Assembly (NCBI GenBank): GCA_041485125.1
Contig: JBGPIT010000002.1
Location: 1-49,537, forward strand
Direction: 5' to 3'
Length of the DNA stretch: 49,537 nt
DNA from: Candidatus Binatia bacterium
Lineage (GTDB): Bacteria; Desulfobacterota; Binatia; UTPRO1
Each line of letters opens with the position of its first letter. The first letter of the stretch is position 1. Of the stretch, positions 1 to 49,537 are shown piece after piece. A model generated the notes under the pieces. The model was not told where the DNA came from and did not search any database. It saw only the letters and a program-made list of their open reading frames with translations. The position numbers and the translations under genes were made by a program.

Positions 1-981
1 CGGCTTCCGCGCGAAGACCGACAGGATCTCCGAGGCGATGCCCATCGCGGGCAGGATCATGATGTAGACCTCGGGATGGCCGAAGAACCAGAAGAGGTGC
101 TGCCAGAGAAGCGGCTCGCCGCCGCCGGCCGGCAGGAAGAAGCTGGTGCCGGCCATACGATCGAGGAGCAGCATCGCCAATGCCGCGGTGAGGACGGGGA
201 GGGCGAGCAAGAGGAGGATCGCGGTGATGAAGAGCGCCCAGACGACGAGCGGCAGCCGGAAGTAGGTCATTCCCGGCGCGCGCATGTTGATGATGGTCGT
301 GATGTAGTTGATCGATCCCATCAGCGACGAGATGCCCAGCACGATGATGCTGATGCACCAGAGGTTCTGTCCCCAGGTGACGCCGGTGTACTGCGGCACC
401 GCCGCGAGCGGCGCGTACGACGTCCAGCCTCCCGCCGCGGCGCCCCCGGGCACCAGGAAGGCGCTGAGCATGATGACGCCGGCGACCGCCCCGACCCAGA
501 ACGAGAGCATGTTCAACACCGGGAAGGCCATGTCGCCGGCCCCGATCATGAGCGGGATCAGGAAATTACCGTAGCACCCGACCAGGATCGGCATGACCAC
601 GAAGAAGATCATGATCGTCGCGTGCATGGTGAAGGCGGCGTTGTAGAAGGCCGGGTCCATGTGGCCGTCGTACATGTACGGCTCGGGGATCCACTTGGTG
701 AACGGCACCGGCAGATCGCCCGTTGCCGGGTCGCCGAACGCCTTCAGCAGCACGCGGGTCGCGGCGTTCGGGTTGTCGCCGGTCTGGCCCTCGGGCCACG
801 CCAGCTCCCAGCGCATCATCAGTGCGAGCGATCCACCGATGATCATCATGAAGAGCGCCATGAAGAGGAACTGACGGGCGATCATCTTGTGGTCGGTCGA
901 GAAGATGTACGTCCGCACGAAGCCGAGCTCGTGATGCTCGGCGTGGCCATGCCCGTGCGCTGCTGGTGCGTGCACCGTCAT
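1..981 (-). CDS. ctaD: Cytochrome c oxidase subunit I, N-terminal ~327 codons; gene continues past position 1
   Basis: My own minus-strand translation from the ATG at 981. It is absent from the ORF track because there is no stop in the window. It reads [39 protein letters not shown]... and, at the left edge, ...[25 protein letters not shown], the haem-copper oxidase subunit I signature. It lies 43 nt downstream of coxB. Confidence 0.9.
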
Positions 982-1024
982 TGCATCGTCCTTTTCTCGC
1001 TCTGATCGTTCCGCGCGGTCGGCA

Positions 1025-1684
1025 TCAGGAAGGCCACTGCTCGCGCACCCAGGCGTCGTACTCTTCCTTGGTCTGCACCGTGACGTGACCGAGCATGCCG
1101 GAGTGTCCGAAGCCGCAGAGCTCGGCGCACGGAATCTCGTAGGTGCCGGGCTTGGTCGCCTCGAACCAGACCTCGATGGTGCGACCGGGCACGGCATCCT
1201 GCTTGAGGCGGAACACCGGCACGAAGAAGCTGTGGATGACGTCCTTCGACTTGAGATGGATGCCGATCGGCGTGTTCACCGGGACGTGCAGGTCGTTCTC
1301 GAGCATCTTGTCGTCGGCGGTCTCGTACTGTCCGTCGGGACCGGGATAGAGCATCTCCCAGTTGAACTGCTTGGCGGTGACCTGCACGGTCGTGTTCGTC
1401 TTCGGGCGCAGGATCTTGATGTGGTCCCAGCTCGCCTTGCTCATGAAGCCGAGCAGCACCAGGATCAGCGCCGGCACGATCGTCCAGACGATCTCGAGCG
1501 TGGTGTTGCCGTGCGTGTACGACGCACGCCGCCCGTCGCGATGGCGGTACATGAAGAGGAAAACCAGCATCGTGACCTGGACGAGCACGAAGGTCACCCC
1601 GGTGATGTAGTAGATGAGGTAGAAGAGGCGGTCGACTTCACCGCTGAACGTCGAGAGACTCTCGGGAAGCCACCAGCTCAGCAT
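1025..1684 (-). CDS. coxB: Cytochrome c oxidase subunit II
   Basis: 219 aa ORF with two N-terminal TM helices and the CuA centre motif HSFFVP...[12 protein letters not shown]. It sits directly upstream of subunit I. Confidence 0.9.
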
Positions 1685-1967
1685 CGGCGTGCACCCATCC
1701 TTTTCATGGTCGTCGATTCACCGGTGTTCGTGCTCGTGTGCAGCGTGCGTCTTCGGAAGGTCGGGGAAAGCGAGGCGTCCGTGTTCGACCGCATCCGCCG
1801 CCTCCTCAACCGCCTGGATTGCGTTGGTCTCCCTCGGACTTGCTGCGCGTTTCGCGTGAACGCCGTCCTGTACCGAAAATGGTTGCACTCCGCAAGCCGC
1901 TGTTCTCGTTGACGTCTCGTGCAGTCTCGCGTTGACAGCAAGCGCCGCCGTTGTTAGCTCACTCGGC

Positions 1968-2153
1968 ATGGAACGCATGAGCGGTTGGCAGCAATTCCTC
2001 GACATCCTGCTCAAGCCCGACAACATTCCGATCGCCGGCATGTTGATCCTGGTGTTCTTCTTCACCTGGATCGGGCTCAAGCAGGCGCGCCGCAACGATC
2101 AGCTGATCGCCCAAGGCCGCGCCGACGAGATTCTGAAAGAGATGGGCAAGTAG
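1968..2153 (+). CDS. Small hypothetical membrane protein (about 61 aa, one TM helix)
   Basis: The track ORF 1932..2153 starts at TTG; the first ATGs are at 1968 and 1977. Sequence: MERMSGWQQFLDILLKPDNIPIAGMLILVFFFTWIGLKQARRNDQLIAQGRADEILKEMGK. Balanced composition, a hydrophobic core, and GC-rich third codon positions. No family recognised. Confidence 0.4.
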   Translation: MERMSGWQQFLDILLKPDNIPIAGMLILVFFFTWIGLKQARRNDQLIAQGRADEILKEMGK

Positions 2154-2174
2154 TCGCGCGCGGCGGGCGTGATC

Positions 2175-3047
2175 TCACAGCACCTTGTTCAACGAGTACT
2201 CGATGATTCCTACCGCGCCTGCCTTGATGAGCTGTGGGATGAGCTCGCGGACGATGCTCTCGGCGATGATGCTCTCGACCGAGAACCAATCCTTGCCGTA
2301 GAGGTTCGAGATCGTCGGCGCGGTGATGCTCGGCAGCATCGCGACGATCGCCTCGAGCCTGTCCTTCGGCACGTTGAGCTTGATCCCGACCTGCGTCTCC
2401 GCCTGCAGCGCGCCGAGCAGCAGGAGCCCGATCTGCTCGATCTTGTCACGCTTCCACGGATCGGCGAGCGCGACATGATTCGCGATCAGCTGCGGGTTCG
2501 ATTGGAAAAGCTCGCACACGATGCGGAGCCCGTTGGCGCGGAGCGTGCTGCCGGTCTCGGTCACCTCGACGATCGCGTCGACGAGACCCTCGGCCGCCTT
2601 CGCCTCGGTCGCACCCCACGAGAACTCCACGTCGACCGGCACCTCGAGGTCGGCGAAGTAGCGCCGCGTATAGTTGACGAGCTCGGTCGCGATGCGCTTG
2701 CCGCGCAGGTCCTCCGGCTTCTGGACCGGTGACGCCTCGGGGACGACCAGCACCCAGCGCGTCGGCCGCAACGTCGCCTTCGAGTAGACGAGATCGCGAA
2801 TGACGGCGACGTCGGCGCCGTTCTCGAGGATCCAATCGCGACCGGTGATGCCGGCGTCGAGCGTTCCGGCCTCCACGTAGCGCGCCATCTCCTGCGCGCG
2901 GATCAGGTTGCAGCGCAGGGCCGGATCGTCGACGTCGGGAAAGTAGCTGCGCCCGCCGCCGGAGATCCGCCAGCCCGACTTGCGGAAGAGCTCGACGGTC
3001 GCGTCCTCGAGACTCCCTTTCGGAATCCCGAGCCTGAGCACGCTCAT
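2175..3047 (-). CDS. hisG: ATP phosphoribosyltransferase, long form
   Basis: [26 protein letters not shown]... with a C-terminal regulatory domain, about 290 aa. I placed the start at the internal ATG 3047, which makes an ATGA overlap with the hisI stop. The Arg-rich 19 aa upstream in the track ORF looks non-coding. Confidence 0.88.
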
Positions 3048-3427
3048 GCGCGGCGGCCGTACACGGCCGCGGGATCGACGACGCGCTCCTCGACGACGTC
3101 CCACGCGTCACCGTCGCGCTTGCGGAAGAAGCAGCTGCGATAGCCCTCGTGGCAGGCGGCACCATGCTGACGAACCTTGAGTAGAATAGTGTCGCCGTCG
3201 CAGTCGACGTGGATGGCGCGTACCTCTTGCTTGTGGCCGGAGGTCTCGCCCTTCACCCAGAAGTCGCGACGGGATCGGCTCCAGTAGCAGGCGAAGCCGG
3301 TCGCGACGGTGCGCTCGTACGCCTCACGGTTCATGTACGCGAGCATCAGGACGCTGCCCGACGCATCGTCCTGCACGATGACGGGCACCAGCCCGTCACC
3401 TTTCGCAAAATCGATCACTTCCGACAT
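3044..3427 (-). CDS. hisI: Phosphoribosyl-AMP cyclohydrolase (monofunctional HisI)
   Basis: 127 aa: ...[56 protein letters not shown]...[19 protein letters not shown]. No HisE domain is fused. Confidence 0.9.
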
Positions 3428-3663
3428 GTCGGCTCAGTAACATAGGCCTCGGAACCCGGCAAATTACGCGCCACCCGCGCGCACGCTGCTGTGGTTGCGG
3501 GCGCGCTGCGCTTGCGCCTATACGCGGGCATGCGGAGCCGGCGGACCGAAGTCGTGGTGATGCGGCGATCGCGCGCCTGCGCTCGACCCGTCCCTCACAG
3601 TCGCCGTGTCGCGCGGCGCGGAGGCCGGCTCGCGACGCCTGCCGCGCTTGTCGGAGCGCACGC

Positions 3664-4713
3664 GTGAAGCTCCGCGATCTCGCCGCGCGCCTCGACTGCG
3701 ACCTCGCCGGCGACGGCGACCTCGAGATCGAGCGCGTGCGATCGCTCGAGGACGCCGGCCCGGGCGATCTGACCTTCCTCACCAATCCGCGCTATGCGGC
3801 GCAGCTCGGGGAGACCAAGGCGTCGGCGATCATCCTGCCATCCGACGCGCCGGCGGTGCCGCTCGCGAGCCTGCGGTCGCGGAATCCCTACTTGACGTTC
3901 GCGCGCGCGCTCGGCGTCTTTCACCGGCCACGCCTTCCGACGCCGGGCATCCATGCCACCGCGGTGGTCGCGCCGACCGCGTCGATCGGCGAGGGTGCCT
4001 CGATCGGCCCGTACGTCGTCGTCGGCGACGACGTCGCGATCGGCCCGCGTGCGACGATCTTTCCGCATGCCGTCATCTATCCCGGCGCGCGCATCGGCGC
4101 CGACTTCGTCGCGCACGCGGGCGTGGTGGTGCGCGAGGACGTCGTCATCGGCGATCGGGTGCTGCTGCACGCCGGTGTCGTCCTCGGTGCCGACGGCTTC
4201 GGCTTCGTGCCACTTCCCGATGCCCCGTTCAAGATTCCGCAGACCGGCACCGTGGTGATCGAGGACGACGTCGAGATCGGCGCGAACACCACGATCGACC
4301 GCGCTACGCTCGGTGCGACGATCGTGCGGCGCGGGGCCAAGCTCGATAATCTGGTGATGGTTGGTCACAACTGCGAGATCGGCGAGGCGAGCTTCCTCGC
4401 GGCGCAGGCGGGCCTCGCCGGGTCGACCAAGCTCGGACGCAACGTGATGATGGGAGGGCAGGCCGGAGCGGCCGGTCACCTCACGATCGGCGACCGGGCG
4501 CAGATCGTCGCGCAGAGCGGCGTGCCGAGCTCGGTCGCCGCCGGCGCGATCGTCGGCGGCTATCCAGCACTCGACGTGACACGCTGGCGTCGGATAAGCG
4601 CCGCGCTCTTGCGCTTGCCGGAGCTGCTGCGCCGCGTGCGCAGGCTGGAGCGCACGGTCGGAATTGCGCCGCCAACGCGCGCCGATGGGCGCGACGAGCC
4701 TCCCAAGCGCTGA
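3664..4713 (+). CDS. lpxD: UDP-3-O-acylglucosamine N-acyltransferase
   Basis: 349 aa with a GTG start. It has the LpxD N-terminal domain (MKLRDLAARLDCDLAGDGDLEIERVRSLEDAGPGDLTFLTNPRY) followed by long left-handed beta-helix hexapeptide repeats. Confidence 0.88.
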   Translation: MKLRDLAARLDCDLAGDGDLEIERVRSLEDAGPGDLTFLTNPRYAAQLGETKASAIILPSDAPAVPLASLRSRNPYLTFARALGVFHRPRLPTPGIHATAVVAPTASIGEGASIGPYVVVGDDVAIGPRATIFPHAVIYPGARIGADFVAHAGVVVREDVVIGDRVLLHAGVVLGADGFGFVPLPDAPFKIPQTGTVVIEDDVEIGANTTIDRATLGATIVRRGAKLDNLVMVGHNCEIGEASFLAAQAGLAGSTKLGRNVMMGGQAGAAGHLTIGDRAQIVAQSGVPSSVAAGAIVGGYPALDVTRWRRISAALLRLPELLRRVRRLERTVGIAPPTRADGRDEPPKR

Positions 4714-4780
4714 CCCTCGCTTGTGCTCTCCGGAGAGGCACGTATAAGGAAGGGGCGGTCCCCCACCGTCGGCACCTCTG

Positions 4781-5317
4781 ATGAAGATTCCGCTGCAAGA
4801 CATTCTCGCCGTCCCCACGGCGCTCGACTATCCGCAACCCGTGCAAGAGCTGAACGCGACCCTGCACAAGAGCGGTACGCAGGACTACGAGTTCAATCGG
4901 CCGCTCGAGGTGCACGTCGAGTTTTATCGTGCGCAGCTCGATCTTTTCTTCGATGGGACGCTGCGCGGTACCGCGTCGGCCACCTGTGCCCGCTGTCTGG
5001 AGCCGCTGCCCTACGAGCTCGACACGGACTTCTCGATCATCCTCACACCCGAGACGCGCCTGAAAGGCGAGATCGAGCTCGCGGCCGGCGATCTGACGCA
5101 GTCCTTTTATAGCGGCACCGAGGTAGATTTGACGCCGCTCGTCTACGAGCAGGTCCTGCTCGCCTTGCCGACGCGCCCACTCTGTGCTGAAGAATGCCGC
5201 GGCCTCTGTCCTCAGTGTGGAGCGAATCTCAACACCGGGCAGTGCGCCTGCACCACCGACAGCGGGGATCCGCGTCTGGCGGTGCTCCGATCGTTGAAGA
5301 TCGACCGCGGCAGCTGA
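4781..5317 (+). CDS. yceD: YceD/DUF177 family protein (23S rRNA accumulation protein)
   Basis: 178 aa with Cys clusters CARCLEPL...CAEECRGLCPQCGANLNTGQCAC. It holds the conserved position immediately upstream of rpmF. Confidence 0.8.
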   Translation: MKIPLQDILAVPTALDYPQPVQELNATLHKSGTQDYEFNRPLEVHVEFYRAQLDLFFDGTLRGTASATCARCLEPLPYELDTDFSIILTPETRLKGEIELAAGDLTQSFYSGTEVDLTPLVYEQVLLALPTRPLCAEECRGLCPQCGANLNTGQCACTTDSGDPRLAVLRSLKIDRGS

Positions 5318-5336
5318 GCGCGGACGAGGAGGACCA

Positions 5337-5519
5337 ATGCCAGTTCCGAAACGCCGTACATCGAGCACCAAGCGCGACAAGCGCCGCGCCCACGACGCGC
5401 TGACCCCCGTCAGCTACATCACGTGTCCCAATTGCCAAGAGCCGATGCGCCGTCACCGCGCCTGTGCCCACTGCGGCGAGTACCGCGGCCGGAAAGTTCT
5501 CGACGTCGGCGAGGCCTGA
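5337..5519 (+). CDS. rpmF: 50S ribosomal protein L32
   Basis: 60 aa: MPVPKRRTSSTKRDKRRAHDAL...CPNCQEPMRRHRACAHCGEYRGRKV. Confidence 0.93.
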   Translation: MPVPKRRTSSTKRDKRRAHDALTPVSYITCPNCQEPMRRHRACAHCGEYRGRKVLDVGEA

Positions 5520-5613
5520 GCCTCCGCGCGCCGCGTTCGACTCGCCCGGCCACTGTCCGGGTGCGGGGCGCCTGCGCTCCGACGCGGCTCGCGCCCGCGG
5601 CTCGCGCGATCGG

Positions 5614-6567
5614 ATGCAACCTCCGCCAACCGCTCTGCTGTTCCCGGGTCAGGGCTCGCAGTGTGTCGGCATGGGCCGGCGCCTCGCCGCCGACCACGCC
5701 GTCGCGCGCGCGACCTTCGAGGAGGCCGACGACGCGCTTGGGCAACCGCTGACGCGTCTCTGCTTCGAAGGTCCCGACGCGGAGCTGATCCGCACCGAGA
5801 ACGCGCAGCCGGCGATCCTCGCGATCAGCATCGCGACCTGGCGTGCGCTCGCGAGCGAGGTCGAGATCGCGCCGTCATGGCTCGCGGGGCACAGCCTCGG
5901 CGAGTACAGCGCGCTCGTGGTCGCCGGCGCGCTGCCATTCGCCGACGCCTTGCGGCTGGTGCATGCGCGCGGGCGCCTGATGCAACAGGCCGTGCCGCAG
6001 GGGCGCGGCGCGATGGCCGCGATCTTCGGTCTCGCCGCCGAGGCGGTCGAGCAAGCCTGCGCCGAGGCCGCCGACGGTGAGGTCGTCGCGCCCGCGAACC
6101 TGAACGGCGCCGGCCAGATCGTGATCGCGGGCGAGGGCACCGCCGTCCGTCGCGCGATCGAGCTCGCCACGCGCGCCGGCGGTCGCGCGATCGAGCTCGC
6201 GGTGAGCGCACCGTTCCACTGTGCGCTGATGGCGCCCGCCGCGGAGGGCCTTGCGCGCGCGCTCGCCGCCGTCCGCCTCGACACGATGCGCCTCCCCGTG
6301 GTCACCAACGTCGAGGCGACGCTCAACCAAGACGCGGATCGCGTCGCCGCGCTCTTGGTCCGGCAAGTCACGGCTCCCGTGCGTTGGGAAGCGTCGATGC
6401 AGCTACTGCAGCGCCTCGGCTGCGCGCGTGCGATCGAGATCGGACCGGGGCAGGTGTTGACCAAGCTGTTGCAGCGCATGCGTCTCGGCATCGACGCGGC
6501 CACCGCCGGCGAAGGGCCGGCAGCGGAGTGGCGCCAGCGCCTCGAGCCGGCGCGGGCGCTCGCATGA
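5614..6567 (+). CDS. fabD: Malonyl CoA-ACP transacylase
   Basis: The internal ATG at 5614 gives MQPPPTALLFPGQGSQCVGMG... with the active-site motif AGHSLGEYSALV. The upstream part of the track ORF overlaps rpmF out of frame and looks non-coding. Confidence 0.9.
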   Translation: MQPPPTALLFPGQGSQCVGMGRRLAADHAVARATFEEADDALGQPLTRLCFEGPDAELIRTENAQPAILAISIATWRALASEVEIAPSWLAGHSLGEYSALVVAGALPFADALRLVHARGRLMQQAVPQGRGAMAAIFGLAAEAVEQACAEAADGEVVAPANLNGAGQIVIAGEGTAVRRAIELATRAGGRAIELAVSAPFHCALMAPAAEGLARALAAVRLDTMRLPVVTNVEATLNQDADRVAALLVRQVTAPVRWEASMQLLQRLGCARAIEIGPGQVLTKLLQRMRLGIDAATAGEGPAAEWRQRLEPARALA

Positions 6568-6628
6568 GCACCGTCGTGGTCACGGCGGACGCGCGCCGCG
6601 CGTCAGCTGCGGCGAGGGCGTGGCGGCG

Positions 6629-7378
6629 ATGAGCGAGACGCTCGCGGGGCAGGTCGCGATCGTGACCGGCGGGTCGCGCGGTATCGGCGCGGCGATTGCG
6701 CGCGTCCTCGCGACCGCCGGCGCGCACGTCGTGGTGAACTACCGCGCGCAGCGCGAAGCCGCCGAGCAGGTGGTCGGCGAGATCACGGCGCGCGGCGGCC
6801 ACGCCGAAGCGCTCGCGTTCGACGTCGCCGATGGCGAGCAGGTCGACGCCGCCGTGCGCGGCGTCGGCGAACGCCTTGGCAAAATCGACGTGCTGGTCAA
6901 TAATGCCGGCGTTTCGGCGGATGCGCTGATCCTCCGAACGAGCGATCAAGACTGGAACCGCATCGTCGACGTCAACCTCAAGGGGGTCTTCAACTGCACC
7001 AAAGCCGTCGCGCGGCGCATGATGCGCGCGCGCTCGGGACGGATCATCAACATCGGCTCCGTCGTCGGCGTGATGGGCAATACCGGCCAAGCGGCTTACG
7101 CAGCAGCCAAGGCGGGGATCATCGGTTTCACCAAGTCGACGGCACGTGAGTTCGCGAGCCGCGGCATCACCGCCAACGTCGTCGCGCCCGGATTCATCGA
7201 AACCGACATGACCGGAAGCCTGGACCCCGCGGCGCGCAACATGTACTTGGCGTTGATCCCGCTGGGGAGGCTCGGCACGGCCGAGGACGTCGCGGCAGCG
7301 GTCGCATTTCTCGCCGGCGCGGGTGGGGCGTACATCACCGGCCAGGTCATTCACGTCAACGGCGGATTGTACGCGTGA
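6629..7378 (+). CDS. fabG: 3-oxoacyl-ACP reductase
   Basis: MSETLAGQVAIVTGGSRGIGAAIA... (SDR TGxxxGxG), NNAG, and the YAAAKAG catalytic Tyr/Lys. It lies between fabD and acpP. Confidence 0.9.
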   Translation: MSETLAGQVAIVTGGSRGIGAAIARVLATAGAHVVVNYRAQREAAEQVVGEITARGGHAEALAFDVADGEQVDAAVRGVGERLGKIDVLVNNAGVSADALILRTSDQDWNRIVDVNLKGVFNCTKAVARRMMRARSGRIINIGSVVGVMGNTGQAAYAAAKAGIIGFTKSTAREFASRGITANVVAPGFIETDMTGSLDPAARNMYLALIPLGRLGTAEDVAAAVAFLAGAGGAYITGQVIHVNGGLYA

Positions 7379-7387
7379 GGAGGGAGC

Positions 7388-7624
7388 ATGGCGTCTCCGG
7401 TTGAGACGAAAGTACGCGAGATCATCTGTGAGCAGCTCGGCGTCAGCGAGGACGAGGTGACCCCCGAGGCGTCGTTCATCGAGGATCTCGGCGCCGACTC
7501 GCTCGACATCGTCGAGCTCGTGATGGCGCTCGAAGAAGAGTACGAGATGGAGATCTCCGACGAGGACGCGGAGAAGATTCGCACCGTCCAGGACGTCGTC
7601 AACTACATCGAGCAGCACAAATAG
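7388..7624 (+). CDS. acpP: Acyl carrier protein
   Basis: 78 aa with the phosphopantetheine site [19 protein letters not shown]. Confidence 0.95.
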
Positions 7625-7646
7625 GCGCGACCCGCACCGACGAGCC

Positions 7647-8887
<1,241 letters not shown>

Positions 8888-8891
<4 letters not shown>

Positions 8892-9379
8892 AGTGCCCGT
8901 TCTGCCGGGACCTCGAGAACAAGGTCATCGACTCGCGCCTCTCCAAAGAGGGCGACGTCATCCGGCGGCGGCGCGAGTGCTTGCACTGTAGCCGTCGCTT
9001 CACCACCTACGAGCGCGCCGAAGAGGCGCTGCCGCTGGTGGTGAAGAAGGACGACCGGCGCGAGGTCTTCGACCGCATGAAGATCGTCGCCGGCCTGAAG
9101 CGCGCCTGCGAGAAGCGGCCGGTGAGCGTCGAGCAGATCGAGGCGATCGTCGACCGCATCGAGCGCGGCGTGCAGGAGCGCGGCGAGAAAGAGGTCGAGA
9201 GCACCGTCATCGGCGAAGCCGTCATGCGCGAGCTCCACGGTCTCGACAAGGTCGCCTACGTCCGCTTCGCCTCGGTGTACCGCTCCTTCCAGGACATCGG
9301 CGAGTTCATGTCGGAGCTCGAGACCCTGATCAAAGAGCGTCGCTCGGCGCCGGTGCCGCGGCCACGCCGCCCGCGCTGA
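8888..9379 (+). CDS. nrdR: Transcriptional repressor NrdR
   Basis: GTG start overlapping the glyA stop. [42 protein letters not shown] is a zinc ribbon, followed by an ATP-cone. Confidence 0.92.
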
Positions 9380-9389
9380 GCGGCGCGCG

Positions 9390-10520
9390 ATGCCCGCAAG
9401 CCGACGCGTCCCCGTCCGTCAGAACGGCAGCGCCGCCGACCAGCGCTGGATGCGTCGCGCGATCGCACTGGCGCGCCGCGGTCTCGGGCGCACCAGCCCG
9501 AACCCTCCGGTCGGCGCGGTCGTGGTGAAGGGCGGCCGCGTCGTCGGCGCGGGTTGGCATCGCCGCGCCGGCGGACCGCACGCCGAGGTGTTCGCGCTCC
9601 GCGCCGCCGGCGCCAAGGCACGCGGCGCGACGCTCTATCTCACGCTCGAGCCCTGCACCCACGCCGGACGCACGCCGCCGTGCGCGCCGGCGGTGATCGC
9701 GTCCGGCGTCGTGCGCGTCGTCGTCGGGGCGACCGATCCGAACCCACGCGTCCGCGGCCGCGGCGTGCGCCAGCTCCGCGCCGCCGGCATCGCCGTCACG
9801 ACCGACGTGCTCGCCGCCGAGGCCACCGAGGTCGCGGCCTGGTTCCGCCACTTCATCGTGCGGCACCGGCCGTTCGTCATGCTGAAGCTCGCCGCCTCGC
9901 TCGACGGCCGGATCGCCACCGCGTCCGGCGAGTCGCGCTGGTTGAGCGGGCCCGCGGCACGACGCTGGGTCCATCGCCTTCGCAACCACGTCGACGCGGT
10001 CATGGTCGGGGCAGGGACGGTCCTCGCCGACGACCCGGCGCTCACGTCTCGCGGGCGCGGCGGCCGCGATCCGGTGCGCGTCATCGTCGACGGGGCGCTG
10101 CGAATATCGCCCCGTGCGAAGGTCGTTCGGCAACGCTCCGCGGCGCCGACGTTGATCGCGACGACGACGACCGCACCCGCCGCGCGTGCGCGCGCCCTCG
10201 AACGCGCCGGCGCCGAGCTCTTGCGCTTTCCCGGTCGCGGCGGCCGCATCCGGATCGTGTCACTCCTCGACGCACTGGCGGCGCGCGGGATCACCAGCGT
10301 CCTCATCGAGGGCGGCGGCGATCTCGCGGCGGCGGCGCTTCGCGAGCGCGCCGTCGACCGCCTGCTGCTGATCGCAACGCCGCGGCTCCTCGGCAGCGAC
10401 GGGCGGCCGATGCTCGGTCCGCTCCGGGTCGGGCGGCTGGCGGCCGCGCCGCGCTTTCGCGCGGGCGAGGTCCGCCGCCTCGGCGCCGATCTCTTGCTCG
10501 AGGGCGCGGTGCAATACTAA
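9390..10520 (+). CDS. ribD: Bifunctional riboflavin biosynthesis deaminase/reductase
   Basis: 376 aa with the CMP/dCMP deaminase motifs HAEVFAL...TLEPCTHAGRTPPC, followed by a RibD C-terminal reductase domain. Confidence 0.9.
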   Translation: MPASRRVPVRQNGSAADQRWMRRAIALARRGLGRTSPNPPVGAVVVKGGRVVGAGWHRRAGGPHAEVFALRAAGAKARGATLYLTLEPCTHAGRTPPCAPAVIASGVVRVVVGATDPNPRVRGRGVRQLRAAGIAVTTDVLAAEATEVAAWFRHFIVRHRPFVMLKLAASLDGRIATASGESRWLSGPAARRWVHRLRNHVDAVMVGAGTVLADDPALTSRGRGGRDPVRVIVDGALRISPRAKVVRQRSAAPTLIATTTTAPAARARALERAGAELLRFPGRGGRIRIVSLLDALAARGITSVLIEGGGDLAAAALRERAVDRLLLIATPRLLGSDGRPMLGPLRVGRLAAAPRFRAGEVRRLGADLLLEGAVQY

Positions 10521-10535
10521 GGGGGAGGGGCTATA

Positions 10536-11759
10536 GTGCCCGCGACTCCGATGCTTTCCCCCATCGACGAGATTCTGCCCGACATCCGCGCCGGCAAGAT
10601 GCTGGTGCTGGTCGACGAGGCCGACGGCGGCAGCGGCGTCCTCTGCCTTGCCGCCGAGCGGGTGACGACCGAGGCAATCAGCTTCATGGCCGTGCACGCG
10701 CGCGGACTGGTGTGCGTCGCCCTCACCGAGCGCCGCATGCGGCACCTCGGGATTCCCTTGCTCGCCAACCCCTCACCGGCGCGGCAGCCGGCGTTCGGCG
10801 CGTCGATCGAGGCCTACCGCGGCGTGACCACCGGCATCTCGGCTGCCGATCGCGCCCGCACCATCCGCGTCACGGTCGCCGACGGCGCGGGCCCCGGCGA
10901 TCTGGTGATGCCAGGCCACGTCTTCCCGATCCAGGTACAGCACGGCGGTGTTCTGGCGCGCATGCGCGGCCCCGAAGGCGGCGTCGATCTGATGCGCCTC
11001 GCCGGCTTGCGGCCGGCCGCGGTGATCTGCTCGGTGCTCGCGGAGACCGGTGCGGTCGCGACGCTCGCCGAGCTCGAAGCCTTGGCGCGCGAGCACCAGC
11101 TCAGGATGACCACGCTCGCGAGCCTCGCCGCCCATCGCCTGCGGAGCGAGCTCCTCGTCGAGCGCACCGTCGAGTCCGACTTCACCAGCGCGACCGGCGG
11201 CAACTACCGCGCGATCGTCTACCGCAACAGCGTCGATCGCCATCAGCACATGGCGCTCGTGAAGGGCACGCCGAAGCCGACCGATCCGGTCCTGGTGCGG
11301 GTGCACTCGCAGTGCCTCACCGGCGACGTCTTCGGCTCGGAGCGCTGCGACTGCGGCGAGCAGCTGCGCCAGGCGATGCTCGTCATCGAGGCGCTCGGCG
11401 CCGGCGTGATCGTCTACATGCATCAAGAAGGGCGCGGCATCGGCCTCGCCAACAAGATCCGCGCCTATGCGCTGCAAGACCAAGGGCGCGACACGGTCGA
11501 GGCGAACCTCGAGCTCGGCTTCAAGGAGGATCTCCGCGACTACGGCATCGCGGCGCAGATCATCCGCGACCTCGGGCTGCGGCGCATCCGCCTCCTCACC
11601 AACAACCCGCGCAAGGTGCTCGGGCTGCAGGGCTACGGCATCGACATCGCCGAGCGCGTGCCGCTCGAGGTGCCGGCGCGCAGCGGCAACATCGCCTATC
11701 TCCGCACCAAGCAGGAGAAGCTCGGGCATCTGTTCACCGGGCTCAAGGTGAGCAGCTAG
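10536..11759 (+). CDS. ribBA: Bifunctional 3,4-dihydroxy-2-butanone-4-phosphate synthase / GTP cyclohydrolase II
   Basis: 407 aa. The DHBP synthase half is followed by VRVHSQCLTGDVFGSERCDCGEQL (the GCH-II zinc motif). The start is GTG 10536, or possibly ATG 10551. Confidence 0.9.
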   Translation: MPATPMLSPIDEILPDIRAGKMLVLVDEADGGSGVLCLAAERVTTEAISFMAVHARGLVCVALTERRMRHLGIPLLANPSPARQPAFGASIEAYRGVTTGISAADRARTIRVTVADGAGPGDLVMPGHVFPIQVQHGGVLARMRGPEGGVDLMRLAGLRPAAVICSVLAETGAVATLAELEALAREHQLRMTTLASLAAHRLRSELLVERTVESDFTSATGGNYRAIVYRNSVDRHQHMALVKGTPKPTDPVLVRVHSQCLTGDVFGSERCDCGEQLRQAMLVIEALGAGVIVYMHQEGRGIGLANKIRAYALQDQGRDTVEANLELGFKEDLRDYGIAAQIIRDLGLRRIRLLTNNPRKVLGLQGYGIDIAERVPLEVPARSGNIAYLRTKQEKLGHLFTGLKVSS

Positions 11760-11771
11760 CCGGGGCTGGTC

Positions 11772-12242
11772 GTGGCCGTGCGGGAATTGGCCGGATCACT
11801 CGACGGCCACGGCTTGCGCATCGGTATCGTGGTGTCGCGCTTCAATCGCAGCATCACCGACGCGCTGCTGAACGGCGCGCTCGAGGCGCTCGAGAGCCAC
11901 GGCGTCGCCGAGCAGGACATCAGCGTCGTGCACGTGCCGGGTGCGTTCGAGGTGCCGTTCGCGGCACGGCGGCTCGCCAAGGCGGGCGGCTTCGACGCGC
12001 TCATCTGCCTCGGCGCGGTGATCCGCGGCGACACGCCGCACTTCGACTACATCGCGAGCGAGGTGACCCGCGGCATCGGCGCCGTCGTCGCCGACCACGA
12101 TCTGCCGGTCGCGTTCGGCGTCCTCACCACCGACACGATCGAGCAGGCCCTCGACCGCGCCGGCGCGCGCCACGGCAACAAGGGCTTCGAGGCCGCGACC
12201 ACCGCGCTCGAGATGGCGCGCTTGCGGAAGCTCTTGAGCTGA
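11772..12242 (+). CDS. ribH: 6,7-dimethyl-8-ribityllumazine synthase
   Basis: 156 aa: [25 protein letters not shown]...[18 protein letters not shown]...[15 protein letters not shown]. Confidence 0.92.
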
Positions 12243-12244
12243 CC

Positions 12245-12673
12245 ATGGGCGTTCGGCGCAAAGGACGGGAGCTCGCGCTGCAGGCGCTCTACCAGGCGCA
12301 GCTCACCGGCGATCAGTCGTTGCGGAGCGTGCGCGAGACCGTGCGTCACTTCGGCGGTGTCGGCGCGTCACAGACCTTCGCCGCGGAGATCGTCGACGGC
12401 GTGCTCGACGACCGCGACCGCATCGACGAGCTGATCGCGCAGAGCTCGGAGCACTGGCGCCTCGGCCGGCTCGCGAACGTCGATCTGACCATCTTGCGCG
12501 TCGGCACCTACGAGCTGCTGCGCCGGCCCGAGACGCCGGTGCAAGTCGTCATCGACGAGGCGATCGAGATCGCGAAGCGCTTCGGCAGCGAGGAGTCGGC
12601 CGTCTTCGTCAACGGCGTCCTCGATCAGATCGCCGGCGTGACCCGGCCCGGCGAGCGCCGGGACGCGCCGTGA
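12245..12673 (+). CDS. nusB: Transcription antitermination factor NusB
   Basis: Last 142 codons of the spurious 1039-aa track ORF 9554..12673. The in-frame ATG at 12245 gives [23 protein letters not shown]...[27 protein letters not shown]. The ribH-nusB synteny is conserved. Confidence 0.9.
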
Positions 12674-12675
12674 GG

Positions 12676-15186
12676 ATGGACGAGCGGTACGATCCGCACG
12701 CGGTCGAGCAGCGCTGGCAGGAGCGCTGGCGGATCGAGCACGCCCACGAGGTCTCGAACACCCCCGATCGTCCGACCTTCTATTGCCTCGAGATGTTTCC
12801 CTACCCCTCGGGCCGCATCCACATGGGCCACGTCCGCAACTACACGCTCGGCGACGTCGTCGCGCGCAATCGGCGCATGCGCGGCTACGAGGTGCTGCAT
12901 CCCATCGGTTGGGACGCCTTCGGCATGCCGGCGGAGAACGCCGCGATCGCGCGCGGCGTGCATCCCGCGGCGTGGACGGCGGAGAACATCGACTACATGC
13001 GGGGCCAGCTCCGCCGCATGGGCCTGAGCTACGACTGGAGCCGCGAGCTCGCCACCTGCGACCCCGCCTACTACCGCTGGGAACAGGAGTTCTTTCTCGC
13101 CATGCTCGAGCGCGGGCTCGCGTACCGCAAGCGCTCGGTGGTGAATTGGTGCGCGCGCTGCGAGACCGTGCTCGCCAACGAGCAAGTCGAGGACGGCCGC
13201 TGCTGGCGCTGCGAGTCGGTCGTCACCGAGCGCGAGCTCGAGCAGTGGTTTCTCCGCATCACCGCCTACGCCGAGGAGCTCCTTGCCGGCTGCGACACGC
13301 TCGCGGGCGGCTGGCCGGAGAAGGTGCTCACGATGCAGCGCAACTGGATCGGGAAGAGCGTCGGCGCCGAGCTGCGCTTCCCGGTCGACGGCCGCGACGA
13401 CGCGATCACCGTCTTCACCACCCGTCCCGACACCGTGTTCGGCGCGACCTTCGTGAGCCTCGCGGTCGAGCATCCGCTCGTCGCCGCGCTCTCGCGCGGC
13501 ACGCCGCAAGAAGCCGAGGTCGCGGACTTCGTCCGCCGCGTCCGCGCCCAGTCGGCGGCCGAGCGCGGCGAAGGGAAGGAAGGCGTCTTCATCGGCGCCT
13601 ACGCGCGCAATCCCTTCACCGGCGCGAAGATCCCGATCTACGCCGCGAGCTTCGTCCTCATGGCATACGGCGCCGGCGCGGTGATGGCGGTGCCGTGCCA
13701 CGACCAGCGCGACTTCGAGTTCGCGCGCGCGCACCGCCTGCGCATGGTGGTCGTGGTGCAGCCCGAGAGCGAGCCGCCGCTGGAGCCGACGCGCATGGAG
13801 GCCGCCTACGAGGGCCCCGGGCGCCTGGTGCGATCGGGCGAGTTCGACGGCCTGCCGAGCGAGGAGGCGAAGACCCGCATCACGGCCGCCGCCGAGAAGC
13901 GCGGCATCGGCCGCGCGACCACGCAGTACCGCCTGCGCGACTGGGGCGTCTCGCGCCAGCGCTACTGGGGCACGCCAATCCCGGTCGTCTACTGTGACGC
14001 CTGCGGCGTCGTGCCGGTCCCGCGCGAGCAGCTGCCGGTCGTGCTGCCGATCGACGCCGAGTTCTCGGGGGCAGGCGGCTCCCCGCTGGCGAAGCTCGAG
14101 AGCTTCGTCCGCACGCGCTGCCCGCGCTGCGACGCGCCGGCGCGCCGCGAGACCGACACCTTCGATACCTTCATGGAGTCGTCGTGGTACTTCCTGCGCT
14201 ACACCGCGCCGCGCGAGCACGGACGCGCGTTCGATCCGGCGGCGCTCCGAACATGGATGCCGGTCGATCAGTACATCGGCGGCATCGAGCACGCGGTCCT
14301 GCATCTGCTGTATTCACGCTTCTTCACCAAGGTGCTGGTCGACCTCGGCTACGTCGCCGCTGCGCGCGACGACGGCACCCCGCTGCGAGAGCCGTTCGCG
14401 AACCTCCTCACGCAAGGGATGGTGATCAAGGACGGTGCCAAGATGAGCAAGTCGAAAGGGAACGTCGTCGACCCCGACTACCTGATCGACCGCTACGGCG
14501 CCGACACGGCGCGGCTCTTCTCGCTGTTCGCTGCGCCCCCCGAACGTGACCTCGAGTGGAACGATCAGGGTGTCGAGGGCGCCTCGCGCTTCCTGCATCG
14601 GCTGTGGCGCATCGTCTACCGCGGCCGTGCCTGGCTGTCGGAGCGCGGCGGGGCGGACGGGTCCGCCGTTGCGGGCGACGGCACTGCCCGCGATCTCCGC
14701 CGCCTCACGCACCGGACGATCGCGCGTGTCACCGACGACGTCGAACGGCGGCGCCACTTCAACACCGCCGTCGCGGCGATCATGGAGCTGGTGAACGGCT
14801 ACGCCGAGCTGGTACAAGCGGAGCCGCCGGCAGACTCGACCTTGCGCGACGCGATCGTGGAGGCGGTCGAGACCACGATCGTCCTCCTGGCGCCGTTCGT
14901 GCCGCACATCGCGAACGAGCTCTGGGACCAGCTCGGCCACACCGAGCTGCTCGATCGGGTGGCGTGGCCGGCGGCCGACGAGACCGCGCTGGTCGAGGAG
15001 GAGGTGGAGATGGTGGTGCAGGTGAACGGCAAGGTGCGCGGGCGGTTCACCATCACCGCCGACGCGCCCGAGGCCGAGATGCTCGCGCGTGCGCTCGCCG
15101 ACGAGCGCGTGCGGGCGCAGCTCGGCGACAAGACGATCCGGAAGACGCTCGTCGTTCCCGGGCGCTTGGTGAGCATCGTTGTCTGA
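12676..15186 (+). CDS. leuS: Leucine--tRNA ligase
   Basis: About 836 aa with [16 protein letters not shown] (HIGH) and KMSKSKGN (KMSKS). The start is ATG 12676, or GTG 12670. Confidence 0.95.
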
Positions 15187-15781
15187 GCGACGTCGCATCG
15201 CGCCGGCGGCGGGCTTCATCGCGCTGGTGCTCCTCGCCGGCGGTTGCGGCTACCATTTCACCGACGGCGGCCGCACCTTCACTCCCGAGCTGCGGACGCT
15301 CGGCGTCGCGACCTTCGTCAACGAGACCCGCGAGATCGGCATCGAAAAGCGCCTCGCGCTCGCGATCGAGCGCGAGTTCTCGATGCGCGGTCCGCTCAAG
15401 GTCGTGAACGATCCCAGCGCCGGCGATCTCGTCCTCAGCGGCAAGGTGAAGGAGGTGCAAGACCGGCCGACGGCGTTCAATCGCGAGGACGAGGTGCTGA
15501 TCTACCAGACCACGCTCGCGCTCGATCTCGAGCTCCGCCGGCGCGACAACCACGAGCTGGTCTGGGAGGCGCACAACCTGCGCGCCGCCAGCGACTACGA
15601 GAGCGTCGCCTCCGTGATCGTCACCACCTCGTCGGAGTTCCGCCGTTCGACGCTCAATCCCGAGGACCTCGGGGCGTTCACCGACATCCAACTCGCCGAG
15701 AGCCGGCGCCGGCAGGCGGTCGAGCGCATCGTCGCGAGCCTCGCACGCGACGTTTACCAGCAAGTCATGGAGGACTTCTGA
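15179..15781 (+). CDS. lptE: LPS-assembly lipoprotein LptE (probable)
   Basis: 200 aa with a TTG start overlapping the leuS stop. It has a signal peptide with a lipobox-like LLAGGC (Cys22). It lies between leuS and holA, the conserved leuS-lptE-holA arrangement. Confidence 0.6.
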
Positions 15782-16809
15782 GCGCCCCCGAGCGGCGACC
15801 GGGACTGCTGCTTCTCGCCGAGGAACGCCGCGGCGAGTTCGACGGCCTGCGCGCCGAGCGCGCCCTCGCCGAGCTGCGCCGCCGCCTCGAGCGCGACGGC
15901 TCGCTCGCGCTCCTCAGCTACCACCTCGCCGACGCCGATGCCGACGTCGTCGCCGACGCGATCGAGACGCCGTCGCTGTTCGGCGCCCGCACGCTCATCG
16001 TGCTGCGCGGCGCCGAGTCACTCGACGAGCGCGGGCAACAGCGCCTCGCCGATGCGCTCGACCGCCAAGCGCCGCAGGTGACGCTCGCGATCGTGGCGCG
16101 GGCGGCGGACATGCGCAAGCGGTTCTTCGCGCGCTGCCGCGACCTCGCCGAGCACGTCCCGGTCGACCACCCGCGCCAGGGCGAGATGCGCCAGTGGGCC
16201 GACGCGTTCGCCAAGGAGCGCGGCCGCCGCCTCGACGACGACGCCCGCGATCTCCTCGTCGACTGCACCGGGCGCGATCTCCTGCTGCTCGCGAGCGAGC
16301 TCGACAAGCTGGCCGCCGCGGTGCCGCCAGGGCGGCCGATCACGCTCGAGGACGTCACGCGCGTCACCGCAGCCGGCCGCGAGCACGGCAACTTCGAAAT
16401 CACCGACGCGCTCTGCATCCGAGACGGCGCCGCCGCGATGCGGGCGCTGGCGCTCGCGCTCGACGAGGGCGCCGCGCCGATCGCGATCATCGGCGCGATC
16501 GCCGCGATCTTGAAGACGGTCCTCGCCGGCGCCGATCTGGTCGCGCGCGGCCGCAGCATCGACGATGCGCAGCGTGAGCTCGCCGTTCACCCTTACCAGC
16601 GGCGGACGTTGCAGACGGCGCTGCGCGCCCACCGCGCCCCGGTCCTCCGCCGGGCGATGGTGCGCTTGGCGGAGATCGACCTGGCGGCAAAGAGCGGAAT
16701 GGGCGAGCCGCGCGCGATGCTCGAGGAGTGGGTGCTGGATCTCTGCGCGCCGCGGAAGCGCGGCGCGGGGCGAGGAGCGCTCGCCGCTCAGGCGGGAGCG
16801 GTCAGCTGA
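15778..16809 (+). CDS. holA: DNA polymerase III delta subunit; start codon unresolved
   Basis: C-terminal about 343 codons of track ORF 15244..16809: ...PGLLLLAEERRGEF...IETPSLFGARTLIVLRGAESL...GRDLLLLASELDKLA. It fits HolA in length and position. There is no in-frame ATG/GTG/TTG between about 15673 and the conserved N-terminal region. CTG at 15778 is the nearest candidate start. Confidence 0.7.
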   Translation: MSAPERRPGLLLLAEERRGEFDGLRAERALAELRRRLERDGSLALLSYHLADADADVVADAIETPSLFGARTLIVLRGAESLDERGQQRLADALDRQAPQVTLAIVARAADMRKRFFARCRDLAEHVPVDHPRQGEMRQWADAFAKERGRRLDDDARDLLVDCTGRDLLLLASELDKLAAAVPPGRPITLEDVTRVTAAGREHGNFEITDALCIRDGAAAMRALALALDEGAAPIAIIGAIAAILKTVLAGADLVARGRSIDDAQRELAVHPYQRRTLQTALRAHRAPVLRRAMVRLAEIDLAAKSGMGEPRAMLEEWVLDLCAPRKRGAGRGALAAQAGAVS

Positions 16810-17060
16810 CGAAGCGCGCGGGTCAGACGCGAGATCTTGCGCGAAGCCGTGTTGCGGTGCAGGACGCCCTTGGTGACCGCCTTGTCGATCGCCCGCGTCG
16901 CCTGCTGCAAGCGCTCTTGCGCATCGCCGGCGTTCTGGCTTTCGAGCGCTTCGCGTACGTGACGCACGGAGGTGCGGACGCGCGAGCGGATCGCTTGGTT
17001 GCGATCGTGCCGGGTGAGGCTCTGACGGTGCCGCTTTGCCGCTGAAGGATGTTTTCTCAT
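16788..17060 (-). CDS. rpsT: 30S ribosomal protein S20
   Basis: Last 90 codons of the spurious track ORF 16788..18758. The ATG at 17060 gives MRKHPSAAKRHRQSLTRHDRNQAIRSRVRT...KGVLHRNTASRKISRL. Confidence 0.9.
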   Translation of the reverse strand: MRKHPSAAKRHRQSLTRHDRNQAIRSRVRTSVRHVREALESQNAGDAQERLQQATRAIDKAVTKGVLHRNTASRKISRLTRALRQLTAPA

Positions 17061-17099
17061 TGCCGGCGAGTTTTTAGCAACCGGACCCCGGTGCGTCAA

Positions 17100-18752
17100 A
17101 TGAGCGAGAGGCGAGAGATCGCGCGCGCGGCGGGCGTGGTGAGCGTGGTGACGGTGGTGTCGCGCATCACCGGTCTCCTGCGCGACATCGTGGTGGGCTA
17201 CTTCTTCGGCGCCGGCGCCGGTGCCGACGCATTCTTCGTCGCCTACCGAATCCCGAATCTGCTCCGCCGTCTGGTCGCCGAGGGCGCCACGACCGCGGCA
17301 TTCATCCCGATCTTCACCGGCTACCTGACGACGCAGACCCGTCGCGACGCCGACCGGGTGGCGCAGGTGCTCTTCACCACCATGGCGCTGATCCTGCTCG
17401 TGGTGACCATCCTCGGGATCGCGCTCGCCGGCCCGCTGACTCGTCTCTTCGCGCCCGGCTTCGAGGCCATGCCCGGCAAGCTCGAGCTCGCGGTCAGCCT
17501 GACGCGGATGGTCTTCCCGTACATCTTCCTGATCGGTCTGGTCGCGGCGGCGATGGGGGTCCTCAACTCGCTGCGCGAGTTCACCGCGCCGGCGATGTCG
17601 CCGGTGGTGATGAACCTGGTGATGGTGGCGGCGGTCCCGGTTCTGGCCCGACCGCTCGGCATCTACTGCCTGCCGGTCGCCGTCGTCCTCGGCGGCGTCG
17701 CGCAGCTGGTGAGCCAAGTGCCGGCGCTGGTGCGCCACGGCGTGCCGCTCGCGCCGCGCTTGGAGCCGCGCCATCCCGCCGTCGGGCGCCTCGGCGCGCT
17801 CATGCTGCCGACCGTCTTCGGCTCCGCCGTCTACCAGATCAACGTCCTGGTGAGCACGATGTTCGCATCGCTGCTGCCGAGCGGCAGCGTCTCGTACCTG
17901 TGGTACGCCGAGCGCTTGTTCGAGTTCCCGCTCGGCGTCTTCGCGGTTGCGCTCAGCACCGCGGCGTTGCCGAGCTTCGCGGCGCTCGCCAAGCGCGACA
18001 TGGCGGAGTTCCGCGGCACGGTGGTGTTCGCGCTCCGCATGGTGAACGTGATCGCCTTGCCGGCGGCGATCGGCCTCATGGTCATCGCCGACCCGATCAC
18101 GTCGGTGCTCTTCCAGCGCGGCGAGTTCGGGCCGGCAGAGGCGCAGCAGACGGCCGTCGCCGTGCGCTTCTTCGCGATCGGCCTGTGGTCGGTCGCGTGC
18201 GTGCGTGTGATCGTACCCGCCTTCTACGCGCTCGAGGACACGCGCACGCCCGTCCTCACCGCGGCGGTGGCGTTCGCCGCGAATCTCATGTTCGTGGTCC
18301 TCTTCATCGGGCCGCTGCCGGTGCCGCCCGACTCGGCGATCGGTGCCGCGCTGGCGCACGCGACGCGCACGTTCGGCGTCCTCGAGCTCCGCCACGGCGG
18401 CCTCGCGCTCGCGACGTCCTTGTCCGCGACCGTGAATCTGCTGTTCCTCTGCATCTTCCTCGGCCGAAAGAGCGGCGCGCTCGACTGGTGGAGCTGGCTG
18501 CGCGGGGCGCTGCGGACGCTCGTCGCCGCGCTCGCGATGGTTCCGGTCGTGCTGTTCATCACGCGGCGGGTGCAATGGTTCGGCGGCGGCGTGCCGTTCG
18601 CCGTCCGCGCCGCTTGGCTCGCCGTCGCGGTGGTGGCGGGCACGACGGTGTGCGCCGCCGTAGTGCTCGCGCTCGGCGGTCCCGAGGTGAGCGCGTTCCG
18701 CGCGGCGCTGCGCCGGCGACTGCGACGAAGAGTCGACCGCGCGCCGGCGTGA
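17100..18752 (+). CDS. murJ: Lipid II flippase MurJ
   Basis: The internal ATG at 17100 gives MSERREIARAAGVVSVVTVVSRITGLLRDIVVGYFFGAGAGADAFFVAYRIPNLLRRLVAEGA..., the MviN/MurJ N-terminal signature. It is polytopic. Confidence 0.9.
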   Translation: MSERREIARAAGVVSVVTVVSRITGLLRDIVVGYFFGAGAGADAFFVAYRIPNLLRRLVAEGATTAAFIPIFTGYLTTQTRRDADRVAQVLFTTMALILLVVTILGIALAGPLTRLFAPGFEAMPGKLELAVSLTRMVFPYIFLIGLVAAAMGVLNSLREFTAPAMSPVVMNLVMVAAVPVLARPLGIYCLPVAVVLGGVAQLVSQVPALVRHGVPLAPRLEPRHPAVGRLGALMLPTVFGSAVYQINVLVSTMFASLLPSGSVSYLWYAERLFEFPLGVFAVALSTAALPSFAALAKRDMAEFRGTVVFALRMVNVIALPAAIGLMVIADPITSVLFQRGEFGPAEAQQTAVAVRFFAIGLWSVACVRVIVPAFYALEDTRTPVLTAAVAFAANLMFVVLFIGPLPVPPDSAIGAALAHATRTFGVLELRHGGLALATSLSATVNLLFLCIFLGRKSGALDWWSWLRGALRTLVAALAMVPVVLFITRRVQWFGGGVPFAVRAAWLAVAVVAGTTVCAAVVLALGGPEVSAFRAALRRRLRRRVDRAPA

Positions 18753-18762
18753 TCGCACGGGC

Positions 18763-19551
18763 TCAGCCGCGCTCTGCCGCCTTCACTTCCTCCCAGAGAC
18801 GCTCGAGCTCGTCCGGTGTGACGTCGTGGATGTCCGTGCCGGCGGCGTCGAGCGCCTTCTCCATGCTGCGAAAGCGGCGGCCGAACCGCACCAGCGCGCC
18901 ACGCAACGCCATCTCCGCGTTCTGTTCGGCGAGACGCCCGACGCTCACGACCGCGAAGAGCAGGTCACCGAGCTCGTGCTCGATCTCGCCGGTGTCGCCG
19001 CGCGCGAGCGCCGCGTCGAGCTCGTCGACCTCCTCGCGCACCTTCGCGAGCGCGGCGCGCGCCGACGGCCAGTCGAAGCCGACGCGCGACGCTTTCTCTC
19101 CCGTCCGGTAGGCGGCGTGCAGCGCCGGCTGCTCGGCCGGTAAGCCGCTCAAGAGCGACCGGTCGGCGTCGCCGGCCTTGCCGGCGCGCTCCTCGGCCTT
19201 GATGCGCGACCAGTTCCGTACTACCGCCGCGGCGTCCGGCGCGACGGTATCGCCGAACACGTGCGGATGGCGGCGGATCATCTTGTCGCTGATCGCCGCG
19301 ATCACGTCCTCGATCGTGAACTGCCGCGCCTCGGCCGCGAGCTCGGCGTGCAGGACCACCTGCAAGAGCAGGTCGCCGAGCTCGTCGCAGAGCGCCTCCG
19401 GGTCGGCGGCGTCGATCGCCTCGAGCACCTCGTACGCCTCCTCGAGCAGGAACGGTCGCAAGGTGGCCGCCGTCTGCTCGCGATCCCACGGACACCCGCC
19501 GGGTGCGCGCAGGCGATGGACGAGAGCGACGAGATCCGGAAAACGCGTCAT
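18763..19551 (-). CDS. mazG: Nucleoside triphosphate pyrophosphohydrolase MazG
   Basis: From the internal ATG 19551: MTRFPDLVALVHRLRAPGGCPWDREQTAATLRPFLLEEAYEVLEAI... plus a second MazG repeat (EELGDLLF-like: HELGDLLFAVV). Confidence 0.88.
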   Translation of the reverse strand: MTRFPDLVALVHRLRAPGGCPWDREQTAATLRPFLLEEAYEVLEAIDAADPEALCDELGDLLLQVVLHAELAAEARQFTIEDVIAAISDKMIRRHPHVFGDTVAPDAAAVVRNWSRIKAEERAGKAGDADRSLLSGLPAEQPALHAAYRTGEKASRVGFDWPSARAALAKVREEVDELDAALARGDTGEIEHELGDLLFAVVSVGRLAEQNAEMALRGALVRFGRRFRSMEKALDAAGTDIHDVTPDELERLWEEVKAAERG

Positions 19552-19670
19552 CGCCCGACAGTTCACGAGAGCCGAGGCCGAAGTCAAATCGCGCTCGGAA
19601 GGCGAGCCGGGACGCGCCTCACCTCAGAAGCGGGCTTGCGAGAGCCATCCCAGCTCAGTACGTTTCCCTC

Positions 19671-19925
19671 ATGGCACGCGTGACGGTCTATACGACGGAC
19701 TACTGCCCGTACTGCGTCCAGGCGAAGCGCCTGCTGACGGAGATGGCGATCGAGTACGAGGAGGTCGACGTCGGCGCCGACATCGCGCTCCGCACCCAGA
19801 TGGTCGAACGGGCCGGCGGACGCCGCACGGTCCCGCAGATCTTCATCGACGGCGAGTCGATCGGCGGCTACACCGAGCTCCGGACCCTCGCCGATACCGG
19901 CGGCCTCGGCCGCCTCACCAGCTGA
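19671..19925 (+). CDS. grxC: Glutaredoxin 3
   Basis: From ATG 19671: MARVTVYTTDYCPYCVQAKRLL...RRTVPQIFIDGESIGGYTEL, with a CPYC active site. Confidence 0.9.
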   Translation: MARVTVYTTDYCPYCVQAKRLLTEMAIEYEEVDVGADIALRTQMVERAGGRRTVPQIFIDGESIGGYTELRTLADTGGLGRLTS

Positions 19926-19976
19926 GTCCGCCCACTCCACTTCGCGGAGCGACCCGCATCGGAACAGCGGGCGCGA

Positions 19977-20510
19977 CTACGAAAACGCAACCTCGACGCC
20001 GAGCTCCTCGCCGATCGCGTGGAGGCGCCGCTCGAGTGCCGCGACGTCGACCTCGCGCGGCACGTCGAGCTGAACACGCACGGTGTAGATCGGCGTGCCG
20101 CTCTCGGGCTCGGGACGTGATTGCGTCGTCATCGCGGCGATGTTGACACCCTGGTCGGCGAGACTGCGGGCGAGCTTGGCGACGATGCCGGCGCGGTCGA
20201 CGCCGATCGCTTGCAGCGCGAAGCGCCGGGCGTGGGTGCGGGCGGCGTAGGGAACGGGCTCGGTCTCGAGCGGACGGAAGAAGACGGTGAGACGCTTCTC
20301 CCACTCGAGCCGCTTGCAACCGCTCGCAAGGTGGCGCTCGGCGTCCGGCGTCACCGCCGAGAGCAGCAGCAGCACCGCGAACTCGCTGCCGAGGATCGTC
20401 ATGCTCGAGTCCTCGAGATTGCAGTCGCACTCGTAGATGAGCTCGGCGAGATCCGCGACGATTCCCGGCCGGTCGCGTCCGATCGCCGACAGAGCGAACC
20501 ATTGCTTCAT
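19977..20510 (-). CDS. Tandem ACT-domain protein (GcvR-like)
   Basis: From ATG 20510: MKQWFALSAIGRDRPGIVADLAELIYECDCNLEDSSMTILGSEFAV... and a second repeat FALQAIGVDRAGIVAKLARSLADQGVNIAAM. This is the two-ACT layout seen in glycine cleavage repressor-type proteins. Confidence 0.7.
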   Translation of the reverse strand: MKQWFALSAIGRDRPGIVADLAELIYECDCNLEDSSMTILGSEFAVLLLLSAVTPDAERHLASGCKRLEWEKRLTVFFRPLETEPVPYAARTHARRFALQAIGVDRAGIVAKLARSLADQGVNIAAMTTQSRPEPESGTPIYTVRVQLDVPREVDVAALERRLHAIGEELGVEVAFS

Positions 20511-20629
20511 GGCTGGCGCATAGCGTGCGGTCGCCGCGCGGGTCAATCGCACCGCCCCGATGCACGCGCACAGGCGCGACCCCGCCGCTCCCGGTGGCAA
20601 TCGCGGACGGCCGTCCGTATGCTGCGCGC

Positions 20630-21286
20630 GTGTCGCACACGCTCTCCGAGCACGAGTCGAAAGAGCTGCTGCGCGCGGCGGGCATCGCGGTACCGCCGGA
20701 GCATCTCGTCGCCGACGCGGAGGCGGCGGTGCGAGCGGCGACGGCGCTCGGGTTGCCGGTCGGCGTGAAGCTCTGCGGCCGCGGCATCGCCCACAAGACC
20801 GAGCGCAACCTGGTGCGTGTCGCGCTCGGCGACGCCGAGTCCGTACGGCGCGCCGCCGCCGACCTGCTCTCGGCGCGGCGTCCGGAAGACGGCGACGCGG
20901 ACCTGCTCGTGGTCCCGATGATCCCCGGAAAGCGCGAGGTCATCGCCGGCCTGATCCGCGACCCGGTCTTCGGGCCGTGCGTGATGCTCGGCCTCGGCGG
21001 CATCTTCGCCGAGGTCGTCGGCGACGTCGCGTTCGCGGTCGCGCCGCTCATCGGTGACGATGCCGAGGACTTGATCGACGCCCTTCGCTACCGCGGCCTG
21101 CTTGGCACCTTTAGAGGCGAGCCCGCGATCGACCGCGCCAAGCTCGCGCACGTCCTCGAGACGCTCGGTCGGCTCGGCGTCGAGCGGCCCGACATCCGCT
21201 CGATCGACGTCAACCCGCTCATCGTCTCCGGCGACGCGCCGGTCGTCGTCGACGCGCTCGTCGAGCTCGAGGATCCGCCACGATGA
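20630..21286 (+). CDS. ADP-forming acyl/acetyl-CoA synthetase, ATP-grasp (beta) subunit
   Basis: The GTG at 20630 gives VSHTLSEHESKELLRAAGIAVPPEHLVADAEAAVRAATALGLPVGVKL...DVNPLIV. This is an ATP-grasp_5-type domain of about 218 aa. Its stop overlaps the next gene. Confidence 0.75.
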   Translation: MSHTLSEHESKELLRAAGIAVPPEHLVADAEAAVRAATALGLPVGVKLCGRGIAHKTERNLVRVALGDAESVRRAAADLLSARRPEDGDADLLVVPMIPGKREVIAGLIRDPVFGPCVMLGLGGIFAEVVGDVAFAVAPLIGDDAEDLIDALRYRGLLGTFRGEPAIDRAKLAHVLETLGRLGVERPDIRSIDVNPLIVSGDAPVVVDALVELEDPPR

Positions 21287-22752
21287 GCACGCTCGTCGAA
21301 CGGTTCCGGCCGCTCTTCTACCCGCGCGGGATCATCATCACGGGCGTCTCGGCGCATCCCGGGAAATTCGGCAGCGTCACGTACCACAACCTGATCGCGT
21401 GCGGGTACGAGGGCGAGCTCTTCCCGATCAACCGCGAGGGCGCGGTCTCCTTCGGCCGTCCGACCTACAAGAGCGTCGCCGACGTGCCACGCGGGCGCGC
21501 CGATCTCGCCTTCATCTGCACGCCGAACACGGTGAACGAGACGTTGCTGCGCGAGTGCGCCGCGGCCGGCGTACGCGCGGCCTTTGTCGCCTCGGGCGGG
21601 TACGGCGAGTCGGCCGACGGCAAGGAGATGGAACGCCGGCTGGTGGCGCTCGGGCGCGAGCTCGGGCTCCTCATCGCCGGCCCGAACGGCCAAGGCTTGA
21701 TCTCGACCGCGGTGCGCATGTGCGCGCAGATCGTCGCGCCGTATCCGCCGCCGGGTCCGATCTCGGTCGTGTCGCAGAGCGGGAATCTCGCCTCGAGCTT
21801 CATGAACTACGGCTGTCTCACCGGCATCGGCATGTCGAAGGCGATCTCGTGCGGCAACTCCGCGCAGCTCGAGCTCGCCGACTACCTCGAGTACTTCGGC
21901 GAGGATCCCGAGACCACGGTCAGCCTCGCCTACCTCGAGGGCGTCGAGGACGGCCGCCGTTTCCTCGAGGTCGCGCGCGCGCACACGGCGCGGAAGCCGC
22001 TCGTGCTGGTGCGCGGCGGCGTGACCGGTGCCGGCAAACGCGCGGCGAGCTCGCATACCGGCGCGCTCGCGTCCGACGACCGCATCTTCGCGGGCGTCTG
22101 CCGCCAGGCGGGCATCACGCGCGTCGAGACCGTCGAGGAGGCGTACGAGACCGCCGCGGCCTTCGCGACCCAGCCGTTGCCGCGCGGACCGCGCACGTTG
22201 ATCTTCACCGTCGCCGGCGGGTGGGGCGTGCTCACCTCGGACGCGTGCGTCGAGGCCGGCCTCGATCTGATCCCGCTGCCCGACGATCTTCGCAGCGCGA
22301 TCGACGCGATGGTGCCGTCACGCTGGAGCCGTTCGAATCCGGTCGACCTCGCCGGCGGCGAGACGCGCGACACCATCCCGGAGGTCCTGGAGCTCATGGC
22401 CGCGCATCCCGACGTCGACGCGATCGTGTATCTCGGGATCGGGATTCAGGCGGCACAGGCGCAGATGTTCCGCCGCGGTCCGTTCTGGCCGGGCCACGGT
22501 CTCGAGCGCATCGGGACGTTCCACGAGAGCCAGGATCGCCGCTACGCGCTGGCGGCCGCGGACGCGAGCCGCCGCCACGGCAAGCCGATCCTGGTCGCGT
22601 CGGAGCTCGTCTACACCGATCGCGCCTACGGCAACGCCGGGCCGCTCGGCGTCGCGGAGTCGGGCCGCGTCACGGCGCCGTCCGGCCAACGCGCGATCCG
22701 CACCCTCGCACGGATGGTACGTTACGCGCGCCGCCGCGCGCGACGCGCCTGA
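21283..22752 (+). CDS. ADP-forming acyl/acetyl-CoA synthetase, CoA-binding/ligase (alpha) subunit
   Basis: 489 aa: LFYPRGIIITGVSAHPGKFGSVTYHNLIACGYEGELFPINRE..., GPNGQGLIS, and a phosphohistidine-loop-like ASSHTGALASDD. Confidence 0.8.
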   Translation: MSTLVERFRPLFYPRGIIITGVSAHPGKFGSVTYHNLIACGYEGELFPINREGAVSFGRPTYKSVADVPRGRADLAFICTPNTVNETLLRECAAAGVRAAFVASGGYGESADGKEMERRLVALGRELGLLIAGPNGQGLISTAVRMCAQIVAPYPPPGPISVVSQSGNLASSFMNYGCLTGIGMSKAISCGNSAQLELADYLEYFGEDPETTVSLAYLEGVEDGRRFLEVARAHTARKPLVLVRGGVTGAGKRAASSHTGALASDDRIFAGVCRQAGITRVETVEEAYETAAAFATQPLPRGPRTLIFTVAGGWGVLTSDACVEAGLDLIPLPDDLRSAIDAMVPSRWSRSNPVDLAGGETRDTIPEVLELMAAHPDVDAIVYLGIGIQAAQAQMFRRGPFWPGHGLERIGTFHESQDRRYALAAADASRRHGKPILVASELVYTDRAYGNAGPLGVAESGRVTAPSGQRAIRTLARMVRYARRRARRA

Positions 22753-22839
22753 GGCGACTCGCACCGCCCGACGGCATCCCGCGCCGCCGCAGCGGCCTCG
22801 GCCGCCTCGGGAGATCCGAGGACGTATGACGCGCCCGGA

Positions 22840-23250
22840 TCAGCCGGTGGCGACGCCCAGCTTCGGCTCTTTGCCGGCGAGGAGCCGGCGCCGGGCGGCG
22901 CACACCGGCGAGCGCGGATCGTCGCGCCGGCGCCACGCCAGCAAGGCACGGCGCAACGGCCCCGGCGCGATGCCGAGCTCCTCGCAGACGTTCAGGAACG
23001 AGCACGGCCAGTCGTGCGCGTCGGAAAAGAGCCAGCGCGCGGCGTCCTCGAACGCTCTCCGTCGCGCCCGTTGATCGCTCGCGGCGCTCGACTGAAAGGT
23101 GACGATCGCGTCGCTCAAGATCGCCAGCAGCAGCCGGCGCTCCGGCTCCGTATCCACATGGGCGTTCGAAAGCCCCCGATACTGCTCGGGAAGGAGCGGG
23201 TACTGCTCCGTCTCCGGCTGCCCGCGCGACGTCTCACTCATGCCTTTCAT
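22840..23250 (-). CDS. Hypothetical protein (about 136 aa)
   Basis: Tail of track ORF 22840..24357, from ATG 23250 (or 23241): MKGMSETSRGQPETEQYPLLPEQYRGLSNAHVDTEPERRLLLAILSDAIVTFQ...FEDAARWLFSDAHDWPCSFLNVCEELGIAPGPLRRALLAWRR. Balanced composition, unlike the Arg-rich upstream part of the ORF. No family recognised. Confidence 0.45.
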   Translation of the reverse strand: MKGMSETSRGQPETEQYPLLPEQYRGLSNAHVDTEPERRLLLAILSDAIVTFQSSAASDQRARRRAFEDAARWLFSDAHDWPCSFLNVCEELGIAPGPLRRALLAWRRRDDPRSPVCAARRRLLAGKEPKLGVATG

Positions 23251-23396
23251 ACGGATGGCAACACGCGACGGATGCCGCCGTTGCACCGCGGTCGAGTATG
23301 GCGTGCGGTTCCGTGCCGCGCGGATTTCTCGACCGGCGTCGCAGACGGTGACGCGCCAGATCGTATCGCGGCGGACAGGTGCCGCGGCGCGGAGCG

Positions 23397-24563
23397 TCAG
23401 CGCGCTCCCGCTCGCCCGAGCGCGAGCAGCGCCCCGCTGAACACCCAATTGCCGATCGCTGCGCCCCAGAGAAACCACTCGAGCAGGCCGGCCGCGGTGA
23501 GCAGGACGAGCACGTAGGCGAACTCGCGGCTGGCGAACGCCTCGAAGACCCGTCGTTGCGCCGACGTCGGGCGGTGACGGACGAACGACCACCACACGGT
23601 CGCCATCGAGACCACGAGTCCCGCGAGCAGCACCGCACCGAGCACGACGAAGCGCCGGTCCGGCGTGTGCCGGTAGAGACCGACCGCGATGCCCGCGAAG
23701 AGAACGAGGTGCACGACGTTGTCGCCGATGACGTCGAGCCGCGCCCCAAAGCGCGATTCGCGAAAGGTGAGACGCGCGACCTCGCCGTCGCAGCCGTCGA
23801 CGATCGTCGAGAGGAGGAAGAGCAGCGCACCGAGGAGCGCCGCCAACCCGCTCCCGACCGCGAAGAGCGCGCCCGCGGCGACACCGATCGCGATCGAGGT
23901 CAGCGTGATCGCGTTCGGCGCGATCCCGGTCGGCAGCAGCAACCGTGTGATCGCGCGCGAGAGACGGCGATCGACGTGGCGGGTGAACCAGCTGTCGCCG
24001 GCGCGTCCGATCCGCTCGAAGAGACCGCGCGACGCCTCGGTCCGTCCCGCCGGCGTCGAGGCGTCGACGAGCAGCGCAGCGCGCGGCGGAGTCCAGCGCC
24101 CGGTGCCGTTCGTCGCCGCCGCAGCGGAGGCGCGACGCGCCGTCGCGCCGGCGACGGCATCGATCCCCCGATCGGCGTCGCTGGCGGTGCCGCGCCAGAG
24201 CAGGCCGCCGGGCGCGAGCCGCGGCGCGCCGTCCGCGCTCGCGACAAACGCCGTCAGCGTACGCGGATCGGTGACGGTCGTCGCGGCCGCGACCACGACG
24301 GCCGACGCTTCGCCCAGCCAAGCGTCGACCGCAGCGCGATCCTCGCTCGCTGCCCACGCGATCGGCAGCGTCGGCATGCGCGGCGGCCGCAGCGGCGCGG
24401 TGCCGAGACAGAGCAGACGGCGCGCGCCGGCGCGTGCGGCGGTGAAGGCGGCGCGGGTGAGGAGCGTCGTACCCGCAACCGGCACGTGCGCCTCCGGCGC
24501 GATCAGCAGAACGGCGTCGAAGGGGAGCGGCTCGGACGGCGCTTCCGGCGACGCCTCAGTCAC
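23397..24563 (-). CDS. Two-domain CDP-alcohol phosphotransferase family protein (soluble N-terminal domain plus membrane transferase), paralog 1
   Basis: 388 aa with a GTG start overlapping the upstream stop by 8 nt. Its C-terminal polytopic domain has the intact family motif DGCDGEVARLTFRESRFGARLDVIGD (D-G-x2-A-R-x8-G-x3-D-x3-D). The N-terminal ~190 aa are soluble and begin like a nucleotidyltransferase strand (FDAVLLIAPE) but lack GxGxR. Confidence 0.8.
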   Translation of the reverse strand: MTEASPEAPSEPLPFDAVLLIAPEAHVPVAGTTLLTRAAFTAARAGARRLLCLGTAPLRPPRMPTLPIAWAASEDRAAVDAWLGEASAVVVAAATTVTDPRTLTAFVASADGAPRLAPGGLLWRGTASDADRGIDAVAGATARRASAAAATNGTGRWTPPRAALLVDASTPAGRTEASRGLFERIGRAGDSWFTRHVDRRLSRAITRLLLPTGIAPNAITLTSIAIGVAAGALFAVGSGLAALLGALLFLLSTIVDGCDGEVARLTFRESRFGARLDVIGDNVVHLVLFAGIAVGLYRHTPDRRFVVLGAVLLAGLVVSMATVWWSFVRHRPTSAQRRVFEAFASREFAYVLVLLTAAGLLEWFLWGAAIGNWVFSGALLALGRAGAR

Positions 24564-25632
24564 CGGCCGCTGGCGGCCCGCCGCCCGCAGGCGGCAGCGG
24601 CTCGCGAAAGGGCAGGCGGACCCCGCCCGCGGCGCTCGAACGGTAGCTCAGCTCGAGCAAGCGGCAGCAGGTCTCCGCTTCCCGGAAATTCGCGCCGCGG
24701 ACCCGCGGCTCGTAGAGCTCCTCGCGCAGGTCGTCGAACATCGTCGCGAACCAATCGGGGTGGTACGACCCGGCCGAGAGCGCTTGCGCGAAGCCGGTCT
24801 CGACGGGCTCGCGCTCTTGCACCGACACCGTGAGGGTCCGGTCGGCGATCTCCATCCGGCCGTGGTCGGCGGTGACGCTCACGCGGTTCGAGCGCGCAGC
24901 CGCGGCCCACGTCAGCGTGATGTCGGCGCGTGCATGCGGGAACTCGATCGTGCACTGGGCCGTGTCCTCGACCGCCGCCGCGGTGAACTTGCGCTGCTCG
25001 GTGCGCGCCGACACCGCGACCGGCTCGGCGTCGAGCATGGAGAGCGCGAGGTAGAAGGCATGCCAGCCGTGGTCGACGAGGATGCCGCCGCCCGCGATCG
25101 CGGGATCGAGCCGCCAAGTCGCGCCGTCGGCCGAGCCGGGCGGCGTCGTCCGCAGCGTCTCGATCTCGAGGCGCGACACCGTACCGATGTCCCCGCGCCG
25201 CAGCACCCGCCGCGCGGTGCGAATGATGGGCGCGCACTTCCAATTGTGCGCGGTGAAGACGACGACGTGGGCCGCGCTCGCCGCCGCCCGGATGCGGTTG
25301 CAGTCGTCCATGTGGAGCGCGAGCGGCTTCTCGCACAGCACGTTCACCCGCTTCGCGATCAGCTGGAGGACGATCTCGGGATGCGTCACCGGCGGCGTGG
25401 CGACGTCGACGAGATCGAGGCGCTCCTGCTGCAGCATTTCGTCGAGCGAGGCGTACGCGTGCGCGTTCGGCACCAGCTCGGCCGCCTTGGCGAGGCGGGC
25501 CGGATCGGCGTCGCAAACGGCGATCAGCTGCATGTGCCGGTCGGCCGTCCACGCCGGCAGGTGTCCTTCGACCGCGACGTTGCCGAAGCCGACGATCGCG
25601 CCCCGGAGCGGCCGATTGCGCCGCAGGGTCAC
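24556..25632 (-). CDS. Gfo/Idh/MocA family NAD(P)-dependent oxidoreductase
   Basis: 358 aa. It has an N-terminal Rossmann segment (GAIVGFGNVAVEGHLPAW), the family EKP motif (VLCEKPLAL), and a C-terminal alpha/beta domain. Confidence 0.82.
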   Translation of the reverse strand: MTLRRNRPLRGAIVGFGNVAVEGHLPAWTADRHMQLIAVCDADPARLAKAAELVPNAHAYASLDEMLQQERLDLVDVATPPVTHPEIVLQLIAKRVNVLCEKPLALHMDDCNRIRAAASAAHVVVFTAHNWKCAPIIRTARRVLRRGDIGTVSRLEIETLRTTPPGSADGATWRLDPAIAGGGILVDHGWHAFYLALSMLDAEPVAVSARTEQRKFTAAAVEDTAQCTIEFPHARADITLTWAAAARSNRVSVTADHGRMEIADRTLTVSVQEREPVETGFAQALSAGSYHPDWFATMFDDLREELYEPRVRGANFREAETCCRLLELSYRSSAAGGVRLPFREPLPPAGGGPPAAGD

Positions 25633-26951
25633 TGCCGTTCCGCGTCGCGCGCGACGGTCGCGAACGCCTCCTCGAGGATATCGAGCCCGCGGTCGGCTTC
25701 CTCGTCACTGATGGTGAGCGGCGGATTGATGCGGACCCGGGGGAAGTACCCCATCATCAGAAGGCCGCGGCGCAGCGCTTCGAGGAAAATGCGCTCGGTG
25801 AGGTCGCGCGCGAGCGGCTCCTTGGTCGCGCGGCTCGCGACCAGATCGAGGCCGATCAGCAGGCCGACACCGCGCACGTCGCCGATGAATTCGAAGCGCT
25901 CCTGCATCGCGCGCAGGCGCTCGAGCATGCGCGCGCCCACCCGAGCGGCGTGCTCGACCAGGCCCTCGTCGCGGATCGTCTCGACGGTCGCGAGCGCCGC
26001 CGTCACCGCGAGCGGATTGCCGCCGTAGCTCGAGGACGACGCGCTCGGCCGCGCGAATGGCGTCGAGGCGACGATCGTGTCGGTGGAGATCAGACCGCTG
26101 ATCGGGAAGCCCGAGCCCATCCCCTTGCCGACGGTCATGACGTCGGGGACGACGCCGGTGTGCTCGCAGCCGAACCAGCGGCCGGTGCGGCCGAAGCCGG
26201 TGATCATCTCGTCGGCGATCAGCACCGCGCCGATCTCATGAGCGAGGTCACGGATCGCGGGCAGGAACTCCGGCGGCGGCACGACGTTTCCCGCCGTTCC
26301 TTGCATCGGCTCGATAATGATCGCGGCGACCGCGCCGGTCGTGGTGCGCTTGATGCTCTCGCGCGCGAACTCGACGCACGCCATGCCGCAGTCGGGGTAG
26401 CTGAGCTTGAACGGGCAGCGGTAGCAGTCGGCATACGGCACCGAGTAGCGGCCGCCGGGCAGGGGGCCCCAGCCGTGCTTCGACTCGTCGCCGATGAGGC
26501 CCATCACGCCCGCGGTCTTGCCGTGGAAGCCGCCCCAGAAACCGACGATCTCGTGCTTGCCGGTGTACGACATGGCGAGGCGGAACGCGGCCTCGACGGC
26601 CTCGGCGCCGCCGCTGTAGAGCTGCGTCCGACCGAGGTCGCCGGGCGTAAGACGCGCGATCAGCTGCAGGAGGCGGACGCGGTTCTCGGTGGTGAAGCTA
26701 CCGACCACGATGCGGCGGAGCTGCGCCTCCATCGCCGCGACGTAGCGCGGATGCGAATGCCCGAGGCTCGCCACCGCGACGCCGGCGAAGAAGTCGAGGT
26801 AGCTGTTACCGTCGAGATCGGTGACGGTCGCACCGCGGCCGGACGCGAGCGCCAGCTCCGAGAGCAGCGCGATGCGCTGCTGCCCCGGCGCGATCAGCGC
26901 TTGCTCCTCGCGAAAGAGCGCGCGCGAGCGCGTGCCGGGTCGATCGCTCAT
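25629..26951 (-). CDS. Class-III (ornithine/GABA-type) PLP-dependent aminotransferase
   Basis: 440 aa: YLDFFAGVAVASLGHSHP, IIEPMQGTAGNVVPPPEFL, LIADEMITGFGRTGRWF, and the PLP-lysine segment PDVMTVGKGMGSGFP. Confidence 0.85.
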   Translation of the reverse strand: MSDRPGTRSRALFREEQALIAPGQQRIALLSELALASGRGATVTDLDGNSYLDFFAGVAVASLGHSHPRYVAAMEAQLRRIVVGSFTTENRVRLLQLIARLTPGDLGRTQLYSGGAEAVEAAFRLAMSYTGKHEIVGFWGGFHGKTAGVMGLIGDESKHGWGPLPGGRYSVPYADCYRCPFKLSYPDCGMACVEFARESIKRTTTGAVAAIIIEPMQGTAGNVVPPPEFLPAIRDLAHEIGAVLIADEMITGFGRTGRWFGCEHTGVVPDVMTVGKGMGSGFPISGLISTDTIVASTPFARPSASSSSYGGNPLAVTAALATVETIRDEGLVEHAARVGARMLERLRAMQERFEFIGDVRGVGLLIGLDLVASRATKEPLARDLTERIFLEALRRGLLMMGYFPRVRINPPLTISDEEADRGLDILEEAFATVARDAERQ

Positions 26952-27781
26952 GCGCGGCCCCCTGCCCGTAGCGCGCTCGGCGTGGAAGCGGCGACGCGCT
27001 CGGCGACGTAGGACGCGATCGCGTCCGCGGCCTCGTCGCGGCAGCGCGCGAAGCTCGGCCAGTCGTTGATGTCGATCAGAGCCGCCGAGCCGTCCGGCCG
27101 GACGACGAGGTCGCCGCCGAAGACCTCGAGGCCGAGCGCCGCAGCGCCCGCCCGCGCGACCTCCCAGAGCGACGGCAGCGGCGCCGGCACGTCGGCGACG
27201 TCACCGTAGGCGCGAAAGAAGCTGCCGTCGGCAACCGCGTAGAACTTGAGGACCGTGCCCTCGACGTGCTCCTGCACCGCCGCGGCGGCGATACCGCGCG
27301 CGGCGAGCGACGCGAGCGCTTCGGCGAGGGCGTCGTCGGTCGCGGTGAAAACCACGTCGCCGGCGCTCATCGCGTGCACGTCACCACGCTTCACCCAGCA
27401 CGGGCCCCGCGCCGTGTGCGCGCGGGGCGCCGCCGTCGCGACGAGCGTCGTCTCCGGAGCGGGGACGGCCGCATCGCGCAGCAGCCGCACCGTCTCGGTG
27501 CGGTAGCAGTGCCGGATCGCCGCCGGCGTGTTGACCACCGGGACGCGCGCCGCGAAGGCGTCGAGCGCACGCAAGGCCGCGGCGCTCTGACACATCGCGA
27601 GGACGCCGCGCACCCGCGTCGGATCGGCGGCCGCAGCGATCAGCTGTTCCGCATCGCAGAGCGCGACGTCCAAACCGCGCGCGTGGAGCGCGGCGGCGGC
27701 GCGGGTGAGGATCGCGGCATCGTCCTCGACACGCCCGGGCGAGTATTGCGCTTCGCGAAAGACACCGAGGAGCTCCGCCAT
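26948..27781 (-). CDS. ATP-grasp fold protein (kinase or ligase; function unknown)
   Basis: 277 aa: PVVNTPAAIRHCYRTETVRLL, CWVKRGDVHAMSAGDVVF, AAAVQEHVEGTVLKFYAV, and the metal-site loop FGGDLVVRPDGSAALIDINDWPSF. Confidence 0.7.
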   Translation of the reverse strand: MAELLGVFREAQYSPGRVEDDAAILTRAAAALHARGLDVALCDAEQLIAAAADPTRVRGVLAMCQSAAALRALDAFAARVPVVNTPAAIRHCYRTETVRLLRDAAVPAPETTLVATAAPRAHTARGPCWVKRGDVHAMSAGDVVFTATDDALAEALASLAARGIAAAAVQEHVEGTVLKFYAVADGSFFRAYGDVADVPAPLPSLWEVARAGAAALGLEVFGGDLVVRPDGSAALIDINDWPSFARCRDEAADAIASYVAERVAASTPSALRAGGRA

Positions 27782-27785
27782 CTAG

Positions 27786-28487
27786 TCAGGAAGGCCTTTC
27801 TAGGCGGAGAAACCGCTCCGCGGCCGTGACGTCCTCGGGGCGATCGACGTCGACCGCGAAGCCGACGTCAAAGCCGTAGAGCAGATGGCCGTGGTCGAGG
27901 AGCGACCGAAGGAAGATCCGGAACGCAGTCCATTGCCGTACCGGCGACGCATCCGCGAGCGAATACACTACGGGTTTCAGGAAGTAAACGCCGGCCGTGA
28001 CGTGACTGCCGCTGGCGGCGCCGAGGCTGCGGATGCGTGCGTGCTCGTCGAGCTCGACCCAGAGCGGCTTCTCGTCGTCGACCGTCGACGTCACCCCGAG
28101 GACACCGGCGGCGTCGGCGTGCTCGGCGGCGAACGCGACCAGCGCCGCCACCGACGCCGGCGCGATCACCGCGTCGACGGTGAGGAGAAGGAAGGGTGCC
28201 GACTCGAGATACGGGCGCAACGCAAGGAAGCTCTCCGCCGAGCTCGCGGTAGTGCGTTGGACGACGTCGATCGGCACACCGAAGCTCTCGGTCTCGAGGA
28301 AGCGCCGCACGCGATCCGTCTCGGCGTTCACGATGCAGCTGATGCGCGTAGCACCGGCGCCCTTGGCGGCCTCGATCTGATGCGCGATGAGCGGGCGGCC
28401 GCCGATCTCGAGGAGCGGCTTCGGGGTGTCGATGCCCGCCGCCCGCAAGCGCTCTCCGTGTCCCGCGGCGATGATGCCGGCGATCAC
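27786..28487 (-). CDS. Nucleotidyltransferase (sugar/alcohol-phosphate NTP transferase family)
   Basis: The GTG at 28487 makes a GTGA overlap with the upstream stop. VIAGIIAAGHGERLRAAGIDTPKPLLEIGGRPLIAHQIE carries the canonical G-x-G-x-R and PKPLL signature. 233 aa. Confidence 0.8.
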   Translation of the reverse strand: MIAGIIAAGHGERLRAAGIDTPKPLLEIGGRPLIAHQIEAAKGAGATRISCIVNAETDRVRRFLETESFGVPIDVVQRTTASSAESFLALRPYLESAPFLLLTVDAVIAPASVAALVAFAAEHADAAGVLGVTSTVDDEKPLWVELDEHARIRSLGAASGSHVTAGVYFLKPVVYSLADASPVRQWTAFRIFLRSLLDHGHLLYGFDVGFAVDVDRPEDVTAAERFLRLERPS

Positions 28488-29194
28488 CGCAGCAACGCCT
28501 CGAGCTCGAGCAGGCTCGCGAGCCGCCACACCGGCGCCGGCGACACCGGCATGAGCGCGGGCGGCGCGGCAAGCCACGCGGTGCGCATGCCGGCTGCCGC
28601 GGCCGGCACCACGTCGCGCTCCCACGAGTCGCCGACGTGGAGAATCGCGCCGGGCGCGACACCGAGGCGTTCCGCGGCGAGGGCGTATATCGCCGGATCC
28701 GGCTTGGCGATGCCGGCGACGGCGGAGTCGATCACGACGTCGAACGGCCCGAGCCGTGCCTCCGCCAGGAGCATCGGCATGTTGCCGTAGGAGTTCGAGA
28801 CCACACCGAGCCGAAACCGCTCGGCGAGGCGGCGCAACAGCGGGCGGTTGCGGTCCCACGCCCGCCGCGTGTCGCGGATGAAGCCGTCGGCGAGGCGCTC
28901 GGCCAAGCGCGCATCGGCGCGCGCGAGACGCTCGAGCTGGTAGCGGACGTGGCTGCGGACGGTCCGCTCGAGACCGAAATCGCGAATCCCGTCCTCGGCC
29001 GCGAGACGCGCGTCGGCGTCGTAAAATGCCGGGCGCAGCGCGGCGCTCGAGAGCGCCACGCCGCACTCGGCGTAGAGCGCGAGGAAATGATCGAACCAAT
29101 GCGCCGCGTCGCCGTCGAGCGTGCCGCCGTAGTCCAGCAGCACCGCGCGCAAGGCCGCAGCGTCAGCGATCGGAACCGCGCCCGACTCCGGCAC
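28484..29194 (-). CDS. HAD superfamily hydrolase (subfamily IA-like)
   Basis: 236 aa with a GTG start. Motif I is VLLDYGGTLD, motif II is LGVVSNS, and motif III/IV is K...HVGDSWERDV. The second Asp of the DxD motif is replaced by Gly. Confidence 0.75.
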   Translation of the reverse strand: MPESGAVPIADAAALRAVLLDYGGTLDGDAAHWFDHFLALYAECGVALSSAALRPAFYDADARLAAEDGIRDFGLERTVRSHVRYQLERLARADARLAERLADGFIRDTRRAWDRNRPLLRRLAERFRLGVVSNSYGNMPMLLAEARLGPFDVVIDSAVAGIAKPDPAIYALAAERLGVAPGAILHVGDSWERDVVPAAAAGMRTAWLAAPPALMPVSPAPVWRLASLLELEALLR

Positions 29195-29257
29195 GTTCGA
29201 GAGCTACCGGAGGATGGACGCGCCCGCAATCGACCGCCCGCACGCCGGCCGGCCGTC

Positions 29258-29287
29258 TTGCTGGCGGCGCGCCGCCGACGCTATAGG
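29258..29287 (+). promoter_or_regulatory. Candidate promoter for CDP-alcohol phosphotransferase paralog 2 (would give a near-leaderless mRNA)
   Basis: TTGCTG (29258-29263), an 18 nt spacer, then TATAGG (29282-29287). The ATG at 29297 lies only 9 nt after the -10 element, and no Shine-Dalgarno sequence precedes it. Confidence 0.3.
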
Positions 29288-29296
29288 TGCCCGCCC

Positions 29297-30550
29297 ATGC
29301 AGGCCGTCGTCTTCGTTCCGGATCGACGCTGCACGGAGCGTGACGGCGCGCCGGGCGGCCTCGCGCCGCTCGAGCGGCAGCTGAAGCAGCTGCGATCGCT
29401 CGGCTGCGATCGTCCGTTCCTGTTGCTGCCCGACGGCGTCGAGGTCGCAGATGCCGCGCTACCGGTCGGGGTCCTGCCGAGCGTGGCGCGCGTCCCAGCG
29501 GAGACACCTGACGTCTTCGCGGCGCTCCACGCTGCGGCGGCGCGTTTGCCCGGCGAGCTCGTGTTCTCGTCCGCCGATCGTCTCGTCGATCTCCGTGTCT
29601 GGCGCGCGCTCGCCGGCGCAGCGGGCACGGTCGTCGCGACCTCGAGCGGCGGCAGCGTGGAGCCGGTCGGCCGCACGACGGCGGCGGACGTACGGAGCGC
29701 GGGCACGACGCTCGGCGCGCGGGCACGCCGCCTCGACGTCGCCGCGCTCGATCCGTACCTTCCGGAGCTCCGCGGGACGCTGCCCGCGTACGTCGCGCCG
29801 GTGCGGTCGGATGCCGAGCGCGCCGCGGGTTGGCGCCTCCTCCTCGACGCCGTGCAGAAGCGGACGCTCGATCTCCCGGGCCGGTACTTCGACACGCCCT
29901 TCGAGAATGCGCTCGTCCGCCGCCTGGCGCCGACGGCGGTGACGCCGAACCAGATCACCGTCGCGACGACGGTGATCGCCGGGCTCACCGGCGTGCTCTT
30001 TCTGCGCGGCTATCTGCGGCTCGGCATCGTGCTCGCGCTGCTCGTCGGTGTCCTCGACGGCGTGGACGGCAAGCTCGCGCGCATCAAGCTCGCGACCTCG
30101 CGCGTGGGCGCACTCGAGCACGTCACCGACTTCTTCTACGAGAACTTCTGGTACCTGAGCCTGGCGTCCTCTCTCGCGCGCGAGGGCGGCATGATGCTGT
30201 GGCACGCGGGAGTCGTCCTCGTCGCCGCCGACTTCCTCGACAACCTCGCCTACCTGGGGGTGCGCGTGCGGACCGGGCGGATGCTCGACGAGCTCACCGC
30301 GTTCGACCGCCGCTTCCGCGCCGTCGCCGGGCGGCGGAACGTGTACGTGATGATCTTCGCCGCCGGTTTTTTCAGCGGACACGCCGCCACGACGTTCCTG
30401 GTCGCGACCGCCTGGGCGGTGGTGACCGTGGCCGTCCACGCCGCGCGGCTGGTGACGGTCCGGCCGTCCGCCGACGAGCCGCGGGCGGACGGCGCCCTTC
30501 AGCTCCCCGAGATCGAGTCCGCGAGCGGCGTGCTGCTCCACGAGAAGTAG
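29297..30550 (+). CDS. Two-domain CDP-alcohol phosphotransferase family protein, paralog 2 (divergent catalytic motif)
   Basis: In-frame ATG at 29297 within track ORF 28637..30550; the upstream part of that ORF is antisense to the HAD gene. 417 aa. The N-terminal soluble ~200 aa (MQAVVFVPDRR...) have no GxGxR. The C-terminal membrane domain has LDGVDGKLARIKLATSRVGALEHVTDF. Confidence 0.75.
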   Translation: MQAVVFVPDRRCTERDGAPGGLAPLERQLKQLRSLGCDRPFLLLPDGVEVADAALPVGVLPSVARVPAETPDVFAALHAAAARLPGELVFSSADRLVDLRVWRALAGAAGTVVATSSGGSVEPVGRTTAADVRSAGTTLGARARRLDVAALDPYLPELRGTLPAYVAPVRSDAERAAGWRLLLDAVQKRTLDLPGRYFDTPFENALVRRLAPTAVTPNQITVATTVIAGLTGVLFLRGYLRLGIVLALLVGVLDGVDGKLARIKLATSRVGALEHVTDFFYENFWYLSLASSLAREGGMMLWHAGVVLVAADFLDNLAYLGVRVRTGRMLDELTAFDRRFRAVAGRRNVYVMIFAAGFFSGHAATTFLVATAWAVVTVAVHAARLVTVRPSADEPRADGALQLPEIESASGVLLHEK

Positions 30551-31506
30551 GCGAACGCCGCGAGACCGGTCGCGCTCACCGCGAGCTGATTCAGGCGGAC
30601 GACGATTGCGACCGCGAGGCCGGTCGCCGCGCCCAAGCCGAACGCGCTGAAGATCAGCACGCGGCCGCCCTCTTGCACCCCGACCCGCCCGGGCACGACG
30701 AACATCGCCGAGTCGATGACGAGCGACGCCGCCTCGATCGCGAGGCAGGTGGCGAAGCTCGCGCCCACGCCGAGGGCGCCGAGAATGAACCAGAGCTGGA
30801 CCAGGCCGACGAGCTGGCCGACGGTATGCCACGCCACTGACGCGACGAGCGCGCCCGGACGCTCGCGCCAGAGGTGCTCGAGACGATGATCGAGCGCGGC
30901 GCCCCGGTCGCGGAGCGCGAGCGCGAGCCGCGCGCGCGGCGCCACGCGTGCGAACGCGGCGCCGATGCCGCCGACCCAGCCGCGGCGTTGCACGACGACC
31001 ACGGCGGCGAGCGCCGCCACCAGGACGGCGAAACCCGCGACGATGGCGAGCGCGAGCTGGGGCGCATCGTGAAGGCGCCGCACCGCGAGGCCGATCCCGA
31101 GGAGGACGACCGTCGCCTGCGCGATCACCAGGCTCAGCTTGGAGACGACGAGCGAGGCAACCACGTCCGCCGCGCCAGCGGTCCCGCGCAATAGCATACC
31201 CTTCACCACCTCGCCGCCGAGGCTCGCCGTCGGCGTCAGGAGATTGATCGCGGTGCCCGCCTGCCGGATCCAGTAGAGACGCCAGAAGCCGATCGGCGTG
31301 CCGGGCGCGAGCGTACACTGCCAGCCGCGCGTGTTGCAGCCGTCGGTCACGAGCTCGAACAGCACGACGACGAGAAAGCCGGCGCCGAGACGCTCGAGCG
31401 CCGTGGTGATCGCGGCGACACCGATCGCGCGCACCAACACCGCGAAGAGGACGCCCCCGGCGACGGCGAGACCGAGCTGGAGCGACCGCAACGTCCGCGC
31501 ACTCAT
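30499..31506 (-). CDS. UPF0104 / lysyl-PG synthase TM-region (MprF flippase-like) family membrane protein
   Basis: 335 aa and polytopic. It has family-like segments INLLTPTASLGGEVVKGMLL and FVVPGRVGVQEGG. Its 3' end overlaps the convergent paralog 2 by 52 nt. Confidence 0.65.
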   Translation of the reverse strand: MSARTLRSLQLGLAVAGGVLFAVLVRAIGVAAITTALERLGAGFLVVVLFELVTDGCNTRGWQCTLAPGTPIGFWRLYWIRQAGTAINLLTPTASLGGEVVKGMLLRGTAGAADVVASLVVSKLSLVIAQATVVLLGIGLAVRRLHDAPQLALAIVAGFAVLVAALAAVVVVQRRGWVGGIGAAFARVAPRARLALALRDRGAALDHRLEHLWRERPGALVASVAWHTVGQLVGLVQLWFILGALGVGASFATCLAIEAASLVIDSAMFVVPGRVGVQEGGRVLIFSAFGLGAATGLAVAIVVRLNQLAVSATGLAAFAYFSWSSTPLADSISGS

Positions 31507-31533
31507 CGTGATCCGCGGGCGCCGCGCCCGGCC

Positions 31534-32217
31534 TCAGCGCACGTCGTTCGGGTCACCGGGGGGATTGGCGAGCGCCGCGTCGGCGTCGACGCGCTGCCCG
31601 TCCACGATCACGTCCCGGCCGGCGACGCGCACGCGCCCATGCGCGATCAGCTGGATCGCGCGCGGATAGAGCCGGTGCTCCTGCCGCTGAATGCGCGCGT
31701 GGAGCGTCGTCTCGGTATCGCCTGCGACCACCGGGACCGCCGCTTGCGCGAGGATCGGACCGTGGTCGGCCTGCTCGTCGACGAAGTGGACGGTGACGCC
31801 CGTGATGCGGACGCCGTGCGCGAGCGCGTCGCGCTCCGCGTGGATCCCCGGGAAGGCCGGCAGCAGGGCGGGGTGGATGTTCAGGACGCGCTCCGGAAAA
31901 GCGTCGAGAAGGACGCGGCTCACCAGGCGCATGAAGCCCGCGAGGACGACGAGCCCGACGTCGTGCGCGCGCAGGACCTCGACCAGGCGCGCGTCGTAGG
32001 CCTCACGCGACGGGGACTCGGCGGGCGTGACGACGTGCGCCGGTATCGCGTGGGTCTGGGCGCGGGTGAGGCCGTAGGCGTCCGCGCGATTGCTGATCAC
32101 GACCGCAATGCGCGCGTCGAGGCGACCGACGGCGATGGCGTCGATCAACGCCTGCAGATTGCTACCGCTGCCCGAGAGCAGGACACCGAGCGCGAGCGGG
32201 CTGCGCGTCGCGCTCAT
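31534..32217 (-). CDS. purN: Phosphoribosylglycinamide formyltransferase
   Basis: From ATG 32217: MSATRSPLALGVLLSGSGSNLQALIDA...VLAGFMRLV...VLNIHPALLPAFPG...GVTVHFVDEQADHGPI. Confidence 0.9.
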   Translation of the reverse strand: MSATRSPLALGVLLSGSGSNLQALIDAIAVGRLDARIAVVISNRADAYGLTRAQTHAIPAHVVTPAESPSREAYDARLVEVLRAHDVGLVVLAGFMRLVSRVLLDAFPERVLNIHPALLPAFPGIHAERDALAHGVRITGVTVHFVDEQADHGPILAQAAVPVVAGDTETTLHARIQRQEHRLYPRAIQLIAHGRVRVAGRDVIVDGQRVDADAALANPPGDPNDVR

Positions 32218-32375
32218 ACGCTCCGGCGCCGATCCGCGTCGCGCATGAGGCGGATACACCGGAAAGGACCGTCGCTGTCAATTCGCGACGCGCCGGCAGA
32301 AAGACGCTGCGCGCCCTCGCGTGGAGGCTTTTGTCTATCGGCGAAGGACACCCGTGCACCGTCGCGACCACGCGG

Positions 32376-33122
32376 TCAGAGCACGCGCGCGATCGTGATG
32401 ACGTCGACGGCTGCGGCGCCCGCCGCGCGCAACGCCGTCGCGGCAGCGCGCGCCGTCGCGCCCGACGTCCAGACGTCGTCGACGAGGAGAATCGAACGAC
32501 CCGCGATCCGCTCGGCTGCCACGACGGTGAACGCCTGTGCGACGTTCGCGGCGCGGGCCGCGAGCGAGAGCGCGGTCTGCGACGGCGTGTCGCGAACGCG
32601 CCGCAGCACGGCGAGGGCGCACGGCCGTCCGAGGGCGCGCGCGAGCTTCTGTCCGACCACGGCGCTCTGATTGAAGCCGCGCTCGCGGAGCCGGCGGACG
32701 TGGAGCGGCACCGGCACGACGAGATCGATCGTGCGCTCCGGGACCCGCGACAGCATCGCGGCCGCGAAGCGCCGGCCGAGGCGGCGCATGCCGCGATACT
32801 TGAACGCGGCGAGCGCGCGCGCGACGGGGCTCGGACCGTCGGCGGCGCGATAGGCTGCCCAGGCCCGCGCGCTGCGGATCGGCAACGCTGGCGCCGTGCG
32901 GCAAGCGTCGCAGAACGACGCCGATGCTGCGGCGGCGTCGCCGGCGATCGCGTCGAGCGGCACCCCGCAGGCGACGCACTCCGGCGGACCGAGCACGTTG
33001 ATTTCGGCGCGGCACTCGGCGCAGAAGAGCAGGGTGGAGACGACGAGCGCGGGGCAGGCGGCGCATCGCTCGGGACAGACGAGATCGGCGACCGCACCGA
33101 CGAGAGCAGTGACGCGAGGCAC
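32376..33122 (-). CDS. comF: ComF family protein (phosphoribosyltransferase domain)
   Basis: 248 aa. It has N-terminal Cys pairs (CPERCAAC...CAECRAE...CVACG) and a C-terminal PRTase motif ILLVDDVWTSGATA. Confidence 0.8.
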   Translation of the reverse strand: MPRVTALVGAVADLVCPERCAACPALVVSTLLFCAECRAEINVLGPPECVACGVPLDAIAGDAAAASASFCDACRTAPALPIRSARAWAAYRAADGPSPVARALAAFKYRGMRRLGRRFAAAMLSRVPERTIDLVVPVPLHVRRLRERGFNQSAVVGQKLARALGRPCALAVLRRVRDTPSQTALSLAARAANVAQAFTVVAAERIAGRSILLVDDVWTSGATARAAATALRAAGAAAVDVITIARVL

Positions 33123-33187
33123 GGCTGTGCTCCTCGCACGGGACCCGGGGGCGCGGATGATACGCGCCGGCGGGCGCTGAGCACAAC

Positions 33188-33553
33188 GTGCGCTGTGCCT
33201 CGTGCCGCGCCTCTGCGGGCTTCATGAAGCGTCTCTGCGACTCGTGCGCCGAGGCGTGGCGTCTCTACGAGCAGCACCGCGGCACGATCGGCCTCACGCA
33301 GTTTCTCGATCTCCTGATCGACGCCGGCATGGAACGCGAGAGGATCGAGGCCGCCCTCGCGGGCGATCTCGACGGGCAGGGCGCGCTCCGCGATCGCCTC
33401 ACCGCTGACATGGCCAATCGCATGCTCGCGGACATGGGCGTCGCCGGGCGGCAGACCGCGGCCGACGTGAAACGGCTGCGAGAGTCGGGCGGAGCCGGCG
33501 CGTCGACGACGCGACCCGCGGGCGATGCCAAGCCGCCGCCGTCCCGCCGCTGA
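33188..33553 (+). CDS. Hypothetical protein with N-terminal CxxC...CxxC
   Basis: 121 aa with a GTG start: MRCASCRASAGFMKRLCDSCAEAWRLYEQHRGTIGLTQFLDLLIDAGMERERIEAAL... It has a low-complexity tail and is followed by a perfect hairpin. No family recognised. Confidence 0.4.
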   Translation: MRCASCRASAGFMKRLCDSCAEAWRLYEQHRGTIGLTQFLDLLIDAGMERERIEAALAGDLDGQGALRDRLTADMANRMLADMGVAGRQTAADVKRLRESGGAGASTTRPAGDAKPPPSRR

Positions 33554-33566
33554 CGTCGGTCTGCCA

Positions 33567-33592
33567 CTCGCACGCGGCGCTCCGCGTGCGAG
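33567..33592 (+). terminator. Perfect 11 bp GC-rich hairpin 14 nt after a stop codon (no U-tract)
   Basis: CTCGCACGCGG-CGCT-CCGCGTGCGAG. The stem is perfectly complementary with a 4 nt loop. It is followed by GAAGTGCC, not a T run. Confidence 0.35.
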
Positions 33593-33672
33593 GAAGTGCC
33601 TGGACACTGCGTCCGACCAGCCGCTACACTCGCAGGCGCGCAGAGCCGGAGGGGCGGAAAGGTGACGCTTTC

Positions 33673-33834
33673 ATGCGGCAATTTCTGACCGGCCTGTTTC
33701 TTGGGATCGCGTTTATGTACATCTCGTACCACAAGGACGAGATCGTCCTGGAGGCGACGTCGTGGTTCGCGCACGCATCGCACGATGCCGAAGCGGACGC
33801 GAGGATCCAGAAGATGACCGCCCAGCGGCGCTGA
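33673..33834 (+). CDS. Small hypothetical membrane protein (53 aa)
   Basis: Internal ATG 33673 of track ORF 33586..33834: MRQFLTGLFLGIAFMYISYHKDEIVLEATSWFAHASHDAEADARIQKMTAQRR. It has one TM helix. A purine-rich GGAGGGGCGGAAAGG lies just upstream. Confidence 0.35.
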   Translation: MRQFLTGLFLGIAFMYISYHKDEIVLEATSWFAHASHDAEADARIQKMTAQRR

Positions 33835-33893
33835 CCGCGGGCCATGACCGCGGCGCCGCCCGTCGACGGACCGGGGTCGCGTACGGAAACGGG

Positions 33894-34334
33894 ATGCTCT
33901 CCGAAGCACGACTACGCCAAGATCTACAGACTGCGATGAAGGCGCGCGACACCCTGACCATGTCGGTGCTGCGCGGCGTGATCGCGGCCGTCGCCAATCA
34001 GAAGATCGAGCGCGGTGGAGCCGATCTCGGCGAGCCGGAGATCCTGGTGCTGCTACAGCGCGAGACCAAGAAGCGCGAGGAAGCCGAGGAGTTCGCGCGC
34101 CGCGCGAGCCGCAACGAGTTGGTGGAGCAGAACGCCGCCGAGCGCGCCATCCTCGCGCGCTACCTGCCGCGGGCGCTCGAGGACGGCGAAGTCGAGAACC
34201 TCGTCCGTAGCTGGGTCGCGGAGGGCGTCGCCGGCATCGGTCCGTTGATGGCGCGTTTGAAGGAGCACTACGCCGGACGGTACGACGGCAAGCGCGCGTC
34301 CGAGATCGTCCGCAAGATCGTCGCCGGCGGCTGA
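33894..34334 (+). CDS. yqeY: GatB/YqeY domain-containing protein
   Basis: From ATG 33894: MLSEARLRQDLQTAMKARDTLTMSVLRGVIAAVANQKIE...LLQRETKKREEAEEFARRASRNELVEQNAAERAILARYLP. Confidence 0.82.
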   Translation: MLSEARLRQDLQTAMKARDTLTMSVLRGVIAAVANQKIERGGADLGEPEILVLLQRETKKREEAEEFARRASRNELVEQNAAERAILARYLPRALEDGEVENLVRSWVAEGVAGIGPLMARLKEHYAGRYDGKRASEIVRKIVAGG

Positions 34335-34419
34335 GCCGCCGCGAGCACATGCTCGACGCGGCGCGCCCACGGCGCTACCGAGCAGCACCATCAGAGTCCG
34401 CAGCCGAGCCGCCGCAGCT

Positions 34420-34449
34420 TTGACTTGTTCGAGCGGTGACGGCTACGAT
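34420..34449 (+). promoter_or_regulatory. Candidate sigma-70-type promoter for greA
   Basis: TTGACT (34420-34425), an 18 nt spacer, then TACGAT (34444-34449). It lies about 22 nt upstream of the greA ATG, with GGAGGA in between. Confidence 0.4.
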
Positions 34450-34471
34450 TCGCTGCTTTCGGAGGAGCACC

Positions 34472-34966
34472 ATGGAACTTCCGGTCGTGAAGCGCCTGAA
34501 GAAAGATCTTCAGGAGCTCATGCACGAGCTGAACGTCGATTTGCCGAAACAGCTGCAGGAGGCGGCGGCCCACGGCGATCTCTCCGAGAACGCCGAGTAC
34601 GACGCCGCCAAGTCGCGGCAGGAGCTGGTGCGCGCACGGATCCGGCAGATCCAAGGCCGTGTCCGCGAGCTCTCGATGTACACGCTCGCGTCGATCCCCC
34701 ACGGCGTCGCGGCCTACGGCAGCCGGGTCACGGTCGAGGACAACGACGAGGGTGCGACCATCGAGTACCGCATCGTGTTCCCGGAAGAGGCCGACGCGGC
34801 AATCGGCACGATCTCGATCAGCTCGCCGATCGGCCGCGCGCTCGTGAACCGCGGCGTGGGAGACCAGGTCGAGGTGCAGACACCGGGGGGCAAGAAGAGC
34901 TATTCGATCGTGGCGTTGATCACCATGCACGAGATCGGCACGGAGGTTTCCGAACCCGACGCGTGA
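34472..34966 (+). CDS. greA: Transcription elongation factor GreA
   Basis: From ATG 34472 (GGAGGA sits 6 nt upstream): ...AAAHGDLSENAEYDAAKSRQELVRARIRQIQ...ISISSPIGRALVNRGVGDQVEVQTPGGKKSYSIV. Confidence 0.9.
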   Translation: MELPVVKRLKKDLQELMHELNVDLPKQLQEAAAHGDLSENAEYDAAKSRQELVRARIRQIQGRVRELSMYTLASIPHGVAAYGSRVTVEDNDEGATIEYRIVFPEEADAAIGTISISSPIGRALVNRGVGDQVEVQTPGGKKSYSIVALITMHEIGTEVSEPDA

Positions 34967-34983
34967 GGGCCAGGAGGGCGCAC

Positions 34984-36795
34984 ATGGCGTACCGCAATCT
35001 CGCGGAGATGTTCTTCACTCGCGCCGGCGATCTCGCCGACCGCCCGCGCTATCGCGTGAAGCGCGACGGGGAGTGGCGCGACGTCACCTGGGGCACCATG
35101 GCGACGACCGTGCGTGAGGTCGCTGCGGGCCTGGTCGAGCTCGGCATCGCACCGGCGCAGAAGATCGCGATCCTCGCCAACACGCGGCCGGAGTGGGTCG
35201 AGGCCGACCTCGGGATCTACAGCGTCGGCGGCATCTCGGTGCCGATCTATCAGTCCAATTTGCCGCACGAGGTCGGCTACATTCTCGCGAACTCCGAGTC
35301 GCGCGTCTGCTTCGTCGAGAACCCGAAGCAGCTCGCCAAGGTCCGCACGGTCCAACGCGAGGGCTTCGAGCTCGACGGGCAACGCATGCTGGTCGAGGTG
35401 TCGCACCTGATTCTCATCGACGGCGAGCCCGACGGCGCCGACGTCGTGACGCTCGCCGACCTCCGGACACGCGGCCGCGCCGCGCTCGCACGAAGCGGCA
35501 CCACCATCGACCAGCGCATCGGCGGCGTCGGTCGCGACGACCTCGCGACCATCGTCTACACCTCGGGCACGACCGGACCGCCGAAGGGCGTCATGCAGAC
35601 GCACGGCAATCATCTGGCGGCACTGGAGGCCGTGAGCGAGATCGGCCTCGCCAAGGAAGGGGAGGTCGACTTCTTTTTCCTGCCGCTCGCGCACTCGTTC
35701 GCGCGCATGGTGGAGTACTTCGGCCTGCTGGTCGGAACGATCACGGCGTACTCGACGTCGATCGACGTCCTCGCCCAGGAGATCGCCGAGATCAAGCCGC
35801 ACGTGATCCCGTCGGTGCCGCGCATCTACGAGAAGATCTACGCCCGCATCCTGAGCTCGCGTGAGACCGGCGGCACGGTGAAGCGCTGGCTCTTCGACTG
35901 GGCGCTCGAGGTCGGCCGCGCCCGCAGCCTCGCGCAGCAGCAAGGCCAGTCGCCGCCGCTCCACATCCAAGCGCAGGCGCTGCTCGCCGATCGCCTGGTC
36001 TTCTCGCGCATCCACGACGTGCTCGGGGGACGCGTGCGGATCATGGTCTCCGGCGGCGCGCCGCTCGCGCGCGAGATCATGGAGTTCTTCCACGCCACCG
36101 GGCTCTTGATCCTCGAAGGCTATGGCCTCACCGAGACGACGCCGATCCTCACCTGCAACCGGCCGAACCATTTCAAGTTCGGCACCGTCGGCCAGCCGCT
36201 CGACCACGTCACGCTCCACATCGCCGCGGACGGCGAGATCCTGGCCAAGGGACCGAACATCGCGCAGGGCTACTACAAGCGGCCCGAGGCGAGCGCCGAG
36301 GCGTGGGATCCCGAGGGTTGGTTCCACACCGGTGACATCGGCGAGATCGATACCGAAGGGTTCCTCCGCATCACCGATCGGAAGAAGGACCTCATTAAGA
36401 CCTCCGGCGGCAAGTACGTCGCACCGCAGAACATCGAGAACCTCTTGAAGACGCAGCTGCACATCAGCCAAGCCGTGGTGATCGGCGACAACCGCAAATA
36501 CTGCGTGGCGCTGGTGACCCTGGACCCGGAAGAGATCGACCGCTTCGCGCGTACCGAGCAGATCCCCTACGGCGATCAAGGCGAGATCTGTCGCCACCCG
36601 CGCGTGGTCGAGCTCATCGAGACCGAGGTGCAGGCCGTCAACAAGCACCTCGCCTCGTACGAGAGCGTGAAGTACTTCCGCATCCTCGACCGCGACTTCT
36701 CCCAAGAGACCGGCGAGCTGACGCCGAGCCTCAAGGTGAAGCGCAAAGTCGTGACCGAGCGGTATCGCGACCTGATCGACGAGATGTACGGTTGA
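34984..36795 (+). CDS. AMP-dependent long-chain fatty acid--CoA ligase
   Basis: In-frame ATG 34984 of track ORF 34420..36795. About 603 aa with the AMP-binding motif IVYTSGTTGPPKGV, plus GYGLTET, WFHTGDIG and DRKKDLIKTSGGKYV. Confidence 0.88.
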   Translation: MAYRNLAEMFFTRAGDLADRPRYRVKRDGEWRDVTWGTMATTVREVAAGLVELGIAPAQKIAILANTRPEWVEADLGIYSVGGISVPIYQSNLPHEVGYILANSESRVCFVENPKQLAKVRTVQREGFELDGQRMLVEVSHLILIDGEPDGADVVTLADLRTRGRAALARSGTTIDQRIGGVGRDDLATIVYTSGTTGPPKGVMQTHGNHLAALEAVSEIGLAKEGEVDFFFLPLAHSFARMVEYFGLLVGTITAYSTSIDVLAQEIAEIKPHVIPSVPRIYEKIYARILSSRETGGTVKRWLFDWALEVGRARSLAQQQGQSPPLHIQAQALLADRLVFSRIHDVLGGRVRIMVSGGAPLAREIMEFFHATGLLILEGYGLTETTPILTCNRPNHFKFGTVGQPLDHVTLHIAADGEILAKGPNIAQGYYKRPEASAEAWDPEGWFHTGDIGEIDTEGFLRITDRKKDLIKTSGGKYVAPQNIENLLKTQLHISQAVVIGDNRKYCVALVTLDPEEIDRFARTEQIPYGDQGEICRHPRVVELIETEVQAVNKHLASYESVKYFRILDRDFSQETGELTPSLKVKRKVVTERYRDLIDEMYG

Positions 36796-36958
36796 TTCCG
36801 GTTGGCGAGCGCGCGTCCGCACTCGCGGTCGTGCAGTCTCGGCGCTGCCCGCGCGTCATGTGCTGCATGTCGGTAGTGTAAATTAAGAAAGTACCTGCGT
36901 GCTGCGCATGCTTGCGCGCATGTCAGGGTCGTGGTAATCCAGCGAATGTTTTTGGCCG

Positions 36959-36985
36959 AAAAAAGTGGGCCCCGCCCGCTTTTTT
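36959..36985 (+). terminator. Weak intrinsic terminator/attenuator-like hairpin in the leader of the rimP-nusA-infB operon
   Basis: AAAAAA-GTGGGC-CCC-GCCCGC-TTTTTT. This is a 6 bp stem (one G-U pair) with a 3 nt loop, an A6 tract on the 5' side and a T6 tract on the 3' side. It lies 164 nt after the acyl-CoA ligase stop and 132 nt before the rimP start. It is the only T-tract hairpin I found in the window. Confidence 0.45.
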
Positions 36986-37116
36986 CATTTGAGGGGCAGA
37001 ACATCGCCCGGCCAGCCTCCCGCGCACTGGGGTTTCCTGAACGGTACTGGAGCAGTGGTTTCCGACCCCGGTCGCAACGGCCAGGCTCGTCGGCGACTCG
37101 GCCCGTACGAGAAAAC

Positions 37117-37659
37117 GTGGAAACCGACCAGAAAATATTGCGCATCTGGGAGATCGCCGAGCCGGTCGCGCTCGAAGCGGGCCTGGAGCTCGTCGACATC
37201 GAGCACCGGCGCGAAGGGGGCGGGACCATCCTGCGCCTACTCCTGGACCGTCCAGGCGGCGTCTCGATCGACGATCTCGCGAAGATCAGCCGCGAGATCT
37301 CCGATCTTCTCGACGTCCACGCGGAAGCGGTGCCCGGCACGTACACGCTCGAGGTGTCGTCGCCCGGCATCAATCGTCCGCTCACGCGCCCTGCGCACTT
37401 CGCCGCGCACGTCGGCAAGCGCGTGCACGTTCGAACGCGCACGCCAATCGGCGAGCGGCATTCCTTTCGCGGCACGATCGAGTCGGTGAGCGACGACGGC
37501 ATCGTCGTCGCGACCGGGACGGAACGGCATGAGATTCCGTTCAGCGCGATCGCGCACGCGAATTACCAGCACGAGTTTCCGGCGCCCGGCGGCAAGCGCG
37601 GGCCAGGCCGGCGTGCCGAGAGCCGGCCACGCGGGCGGTCGCGCGCCACACCAGAGTAA
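37117..37659 (+). CDS. rimP: Ribosome maturation factor RimP
   Basis: In-frame GTG 37117 of track ORF 36931..37659: VETDQKILRIWEIAEPVALEAGLELVDIEHRREGGGTILRLLLDRPGGVSIDDLAKISREISDLLD...YTLEVSSPGINRPL. Confidence 0.88.
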   Translation: METDQKILRIWEIAEPVALEAGLELVDIEHRREGGGTILRLLLDRPGGVSIDDLAKISREISDLLDVHAEAVPGTYTLEVSSPGINRPLTRPAHFAAHVGKRVHVRTRTPIGERHSFRGTIESVSDDGIVVATGTERHEIPFSAIAHANYQHEFPAPGGKRGPGRRAESRPRGRSRATPE

Positions 37660-37671
37660 GGAGACGACGCC

Positions 37672-39129
37672 ATGCAACCGGATCTCAATAGAGTGATCGA
37701 GCAGGTCAGCAAAGAGAAGGGCATCGACAAGAGCATCATCATCTCCGCGCTCGAGGACGCCATGCTCTCGGCGGCGCGCCGCACCTTCGGGATGGAGCAC
37801 CAGCTCGAGGCCAAGTTCAACGGCGACATCGGCGAGGTCGAGCTCTTCGAGATCAAGACCGTCGTCGACGAGGTGACGGACCCGGCGAACCACATCACCG
37901 TCGCCGACGCACAGGCGACGCTCGATCCCGAGGCCGCGGTGGGTGACGAGCTGCTCTCGAAGCTCGCCCAGGACAAGTTCGGCCGCATCGCCGCGCAGGC
38001 CGCCAAGCAGAACATCATCCAGCGCGTGCGCGAGGCGGAGCGCGCCATCATCTACAACGAGTTCAAGGACCGGAAGAGCGAGCTGTTCTCCGGCATCGTG
38101 CAGCGCTTCGAGCGCAAGAACATCATCGTCAACCTCGGCCGTACCGACGCGATCCTGCCCGAGAAGGAGCAGATCCCGCGCGAGCGCTACCGGCAGGGCG
38201 ACCGCATCCGCGCCTTCATCCTCGACGTCGAGCTCACCAGCAAGGGTCCGCAGATCGTCCTGTCGCGCACCCACCCGGGCCTGTTGATCAAGCTCTTCGA
38301 GCAGGAGGTGCCGGAGATCTACGAGAACATCGTCGAGGTGAAGGGCGCCGCGCGCGAGCCGGGTGGACGGGCGAAGATCGCGGTCTACTCGCACGACTCC
38401 GACGTCGACCCGGTCGGCGCGTGCGTCGGCATGCGCGGCACGCGCGTGCAGTCGGTCGTGCAGGAGCTCCGCGGCGAGAAGATCGACATCGTGCCGTGGA
38501 CGGCCGACCAGGCGGAGTACGTCTGCCGTGCGCTCTCGCCGGCGAAGGTCTCGAAGATCATCATGGACGAGGACGAGCGGGCGATGGAGGTCATCGTCCC
38601 CGACGATCAGCTGTCACTCGCGATCGGCAAGAAGGGCCAGAACGTCCGTCTGGCCTCACGCCTCACCGGCTGGCGGCTCGACGTCCGCGGCGAGTCGGAG
38701 GCGGAGGACGAGGCCCGGAACGCGCGCGCCTCGCTCATGTCGGTGCCGGGAATCGGCGACGTCACTGCCGAGCTGCTCTACCAGGATGGCTTCAAGTCGG
38801 CGGAGGAGCTCGCCGCCACCGACGCCGAGCGCGTGGCGCAGGTCGACGGCGTGAGCGCCGAGAAGGCCGCCACCATCATCAAGTCGGCGCAAGAGCACAT
38901 CGAGCACAAGCGCATCGAAGCGGAGGCACGCGCCGTCGAGGAAGCGGCCGCGGCCGAAGTCGCCGCTGCCGAAGCCGCGGCCGCGGCCGAAGTCGCCGCT
39001 GCCGAAGCCGCGGCCGCGGCCGAAGTCGCCGCCGCCGAAGCCGCGGCCGCCGCTGCCAACCCGCCACCGACGGAGGCGGAGGCGGCGGAGCTCGAGGCCG
39101 GTGCCGCCGAGGGCGACGAGAACGCATGA
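37672..39129 (+). CDS. nusA: Transcription termination/antitermination factor NusA
   Basis: 485 aa with an N-terminal domain, S1, two KH domains (IVPDDQLSLAIGKKGQNVRLASRLTG) and an HhH region. It ends in an Ala/Glu-rich repetitive tail. Confidence 0.95.
   Translation: MQPDLNRVIEQVSKEKGIDKSIIISALEDAMLSAARRTFGMEHQLEAKFNGDIGEVELFEIKTVVDEVTDPANHITVADAQATLDPEAAVGDELLSKLAQDKFGRIAAQAAKQNIIQRVREAERAIIYNEFKDRKSELFSGIVQRFERKNIIVNLGRTDAILPEKEQIPRERYRQGDRIRAFILDVELTSKGPQIVLSRTHPGLLIKLFEQEVPEIYENIVEVKGAAREPGGRAKIAVYSHDSDVDPVGACVGMRGTRVQSVVQELRGEKIDIVPWTADQAEYVCRALSPAKVSKIIMDEDERAMEVIVPDDQLSLAIGKKGQNVRLASRLTGWRLDVRGESEAEDEARNARASLMSVPGIGDVTAELLYQDGFKSAEELAATDAERVAQVDGVSAEKAATIIKSAQEHIEHKRIEAEARAVEEAAAAEVAAAEAAAAAEVAAAEAAAAAEVAAAEAAAAAANPPPTEAEAAELEAGAAEGDENA
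38950..39048 (+). repeat. 3 x 33 bp perfect/near-perfect in-frame tandem repeat inside the nusA 3' end
   Basis: The unit GCGGCCGAAGTCGCCGCTGCCGAAGCCGCGGCC occurs at 38950-38982 and 38983-39015 (identical). The third copy, 39016-39048, has a single T>C change at 39033 (synonymous, Ala). Each unit encodes AAEVAAAEAAA. Confidence 0.9.
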
Positions 39130-39431
39130 CACGAGGACGACGCACGCTCCCGCGCGTCGCCGGCGCGCGGCGCACCGAGCCGATCCGGACCTGCGTCGGC
39201 TGTCGCCGCCGCGACCGCCGCGCGACGCTCACCCGCGTCGCGGTGCGAAATGGCGTGCTCGCGATCGATCCCGCCAAGCGCGCGCCCGGTCGCGGCGCGT
39301 ATCTTCACGACGCGCGCGCGTGTCTCGAGGCTTTCGCGCGGCGAGGCGGGTTTGTACGGTCGTTACGTTGCGTGATAGCTAAGGACCAGCGCGAAGCGCT
39401 CGTCGCGCGCCTTCCGGAGGTGCAGGGTTGA
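39126..39431 (+). CDS. ylxR: YlxR/RnpM family (DUF448) RNA-binding protein
   Basis: ATG 39126 makes an ATGA overlap with the nusA stop: ...[23 protein letters not shown]...[14 protein letters not shown]. It holds the conserved slot between nusA and infB. Confidence 0.82.
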
Positions 39432-42214
39432 TCGTCAAAAAACGCATCCATGAGCTCGCCAAAGACTGGGACGTCCCCACCAAGGACGTGCTCAGCAAGC
39501 TCGAGCGGCTCGGGGTCCGCAACAAAAAGTCGCAAAGCTCGCTCAGCGACGAGCAAATCGCCCAGGTGCGCGCCGCCCTCGGACTGCGCGACAAAGCGAC
39601 GGTGACGATCGGGACCGAGCGCGTCGTCGCCGAGCGCGTCGTCACCGAGAAGGACGCCGCCGAAGAGCAGATGGTGACCTCGCGCGAGCAGGTAGTAGAG
39701 AACCGCGTGCGCGCCAACGTCATCCGCCGCCGCACCACCCGCGTCGAGGTATTGAAGCGCGAGGAAATCCTGCTACCGGAAGCCTCCGACACGATGCCGG
39801 GGTTGGCGCCGGCGTCGTTGCCGTCGATCGAGCCGAGCGACTTCGATTTCACGCCGCCGGCGCACGTATCGATGGACGACGACGAGAGTCGCGAGCGCGA
39901 GCCGGAGCCCACGCCGGTCGAGGCCGCGTCGGCCGAGCACGCGTCGACGCAAGAGCCGCACGAGCCGGATATCTTCGAGAAGGCGGCACCGGCCGCCCCG
40001 CAGATGGAGGCGTCACCGCCGTCGGTCGCGGCCACGAGCCATTCCGGCGTCCGCCAAATGGACGCTCCCCAGAGCGTCCGCGTCCTCGGCCGCATCGATC
40101 TCAAGAAAGCCGCACCGCCGCCGCCGCCGCCGCCCGCGGCCCGGCGCACGGACGGCGCCGAGCGTCCGGGTGGCGTGGCGCGCCCGCGGCCCGGTGGGGT
40201 CGTCGCGCCGGCGAGCCCCGACGCCGCACCGAAGCCCAAAGAGAACGAGTTCAGCAAGAAGAAGAAGCGCAAGGTCATCAAGAAGTCCGACATGCCGGAC
40301 TCGCTCGACCGCGACCGGCGTCCTGGGAAGCTGCGGCGGAAGAAGCGCGCGCTTCCCGGCAAAGAGCAGCATCGCACCGAGATCACCCCGCCCAAGGCGA
40401 GCAAGCGCGTCGTCAAGATCTCCGAGGCGATCACCGTCGGCGATCTCGCCCGCGCCATCGGCGTCAAGTTCGGCGAGGTCATCAAGAAGCTCATGGACAT
40501 GGGCATGATGGCGACGGTGAACCAGGTCCTCGACCTCGACACCGCGACGCTGGTCGCGGCGGAGTTCGAGTACAGCGTCGAGAACGTCGCGCTCAACGTC
40601 GAGTCGATCCTCGAGGCCACGCCGGCCGAGGACGTCGACGACGGCGAGCGCGAGCCGCGTCCGCCCGTCGTCACCATCATGGGCCACGTCGACCACGGCA
40701 AGACCTCGCTGCTCGACGCCATCCGCTCGGCGAACGTCACCGCCGGGGAGGCGGGCGGCATCACCCAGCACATCGGCGCCTACGCCGTCGACGTCGACGG
40801 CCGGCGCGTGACCTTCCTCGATACGCCGGGCCACGAAGCGTTCACCGCGATGCGCGCCCGCGGTGCCAAGGTGACCGACCTCGTCGTCCTGGTCGTCGCC
40901 GCCGACGACGGCATCATGCCGCAGACGCAGGAGGCGATCGATCACGCCCGCGCGGCCGAGGTGCCGATCATCGTCGCCGTCAACAAGATCGACAAGCCCG
41001 AAGCCGACCTCGAGCGCGTGACGCGCGAGCTCGGCAATCACGGTCTCGCGCCCGAGGCATGGGGCGGCGACACGATCGTCGTGCCGGTCTCGGCAAAGAC
41101 GAAAGAGGGTATCCCGCAGCTCCTCGAGATGCTGCTCCTGCAGGCCGACGTCCTCGAGCTCACCGCCAGCACCACCCGGCGCGCGCGCGGTACCATCATC
41201 GAGGCGAAGCTCGACCGTGGTCGCGGCCCGGTCGCGACCGTCCTGGTGCAGGAAGGCACGCTCAAGGTCGGCGACGCGTTCGTCTGCGGTCTCGAGTACG
41301 GCAAGATCCGAGCGATGATCGACGATCGCGGTCGCAAGATCGCCGAGAGCGGTCCGTCGACGCCGGTCGAGATCCTCGGCCTGACGGGCGTGCCCGCCGC
41401 GGGCGATACGTTCATCGCGGTCGCCGACGAGGCCAAGGCGCGCCAAGTCGCCGAGCATCGCCGCGCCAAGCAGCGCGAGACCGAGCTCGCGACCACCAGC
41501 AAGGTGTCGTTGGAGGAGCTCTACTCGCAGATCCAAGCCGGCGGCATGAAGGAGCTGAAGCTCGTCCTCAAGGGCGACGTGCAGGGCTCCGTCGAGGCGA
41601 TCCGCGACGCGCTCATGCGCCTCAACAGCGACGAGGTCAAGCTCACGGTCATCCACTCCTCGGTCGGCGGCATCAACGAGTCCGATGTGCTGCTCGCCGC
41701 CGCGTCGAACGCGATCGTCATCGGCTTCAACGTCCGTCCCGAATCGAAGGCCTCCGAGCTGGCCGGGCGCGAAGGCGTCGACGTGCGCCTCTACAACATC
41801 ATCTACGAGGTGATCAGCGACGTCCGCGACGCGCTCGAGGGCATGCTCGAGCCGACGCTGCGTGAGCGTGTCGTCGGCAAGGCCGAGGTCCGGCAGGTCT
41901 TCACGATCCCGAGCGCCGGCCGCGTCGCCGGCTCCTTCGTCACCGACGGGAAGATCACCCGCGGCGCGCGCGCGCGCTTGGTGCGCGACCACGTCGTGGT
42001 GCACGAGGGCAAGATCGGCACCCTGCGGCGCTTCAAAGAGGACGCGCGCGAGGTGCTGGCCGGCTACGAGTGCGGTCTCACGCTCGAAGGTTTCCAGGAC
42101 GTGAAGGAAGGCGACGCCGTCGAGGTCTTCGAGATGGAAGAGGTCGCGCGCCGGCTCGCTCCGGCGGCACACCCCGGCGCGGGCGGCCAGGCACAAGTCG
42201 AGCGCCGCGCCTGA
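39428..42214 (+). CDS. infB: Translation initiation factor IF-2
   Basis: 928 aa with a TTG start overlapping the ylxR stop. The N-terminus is [27 protein letters not shown]. It has a Pro/Lys-rich linker and a GTPase domain [17 protein letters not shown]...DTPGHEAF...NKID. Confidence 0.95.
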
Positions 42215-42235
42215 GCTCTGCCGGAGGACCGCGCC

Positions 42236-42523
42236 GTGACCGTCGGCGTGCTGCGCCTCACGCTCTTCATTCCGGAGAACCACTCGCTCAAGGGCAAGCG
42301 GAGCGTGCTCAGGCGCATAAAGGCCCGCGTCGGCGAGAAGTTCAACGTCTCGATCGCCGAGTGCGAGGACCACGACATGTGGCAGCGTGCGACGCTCGGC
42401 ATCTGCCAGGTCGGTACCGATCAACCCTTCGTCGACGGCGCCCTGCGTGAGGTCGTGCGCTTCATCGACGACATGCAGATCGTCGAGCTCGGCGAAGAGC
42501 AGCTCGAGTTTCTCCACTACTGA
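42236..42523 (+). CDS. DUF503 family protein (YlxP-like)
   Basis: 95 aa with a GTG start and GGAGGA 8 nt upstream: MTVGVLRLTLFIPENHSLKGKRSVLRRIKARVGEKFNVSIAECEDHDMWQRATLG. It holds the conserved slot between infB and rbfA. Confidence 0.8.
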   Translation: MTVGVLRLTLFIPENHSLKGKRSVLRRIKARVGEKFNVSIAECEDHDMWQRATLGICQVGTDQPFVDGALREVVRFIDDMQIVELGEEQLEFLHY

Positions 42524-42888
42524 TGGCGGGACGTCGCCCCAATCGCGTCGGATCGCTGCTGCAGGCGACCTTGTCGGAGCTGCTGCTGCGCGACATCAAG
42601 GATCCCCGCGTCGGCATGGTGACGATCACCGGCGTCGATCTCTCGCCCGATCTGAAGCACGCCCGCGTCTTCGTCTCGATCCTCGGCGACGCCGAGACCC
42701 AGCAGCGCATGCTCGCGGGCCTCGCGAGCGCGCGTCCGTATCTGCAGTCGCAGGCCGGCAAGCGCTTGAAGCTCCGCTTCACGCCCGAGCTCCGTTTCGA
42801 GGTCGACCCCTCGATCGCGACGGGCGACCGCATCGATCGGCTGCTGCGCGGGCTGCACGCGGGCGACGAGCACGATGACGAGTCGTGA
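42523..42888 (+). CDS. rbfA: Ribosome-binding factor A
   Basis: 121 aa: RPNRVGSLLQATLSELLLRDIKDPRVGMVTITGVDLSPDLKHARVFVS. Confidence 0.9.
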   Translation: MAGRRPNRVGSLLQATLSELLLRDIKDPRVGMVTITGVDLSPDLKHARVFVSILGDAETQQRMLAGLASARPYLQSQAGKRLKLRFTPELRFEVDPSIATGDRIDRLLRGLHAGDEHDDES

Positions 42889-43786
42889 GGCGCGGCCGCC
42901 GCTCGACGGCATCCTGCTCGTCGACAAGCCGGAGGGATCGACGTCGGCGCAGGTCGTGGCGCGGGTGAAGCGCGCGCTCGGCCAGCGCAAGGTCGGCCAT
43001 CTCGGCACGCTCGATCCGTTCGCGACCGGGCTGTTGCCGATCTGCATCGGCGAGGGCACCAAGCTCGCGCAGTTTCTCGCCGCCGCCGACAAACGCTACG
43101 TCGGCGAGATCGTCCTCGGCCGCGCAACCGACACCCTCGACCGCACCGGCACCGTCGTCGAGGAGCGGCCTGTGCCGCGGCTCACGCCGGCCGTCCTCGC
43201 ACGGGCGGCGGCGACCTTTCGCGGCGAGATCCTCCAAACGCCGCCGATGTACTCGGCGCTGAAGCGCGGCGGCGTGCCGCTCTACCGCCTGGCGCGCGCC
43301 GGCGAAGAGGTTCCGCGCGAGCCGCGCCGCATCTCGCTGATGGCGTTCGATCTGGCGCAGCTCGCAAGCGACCGCTTGGCGTTCGCCGTGCACTGCTCGA
43401 AGGGGACGTACGTGCGTGTGCTCGCCCACGACCTCGGTCTCGCGCTCGGGACGGTCGCGCATCTCGCCTCGCTGCGGCGCACCACCTTCGGCACGTTCGA
43501 CGTACGGGCGGCGCTGCCGCTCGAGCGTCTCGCCGACACGCCGGCCGCCGCGCTGCCGCTGGTGGCGCCCTCGGCGGCGCTCGCCGCGTATCGTTCGGTC
43601 GTCGCCGACGAGGCGATGATCAGCGCGCTCCGCCAAGGGCGGCAGCAGGCGCTCGCCGCGCTCGGGCGGCCGCGTGCCGACGCCGAGGTGGTGCGAATCG
43701 AGAGCGCCGACGGCGCGCTCGTCGCGGTCGCGGCGGCGGCCACGCCGCTCGGAACGTGGCGTCTGGCGCGTGTGATCGCGCACTGA
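42875..43786 (+). CDS. truB: tRNA pseudouridine(55) synthase
   Basis: 303 aa: [54 protein letters not shown] (catalytic Asp in GTLDP). Confidence 0.92.
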
Positions 43787-43801
43787 GCGGCCCCCGGCGA
43801 C

Positions 43802-43830
43802 TTTACAACTTGCCACCCGCGTGTTAGTGC
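43802..43830 (+). promoter_or_regulatory. Possible sigma-70-type promoter for rpsO
   Basis: TTTACA (43802-43807), a 17 nt spacer ending in TGT, then TAGTGC (43825-43830). The -35 element is good and the -10 is weak. It lies 21 nt upstream of the rpsO ATG. Confidence 0.25.
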
Positions 43831-43850
43831 TCCGCGTCGACGAGAAGGAT

Positions 43851-44132
43851 ATGGGAGAAGGAACGAGCGGCGCGCAGGCGCATACGCAGGAGTTGATCCA
43901 GACCTACCGCAGGCACGAGTCCGATACCGGCTCGCCCGAGGTCCAGATCGCGCTGCTCAGTGATCGCATCGTGTATCTCACCGAGCACTTCAAGACGCAT
44001 GCGAAGGATCATCATTCGCGGCGGGGTCTCTTGAAGCTGGTCGGTCAACGCCGTCGCTTGCTCGACTACCTCAAGCGGACCGACGTGGAATCCTACAAGT
44101 CGGTCATCGAGCGCCTCGGCATCCGCAAGTAG
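43851..44132 (+). CDS. rpsO: 30S ribosomal protein S15
   Basis: From ATG 43851: ...[55 protein letters not shown]. Confidence 0.93.
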
Positions 44133-44153
44133 CTGCAGCACCTTCCCAACCCA

Positions 44154-44211
44154 TCTCCCCCTCGCCACCGACACCATTGACGTAGGACACCTCGCATTGG
44201 CGGGGAGGGGA
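44154..44211 (+). promoter_or_regulatory. rpsO-pnp intergenic stem-loop that sequesters the pnp Shine-Dalgarno sequence
   Basis: Arm 44154-44166 (TCTCCCCCTCGCC) pairs with arm 44199-44211 (GGCGGGGAGGGGA). That gives 12 pairs (two of them G-U) and one C/A mismatch, with a 32 nt loop. The 3' arm contains GGAGG (44204-44208), 9 nt before the pnp ATG at 44218. Confidence 0.5.
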
Positions 44212-44217
44212 GCACAC

Positions 44218-46311
44218 ATGAAACGAGTCGAGACAGATTTTCACGGCCGCCGCCTTTCGATCGAGGTCGGCCGCCTCGCCAAGCAGGCGAACGGATCGGC
44301 GCTGGTCCAATACGGCGACACCGTCGTCCTGGTGACCGCGGTCGCCGCACGCGAGGCGCGGGAAGCGCAGGACTTCTTCCCGCTCACGGTCGACTACCAG
44401 GAGAAGACCTTCGCCGCGGGCAAGATCCCGGGCGGCTTCTTCAAGCGTGAAGGGCGTCCGTCGGAGAAGGAGATCCTCACCTCTCGTCTGATCGACCGGC
44501 CCCTGCGACCGCTCTTTCCGGATGGGTTTCGCTGCGAGACCCAGGTGATCGCGACCGTGCTTTCGCACGACAAAGAGAACGATCCGGACATGCTGGCGAT
44601 GATCGGCGCGTCGACCGCGCTCGAGATCTCCGACATTCCGTTCAGCGGGCCGATCGCCGGCATACGGGTGGGCCGCGTCGACGGCAAGCTGGTGATGAAT
44701 CCGCTCATGTCGCAGCTGCCGCAGAGCGGCTTGCAGCTGATCATCGCCGGCTCGCGCGACGCGATCGTCATGGTCGAAGGCGGCGCCCGCATCCTTTCCG
44801 AAGATGAGATCCTCGACGCGCTCTTCACCGGTCACCGCGAGCTCCAGCCGATCCTCGACATGCAGGCGGAGCTCCGCACCGCCGTTGGCAAGCCGAAGCG
44901 TACCGTGACGCCGCCGATCGCCGACGCCGCGCTCGCCGCAGCGGTGCAGAAACTCGGCGCCGACCGTGTGCGCGAGGCGCTGTCGCGCACCGGCAAGCAC
45001 GTCCGCAACGACGCGCTCTACGAGGTGCGGGCGGAGATCGTGAAGGCGCTCGCCGCCGATTTCCCCGACCGTGAGCGCGAGATCAAGCATGCGTTCGAAG
45101 AGCTCCTCTCCGCGCACGTACGCGAGGTAATCGTGAAGGAGAAGCGCCGTATCGACGGTCGCAGCCTCACCGACGTCCGCCCGATCACGTGCGAAATCTC
45201 CGTGCTGCCGCGTACGCACGGCTCGGCGGTATTCACACGCGGCGAGACCCAAGCGTTGGTGGTCGCGACGCTCGGGACGTCGTCCGACGAGCAGAAGATC
45301 GATGCGCTCGTCGGCGAGACCTACAAGAAGTTCATGTTGCACTACAATTTCCCGCCCTTCAGCGTCGGCGAGGCAAAGTTCCTGCGCGGTCCGGGCCGGC
45401 GGGAGATCGGCCACGGCGCGCTCGCCGAGCGGGCCATCTCGGCCGTGCTCCCCGACGAGAGCGAGTTTCCGTACACCATCCGCGTCGTCTCGGAGATCCT
45501 CGAGTCGAACGGATCGTCGTCCATGGCCTCGGTCTGCGGCAGCTCGCTGGCCTTGATGGACGCAGGCGTCCCGATCAAGGGCCATGTCGCCGGCATCGCG
45601 ATGGGTCTGATCCGCGAGGGCAACGACATCCGCGTGCTCTCCGACATCCTCGGCGACGAGGACCACCTCGGCGACATGGACTTCAAGGTCGCGGGCACCG
45701 CCGAGGGCATCAGCGCGGTCCAGATGGACATCAAGATCGGCGGCGTCACCCGCGAGATCATGCGCGACGCGCTCTACCAGGCGCGCGAGGGCCGCCTGAA
45801 GATCCTCGCGAAGATGCAGGAGGCGATCGCTACGCCGCGCTCCGGCGTCTCGGCGCACGCACCACGCATCACCACGCTCAAGATCAAGGTCGACCGCATC
45901 CGCGACGTGATCGGACCCGGCGGCAAGGTGATCCGCGGGATCATCGAGCAAACCGGGGTCAAGATCGACGTCGAGGACGACGGGACCATCTACATCGCGT
46001 CTGCCGACGGCGCGGCGATGGAGAAGGCGGTCGACTGGATTCACCGTCTCACCGCCGAGGCCGAGATCGGGAAGATCTACAAGGGGATCGTCAAGAAGGT
46101 GATGGACTTCGGCGCCTTCGTCGAGATCCTCCCCGGCACCGACGGCTTGGTGCACATCTCGCAGCTCGCGCGCGAGCGCGTGCAGCACGTGCGCGACGTC
46201 GTCAACGAGGGTGACGAGGTGATGGTGAAGGTCCTCGAGGTCGACAAGACCGGCAAGATCCGGCTGTCGCGGAAGGAAGCGCTCGACAAAGAGGCCGGCG
46301 CTGCCGGCTGA
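44218..46311 (+). CDS. pnp: Polyribonucleotide nucleotidyltransferase (PNPase)
   Basis: From ATG 44218: [38 protein letters not shown]... It has two RNase PH domains, a KH domain and an S1 domain ([34 protein letters not shown]). Confidence 0.95.
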
Positions 46312-46327
46312 GCCGCGCAGCGCGCGC

Positions 46328-47647
46328 ATGACGGCGGACGTCGAGGGTAGCCGCCGGGCGATCGGCGCGGGCTCCGCGCCGATCGCAAAGACGGTGCTGC
46401 CCAACGGGCTCCGCATCGTCTCGGAACGCATCGAGGGGCTCGCGTCAGTCGCGATCGGCGTCTGGGTCGAGAATGGCTCACGCTACGAGGAGCCGGCGCG
46501 AAACGGCGTCTCGCACTTCCTCGAGCATCTCTTCTTCAAAGGCACCGCCCGCCGCACGGCGGCGCAGATCTCGGAGGAGATCGACGCCGTCGGCGGCGTG
46601 CTCAACGCCGACACCGACCGCGAGCATACCTGCTACTACGCTAAGGTGCTCGGCGATGACGTCGGGCTCGCCATCGATCTGCTGAGCGACATCTTCCTCG
46701 CCTCGCGCCTCGACGCCGAGGAGATCGCGCGCGAGAAGACGGTCGTCCTCGAGGAGATCGCCGAGATCGAGGACACCCCCGACGACTACATCCACGATCT
46801 CTTCCATCTCGCTTACTGGCCCGACCACGCGCTCGGCCTGCCGGTCTGCGGCACGCCGCCGACCGTCGAGGCCTTCGACCGCGAGGCCTGCCTGCGGCTC
46901 ATCGCCGAACGGTACCGGCCGAACCGCATCGTCGTCGCCGCGGCCGGCGACATCCGCCACGACGATCTCGTCGCGGAGGTGGCACGTCACTTCGGCGGAC
47001 TGACGGGAACCGCGCCCATCACCAACGGCCCGGCGCCCGTCACCCGGAGCGGCGTCGAGCTGCACCATCGGCGGCTCGCGCAGGTCCAGCTCCATCTCGC
47101 GACCGGAGGCGTCAGCGCCAACGATCCGGCGCGCGTCGCCGCCGCGGTGCTGAACGCGACGCTCGGCGACAGCCCGAGCTCACGGCTCTTCCAGGAGGTC
47201 CGCGAAAACCGCGGCCTCGCGTACTCGATCGACTCCTTTCTCTGCTCCTACCGCGACACCGGCTATCTCGGCATCGCGGCCGGCACGCGCGCCGCCTGGG
47301 TACCCGAGGTGGTCGCGGCGATCGTCACCGAGCTGCGACGGCTGCGCCGCGAAGGCGTCACGCCAGCCGAGCTCGCACGCGCCAAGGGCAAGCTCAAGGG
47401 TAGCATCCTGCTCGGCCTCGACGGCTGCGAGCAGCGCATGGAGCGTCTCGCGTTCGACGAGATGTACCACGGTCGCGACGTACCGCTCGACGAGATCGCG
47501 GCGCGCATCGACGCGGTCGGCAACGACGACGTCGTCGCCCTCGCCGAGCGTCTCTTCGTGCCCGAGCGCTGCGGCCTGGTCCTCCTCGGCAACATGCGCA
47601 CGCAGCCCGTCGACACCGGCGTCTTCGCGGACCTCGACCGGCCATGA
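46328..47647 (+). CDS. M16 family zinc peptidase (insulinase-like)
   Basis: 439 aa with the inverted zinc motif GVSHFLEHLFFKGT (HxxEH) and a downstream Glu region. It holds the conserved position after pnp. Confidence 0.85.
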   Translation: MTADVEGSRRAIGAGSAPIAKTVLPNGLRIVSERIEGLASVAIGVWVENGSRYEEPARNGVSHFLEHLFFKGTARRTAAQISEEIDAVGGVLNADTDREHTCYYAKVLGDDVGLAIDLLSDIFLASRLDAEEIAREKTVVLEEIAEIEDTPDDYIHDLFHLAYWPDHALGLPVCGTPPTVEAFDREACLRLIAERYRPNRIVVAAAGDIRHDDLVAEVARHFGGLTGTAPITNGPAPVTRSGVELHHRRLAQVQLHLATGGVSANDPARVAAAVLNATLGDSPSSRLFQEVRENRGLAYSIDSFLCSYRDTGYLGIAAGTRAAWVPEVVAAIVTELRRLRREGVTPAELARAKGKLKGSILLGLDGCEQRMERLAFDEMYHGRDVPLDEIAARIDAVGNDDVVALAERLFVPERCGLVLLGNMRTQPVDTGVFADLDRP

Positions 47648-49005
47648 TCGCGCGCTACACGCGGCCCGAGATGGCCAGGATCTGGGCCGACGAGACCCGC
47701 TACGGCCATTGGCTCGAGATCGAGATCCTGGCCTGCGAGGCACTTGCGAAGCGCGGCGAGGTGCCGAAGCGCGCCGTCCAGACGATTCGCAAGCGCGCGC
47801 GCATCGACGTCGCGCGCATCGAAGCGCTCGAGGCGGAGGTCCGCCACGACGTGATCGCGTTCGTGACGCAGGTCGCGGAGACGGTCGGGCCGGAGGGACG
47901 GTTCCTCCACCTCGGGCTCACCTCGTCGGACGTCCTCGACACCGGCTTCGCGCTCCAGCTGCGCGACGCCGCCACGCTCCTGCTCGCCGGCCAGGACCGC
48001 CTGATCGCCGCGCTCGGTGAGCTCGCGCGGCGCCACAAGAAGACGCTCATGATCGGCCGCACCCACGGCATGCACGCCGAGCCGATCACCTTCGGCCTGA
48101 AGGCGCTCGGCTGGCGCGCCGAGGCGGTGCGCAATCGCGAGCGGCTCGAGACCGCCGCCCGCGCGATCGCCGTCGGCAAGATCTCGGGCGCCGTCGGCGT
48201 CTTCGGCAACGTCGCGCCCGAGGTCGAGCGCTACGTCTGCGATCGGCTGGGTCTCGAGCCGGAGCCGGTCGCGACGCAAGTCGTTGCGCGCGATCGCCAC
48301 GCGCAGTTCTTCTCGACGCTCGCGCTCGTCGGCGGCGGTCTCGAGCGCATCGCGGTCGAGATCCGCCATCTGCAGCGCACCGAGGTCGGCGAGGCCGAGG
48401 AGCCGTTCTCGTCGACGCAGAAAGGCTCGTCGGCGATGCCGCACAAGCGGAACCCGATCCTCTCCGAGAACGTCACCGGCCTGGCGCGCCTGCTGCGTGG
48501 CTACGCCGGCGCCGCGCTCGAGAACGTCGCGCTCTGGCACGAGCGCGACATCAGCCACTCCTCGGTCGAGCGCGTGATCGCGCCCGACGCGACGATCGCC
48601 CTCGACTTCATGCTGGCCCGGCTGACCGGCGTGCTCGAGCGCTTGGTGGTGCGGCCGGAGCGCATGCGGCAGAACCTCGAGCGCAGCGGCGGCGTCGTGC
48701 TCTCGGAGGACGTCCTGCTCGCCTTGGTGCGTGCCGGCGCGCTCCGCGAGCACGCCTACCGCTGGGTGCAGCGCGCAGCGCACGCCGCGCTCGACGGCGA
48801 CGGCTCGTTCGCCGACGCCCTCGCCGCCGATCCCGAGGTGCGGAAGCGCCTCACGCGCAGCGAGATCGATCGACTGCTCGATCCGGCACGCCATCTCTCG
48901 CATCTCGACTTGCTCTTTCGCCGTGGCTTGGGTAGCAACGTGACGTCGCGATCTTCCCGGGCGCGCGCCGCACAAGCGCGGAGCTCTCGCGGGGTGTCCA
49001 AATGA
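47644..49005 (+). CDS. purB: Adenylosuccinate lyase
   Basis: 453 aa: [28 protein letters not shown]..., the fumarate-lyase signature [11 protein letters not shown], and THGMHAEP. Confidence 0.93.
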
Positions 49006-49537
49006 ACGGGACGGTAGAGGCGGGCGAGCTGCTGTACGAGGGCAAGGCGAAGAAGCTCTTCGCCACCAATGATCCGGATCTGCTCCTGCAGTACTTCAAG
49101 GACGACGCTACCGCCTTCAACGCCAAGAAGAAGGGCACGATCGCGCAGAAGGGCGTCCTCAACAACGCCATCTCGGAGATCTTCTTCCGTCTGCTCGAAG
49201 CCAACGGGGTGCCGACGCACTTCGTCCGCCGCCTCGACGAGCGCAACATGCTGGTGCGCAAGCTCCAGATCGTTCCCGTCGAGATGGTCATCCGCAACGT
49301 CGTCGCCGGCAGCCTCGCCAAGCGCCTCGGCATGGAAGAGGGCCGGGTGCTGCCCCGGCCGATCATCGAGTTCTTCTACAAGAGCGATCCGCTCGACGAT
49401 CCGATGATCAACGAGTGGCACGTCCTGGTCTTCGAGATGGCGACCAAGGCCGAGCTCGACGAGATGATCCGGCTCACCGAGAAGGTGAACGCCGTCCTGA
49501 AGCCCTTCCTCGCCGAGCGCGGCATCGTCCTGGTCGA
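49002..49537 (+). CDS. purC: Phosphoribosylaminoimidazole-succinocarboxamide synthase, N-terminal part; runs off the right edge
   Basis: ATG 49002 makes an ATGA overlap with the purB stop. My own translation: [62 protein letters not shown]...VEMVIRNVVAGSLAKRLG. Confidence 0.9.
   Translation, partial: MNGTVEAGELLYEGKAKKLFATNDPDLLLQYFKDDATAFNAKKKGTIAQKGVLNNAISEIFFRLLEANGVPTHFVRRLDERNMLVRKLQIVPVEMVIRNVVAGSLAKRLGMEEGRVLPRPIIEFFYKSDPLDDPMINEWHVLVFEMATKAELDEMIRLTEKVNAVLKPFLAERGIVLV

Follow-up and report, generated by a model that had tools for sequence, protein, structure and literature searches.

The gene block at positions 23397–31506 of the contig JBGPIT010000002.1 (Candidatus Binatia bacterium, GCA_041485125.1) is best explained, with about even confidence, as the Binatia member of a widespread cluster that installs a nucleotide-activated cyclitol head group on a membrane lipid. 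The route is most likely of the Kennedy type and would lead through CDP-(amino)inositol to an inositol phospholipid or sphingolipid that carries an amine. The whole stretch of DNA that was analyzed, positions 1–49,537 of the contig (49,537 nucleotides), is called the window below.

Organization of the locus

The block is composed of the following features:

23397–24563, minus strand: CPT1, CDP-alcohol phosphotransferase (PF01066, 46.8 bits)
24556–25632, minus strand: GFO, Gfo/Idh/MocA dehydrogenase (PF01408, 89 bits; PF22725, 85 bits)
25629–26951, minus strand: AT3, class-III aminotransferase (PF00202, 330 bits)
26948–27781, minus strand: AGR, orphan ATP-grasp protein (AlphaFold2 and Foldseek fold)
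27786–28487, minus strand: NTP, nucleotidyltransferase (PF12804 and PF00483)
28484–29194, minus strand: HAD, HAD-IA hydrolase (PF00702, 71.6 bits)
29195–29296, no strand: intergenic region of 102 nt from which the HAD gene and CPT2 diverge
29297–30550, plus strand: CPT2, paralogous CDP-alcohol phosphotransferase (PF01066, 21.3 bits)
30499–31506, minus strand: LPG, LPG_synthase_TM/HpnL-like membrane protein (PF03706, 99 bits)

All eight family assignments made in the original prediction hold; they correspond to Pfam matches, except for AGR, which was assigned by its modeled fold, and CPT2, which fell marginally short of the PF01066 cut-off of 22. The coordinates, gene order, overlaps and 102-nt divergent spacer were also confirmed, with the correction that NTP starts with a GTG codon at 28487, which overlaps the HAD stop codon as GTGA. 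CPT1 and GFO overlap by 8 nt, GFO and AT3 as well as AT3 and AGR by 4 nt each, and a gap of 4 nt separates AGR from NTP. The CPT2 and LPG genes are convergent and share 52 nt at their 3' ends, and purN is located 27 nt upstream of the LPG gene. No sigma-70-like site was found in the HAD/CPT2 spacer, a search that is uninformative for the Binatia lineage.

The flanks contain housekeeping genes, as predicted, namely COX, hisG, lpxD, fabD/G, glyA, nrdR, rib genes, leuS, lptE and murJ, as well as mazG, purN, a comF-like gene, yqeY, greA, nusA, infB, truB, pnp and purB/C. No CdsA-type cytidylyltransferase domain was found among the large ORFs scanned in the window, in agreement with the prediction. 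The G+C content of the block (0.70–0.75) matches that of the flanks, and the same block occupies the same site beside purN in other Binatia-like genomes, with a protein identity of 51–85%. The label of an accessory locus is therefore unsupported; the locus is lineage-conserved and is not an accessory island.

Recurrence of the cluster and its link to inositol

When genomes were scanned with the ATP-grasp profile, at least 598 matches were obtained, from which 80 loci were kept; with two Binatia contigs (L001 and L002) they make up the 82 related loci considered here. The set HAD-NTP-AGR-AT3-GFO together with CPT and LPG recurs across at least 10 phyla. Among the kept loci, this extended block was found in Desulfobacterota, Myxococcota, Acidobacteriota, Verrucomicrobiota, Ignavibacteria, Gemmatimonadota, Methylomirabilota and Elusimicrobiota. 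The co-occurrence check suggested in the original prediction revealed strong co-conservation, and since both the gene set and its order recur among the 80 fetched loci in many phyla, the arrangement is far beyond chance. AGR, whose family comprises 950 clusters (50% identity, E ≤ 1e-10), is a marker of the whole cluster family.

A reduced form without GFO and AT3 was found in Bacteroidota, with the composition NTP-AGR-CPT-LPG-HAD-MIPS, where MIPS is myo-inositol-1-phosphate synthase. Both AT3 and GFO were present in 51 of the 82 loci and neither in 27; only one of the two was found in four loci, three of which are short contig fragments, and in the fourth (L003) a 1.4-kb stretch without a match lies at the expected place of the aminotransferase. 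Because the AGR tree follows taxonomy and not cluster type, the strictly paired AT3 and GFO behave as an optional plug-in on a common pathway. This tree, along with the equal presence of AGR in clusters without the pair, makes it unlikely that the ATP-grasp protein amidates the new amine, as had been proposed.

MIPS, of two different types, adjoins 37 of the 82 loci. Nineteen of these, from at least three phyla, also carry AT3 and GFO; in them AT3 is 50–64% identical, and GFO and AGR are about 40% identical. No MIPS was found in the window, as predicted, and six Binatia-like loci showed none up to 10 kb away from the cluster, which counts against the best explanation; none lies within 10 kb in 32 extended loci. 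The substrate had been considered open; given the adjacency in 37 loci, 19 of them with the dehydrogenase/aminotransferase pair, its identity is less open and points to inositol.

The original prediction did not recognize this gene combination, but its core has already been published as a putative "alternative inositol lipid cluster" (Heaver et al. 2022, PMC9246714), described for Bacteroides (Phocaeicola) vulgatus and Prevotella. In that cluster, genes for a nucleotidyltransferase, a CDP-alcohol phosphatidyltransferase, a HAD hydrolase and an LPG-synthase-like protein are located together beside MIPS, and a Kennedy-type synthesis of PI-dihydroceramide via CDP-inositol was proposed for it; its carriers make PI-dihydroceramide yet have no PIP-synthase route (PMC9246714). 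No later confirmation of the pathway was found in the literature, which counts against the best explanation. In gene arrangement, the reduced Bacteroidota form matches this cluster, and its AGR, NTP, HAD and LPG are homologous to those of the window (21–37% identity). In the Bacteroidota loci analyzed here, an ATP-grasp gene, absent from the discussion in PMC9246714, lies between NTP and the transferase. The window differs from the Bacteroidota cluster in the additional GFO and AT3, in having two transferases of types A and B with an N-terminal nucleotidyltransferase-like domain as opposed to type C, and in the lack of an adjacent MIPS.

Several neighboring genes are related to lipids. MlaEFD is located inside the cluster in Ignavibacteria, SPT-like and GNAT acyltransferase genes are neighbors in Verrucomicrobiota and Gemmatimonadota, and HpnM/MlaC-like, TolC-like and AsmA-like genes are found in Desulfoferrobacter. 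In 49 of the 82 loci, the ATP-grasp gene has an LPG homolog no more than 8 kb away. In addition, AGR forms fusion proteins, namely NTP-AGR in six clusters, one HAD-NTP-AGR (P0317) and AGR-CPT. From these fusions and from the Mla, ceramide-type or hpnJKI neighbors, the gene products can be assigned to a single membrane-lipid pathway, and the Mla, ceramide-type and lipid-transport genes of other phyla favor a lipid product over a soluble solute.

Properties of the encoded proteins

The original prediction of two-domain AF2299/DIPPS-like transferases was borne out for CPT1 by an AlphaFold2 model (pLDDT 91.3) with a Foldseek search and for CPT2 by hhalign against CPT1. The N-terminal domain of CPT1 has a nucleotidyltransferase-like fold, similar to RmlA-type folds, without the GxGxR loop; the C-terminal domain is a six-helix CDP-OH_P_transf domain with the canonical motif DGx2ARx8Gx3Dx3D. 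AF2299 (1e-20) and IPCT-DIPPS (1.7e-14) were the top PDB sequence matches, and 4mnd and 4o6m were matched by the model over the full length, so that CPT1 is, as modeled, a two-domain protein like AF2299 and IPCT-DIPPS throughout. AF2299 (4o6m) gave the best target-normalized TM-score (0.73–0.75) and shares the cytosolic domain and six-helix architecture, but its identity to CPT1 is 18–20%; to our knowledge, its function is not established. It should be mentioned that one of the nearest solved relatives of CPT1 is a DIPPS, whose product is a soluble solute, and this counts against the best explanation.

CPT2 is 29% identical to CPT1, and the hhalign probability was 99.7% over 319 columns including the N-terminal domain, which indicates a paralog with the same predicted two-domain architecture. 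Its variant motif, DGx2DGx2ARx8Gx2Ex3Dx3E, is kept unchanged in 11 orthologs, which come from Binatia, Desulfobacterales, Myxococcota, Verrucomicrobiota and one "Betaproteobacteria" MAG. No cytidylyltransferase loop was found in the N-terminal domains of either transferase, so that activation falls to a separately encoded enzyme. NTP has the loop AAGHGERLR, weakly matches the IPCT half of the IPCT/DIPPS equivalog and has PDB matches that include 4jd0 (9e-12, full length); it is predicted to be a CTP:(amino)inositol-phosphate cytidylyltransferase.

AGR did not match Pfam at threshold, and its weak matches were divided among ATPgrasp_ST, TTL and Ins134_P3_kin. The ATP-grasp fold was confirmed by Foldseek using an AlphaFold2 model (pLDDT 91.7), with Ddl, LysX, RimK and ITPK1 equally good (TM about 0.65–0.71). 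That the ligases match no worse than ITPK1 counts against the best explanation. The best PDB profile match was the inositol 1,3,4-trisphosphate 5/6-kinase ITPK4 (E 4.7e-4), and inositol-phosphate kinases were the only sequence-level PDB matches below 0.001. AGR probably acts as a kinase and not as a ligase that acylates amines, and its step would probably precede that of the nucleotidyltransferase. The kinase assignment has to be weighed against a reading in which AGR is a ligase that aminoacylates or otherwise acylates the cyclitol head group, whereupon the modified lipid is flipped by the MprF-TM-like protein, an MprF-like charge modification on inositol lipids. The ambiguous fold, the membership of the partner membrane protein in the MprF flippase family and the AGR-CPT fusion, which puts the ATP-grasp domain at a membrane enzyme, fit such a ligase. 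However, judging from the six independent NTP-AGR fusions and the one HAD-NTP-AGR fusion, the joined enzymes seem to catalyze successive soluble steps in the manner of kinase/nucleotidyltransferase pairs, the sequence matches point to kinases, and species with the reduced cluster are reported to make plain PI-dihydroceramide (PMC9246714). We consider a ligase unlikely, though it fares best among the alternatives.

HAD has an atypical motif I, DYGGT, in which the nucleophilic Asp is kept and Asp+2 is replaced by Gly; D[FYLM]GGT was found in 74 of 75 cluster-associated HAD homologs. The missing Asp+2 is the general acid normally needed by phosphomonoesterases, which counts against a phosphatase role in the best explanation.

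GFO contains the motifs EKP and DHGWH and its best PDB match was 6nor (2.6e-21), which we take to be an aminoglycoside-pathway dehydrogenase acting before an aminotransferase. Equivalogs such as IolG and Gfo6 were matched weakly, and the scores for xylose dehydrogenase and IolG were alike, both far below the cut-offs. AT3 is a fold-type I PLP enzyme that is more conserved than any other protein of the cluster (50–85% identity across phyla); it is under the cut-off of all NCBIfam equivalogs, and in the PDB its neighbors are archaeal class-III racemases as well as GABA aminotransferases. GFO and AT3 are predicted to perform the hydroxyl-to-keto and keto-to-amine steps, respectively. Comparable modules, in which a dehydrogenase and an aminotransferase (with a HAD phosphatase in some cases) convert a hydroxyl to an amine, are NtdC/NtdA/NtdB for kanosamine and inositol dehydrogenase with inosose aminotransferase for scyllo-inosamine. 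Like these modules, the cluster combines a Gfo/Idh/MocA oxidoreductase with a PLP aminotransferase, and the two are strictly paired in it, but the aminotransferases of the known modules are of the DegT/DnrJ/EryC1 type, whereas AT3 is a GABA-aminotransferase-like class-III enzyme. Class III is not the family of the known inosamine pathways, an observation that counts against the best explanation.

The membrane protein is polytopic and presumably flippase-like in function. PF03706 covers it entirely, and the TIGR03476 HpnL model was matched end to end at 164 bits, under the cut-off of 195.65; the TIGR00374 flippase-like domain scored above the cut-off (47 bits). It does not contain the C-terminal aminoacyl-PG synthase domain of MprF.

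Proposed pathway and alternative readings

The comparative data agree with the scheme originally predicted, in which an aminated alcohol phosphate is activated with CDP and then moved by CDP-alcohol phosphotransferases. We infer the following product, order of steps and role of HAD. GFO would oxidize one ring hydroxyl of myo-inositol, or of its phosphate supplied by a presumed MIPS encoded elsewhere in the genome, and AT3 would transaminate the ketone to an inosamine. The cyclitol would then be phosphorylated by AGR, and NTP would convert the phosphate ester to a CDP-cyclitol. CPT1 and CPT2 would transfer the phospho-cyclitol to a lipid alcohol, for which diacylglycerol and ceramide are both candidates, and each paralog may have an acceptor or a donor of its own. 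The product would cross the membrane via the HpnL/MprF-TM-like protein, and HAD may remove one phosphate, from the MIPS product, a phosphorylated lipid intermediate or pyrophosphate. The PIP-synthase route (mycobacterial PgsA1; B. thetaiotaomicron BT_1523/BT_1525) shares the transferase superfamily, the MIPS inositol phosphate and a final dephosphorylation. It differs in that the donor is CDP-diacylglycerol and a soluble nucleotidyltransferase is not needed, and the match of the window proteins to the PIPS equivalogs was weak (54 bits; cut-off, 170).

The Binatia head group could also derive from another amino-polyol phosphate (e.g., aminopentanetetrol- or serinol-like), made from a sugar or polyol by GFO and an omega-type AT3, then CDP-activated and transferred. 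Class-III aminotransferases typically use aldehydes and omega-amines, and this reading also agrees with the GFO scores and with the absence of MIPS from the window and the six Binatia-like loci. Aminopentanetetrol phospholipids exist, and no biosynthetic genes for them were found in the literature. Nevertheless, the 19 orthologous clusters directly beside MIPS argue for inositol, and the 32 extended loci without it indicate that the linkage is dispensable, so that we regard a non-inositol head group as quite unlikely.

A soluble compatible solute, an analogue of di-myo-inositol-phosphate (DIP) with amino-inositol, appears slightly less probable still. Here, the transferases would join CDP-cyclitol and cyclitol phosphate and HAD would dephosphorylate the product. 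The combination of nucleotidyltransferase, CDP-alcohol transferase and phosphatase is exactly that of DIP synthesis, as in IPCT/DIPPS (Archaeoglobus fulgidus AF0263, PDB 4mnd; Thermotoga IPCT). Moreover, IPCT-DIPPS and AF2299 are the best relatives of CPT1, whose two-domain fold superposes on 4mnd over 442 columns, and DIPPS itself is a membrane protein despite its soluble substrates. However, the window scored 72.8 bits against an equivalog cut-off of 580 bits and contains additional ATP-grasp, dehydrogenase, aminotransferase and flippase-like genes, the cytidylyltransferase loop is missing from the CPT N-terminal domains, and the product is probably a lipid. DIP is known from hyperthermophiles, whereas the cluster carriers, like the context of the window, are mostly mesophilic. 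The flippase-like membrane protein, present in nearly every cluster, and the Mla, SPT/acyltransferase and other lipid-transport genes described above also speak against a solute, as does the reduced form, which is found in mesophilic Bacteroidota of the gut whose inositol sphingolipids have no other candidate synthase (PMC9246714).

Least probable of all is a hopanoid polyol or other envelope glycoconjugate as acceptor, with the locus belonging functionally to the hpnI/J/K/L side-chain genes: HpnL is the nearest family of the membrane protein, the extended cluster directly adjoins an HpnJ equivalog in seven loci (739 bits, which exceeds the cut-off), HpnK in three, HpnI-like in two and HpnB in one, and L057 has the single-strand order CPT1-HAD-NTP-AGR-AT3-GFO-HpnJ-HpnK-HpnI, but no hpn or shc gene was found in the window, about 75 of the 82 loci have no hpn neighbor, Bacteroidota, which are not known as hopanoid makers, often carry the reduced cluster, and we know of no phosphodiester-linked hopanoid.

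Returning to the cyclitol lipid route, the predicted product of the Binatia locus is an amino-inositol (inosamine) phospholipid or phosphosphingolipid, and clusters without the dehydrogenase/aminotransferase pair would yield a plain inositol lipid. The extended, presumably amine-forming version is a variant of the cluster whose core was already published as putative.

Organization of the locus and its enzymes

All eight open reading frames of the cluster were present as predicted, and searches with Pfam and NCBIfam models upheld the family assigned to each of them, with the exception that the ATP-grasp protein had no Pfam match at threshold.

Genes of the cluster in the window (position, strand, handle, family)
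23397–24563 (−): CPT1, CDP-alcohol phosphotransferase; CDP-OH_P_transf (Pfam/NCBIfam)
24556–25632 (−): GFO, Gfo/Idh/MocA dehydrogenase, both domains (Pfam/NCBIfam)
25629–26951 (−): AT3, class-III aminotransferase; Aminotran_3, 330 bits
26948–27781 (−): AGR, ATP-grasp protein, 277 aa; nothing at threshold in Pfam
27786–28487 (−): NTP, nucleotidyltransferase (NTP transferase), GTG start at 28487
28484–29194 (−): HAD, HAD-IA hydrolase
29297–30550 (+): CPT2, CDP-alcohol phosphotransferase; CDP-OH_P_transf, 21.3 bits against a cut-off of 22
30499–31506 (−): LPG, HpnL-like membrane protein; LPG_synthase_TM

The tight junctions were confirmed as three overlaps of 8, 4 and 4 nt and then a gap of 4 nt, and the GTG start of NTP overlaps the HAD stop codon as GTGA. 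The divergent spacer before CPT2 is 102 nt long, and CPT2 and LPG are convergent and share 52 nt. A promoter and terminator scan of the locus gave no signal beyond the shuffled expectation.

The remainder of the window consists of housekeeping genes, as originally described. The block was also predicted to be an accessory locus, but this island reading was rejected because its G+C content (0.70–0.75) is the same as that of the flanks and because synteny holds: the eight-gene arrangement beside purN is identical in two long contigs (L001 and L002; 7.0 Mb and 110 kb), with protein identities to the window from 51% (CPT1) to 85% (AT3). The source names of CPT1 and AGR homologs included ‘Candidatus Binatia bacterium’, ‘Deltaproteobacteria bacterium’ and ‘Polyangiaceae bacterium UTPRO1’, which points to a probable Binatia-type origin of the window. 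CPT1 is immediately followed on its own strand by a gene for a small protein of about 135–138 aa (22840–23256 (−)) without a Pfam or NCBIfam match. It occupies the same position, at 50–56% identity, in all five of the closest Binatia-like loci (L001–L005) and could be an additional operon gene that is specific to this lineage.

The LPG gene lies 3′ of purN on the same strand with a 27-nt gap (both genes together, 30499–32259 (−)), and the corresponding pair overlaps by 4 nt in L001 (2419–4091). In this lineage, the HpnL-like gene is probably co-transcribed with the purine-biosynthesis gene and not with the remaining cluster. On the opposite strand, about 650 nt past the CPT1 stop codon and beyond the 138-aa ORF, the window encodes an ATP-grasp_5 protein and a CoA-binding/Succ_CoA_lig protein of the ADP-forming acyl-CoA synthetase type (20525–22752 (+)). 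This pair is also found in L002 and is absent from L001.

The two transferases had been predicted to be two-domain proteins similar to DIPPS and AF2299. Modeling of CPT1 using AlphaFold2 (pLDDT 91.3) and a Foldseek search showed that the protein superposes on IPCT-DIPPS (4mnd) and AF2299 (4o6m) across both domains, while its N-domain by itself matches RmlA-type nucleotidyltransferases. For CPT2, the same architecture follows from its alignment with CPT1, which starts in the N-domain (hhalign, 99.7%). CPT1 shares the canonical motif DGx2ARx8Gx3Dx3D with IPCT/DIPPS. CPT2 has Gx2Ex3D instead, and its variant motif DGx2DGx2ARx8Gx2Ex3Dx3E is invariant in 11 orthologs from five lineages. Unlike IPCT/DIPPS, which carries the GxGxR cytidylyltransferase loop in its N-terminal nucleotidyltransferase-fold domain, the CPT1 N-domain lacks this loop and reads LLIAPEAHVPVAG; the loop is confined to the separate NTP gene. 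Only R37, R44 and G46 are invariant in this domain across 28 homologs. Because the loop is missing and almost no residues are invariant, the CPT1 N-domain is probably not catalytic. Scores against the IPCT/DIPPS equivalog NF041135 (cut-off 580 bits) were 72.8 for CPT1, 41.5 for CPT2 and 34.6 for NTP.

The HAD hydrolase (28484–29194 (−)) has DYGGT as its motif I. HAD phosphomonoesterases possess DxDx(T/V) at this site, whereas D[FYLM]GGT was found in 74 of 75 cluster homologs, so that the nucleophile is kept and the Asp+2 general acid/base is replaced by Gly, which is unusual for a phosphatase. Motifs II–IV (SN, K-P, GDSxxxD) are recognizable in the window sequence. The replacement makes the step of this enzyme uncertain: it could be a substrate-assisted phosphatase, a pyrophosphatase pulling the cytidylyltransferase reaction, or have another role. 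The aminotransferase differs from the DegT/DnrJ/EryC1 sugar and inosose aminotransferases, since Aminotran_3 is its sole Pfam match and the DegT_DnrJ_EryC1 domain is not present.

The ATP-grasp protein and its fusions

An AlphaFold2 model of AGR, built from an alignment of 24 homologs (pLDDT 91.7), was compared with known structures using Foldseek and has an ATP-grasp fold. D-Ala-D-Ala ligases, LysX/ArgX, RimK and maize ITPK1 were matched with TM scores of 0.65–0.71; ZmITPK1 (7tn7) reached 0.69/0.71, and Ddl, LysX and RimK were equally good, so the fold does not separate a kinase from a ligase because both kinds match in this range. In a PDB search with the single sequence, all five matches were inositol-phosphate kinases, albeit weak ones (best E-value 0.078). 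With the profile, the best match was Arabidopsis ITPK4 (E-value 4.7e-4), confined to the C-terminal 65 residues forming the Mg/ATP-binding segment, followed by LysX and RimK (E-values 0.013–0.016) over a different segment. AGR shares the ATP-grasp fold with the ITPK1/Ins134_P3_kin kinases but does not reach the gathering score of PF05770 (13 bits against 23). A relaxed Pfam search of the 24 homologs gave weak matches to Ins134_P3_kin in nine, ATPgrasp_ST in 12 and TTL in nine. Since the Foldseek, PDB and Pfam results are split, AGR is classified here, from its sequence and model, as an orphan ATP-grasp family. The original suggestion that this protein might amidate the new amine was rated unlikely, and AGR is probably not an amine-acylating enzyme.

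The AGR family comprised 950 clusters at 50% identity (E-value ≤ 1e-10). Among the representatives, fusions were found of NTP with AGR (six), of HAD, NTP and AGR (one) and of AGR with a CDP-alcohol phosphotransferase (one), in proteins P0247, P0282, P0287, P0293, P0339, P0356, P0314 and P0317. These natural fusions are strong evidence that the HAD, NTP, AGR and transferase proteins act in one pathway, with AGR next to NTP.

Distribution of the cluster and association with inositol synthesis

GTDB species representatives were scanned with the AGR profile, and at least 598 relatives were confirmed (598 among the 600 stretches listed). Gene content was scored with the eight window proteins as tblastn queries on 82 loci, namely 80 fetched ones and the two Binatia contigs. 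The co-occurrence that the original prediction proposed to look for in other genomes was observed, as the order HAD-NTP-AGR-AT3-GFO recurs across many phyla, usually accompanied by a CDP-alcohol transferase and an LPG-type gene. This long cluster was found in Binatia, Syntrophobacteria/Desulfobacterales, Myxococcota, Acidobacteriota, Verrucomicrobiota, Ignavibacteria, Gemmatimonadota, Methylomirabilota, Elusimicrobiota and others. The transferases fall into at least three subtypes: type A of the window (DGCDGEVAR...GARLDVIGD; CPT1), type B (DGVDGKLAR...GALEHVTD; CPT2) and type C of Bacteroidota (DSADGQLAR...GRILDG). In the Bacteroidota/Ignavibacteria type, the last Asp is often missing.

Both AT3 and GFO were detected in 51 of the 82 loci, neither in 27 and one alone in four. 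Three of these four are contig fragments of 2.7–3.5 kb, and the fourth is the Binatia-like L003. In L003, tblastn found nothing over about 1.4 kb (10778–12151) at the expected aminotransferase site, and both NTP and CPT1 were matched in two pieces; the gap and the splits may be due to assembly errors, frameshifts or masked sequence. The 27 loci that have neither AT3 nor GFO belong chiefly to Bacteroidota (Sphingobacterium, Bacteroides, Muribaculaceae, Alloprevotella) and a few Ignavibacteria, and their gene order is NTP-AGR-CPT-LPG-HAD. In a neighbor-joining tree, AGR tracks taxonomy rather than cluster type. In addition, short and long sets are adjacent in two Acidobacteriota loci.

Adjacent sets in Acidobacteriota (short set CPT-AGR-HAD-LPG; long set NTP-AGR-AT3-GFO-CPT-MIPS)
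L045: short set 1333–5046; long set 9237–15686
L082: short set 655–3151; long set 8225–15578

Because of the tree and these mixed loci, the GFO/AT3 pair is read as a plug-in, repeatedly gained or lost, on a common pathway. Both mixed loci contain two copies of the ATP-grasp and transferase genes and one copy of the HAD and nucleotidyltransferase genes.

The cluster is linked to myo-inositol-1-phosphate synthase (MIPS). In the Bacteroidota loci, the gene after the cluster encodes a 442-aa MIPS (PF07994, 344–362 bits), and close tblastn homologs of it adjoin AT3- and GFO-containing clusters in Ignavibacteria, Acidobacteriota and Gemmatimonadota. A second, short type (367 aa) adjoins the cluster in four deltaproteobacterial-type loci; its homologs at 64–77% identity are named ‘inositol-3-phosphate synthase’ in NCBI. 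Within the fetched flanks, MIPS was present in 37 of 82 loci (19 of 51 long and 18 of 27 short clusters). In line with the original statement that the window has no such gene, tblastn with both types found none in the window, nor in the Binatia-like loci L001–L006. Among the 120 matches listed for the deltaproteobacterial short type, all were from lineages other than Binatia.

Lipid-related neighborhoods and the proposed pathway

In the window, LPG contains PF03706 at residues 11–310 of 335 and no second domain; MprF combines the flippase domain with a C-terminal aminoacyl-phosphatidylglycerol synthase domain, whereas LPG has the flippase domain alone. The match to the HpnL model TIGR03476 is end to end but under the cut-off (164 against 195.65 bits), and there are no hpn genes in the window. 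A functional tie of the cluster to hopanoid hpn genes was retained as an alternative of low probability. Such genes adjoin the long cluster in seven loci of Desulfobacterota, Myxococcota and HR30 (L007, L009, L034, L035, L036, L040 and L057). All seven have an HpnJ equivalog (739 bits, cut-off 577.6), two have HpnI-like genes and one has HpnB, and HpnM-like genes were also seen. HpnK exceeded its cut-off in L040 and L057 and was matched by tblastn at 34% identity in L035. The order in L057 is CPT1-HAD-NTP-AGR-AT3-GFO-HpnJ-HpnK-HpnI. No hopanoid-associated genes were found next to reduced clusters.

Lipid-related genes in the neighborhoods of related clusters
L007:7091–8551; L057:9295–12716; L040:12617–17493: hopanoid-associated genes
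L015:1865–4405: mlaE/mlaF/mlaD insertion (equivalents in L020, L028, L051, L052, L053, L060, L067, L076)
L012:6506–7648; L021:13075–14697; L046:13090–14388; L074:17184–18422 (and relatives): SPT-like synthase and GNAT

About ten Ignavibacteria loci carry the phospholipid ABC transport genes mlaE, mlaF and mlaD as an insertion that separates the NTP gene from the ATP-grasp gene. A few kb from the cluster, Verrucomicrobiota and Gemmatimonadota loci encode an SPT-like alpha-oxoamine synthase (best model SPT-CFB, 540 bits, cut-off 640) and a GNAT acyltransferase. A bacterial ceramide synthase of the GNAT type is known. The gene content suggests that the acceptor in these loci may be ceramide. The enzyme that makes ceramide in bacteria is an acyltransferase (PMC11087976). 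For the Verrucomicrobiota clusters, N-acetylation of the new amine by the GNAT protein was rated below a putative ceramide-synthase-like role, because its gene accompanies the SPT-like one. TolC-like, HpnM/MlaC-like and AsmA-like genes follow the cluster in Desulfoferrobacter suflitae. The Mla, SPT/GNAT and TolC/HpnM/AsmA-like neighborhoods favor a membrane-lipid product.

The core of the cluster is of a known but unproven kind. Bacteroides and Prevotella that have MIPS but lack PIP-synthase genes carry an ‘alternate cluster’ with an NTP transferase (BVU_RS13095), a CDP-alcohol phosphatidyltransferase (BVU_RS13105) and a HAD hydrolase (BVU_RS13115), near a lysyl-PG-synthase-like gene; species with it were shown to make phosphoinositol dihydroceramide, and a Kennedy-like CDP-inositol route was proposed only (Heaver et al. 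2022, PMC9246714). The locus tags leave one gene between the NTP transferase and the transferase and one between the latter and HAD; in the Bacteroidota loci analyzed here, these slots hold the ATP-grasp and LPG-type genes. All four genes of the B. vulgatus-type cluster are present and contiguous in the window, and homologous sets occur in the Bacteroidota loci. The B. vulgatus-type cluster adjoins MIPS, as do the 37 related loci but not the window, and the Bacteroidota transferases are of type C, whereas the window has types A and B with an extra N-domain. A literature search found no later validation of the CDP-inositol route, no description of the long form or of an amino-inositol lipid, nothing on inosamine with CDP-alcohol or on clusters of MIPS, aminotransferase and CDP-alcohol transferase, and no biosynthetic information on aminopentanetetrol; in a paper on Black Sea sphingolipids, inositol head groups are not mentioned. 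In the literature searched, there appears to be no earlier description of the AT3/GFO-extended form, its phylum breadth, the orphan ATP-grasp protein, the atypical HAD or the link to hpnJKI.

The original interpretation, an aminated, CDP-activated alcohol phosphate for a lipid or a solute, was supported in part: the product is now read as inositol-derived and probably a lipid, acylation of the amine by the ATP-grasp protein is considered unlikely and the accessory status was dropped. In the pathway we envisage, inositol (phosphate) would be oxidized by GFO and transaminated by AT3 to an inosamine. Pairs and fusions of kinases and nucleotidyltransferases are a common activation logic, and for this reason the ATP-grasp protein is assigned the supply of the phosphate ester. 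NTP would then make a CDP-cyclitol, CPT1 and CPT2 would pass the phospho-cyclitol to lipid alcohols, and the HpnL-like protein would translocate the product.

We tentatively propose, as a reading that is plausible but short of probable, that the extended cluster makes an undescribed lipid class, phospho-inosamine (amino-inositol) glycerolipids and/or sphingolipids, via a bacterial CDP-cyclitol pathway of the Kennedy type, in which ATP-grasp cyclitol kinases of a new family would carry out the first committed step. Such a pathway would occur widely in uncultured lineages of soils and sediments (Binatia, Acidobacteriota, Verrucomicrobiota, Ignavibacteria, Desulfobacterota, Gemmatimonadota), with the product in some of them further tied to hopanoid-type hpnJKI chemistry. 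The recurring hpnJ/K/I link gives a handle on the unexplained HpnL family.

If the proposal is true, many environmental phyla carry an amine-bearing inositol head group, zwitterionic as opposed to anionic, and the reading of inositol-type lipids in environmental lipidomes would change, with the orphan ATP-grasp and aminotransferase genes serving as a marker for such lipids. It would also fill in the genes and enzymes missing from the ‘alternative’ inositol-lipid route that most Prevotella and many Bacteroides in the human gut apparently use, including the ATP-grasp protein and the atypical HAD, both of which had no role in the original proposal of that route. Finally, it would constitute a second enzymatic way, besides MprF, to put amines on anionic head groups.
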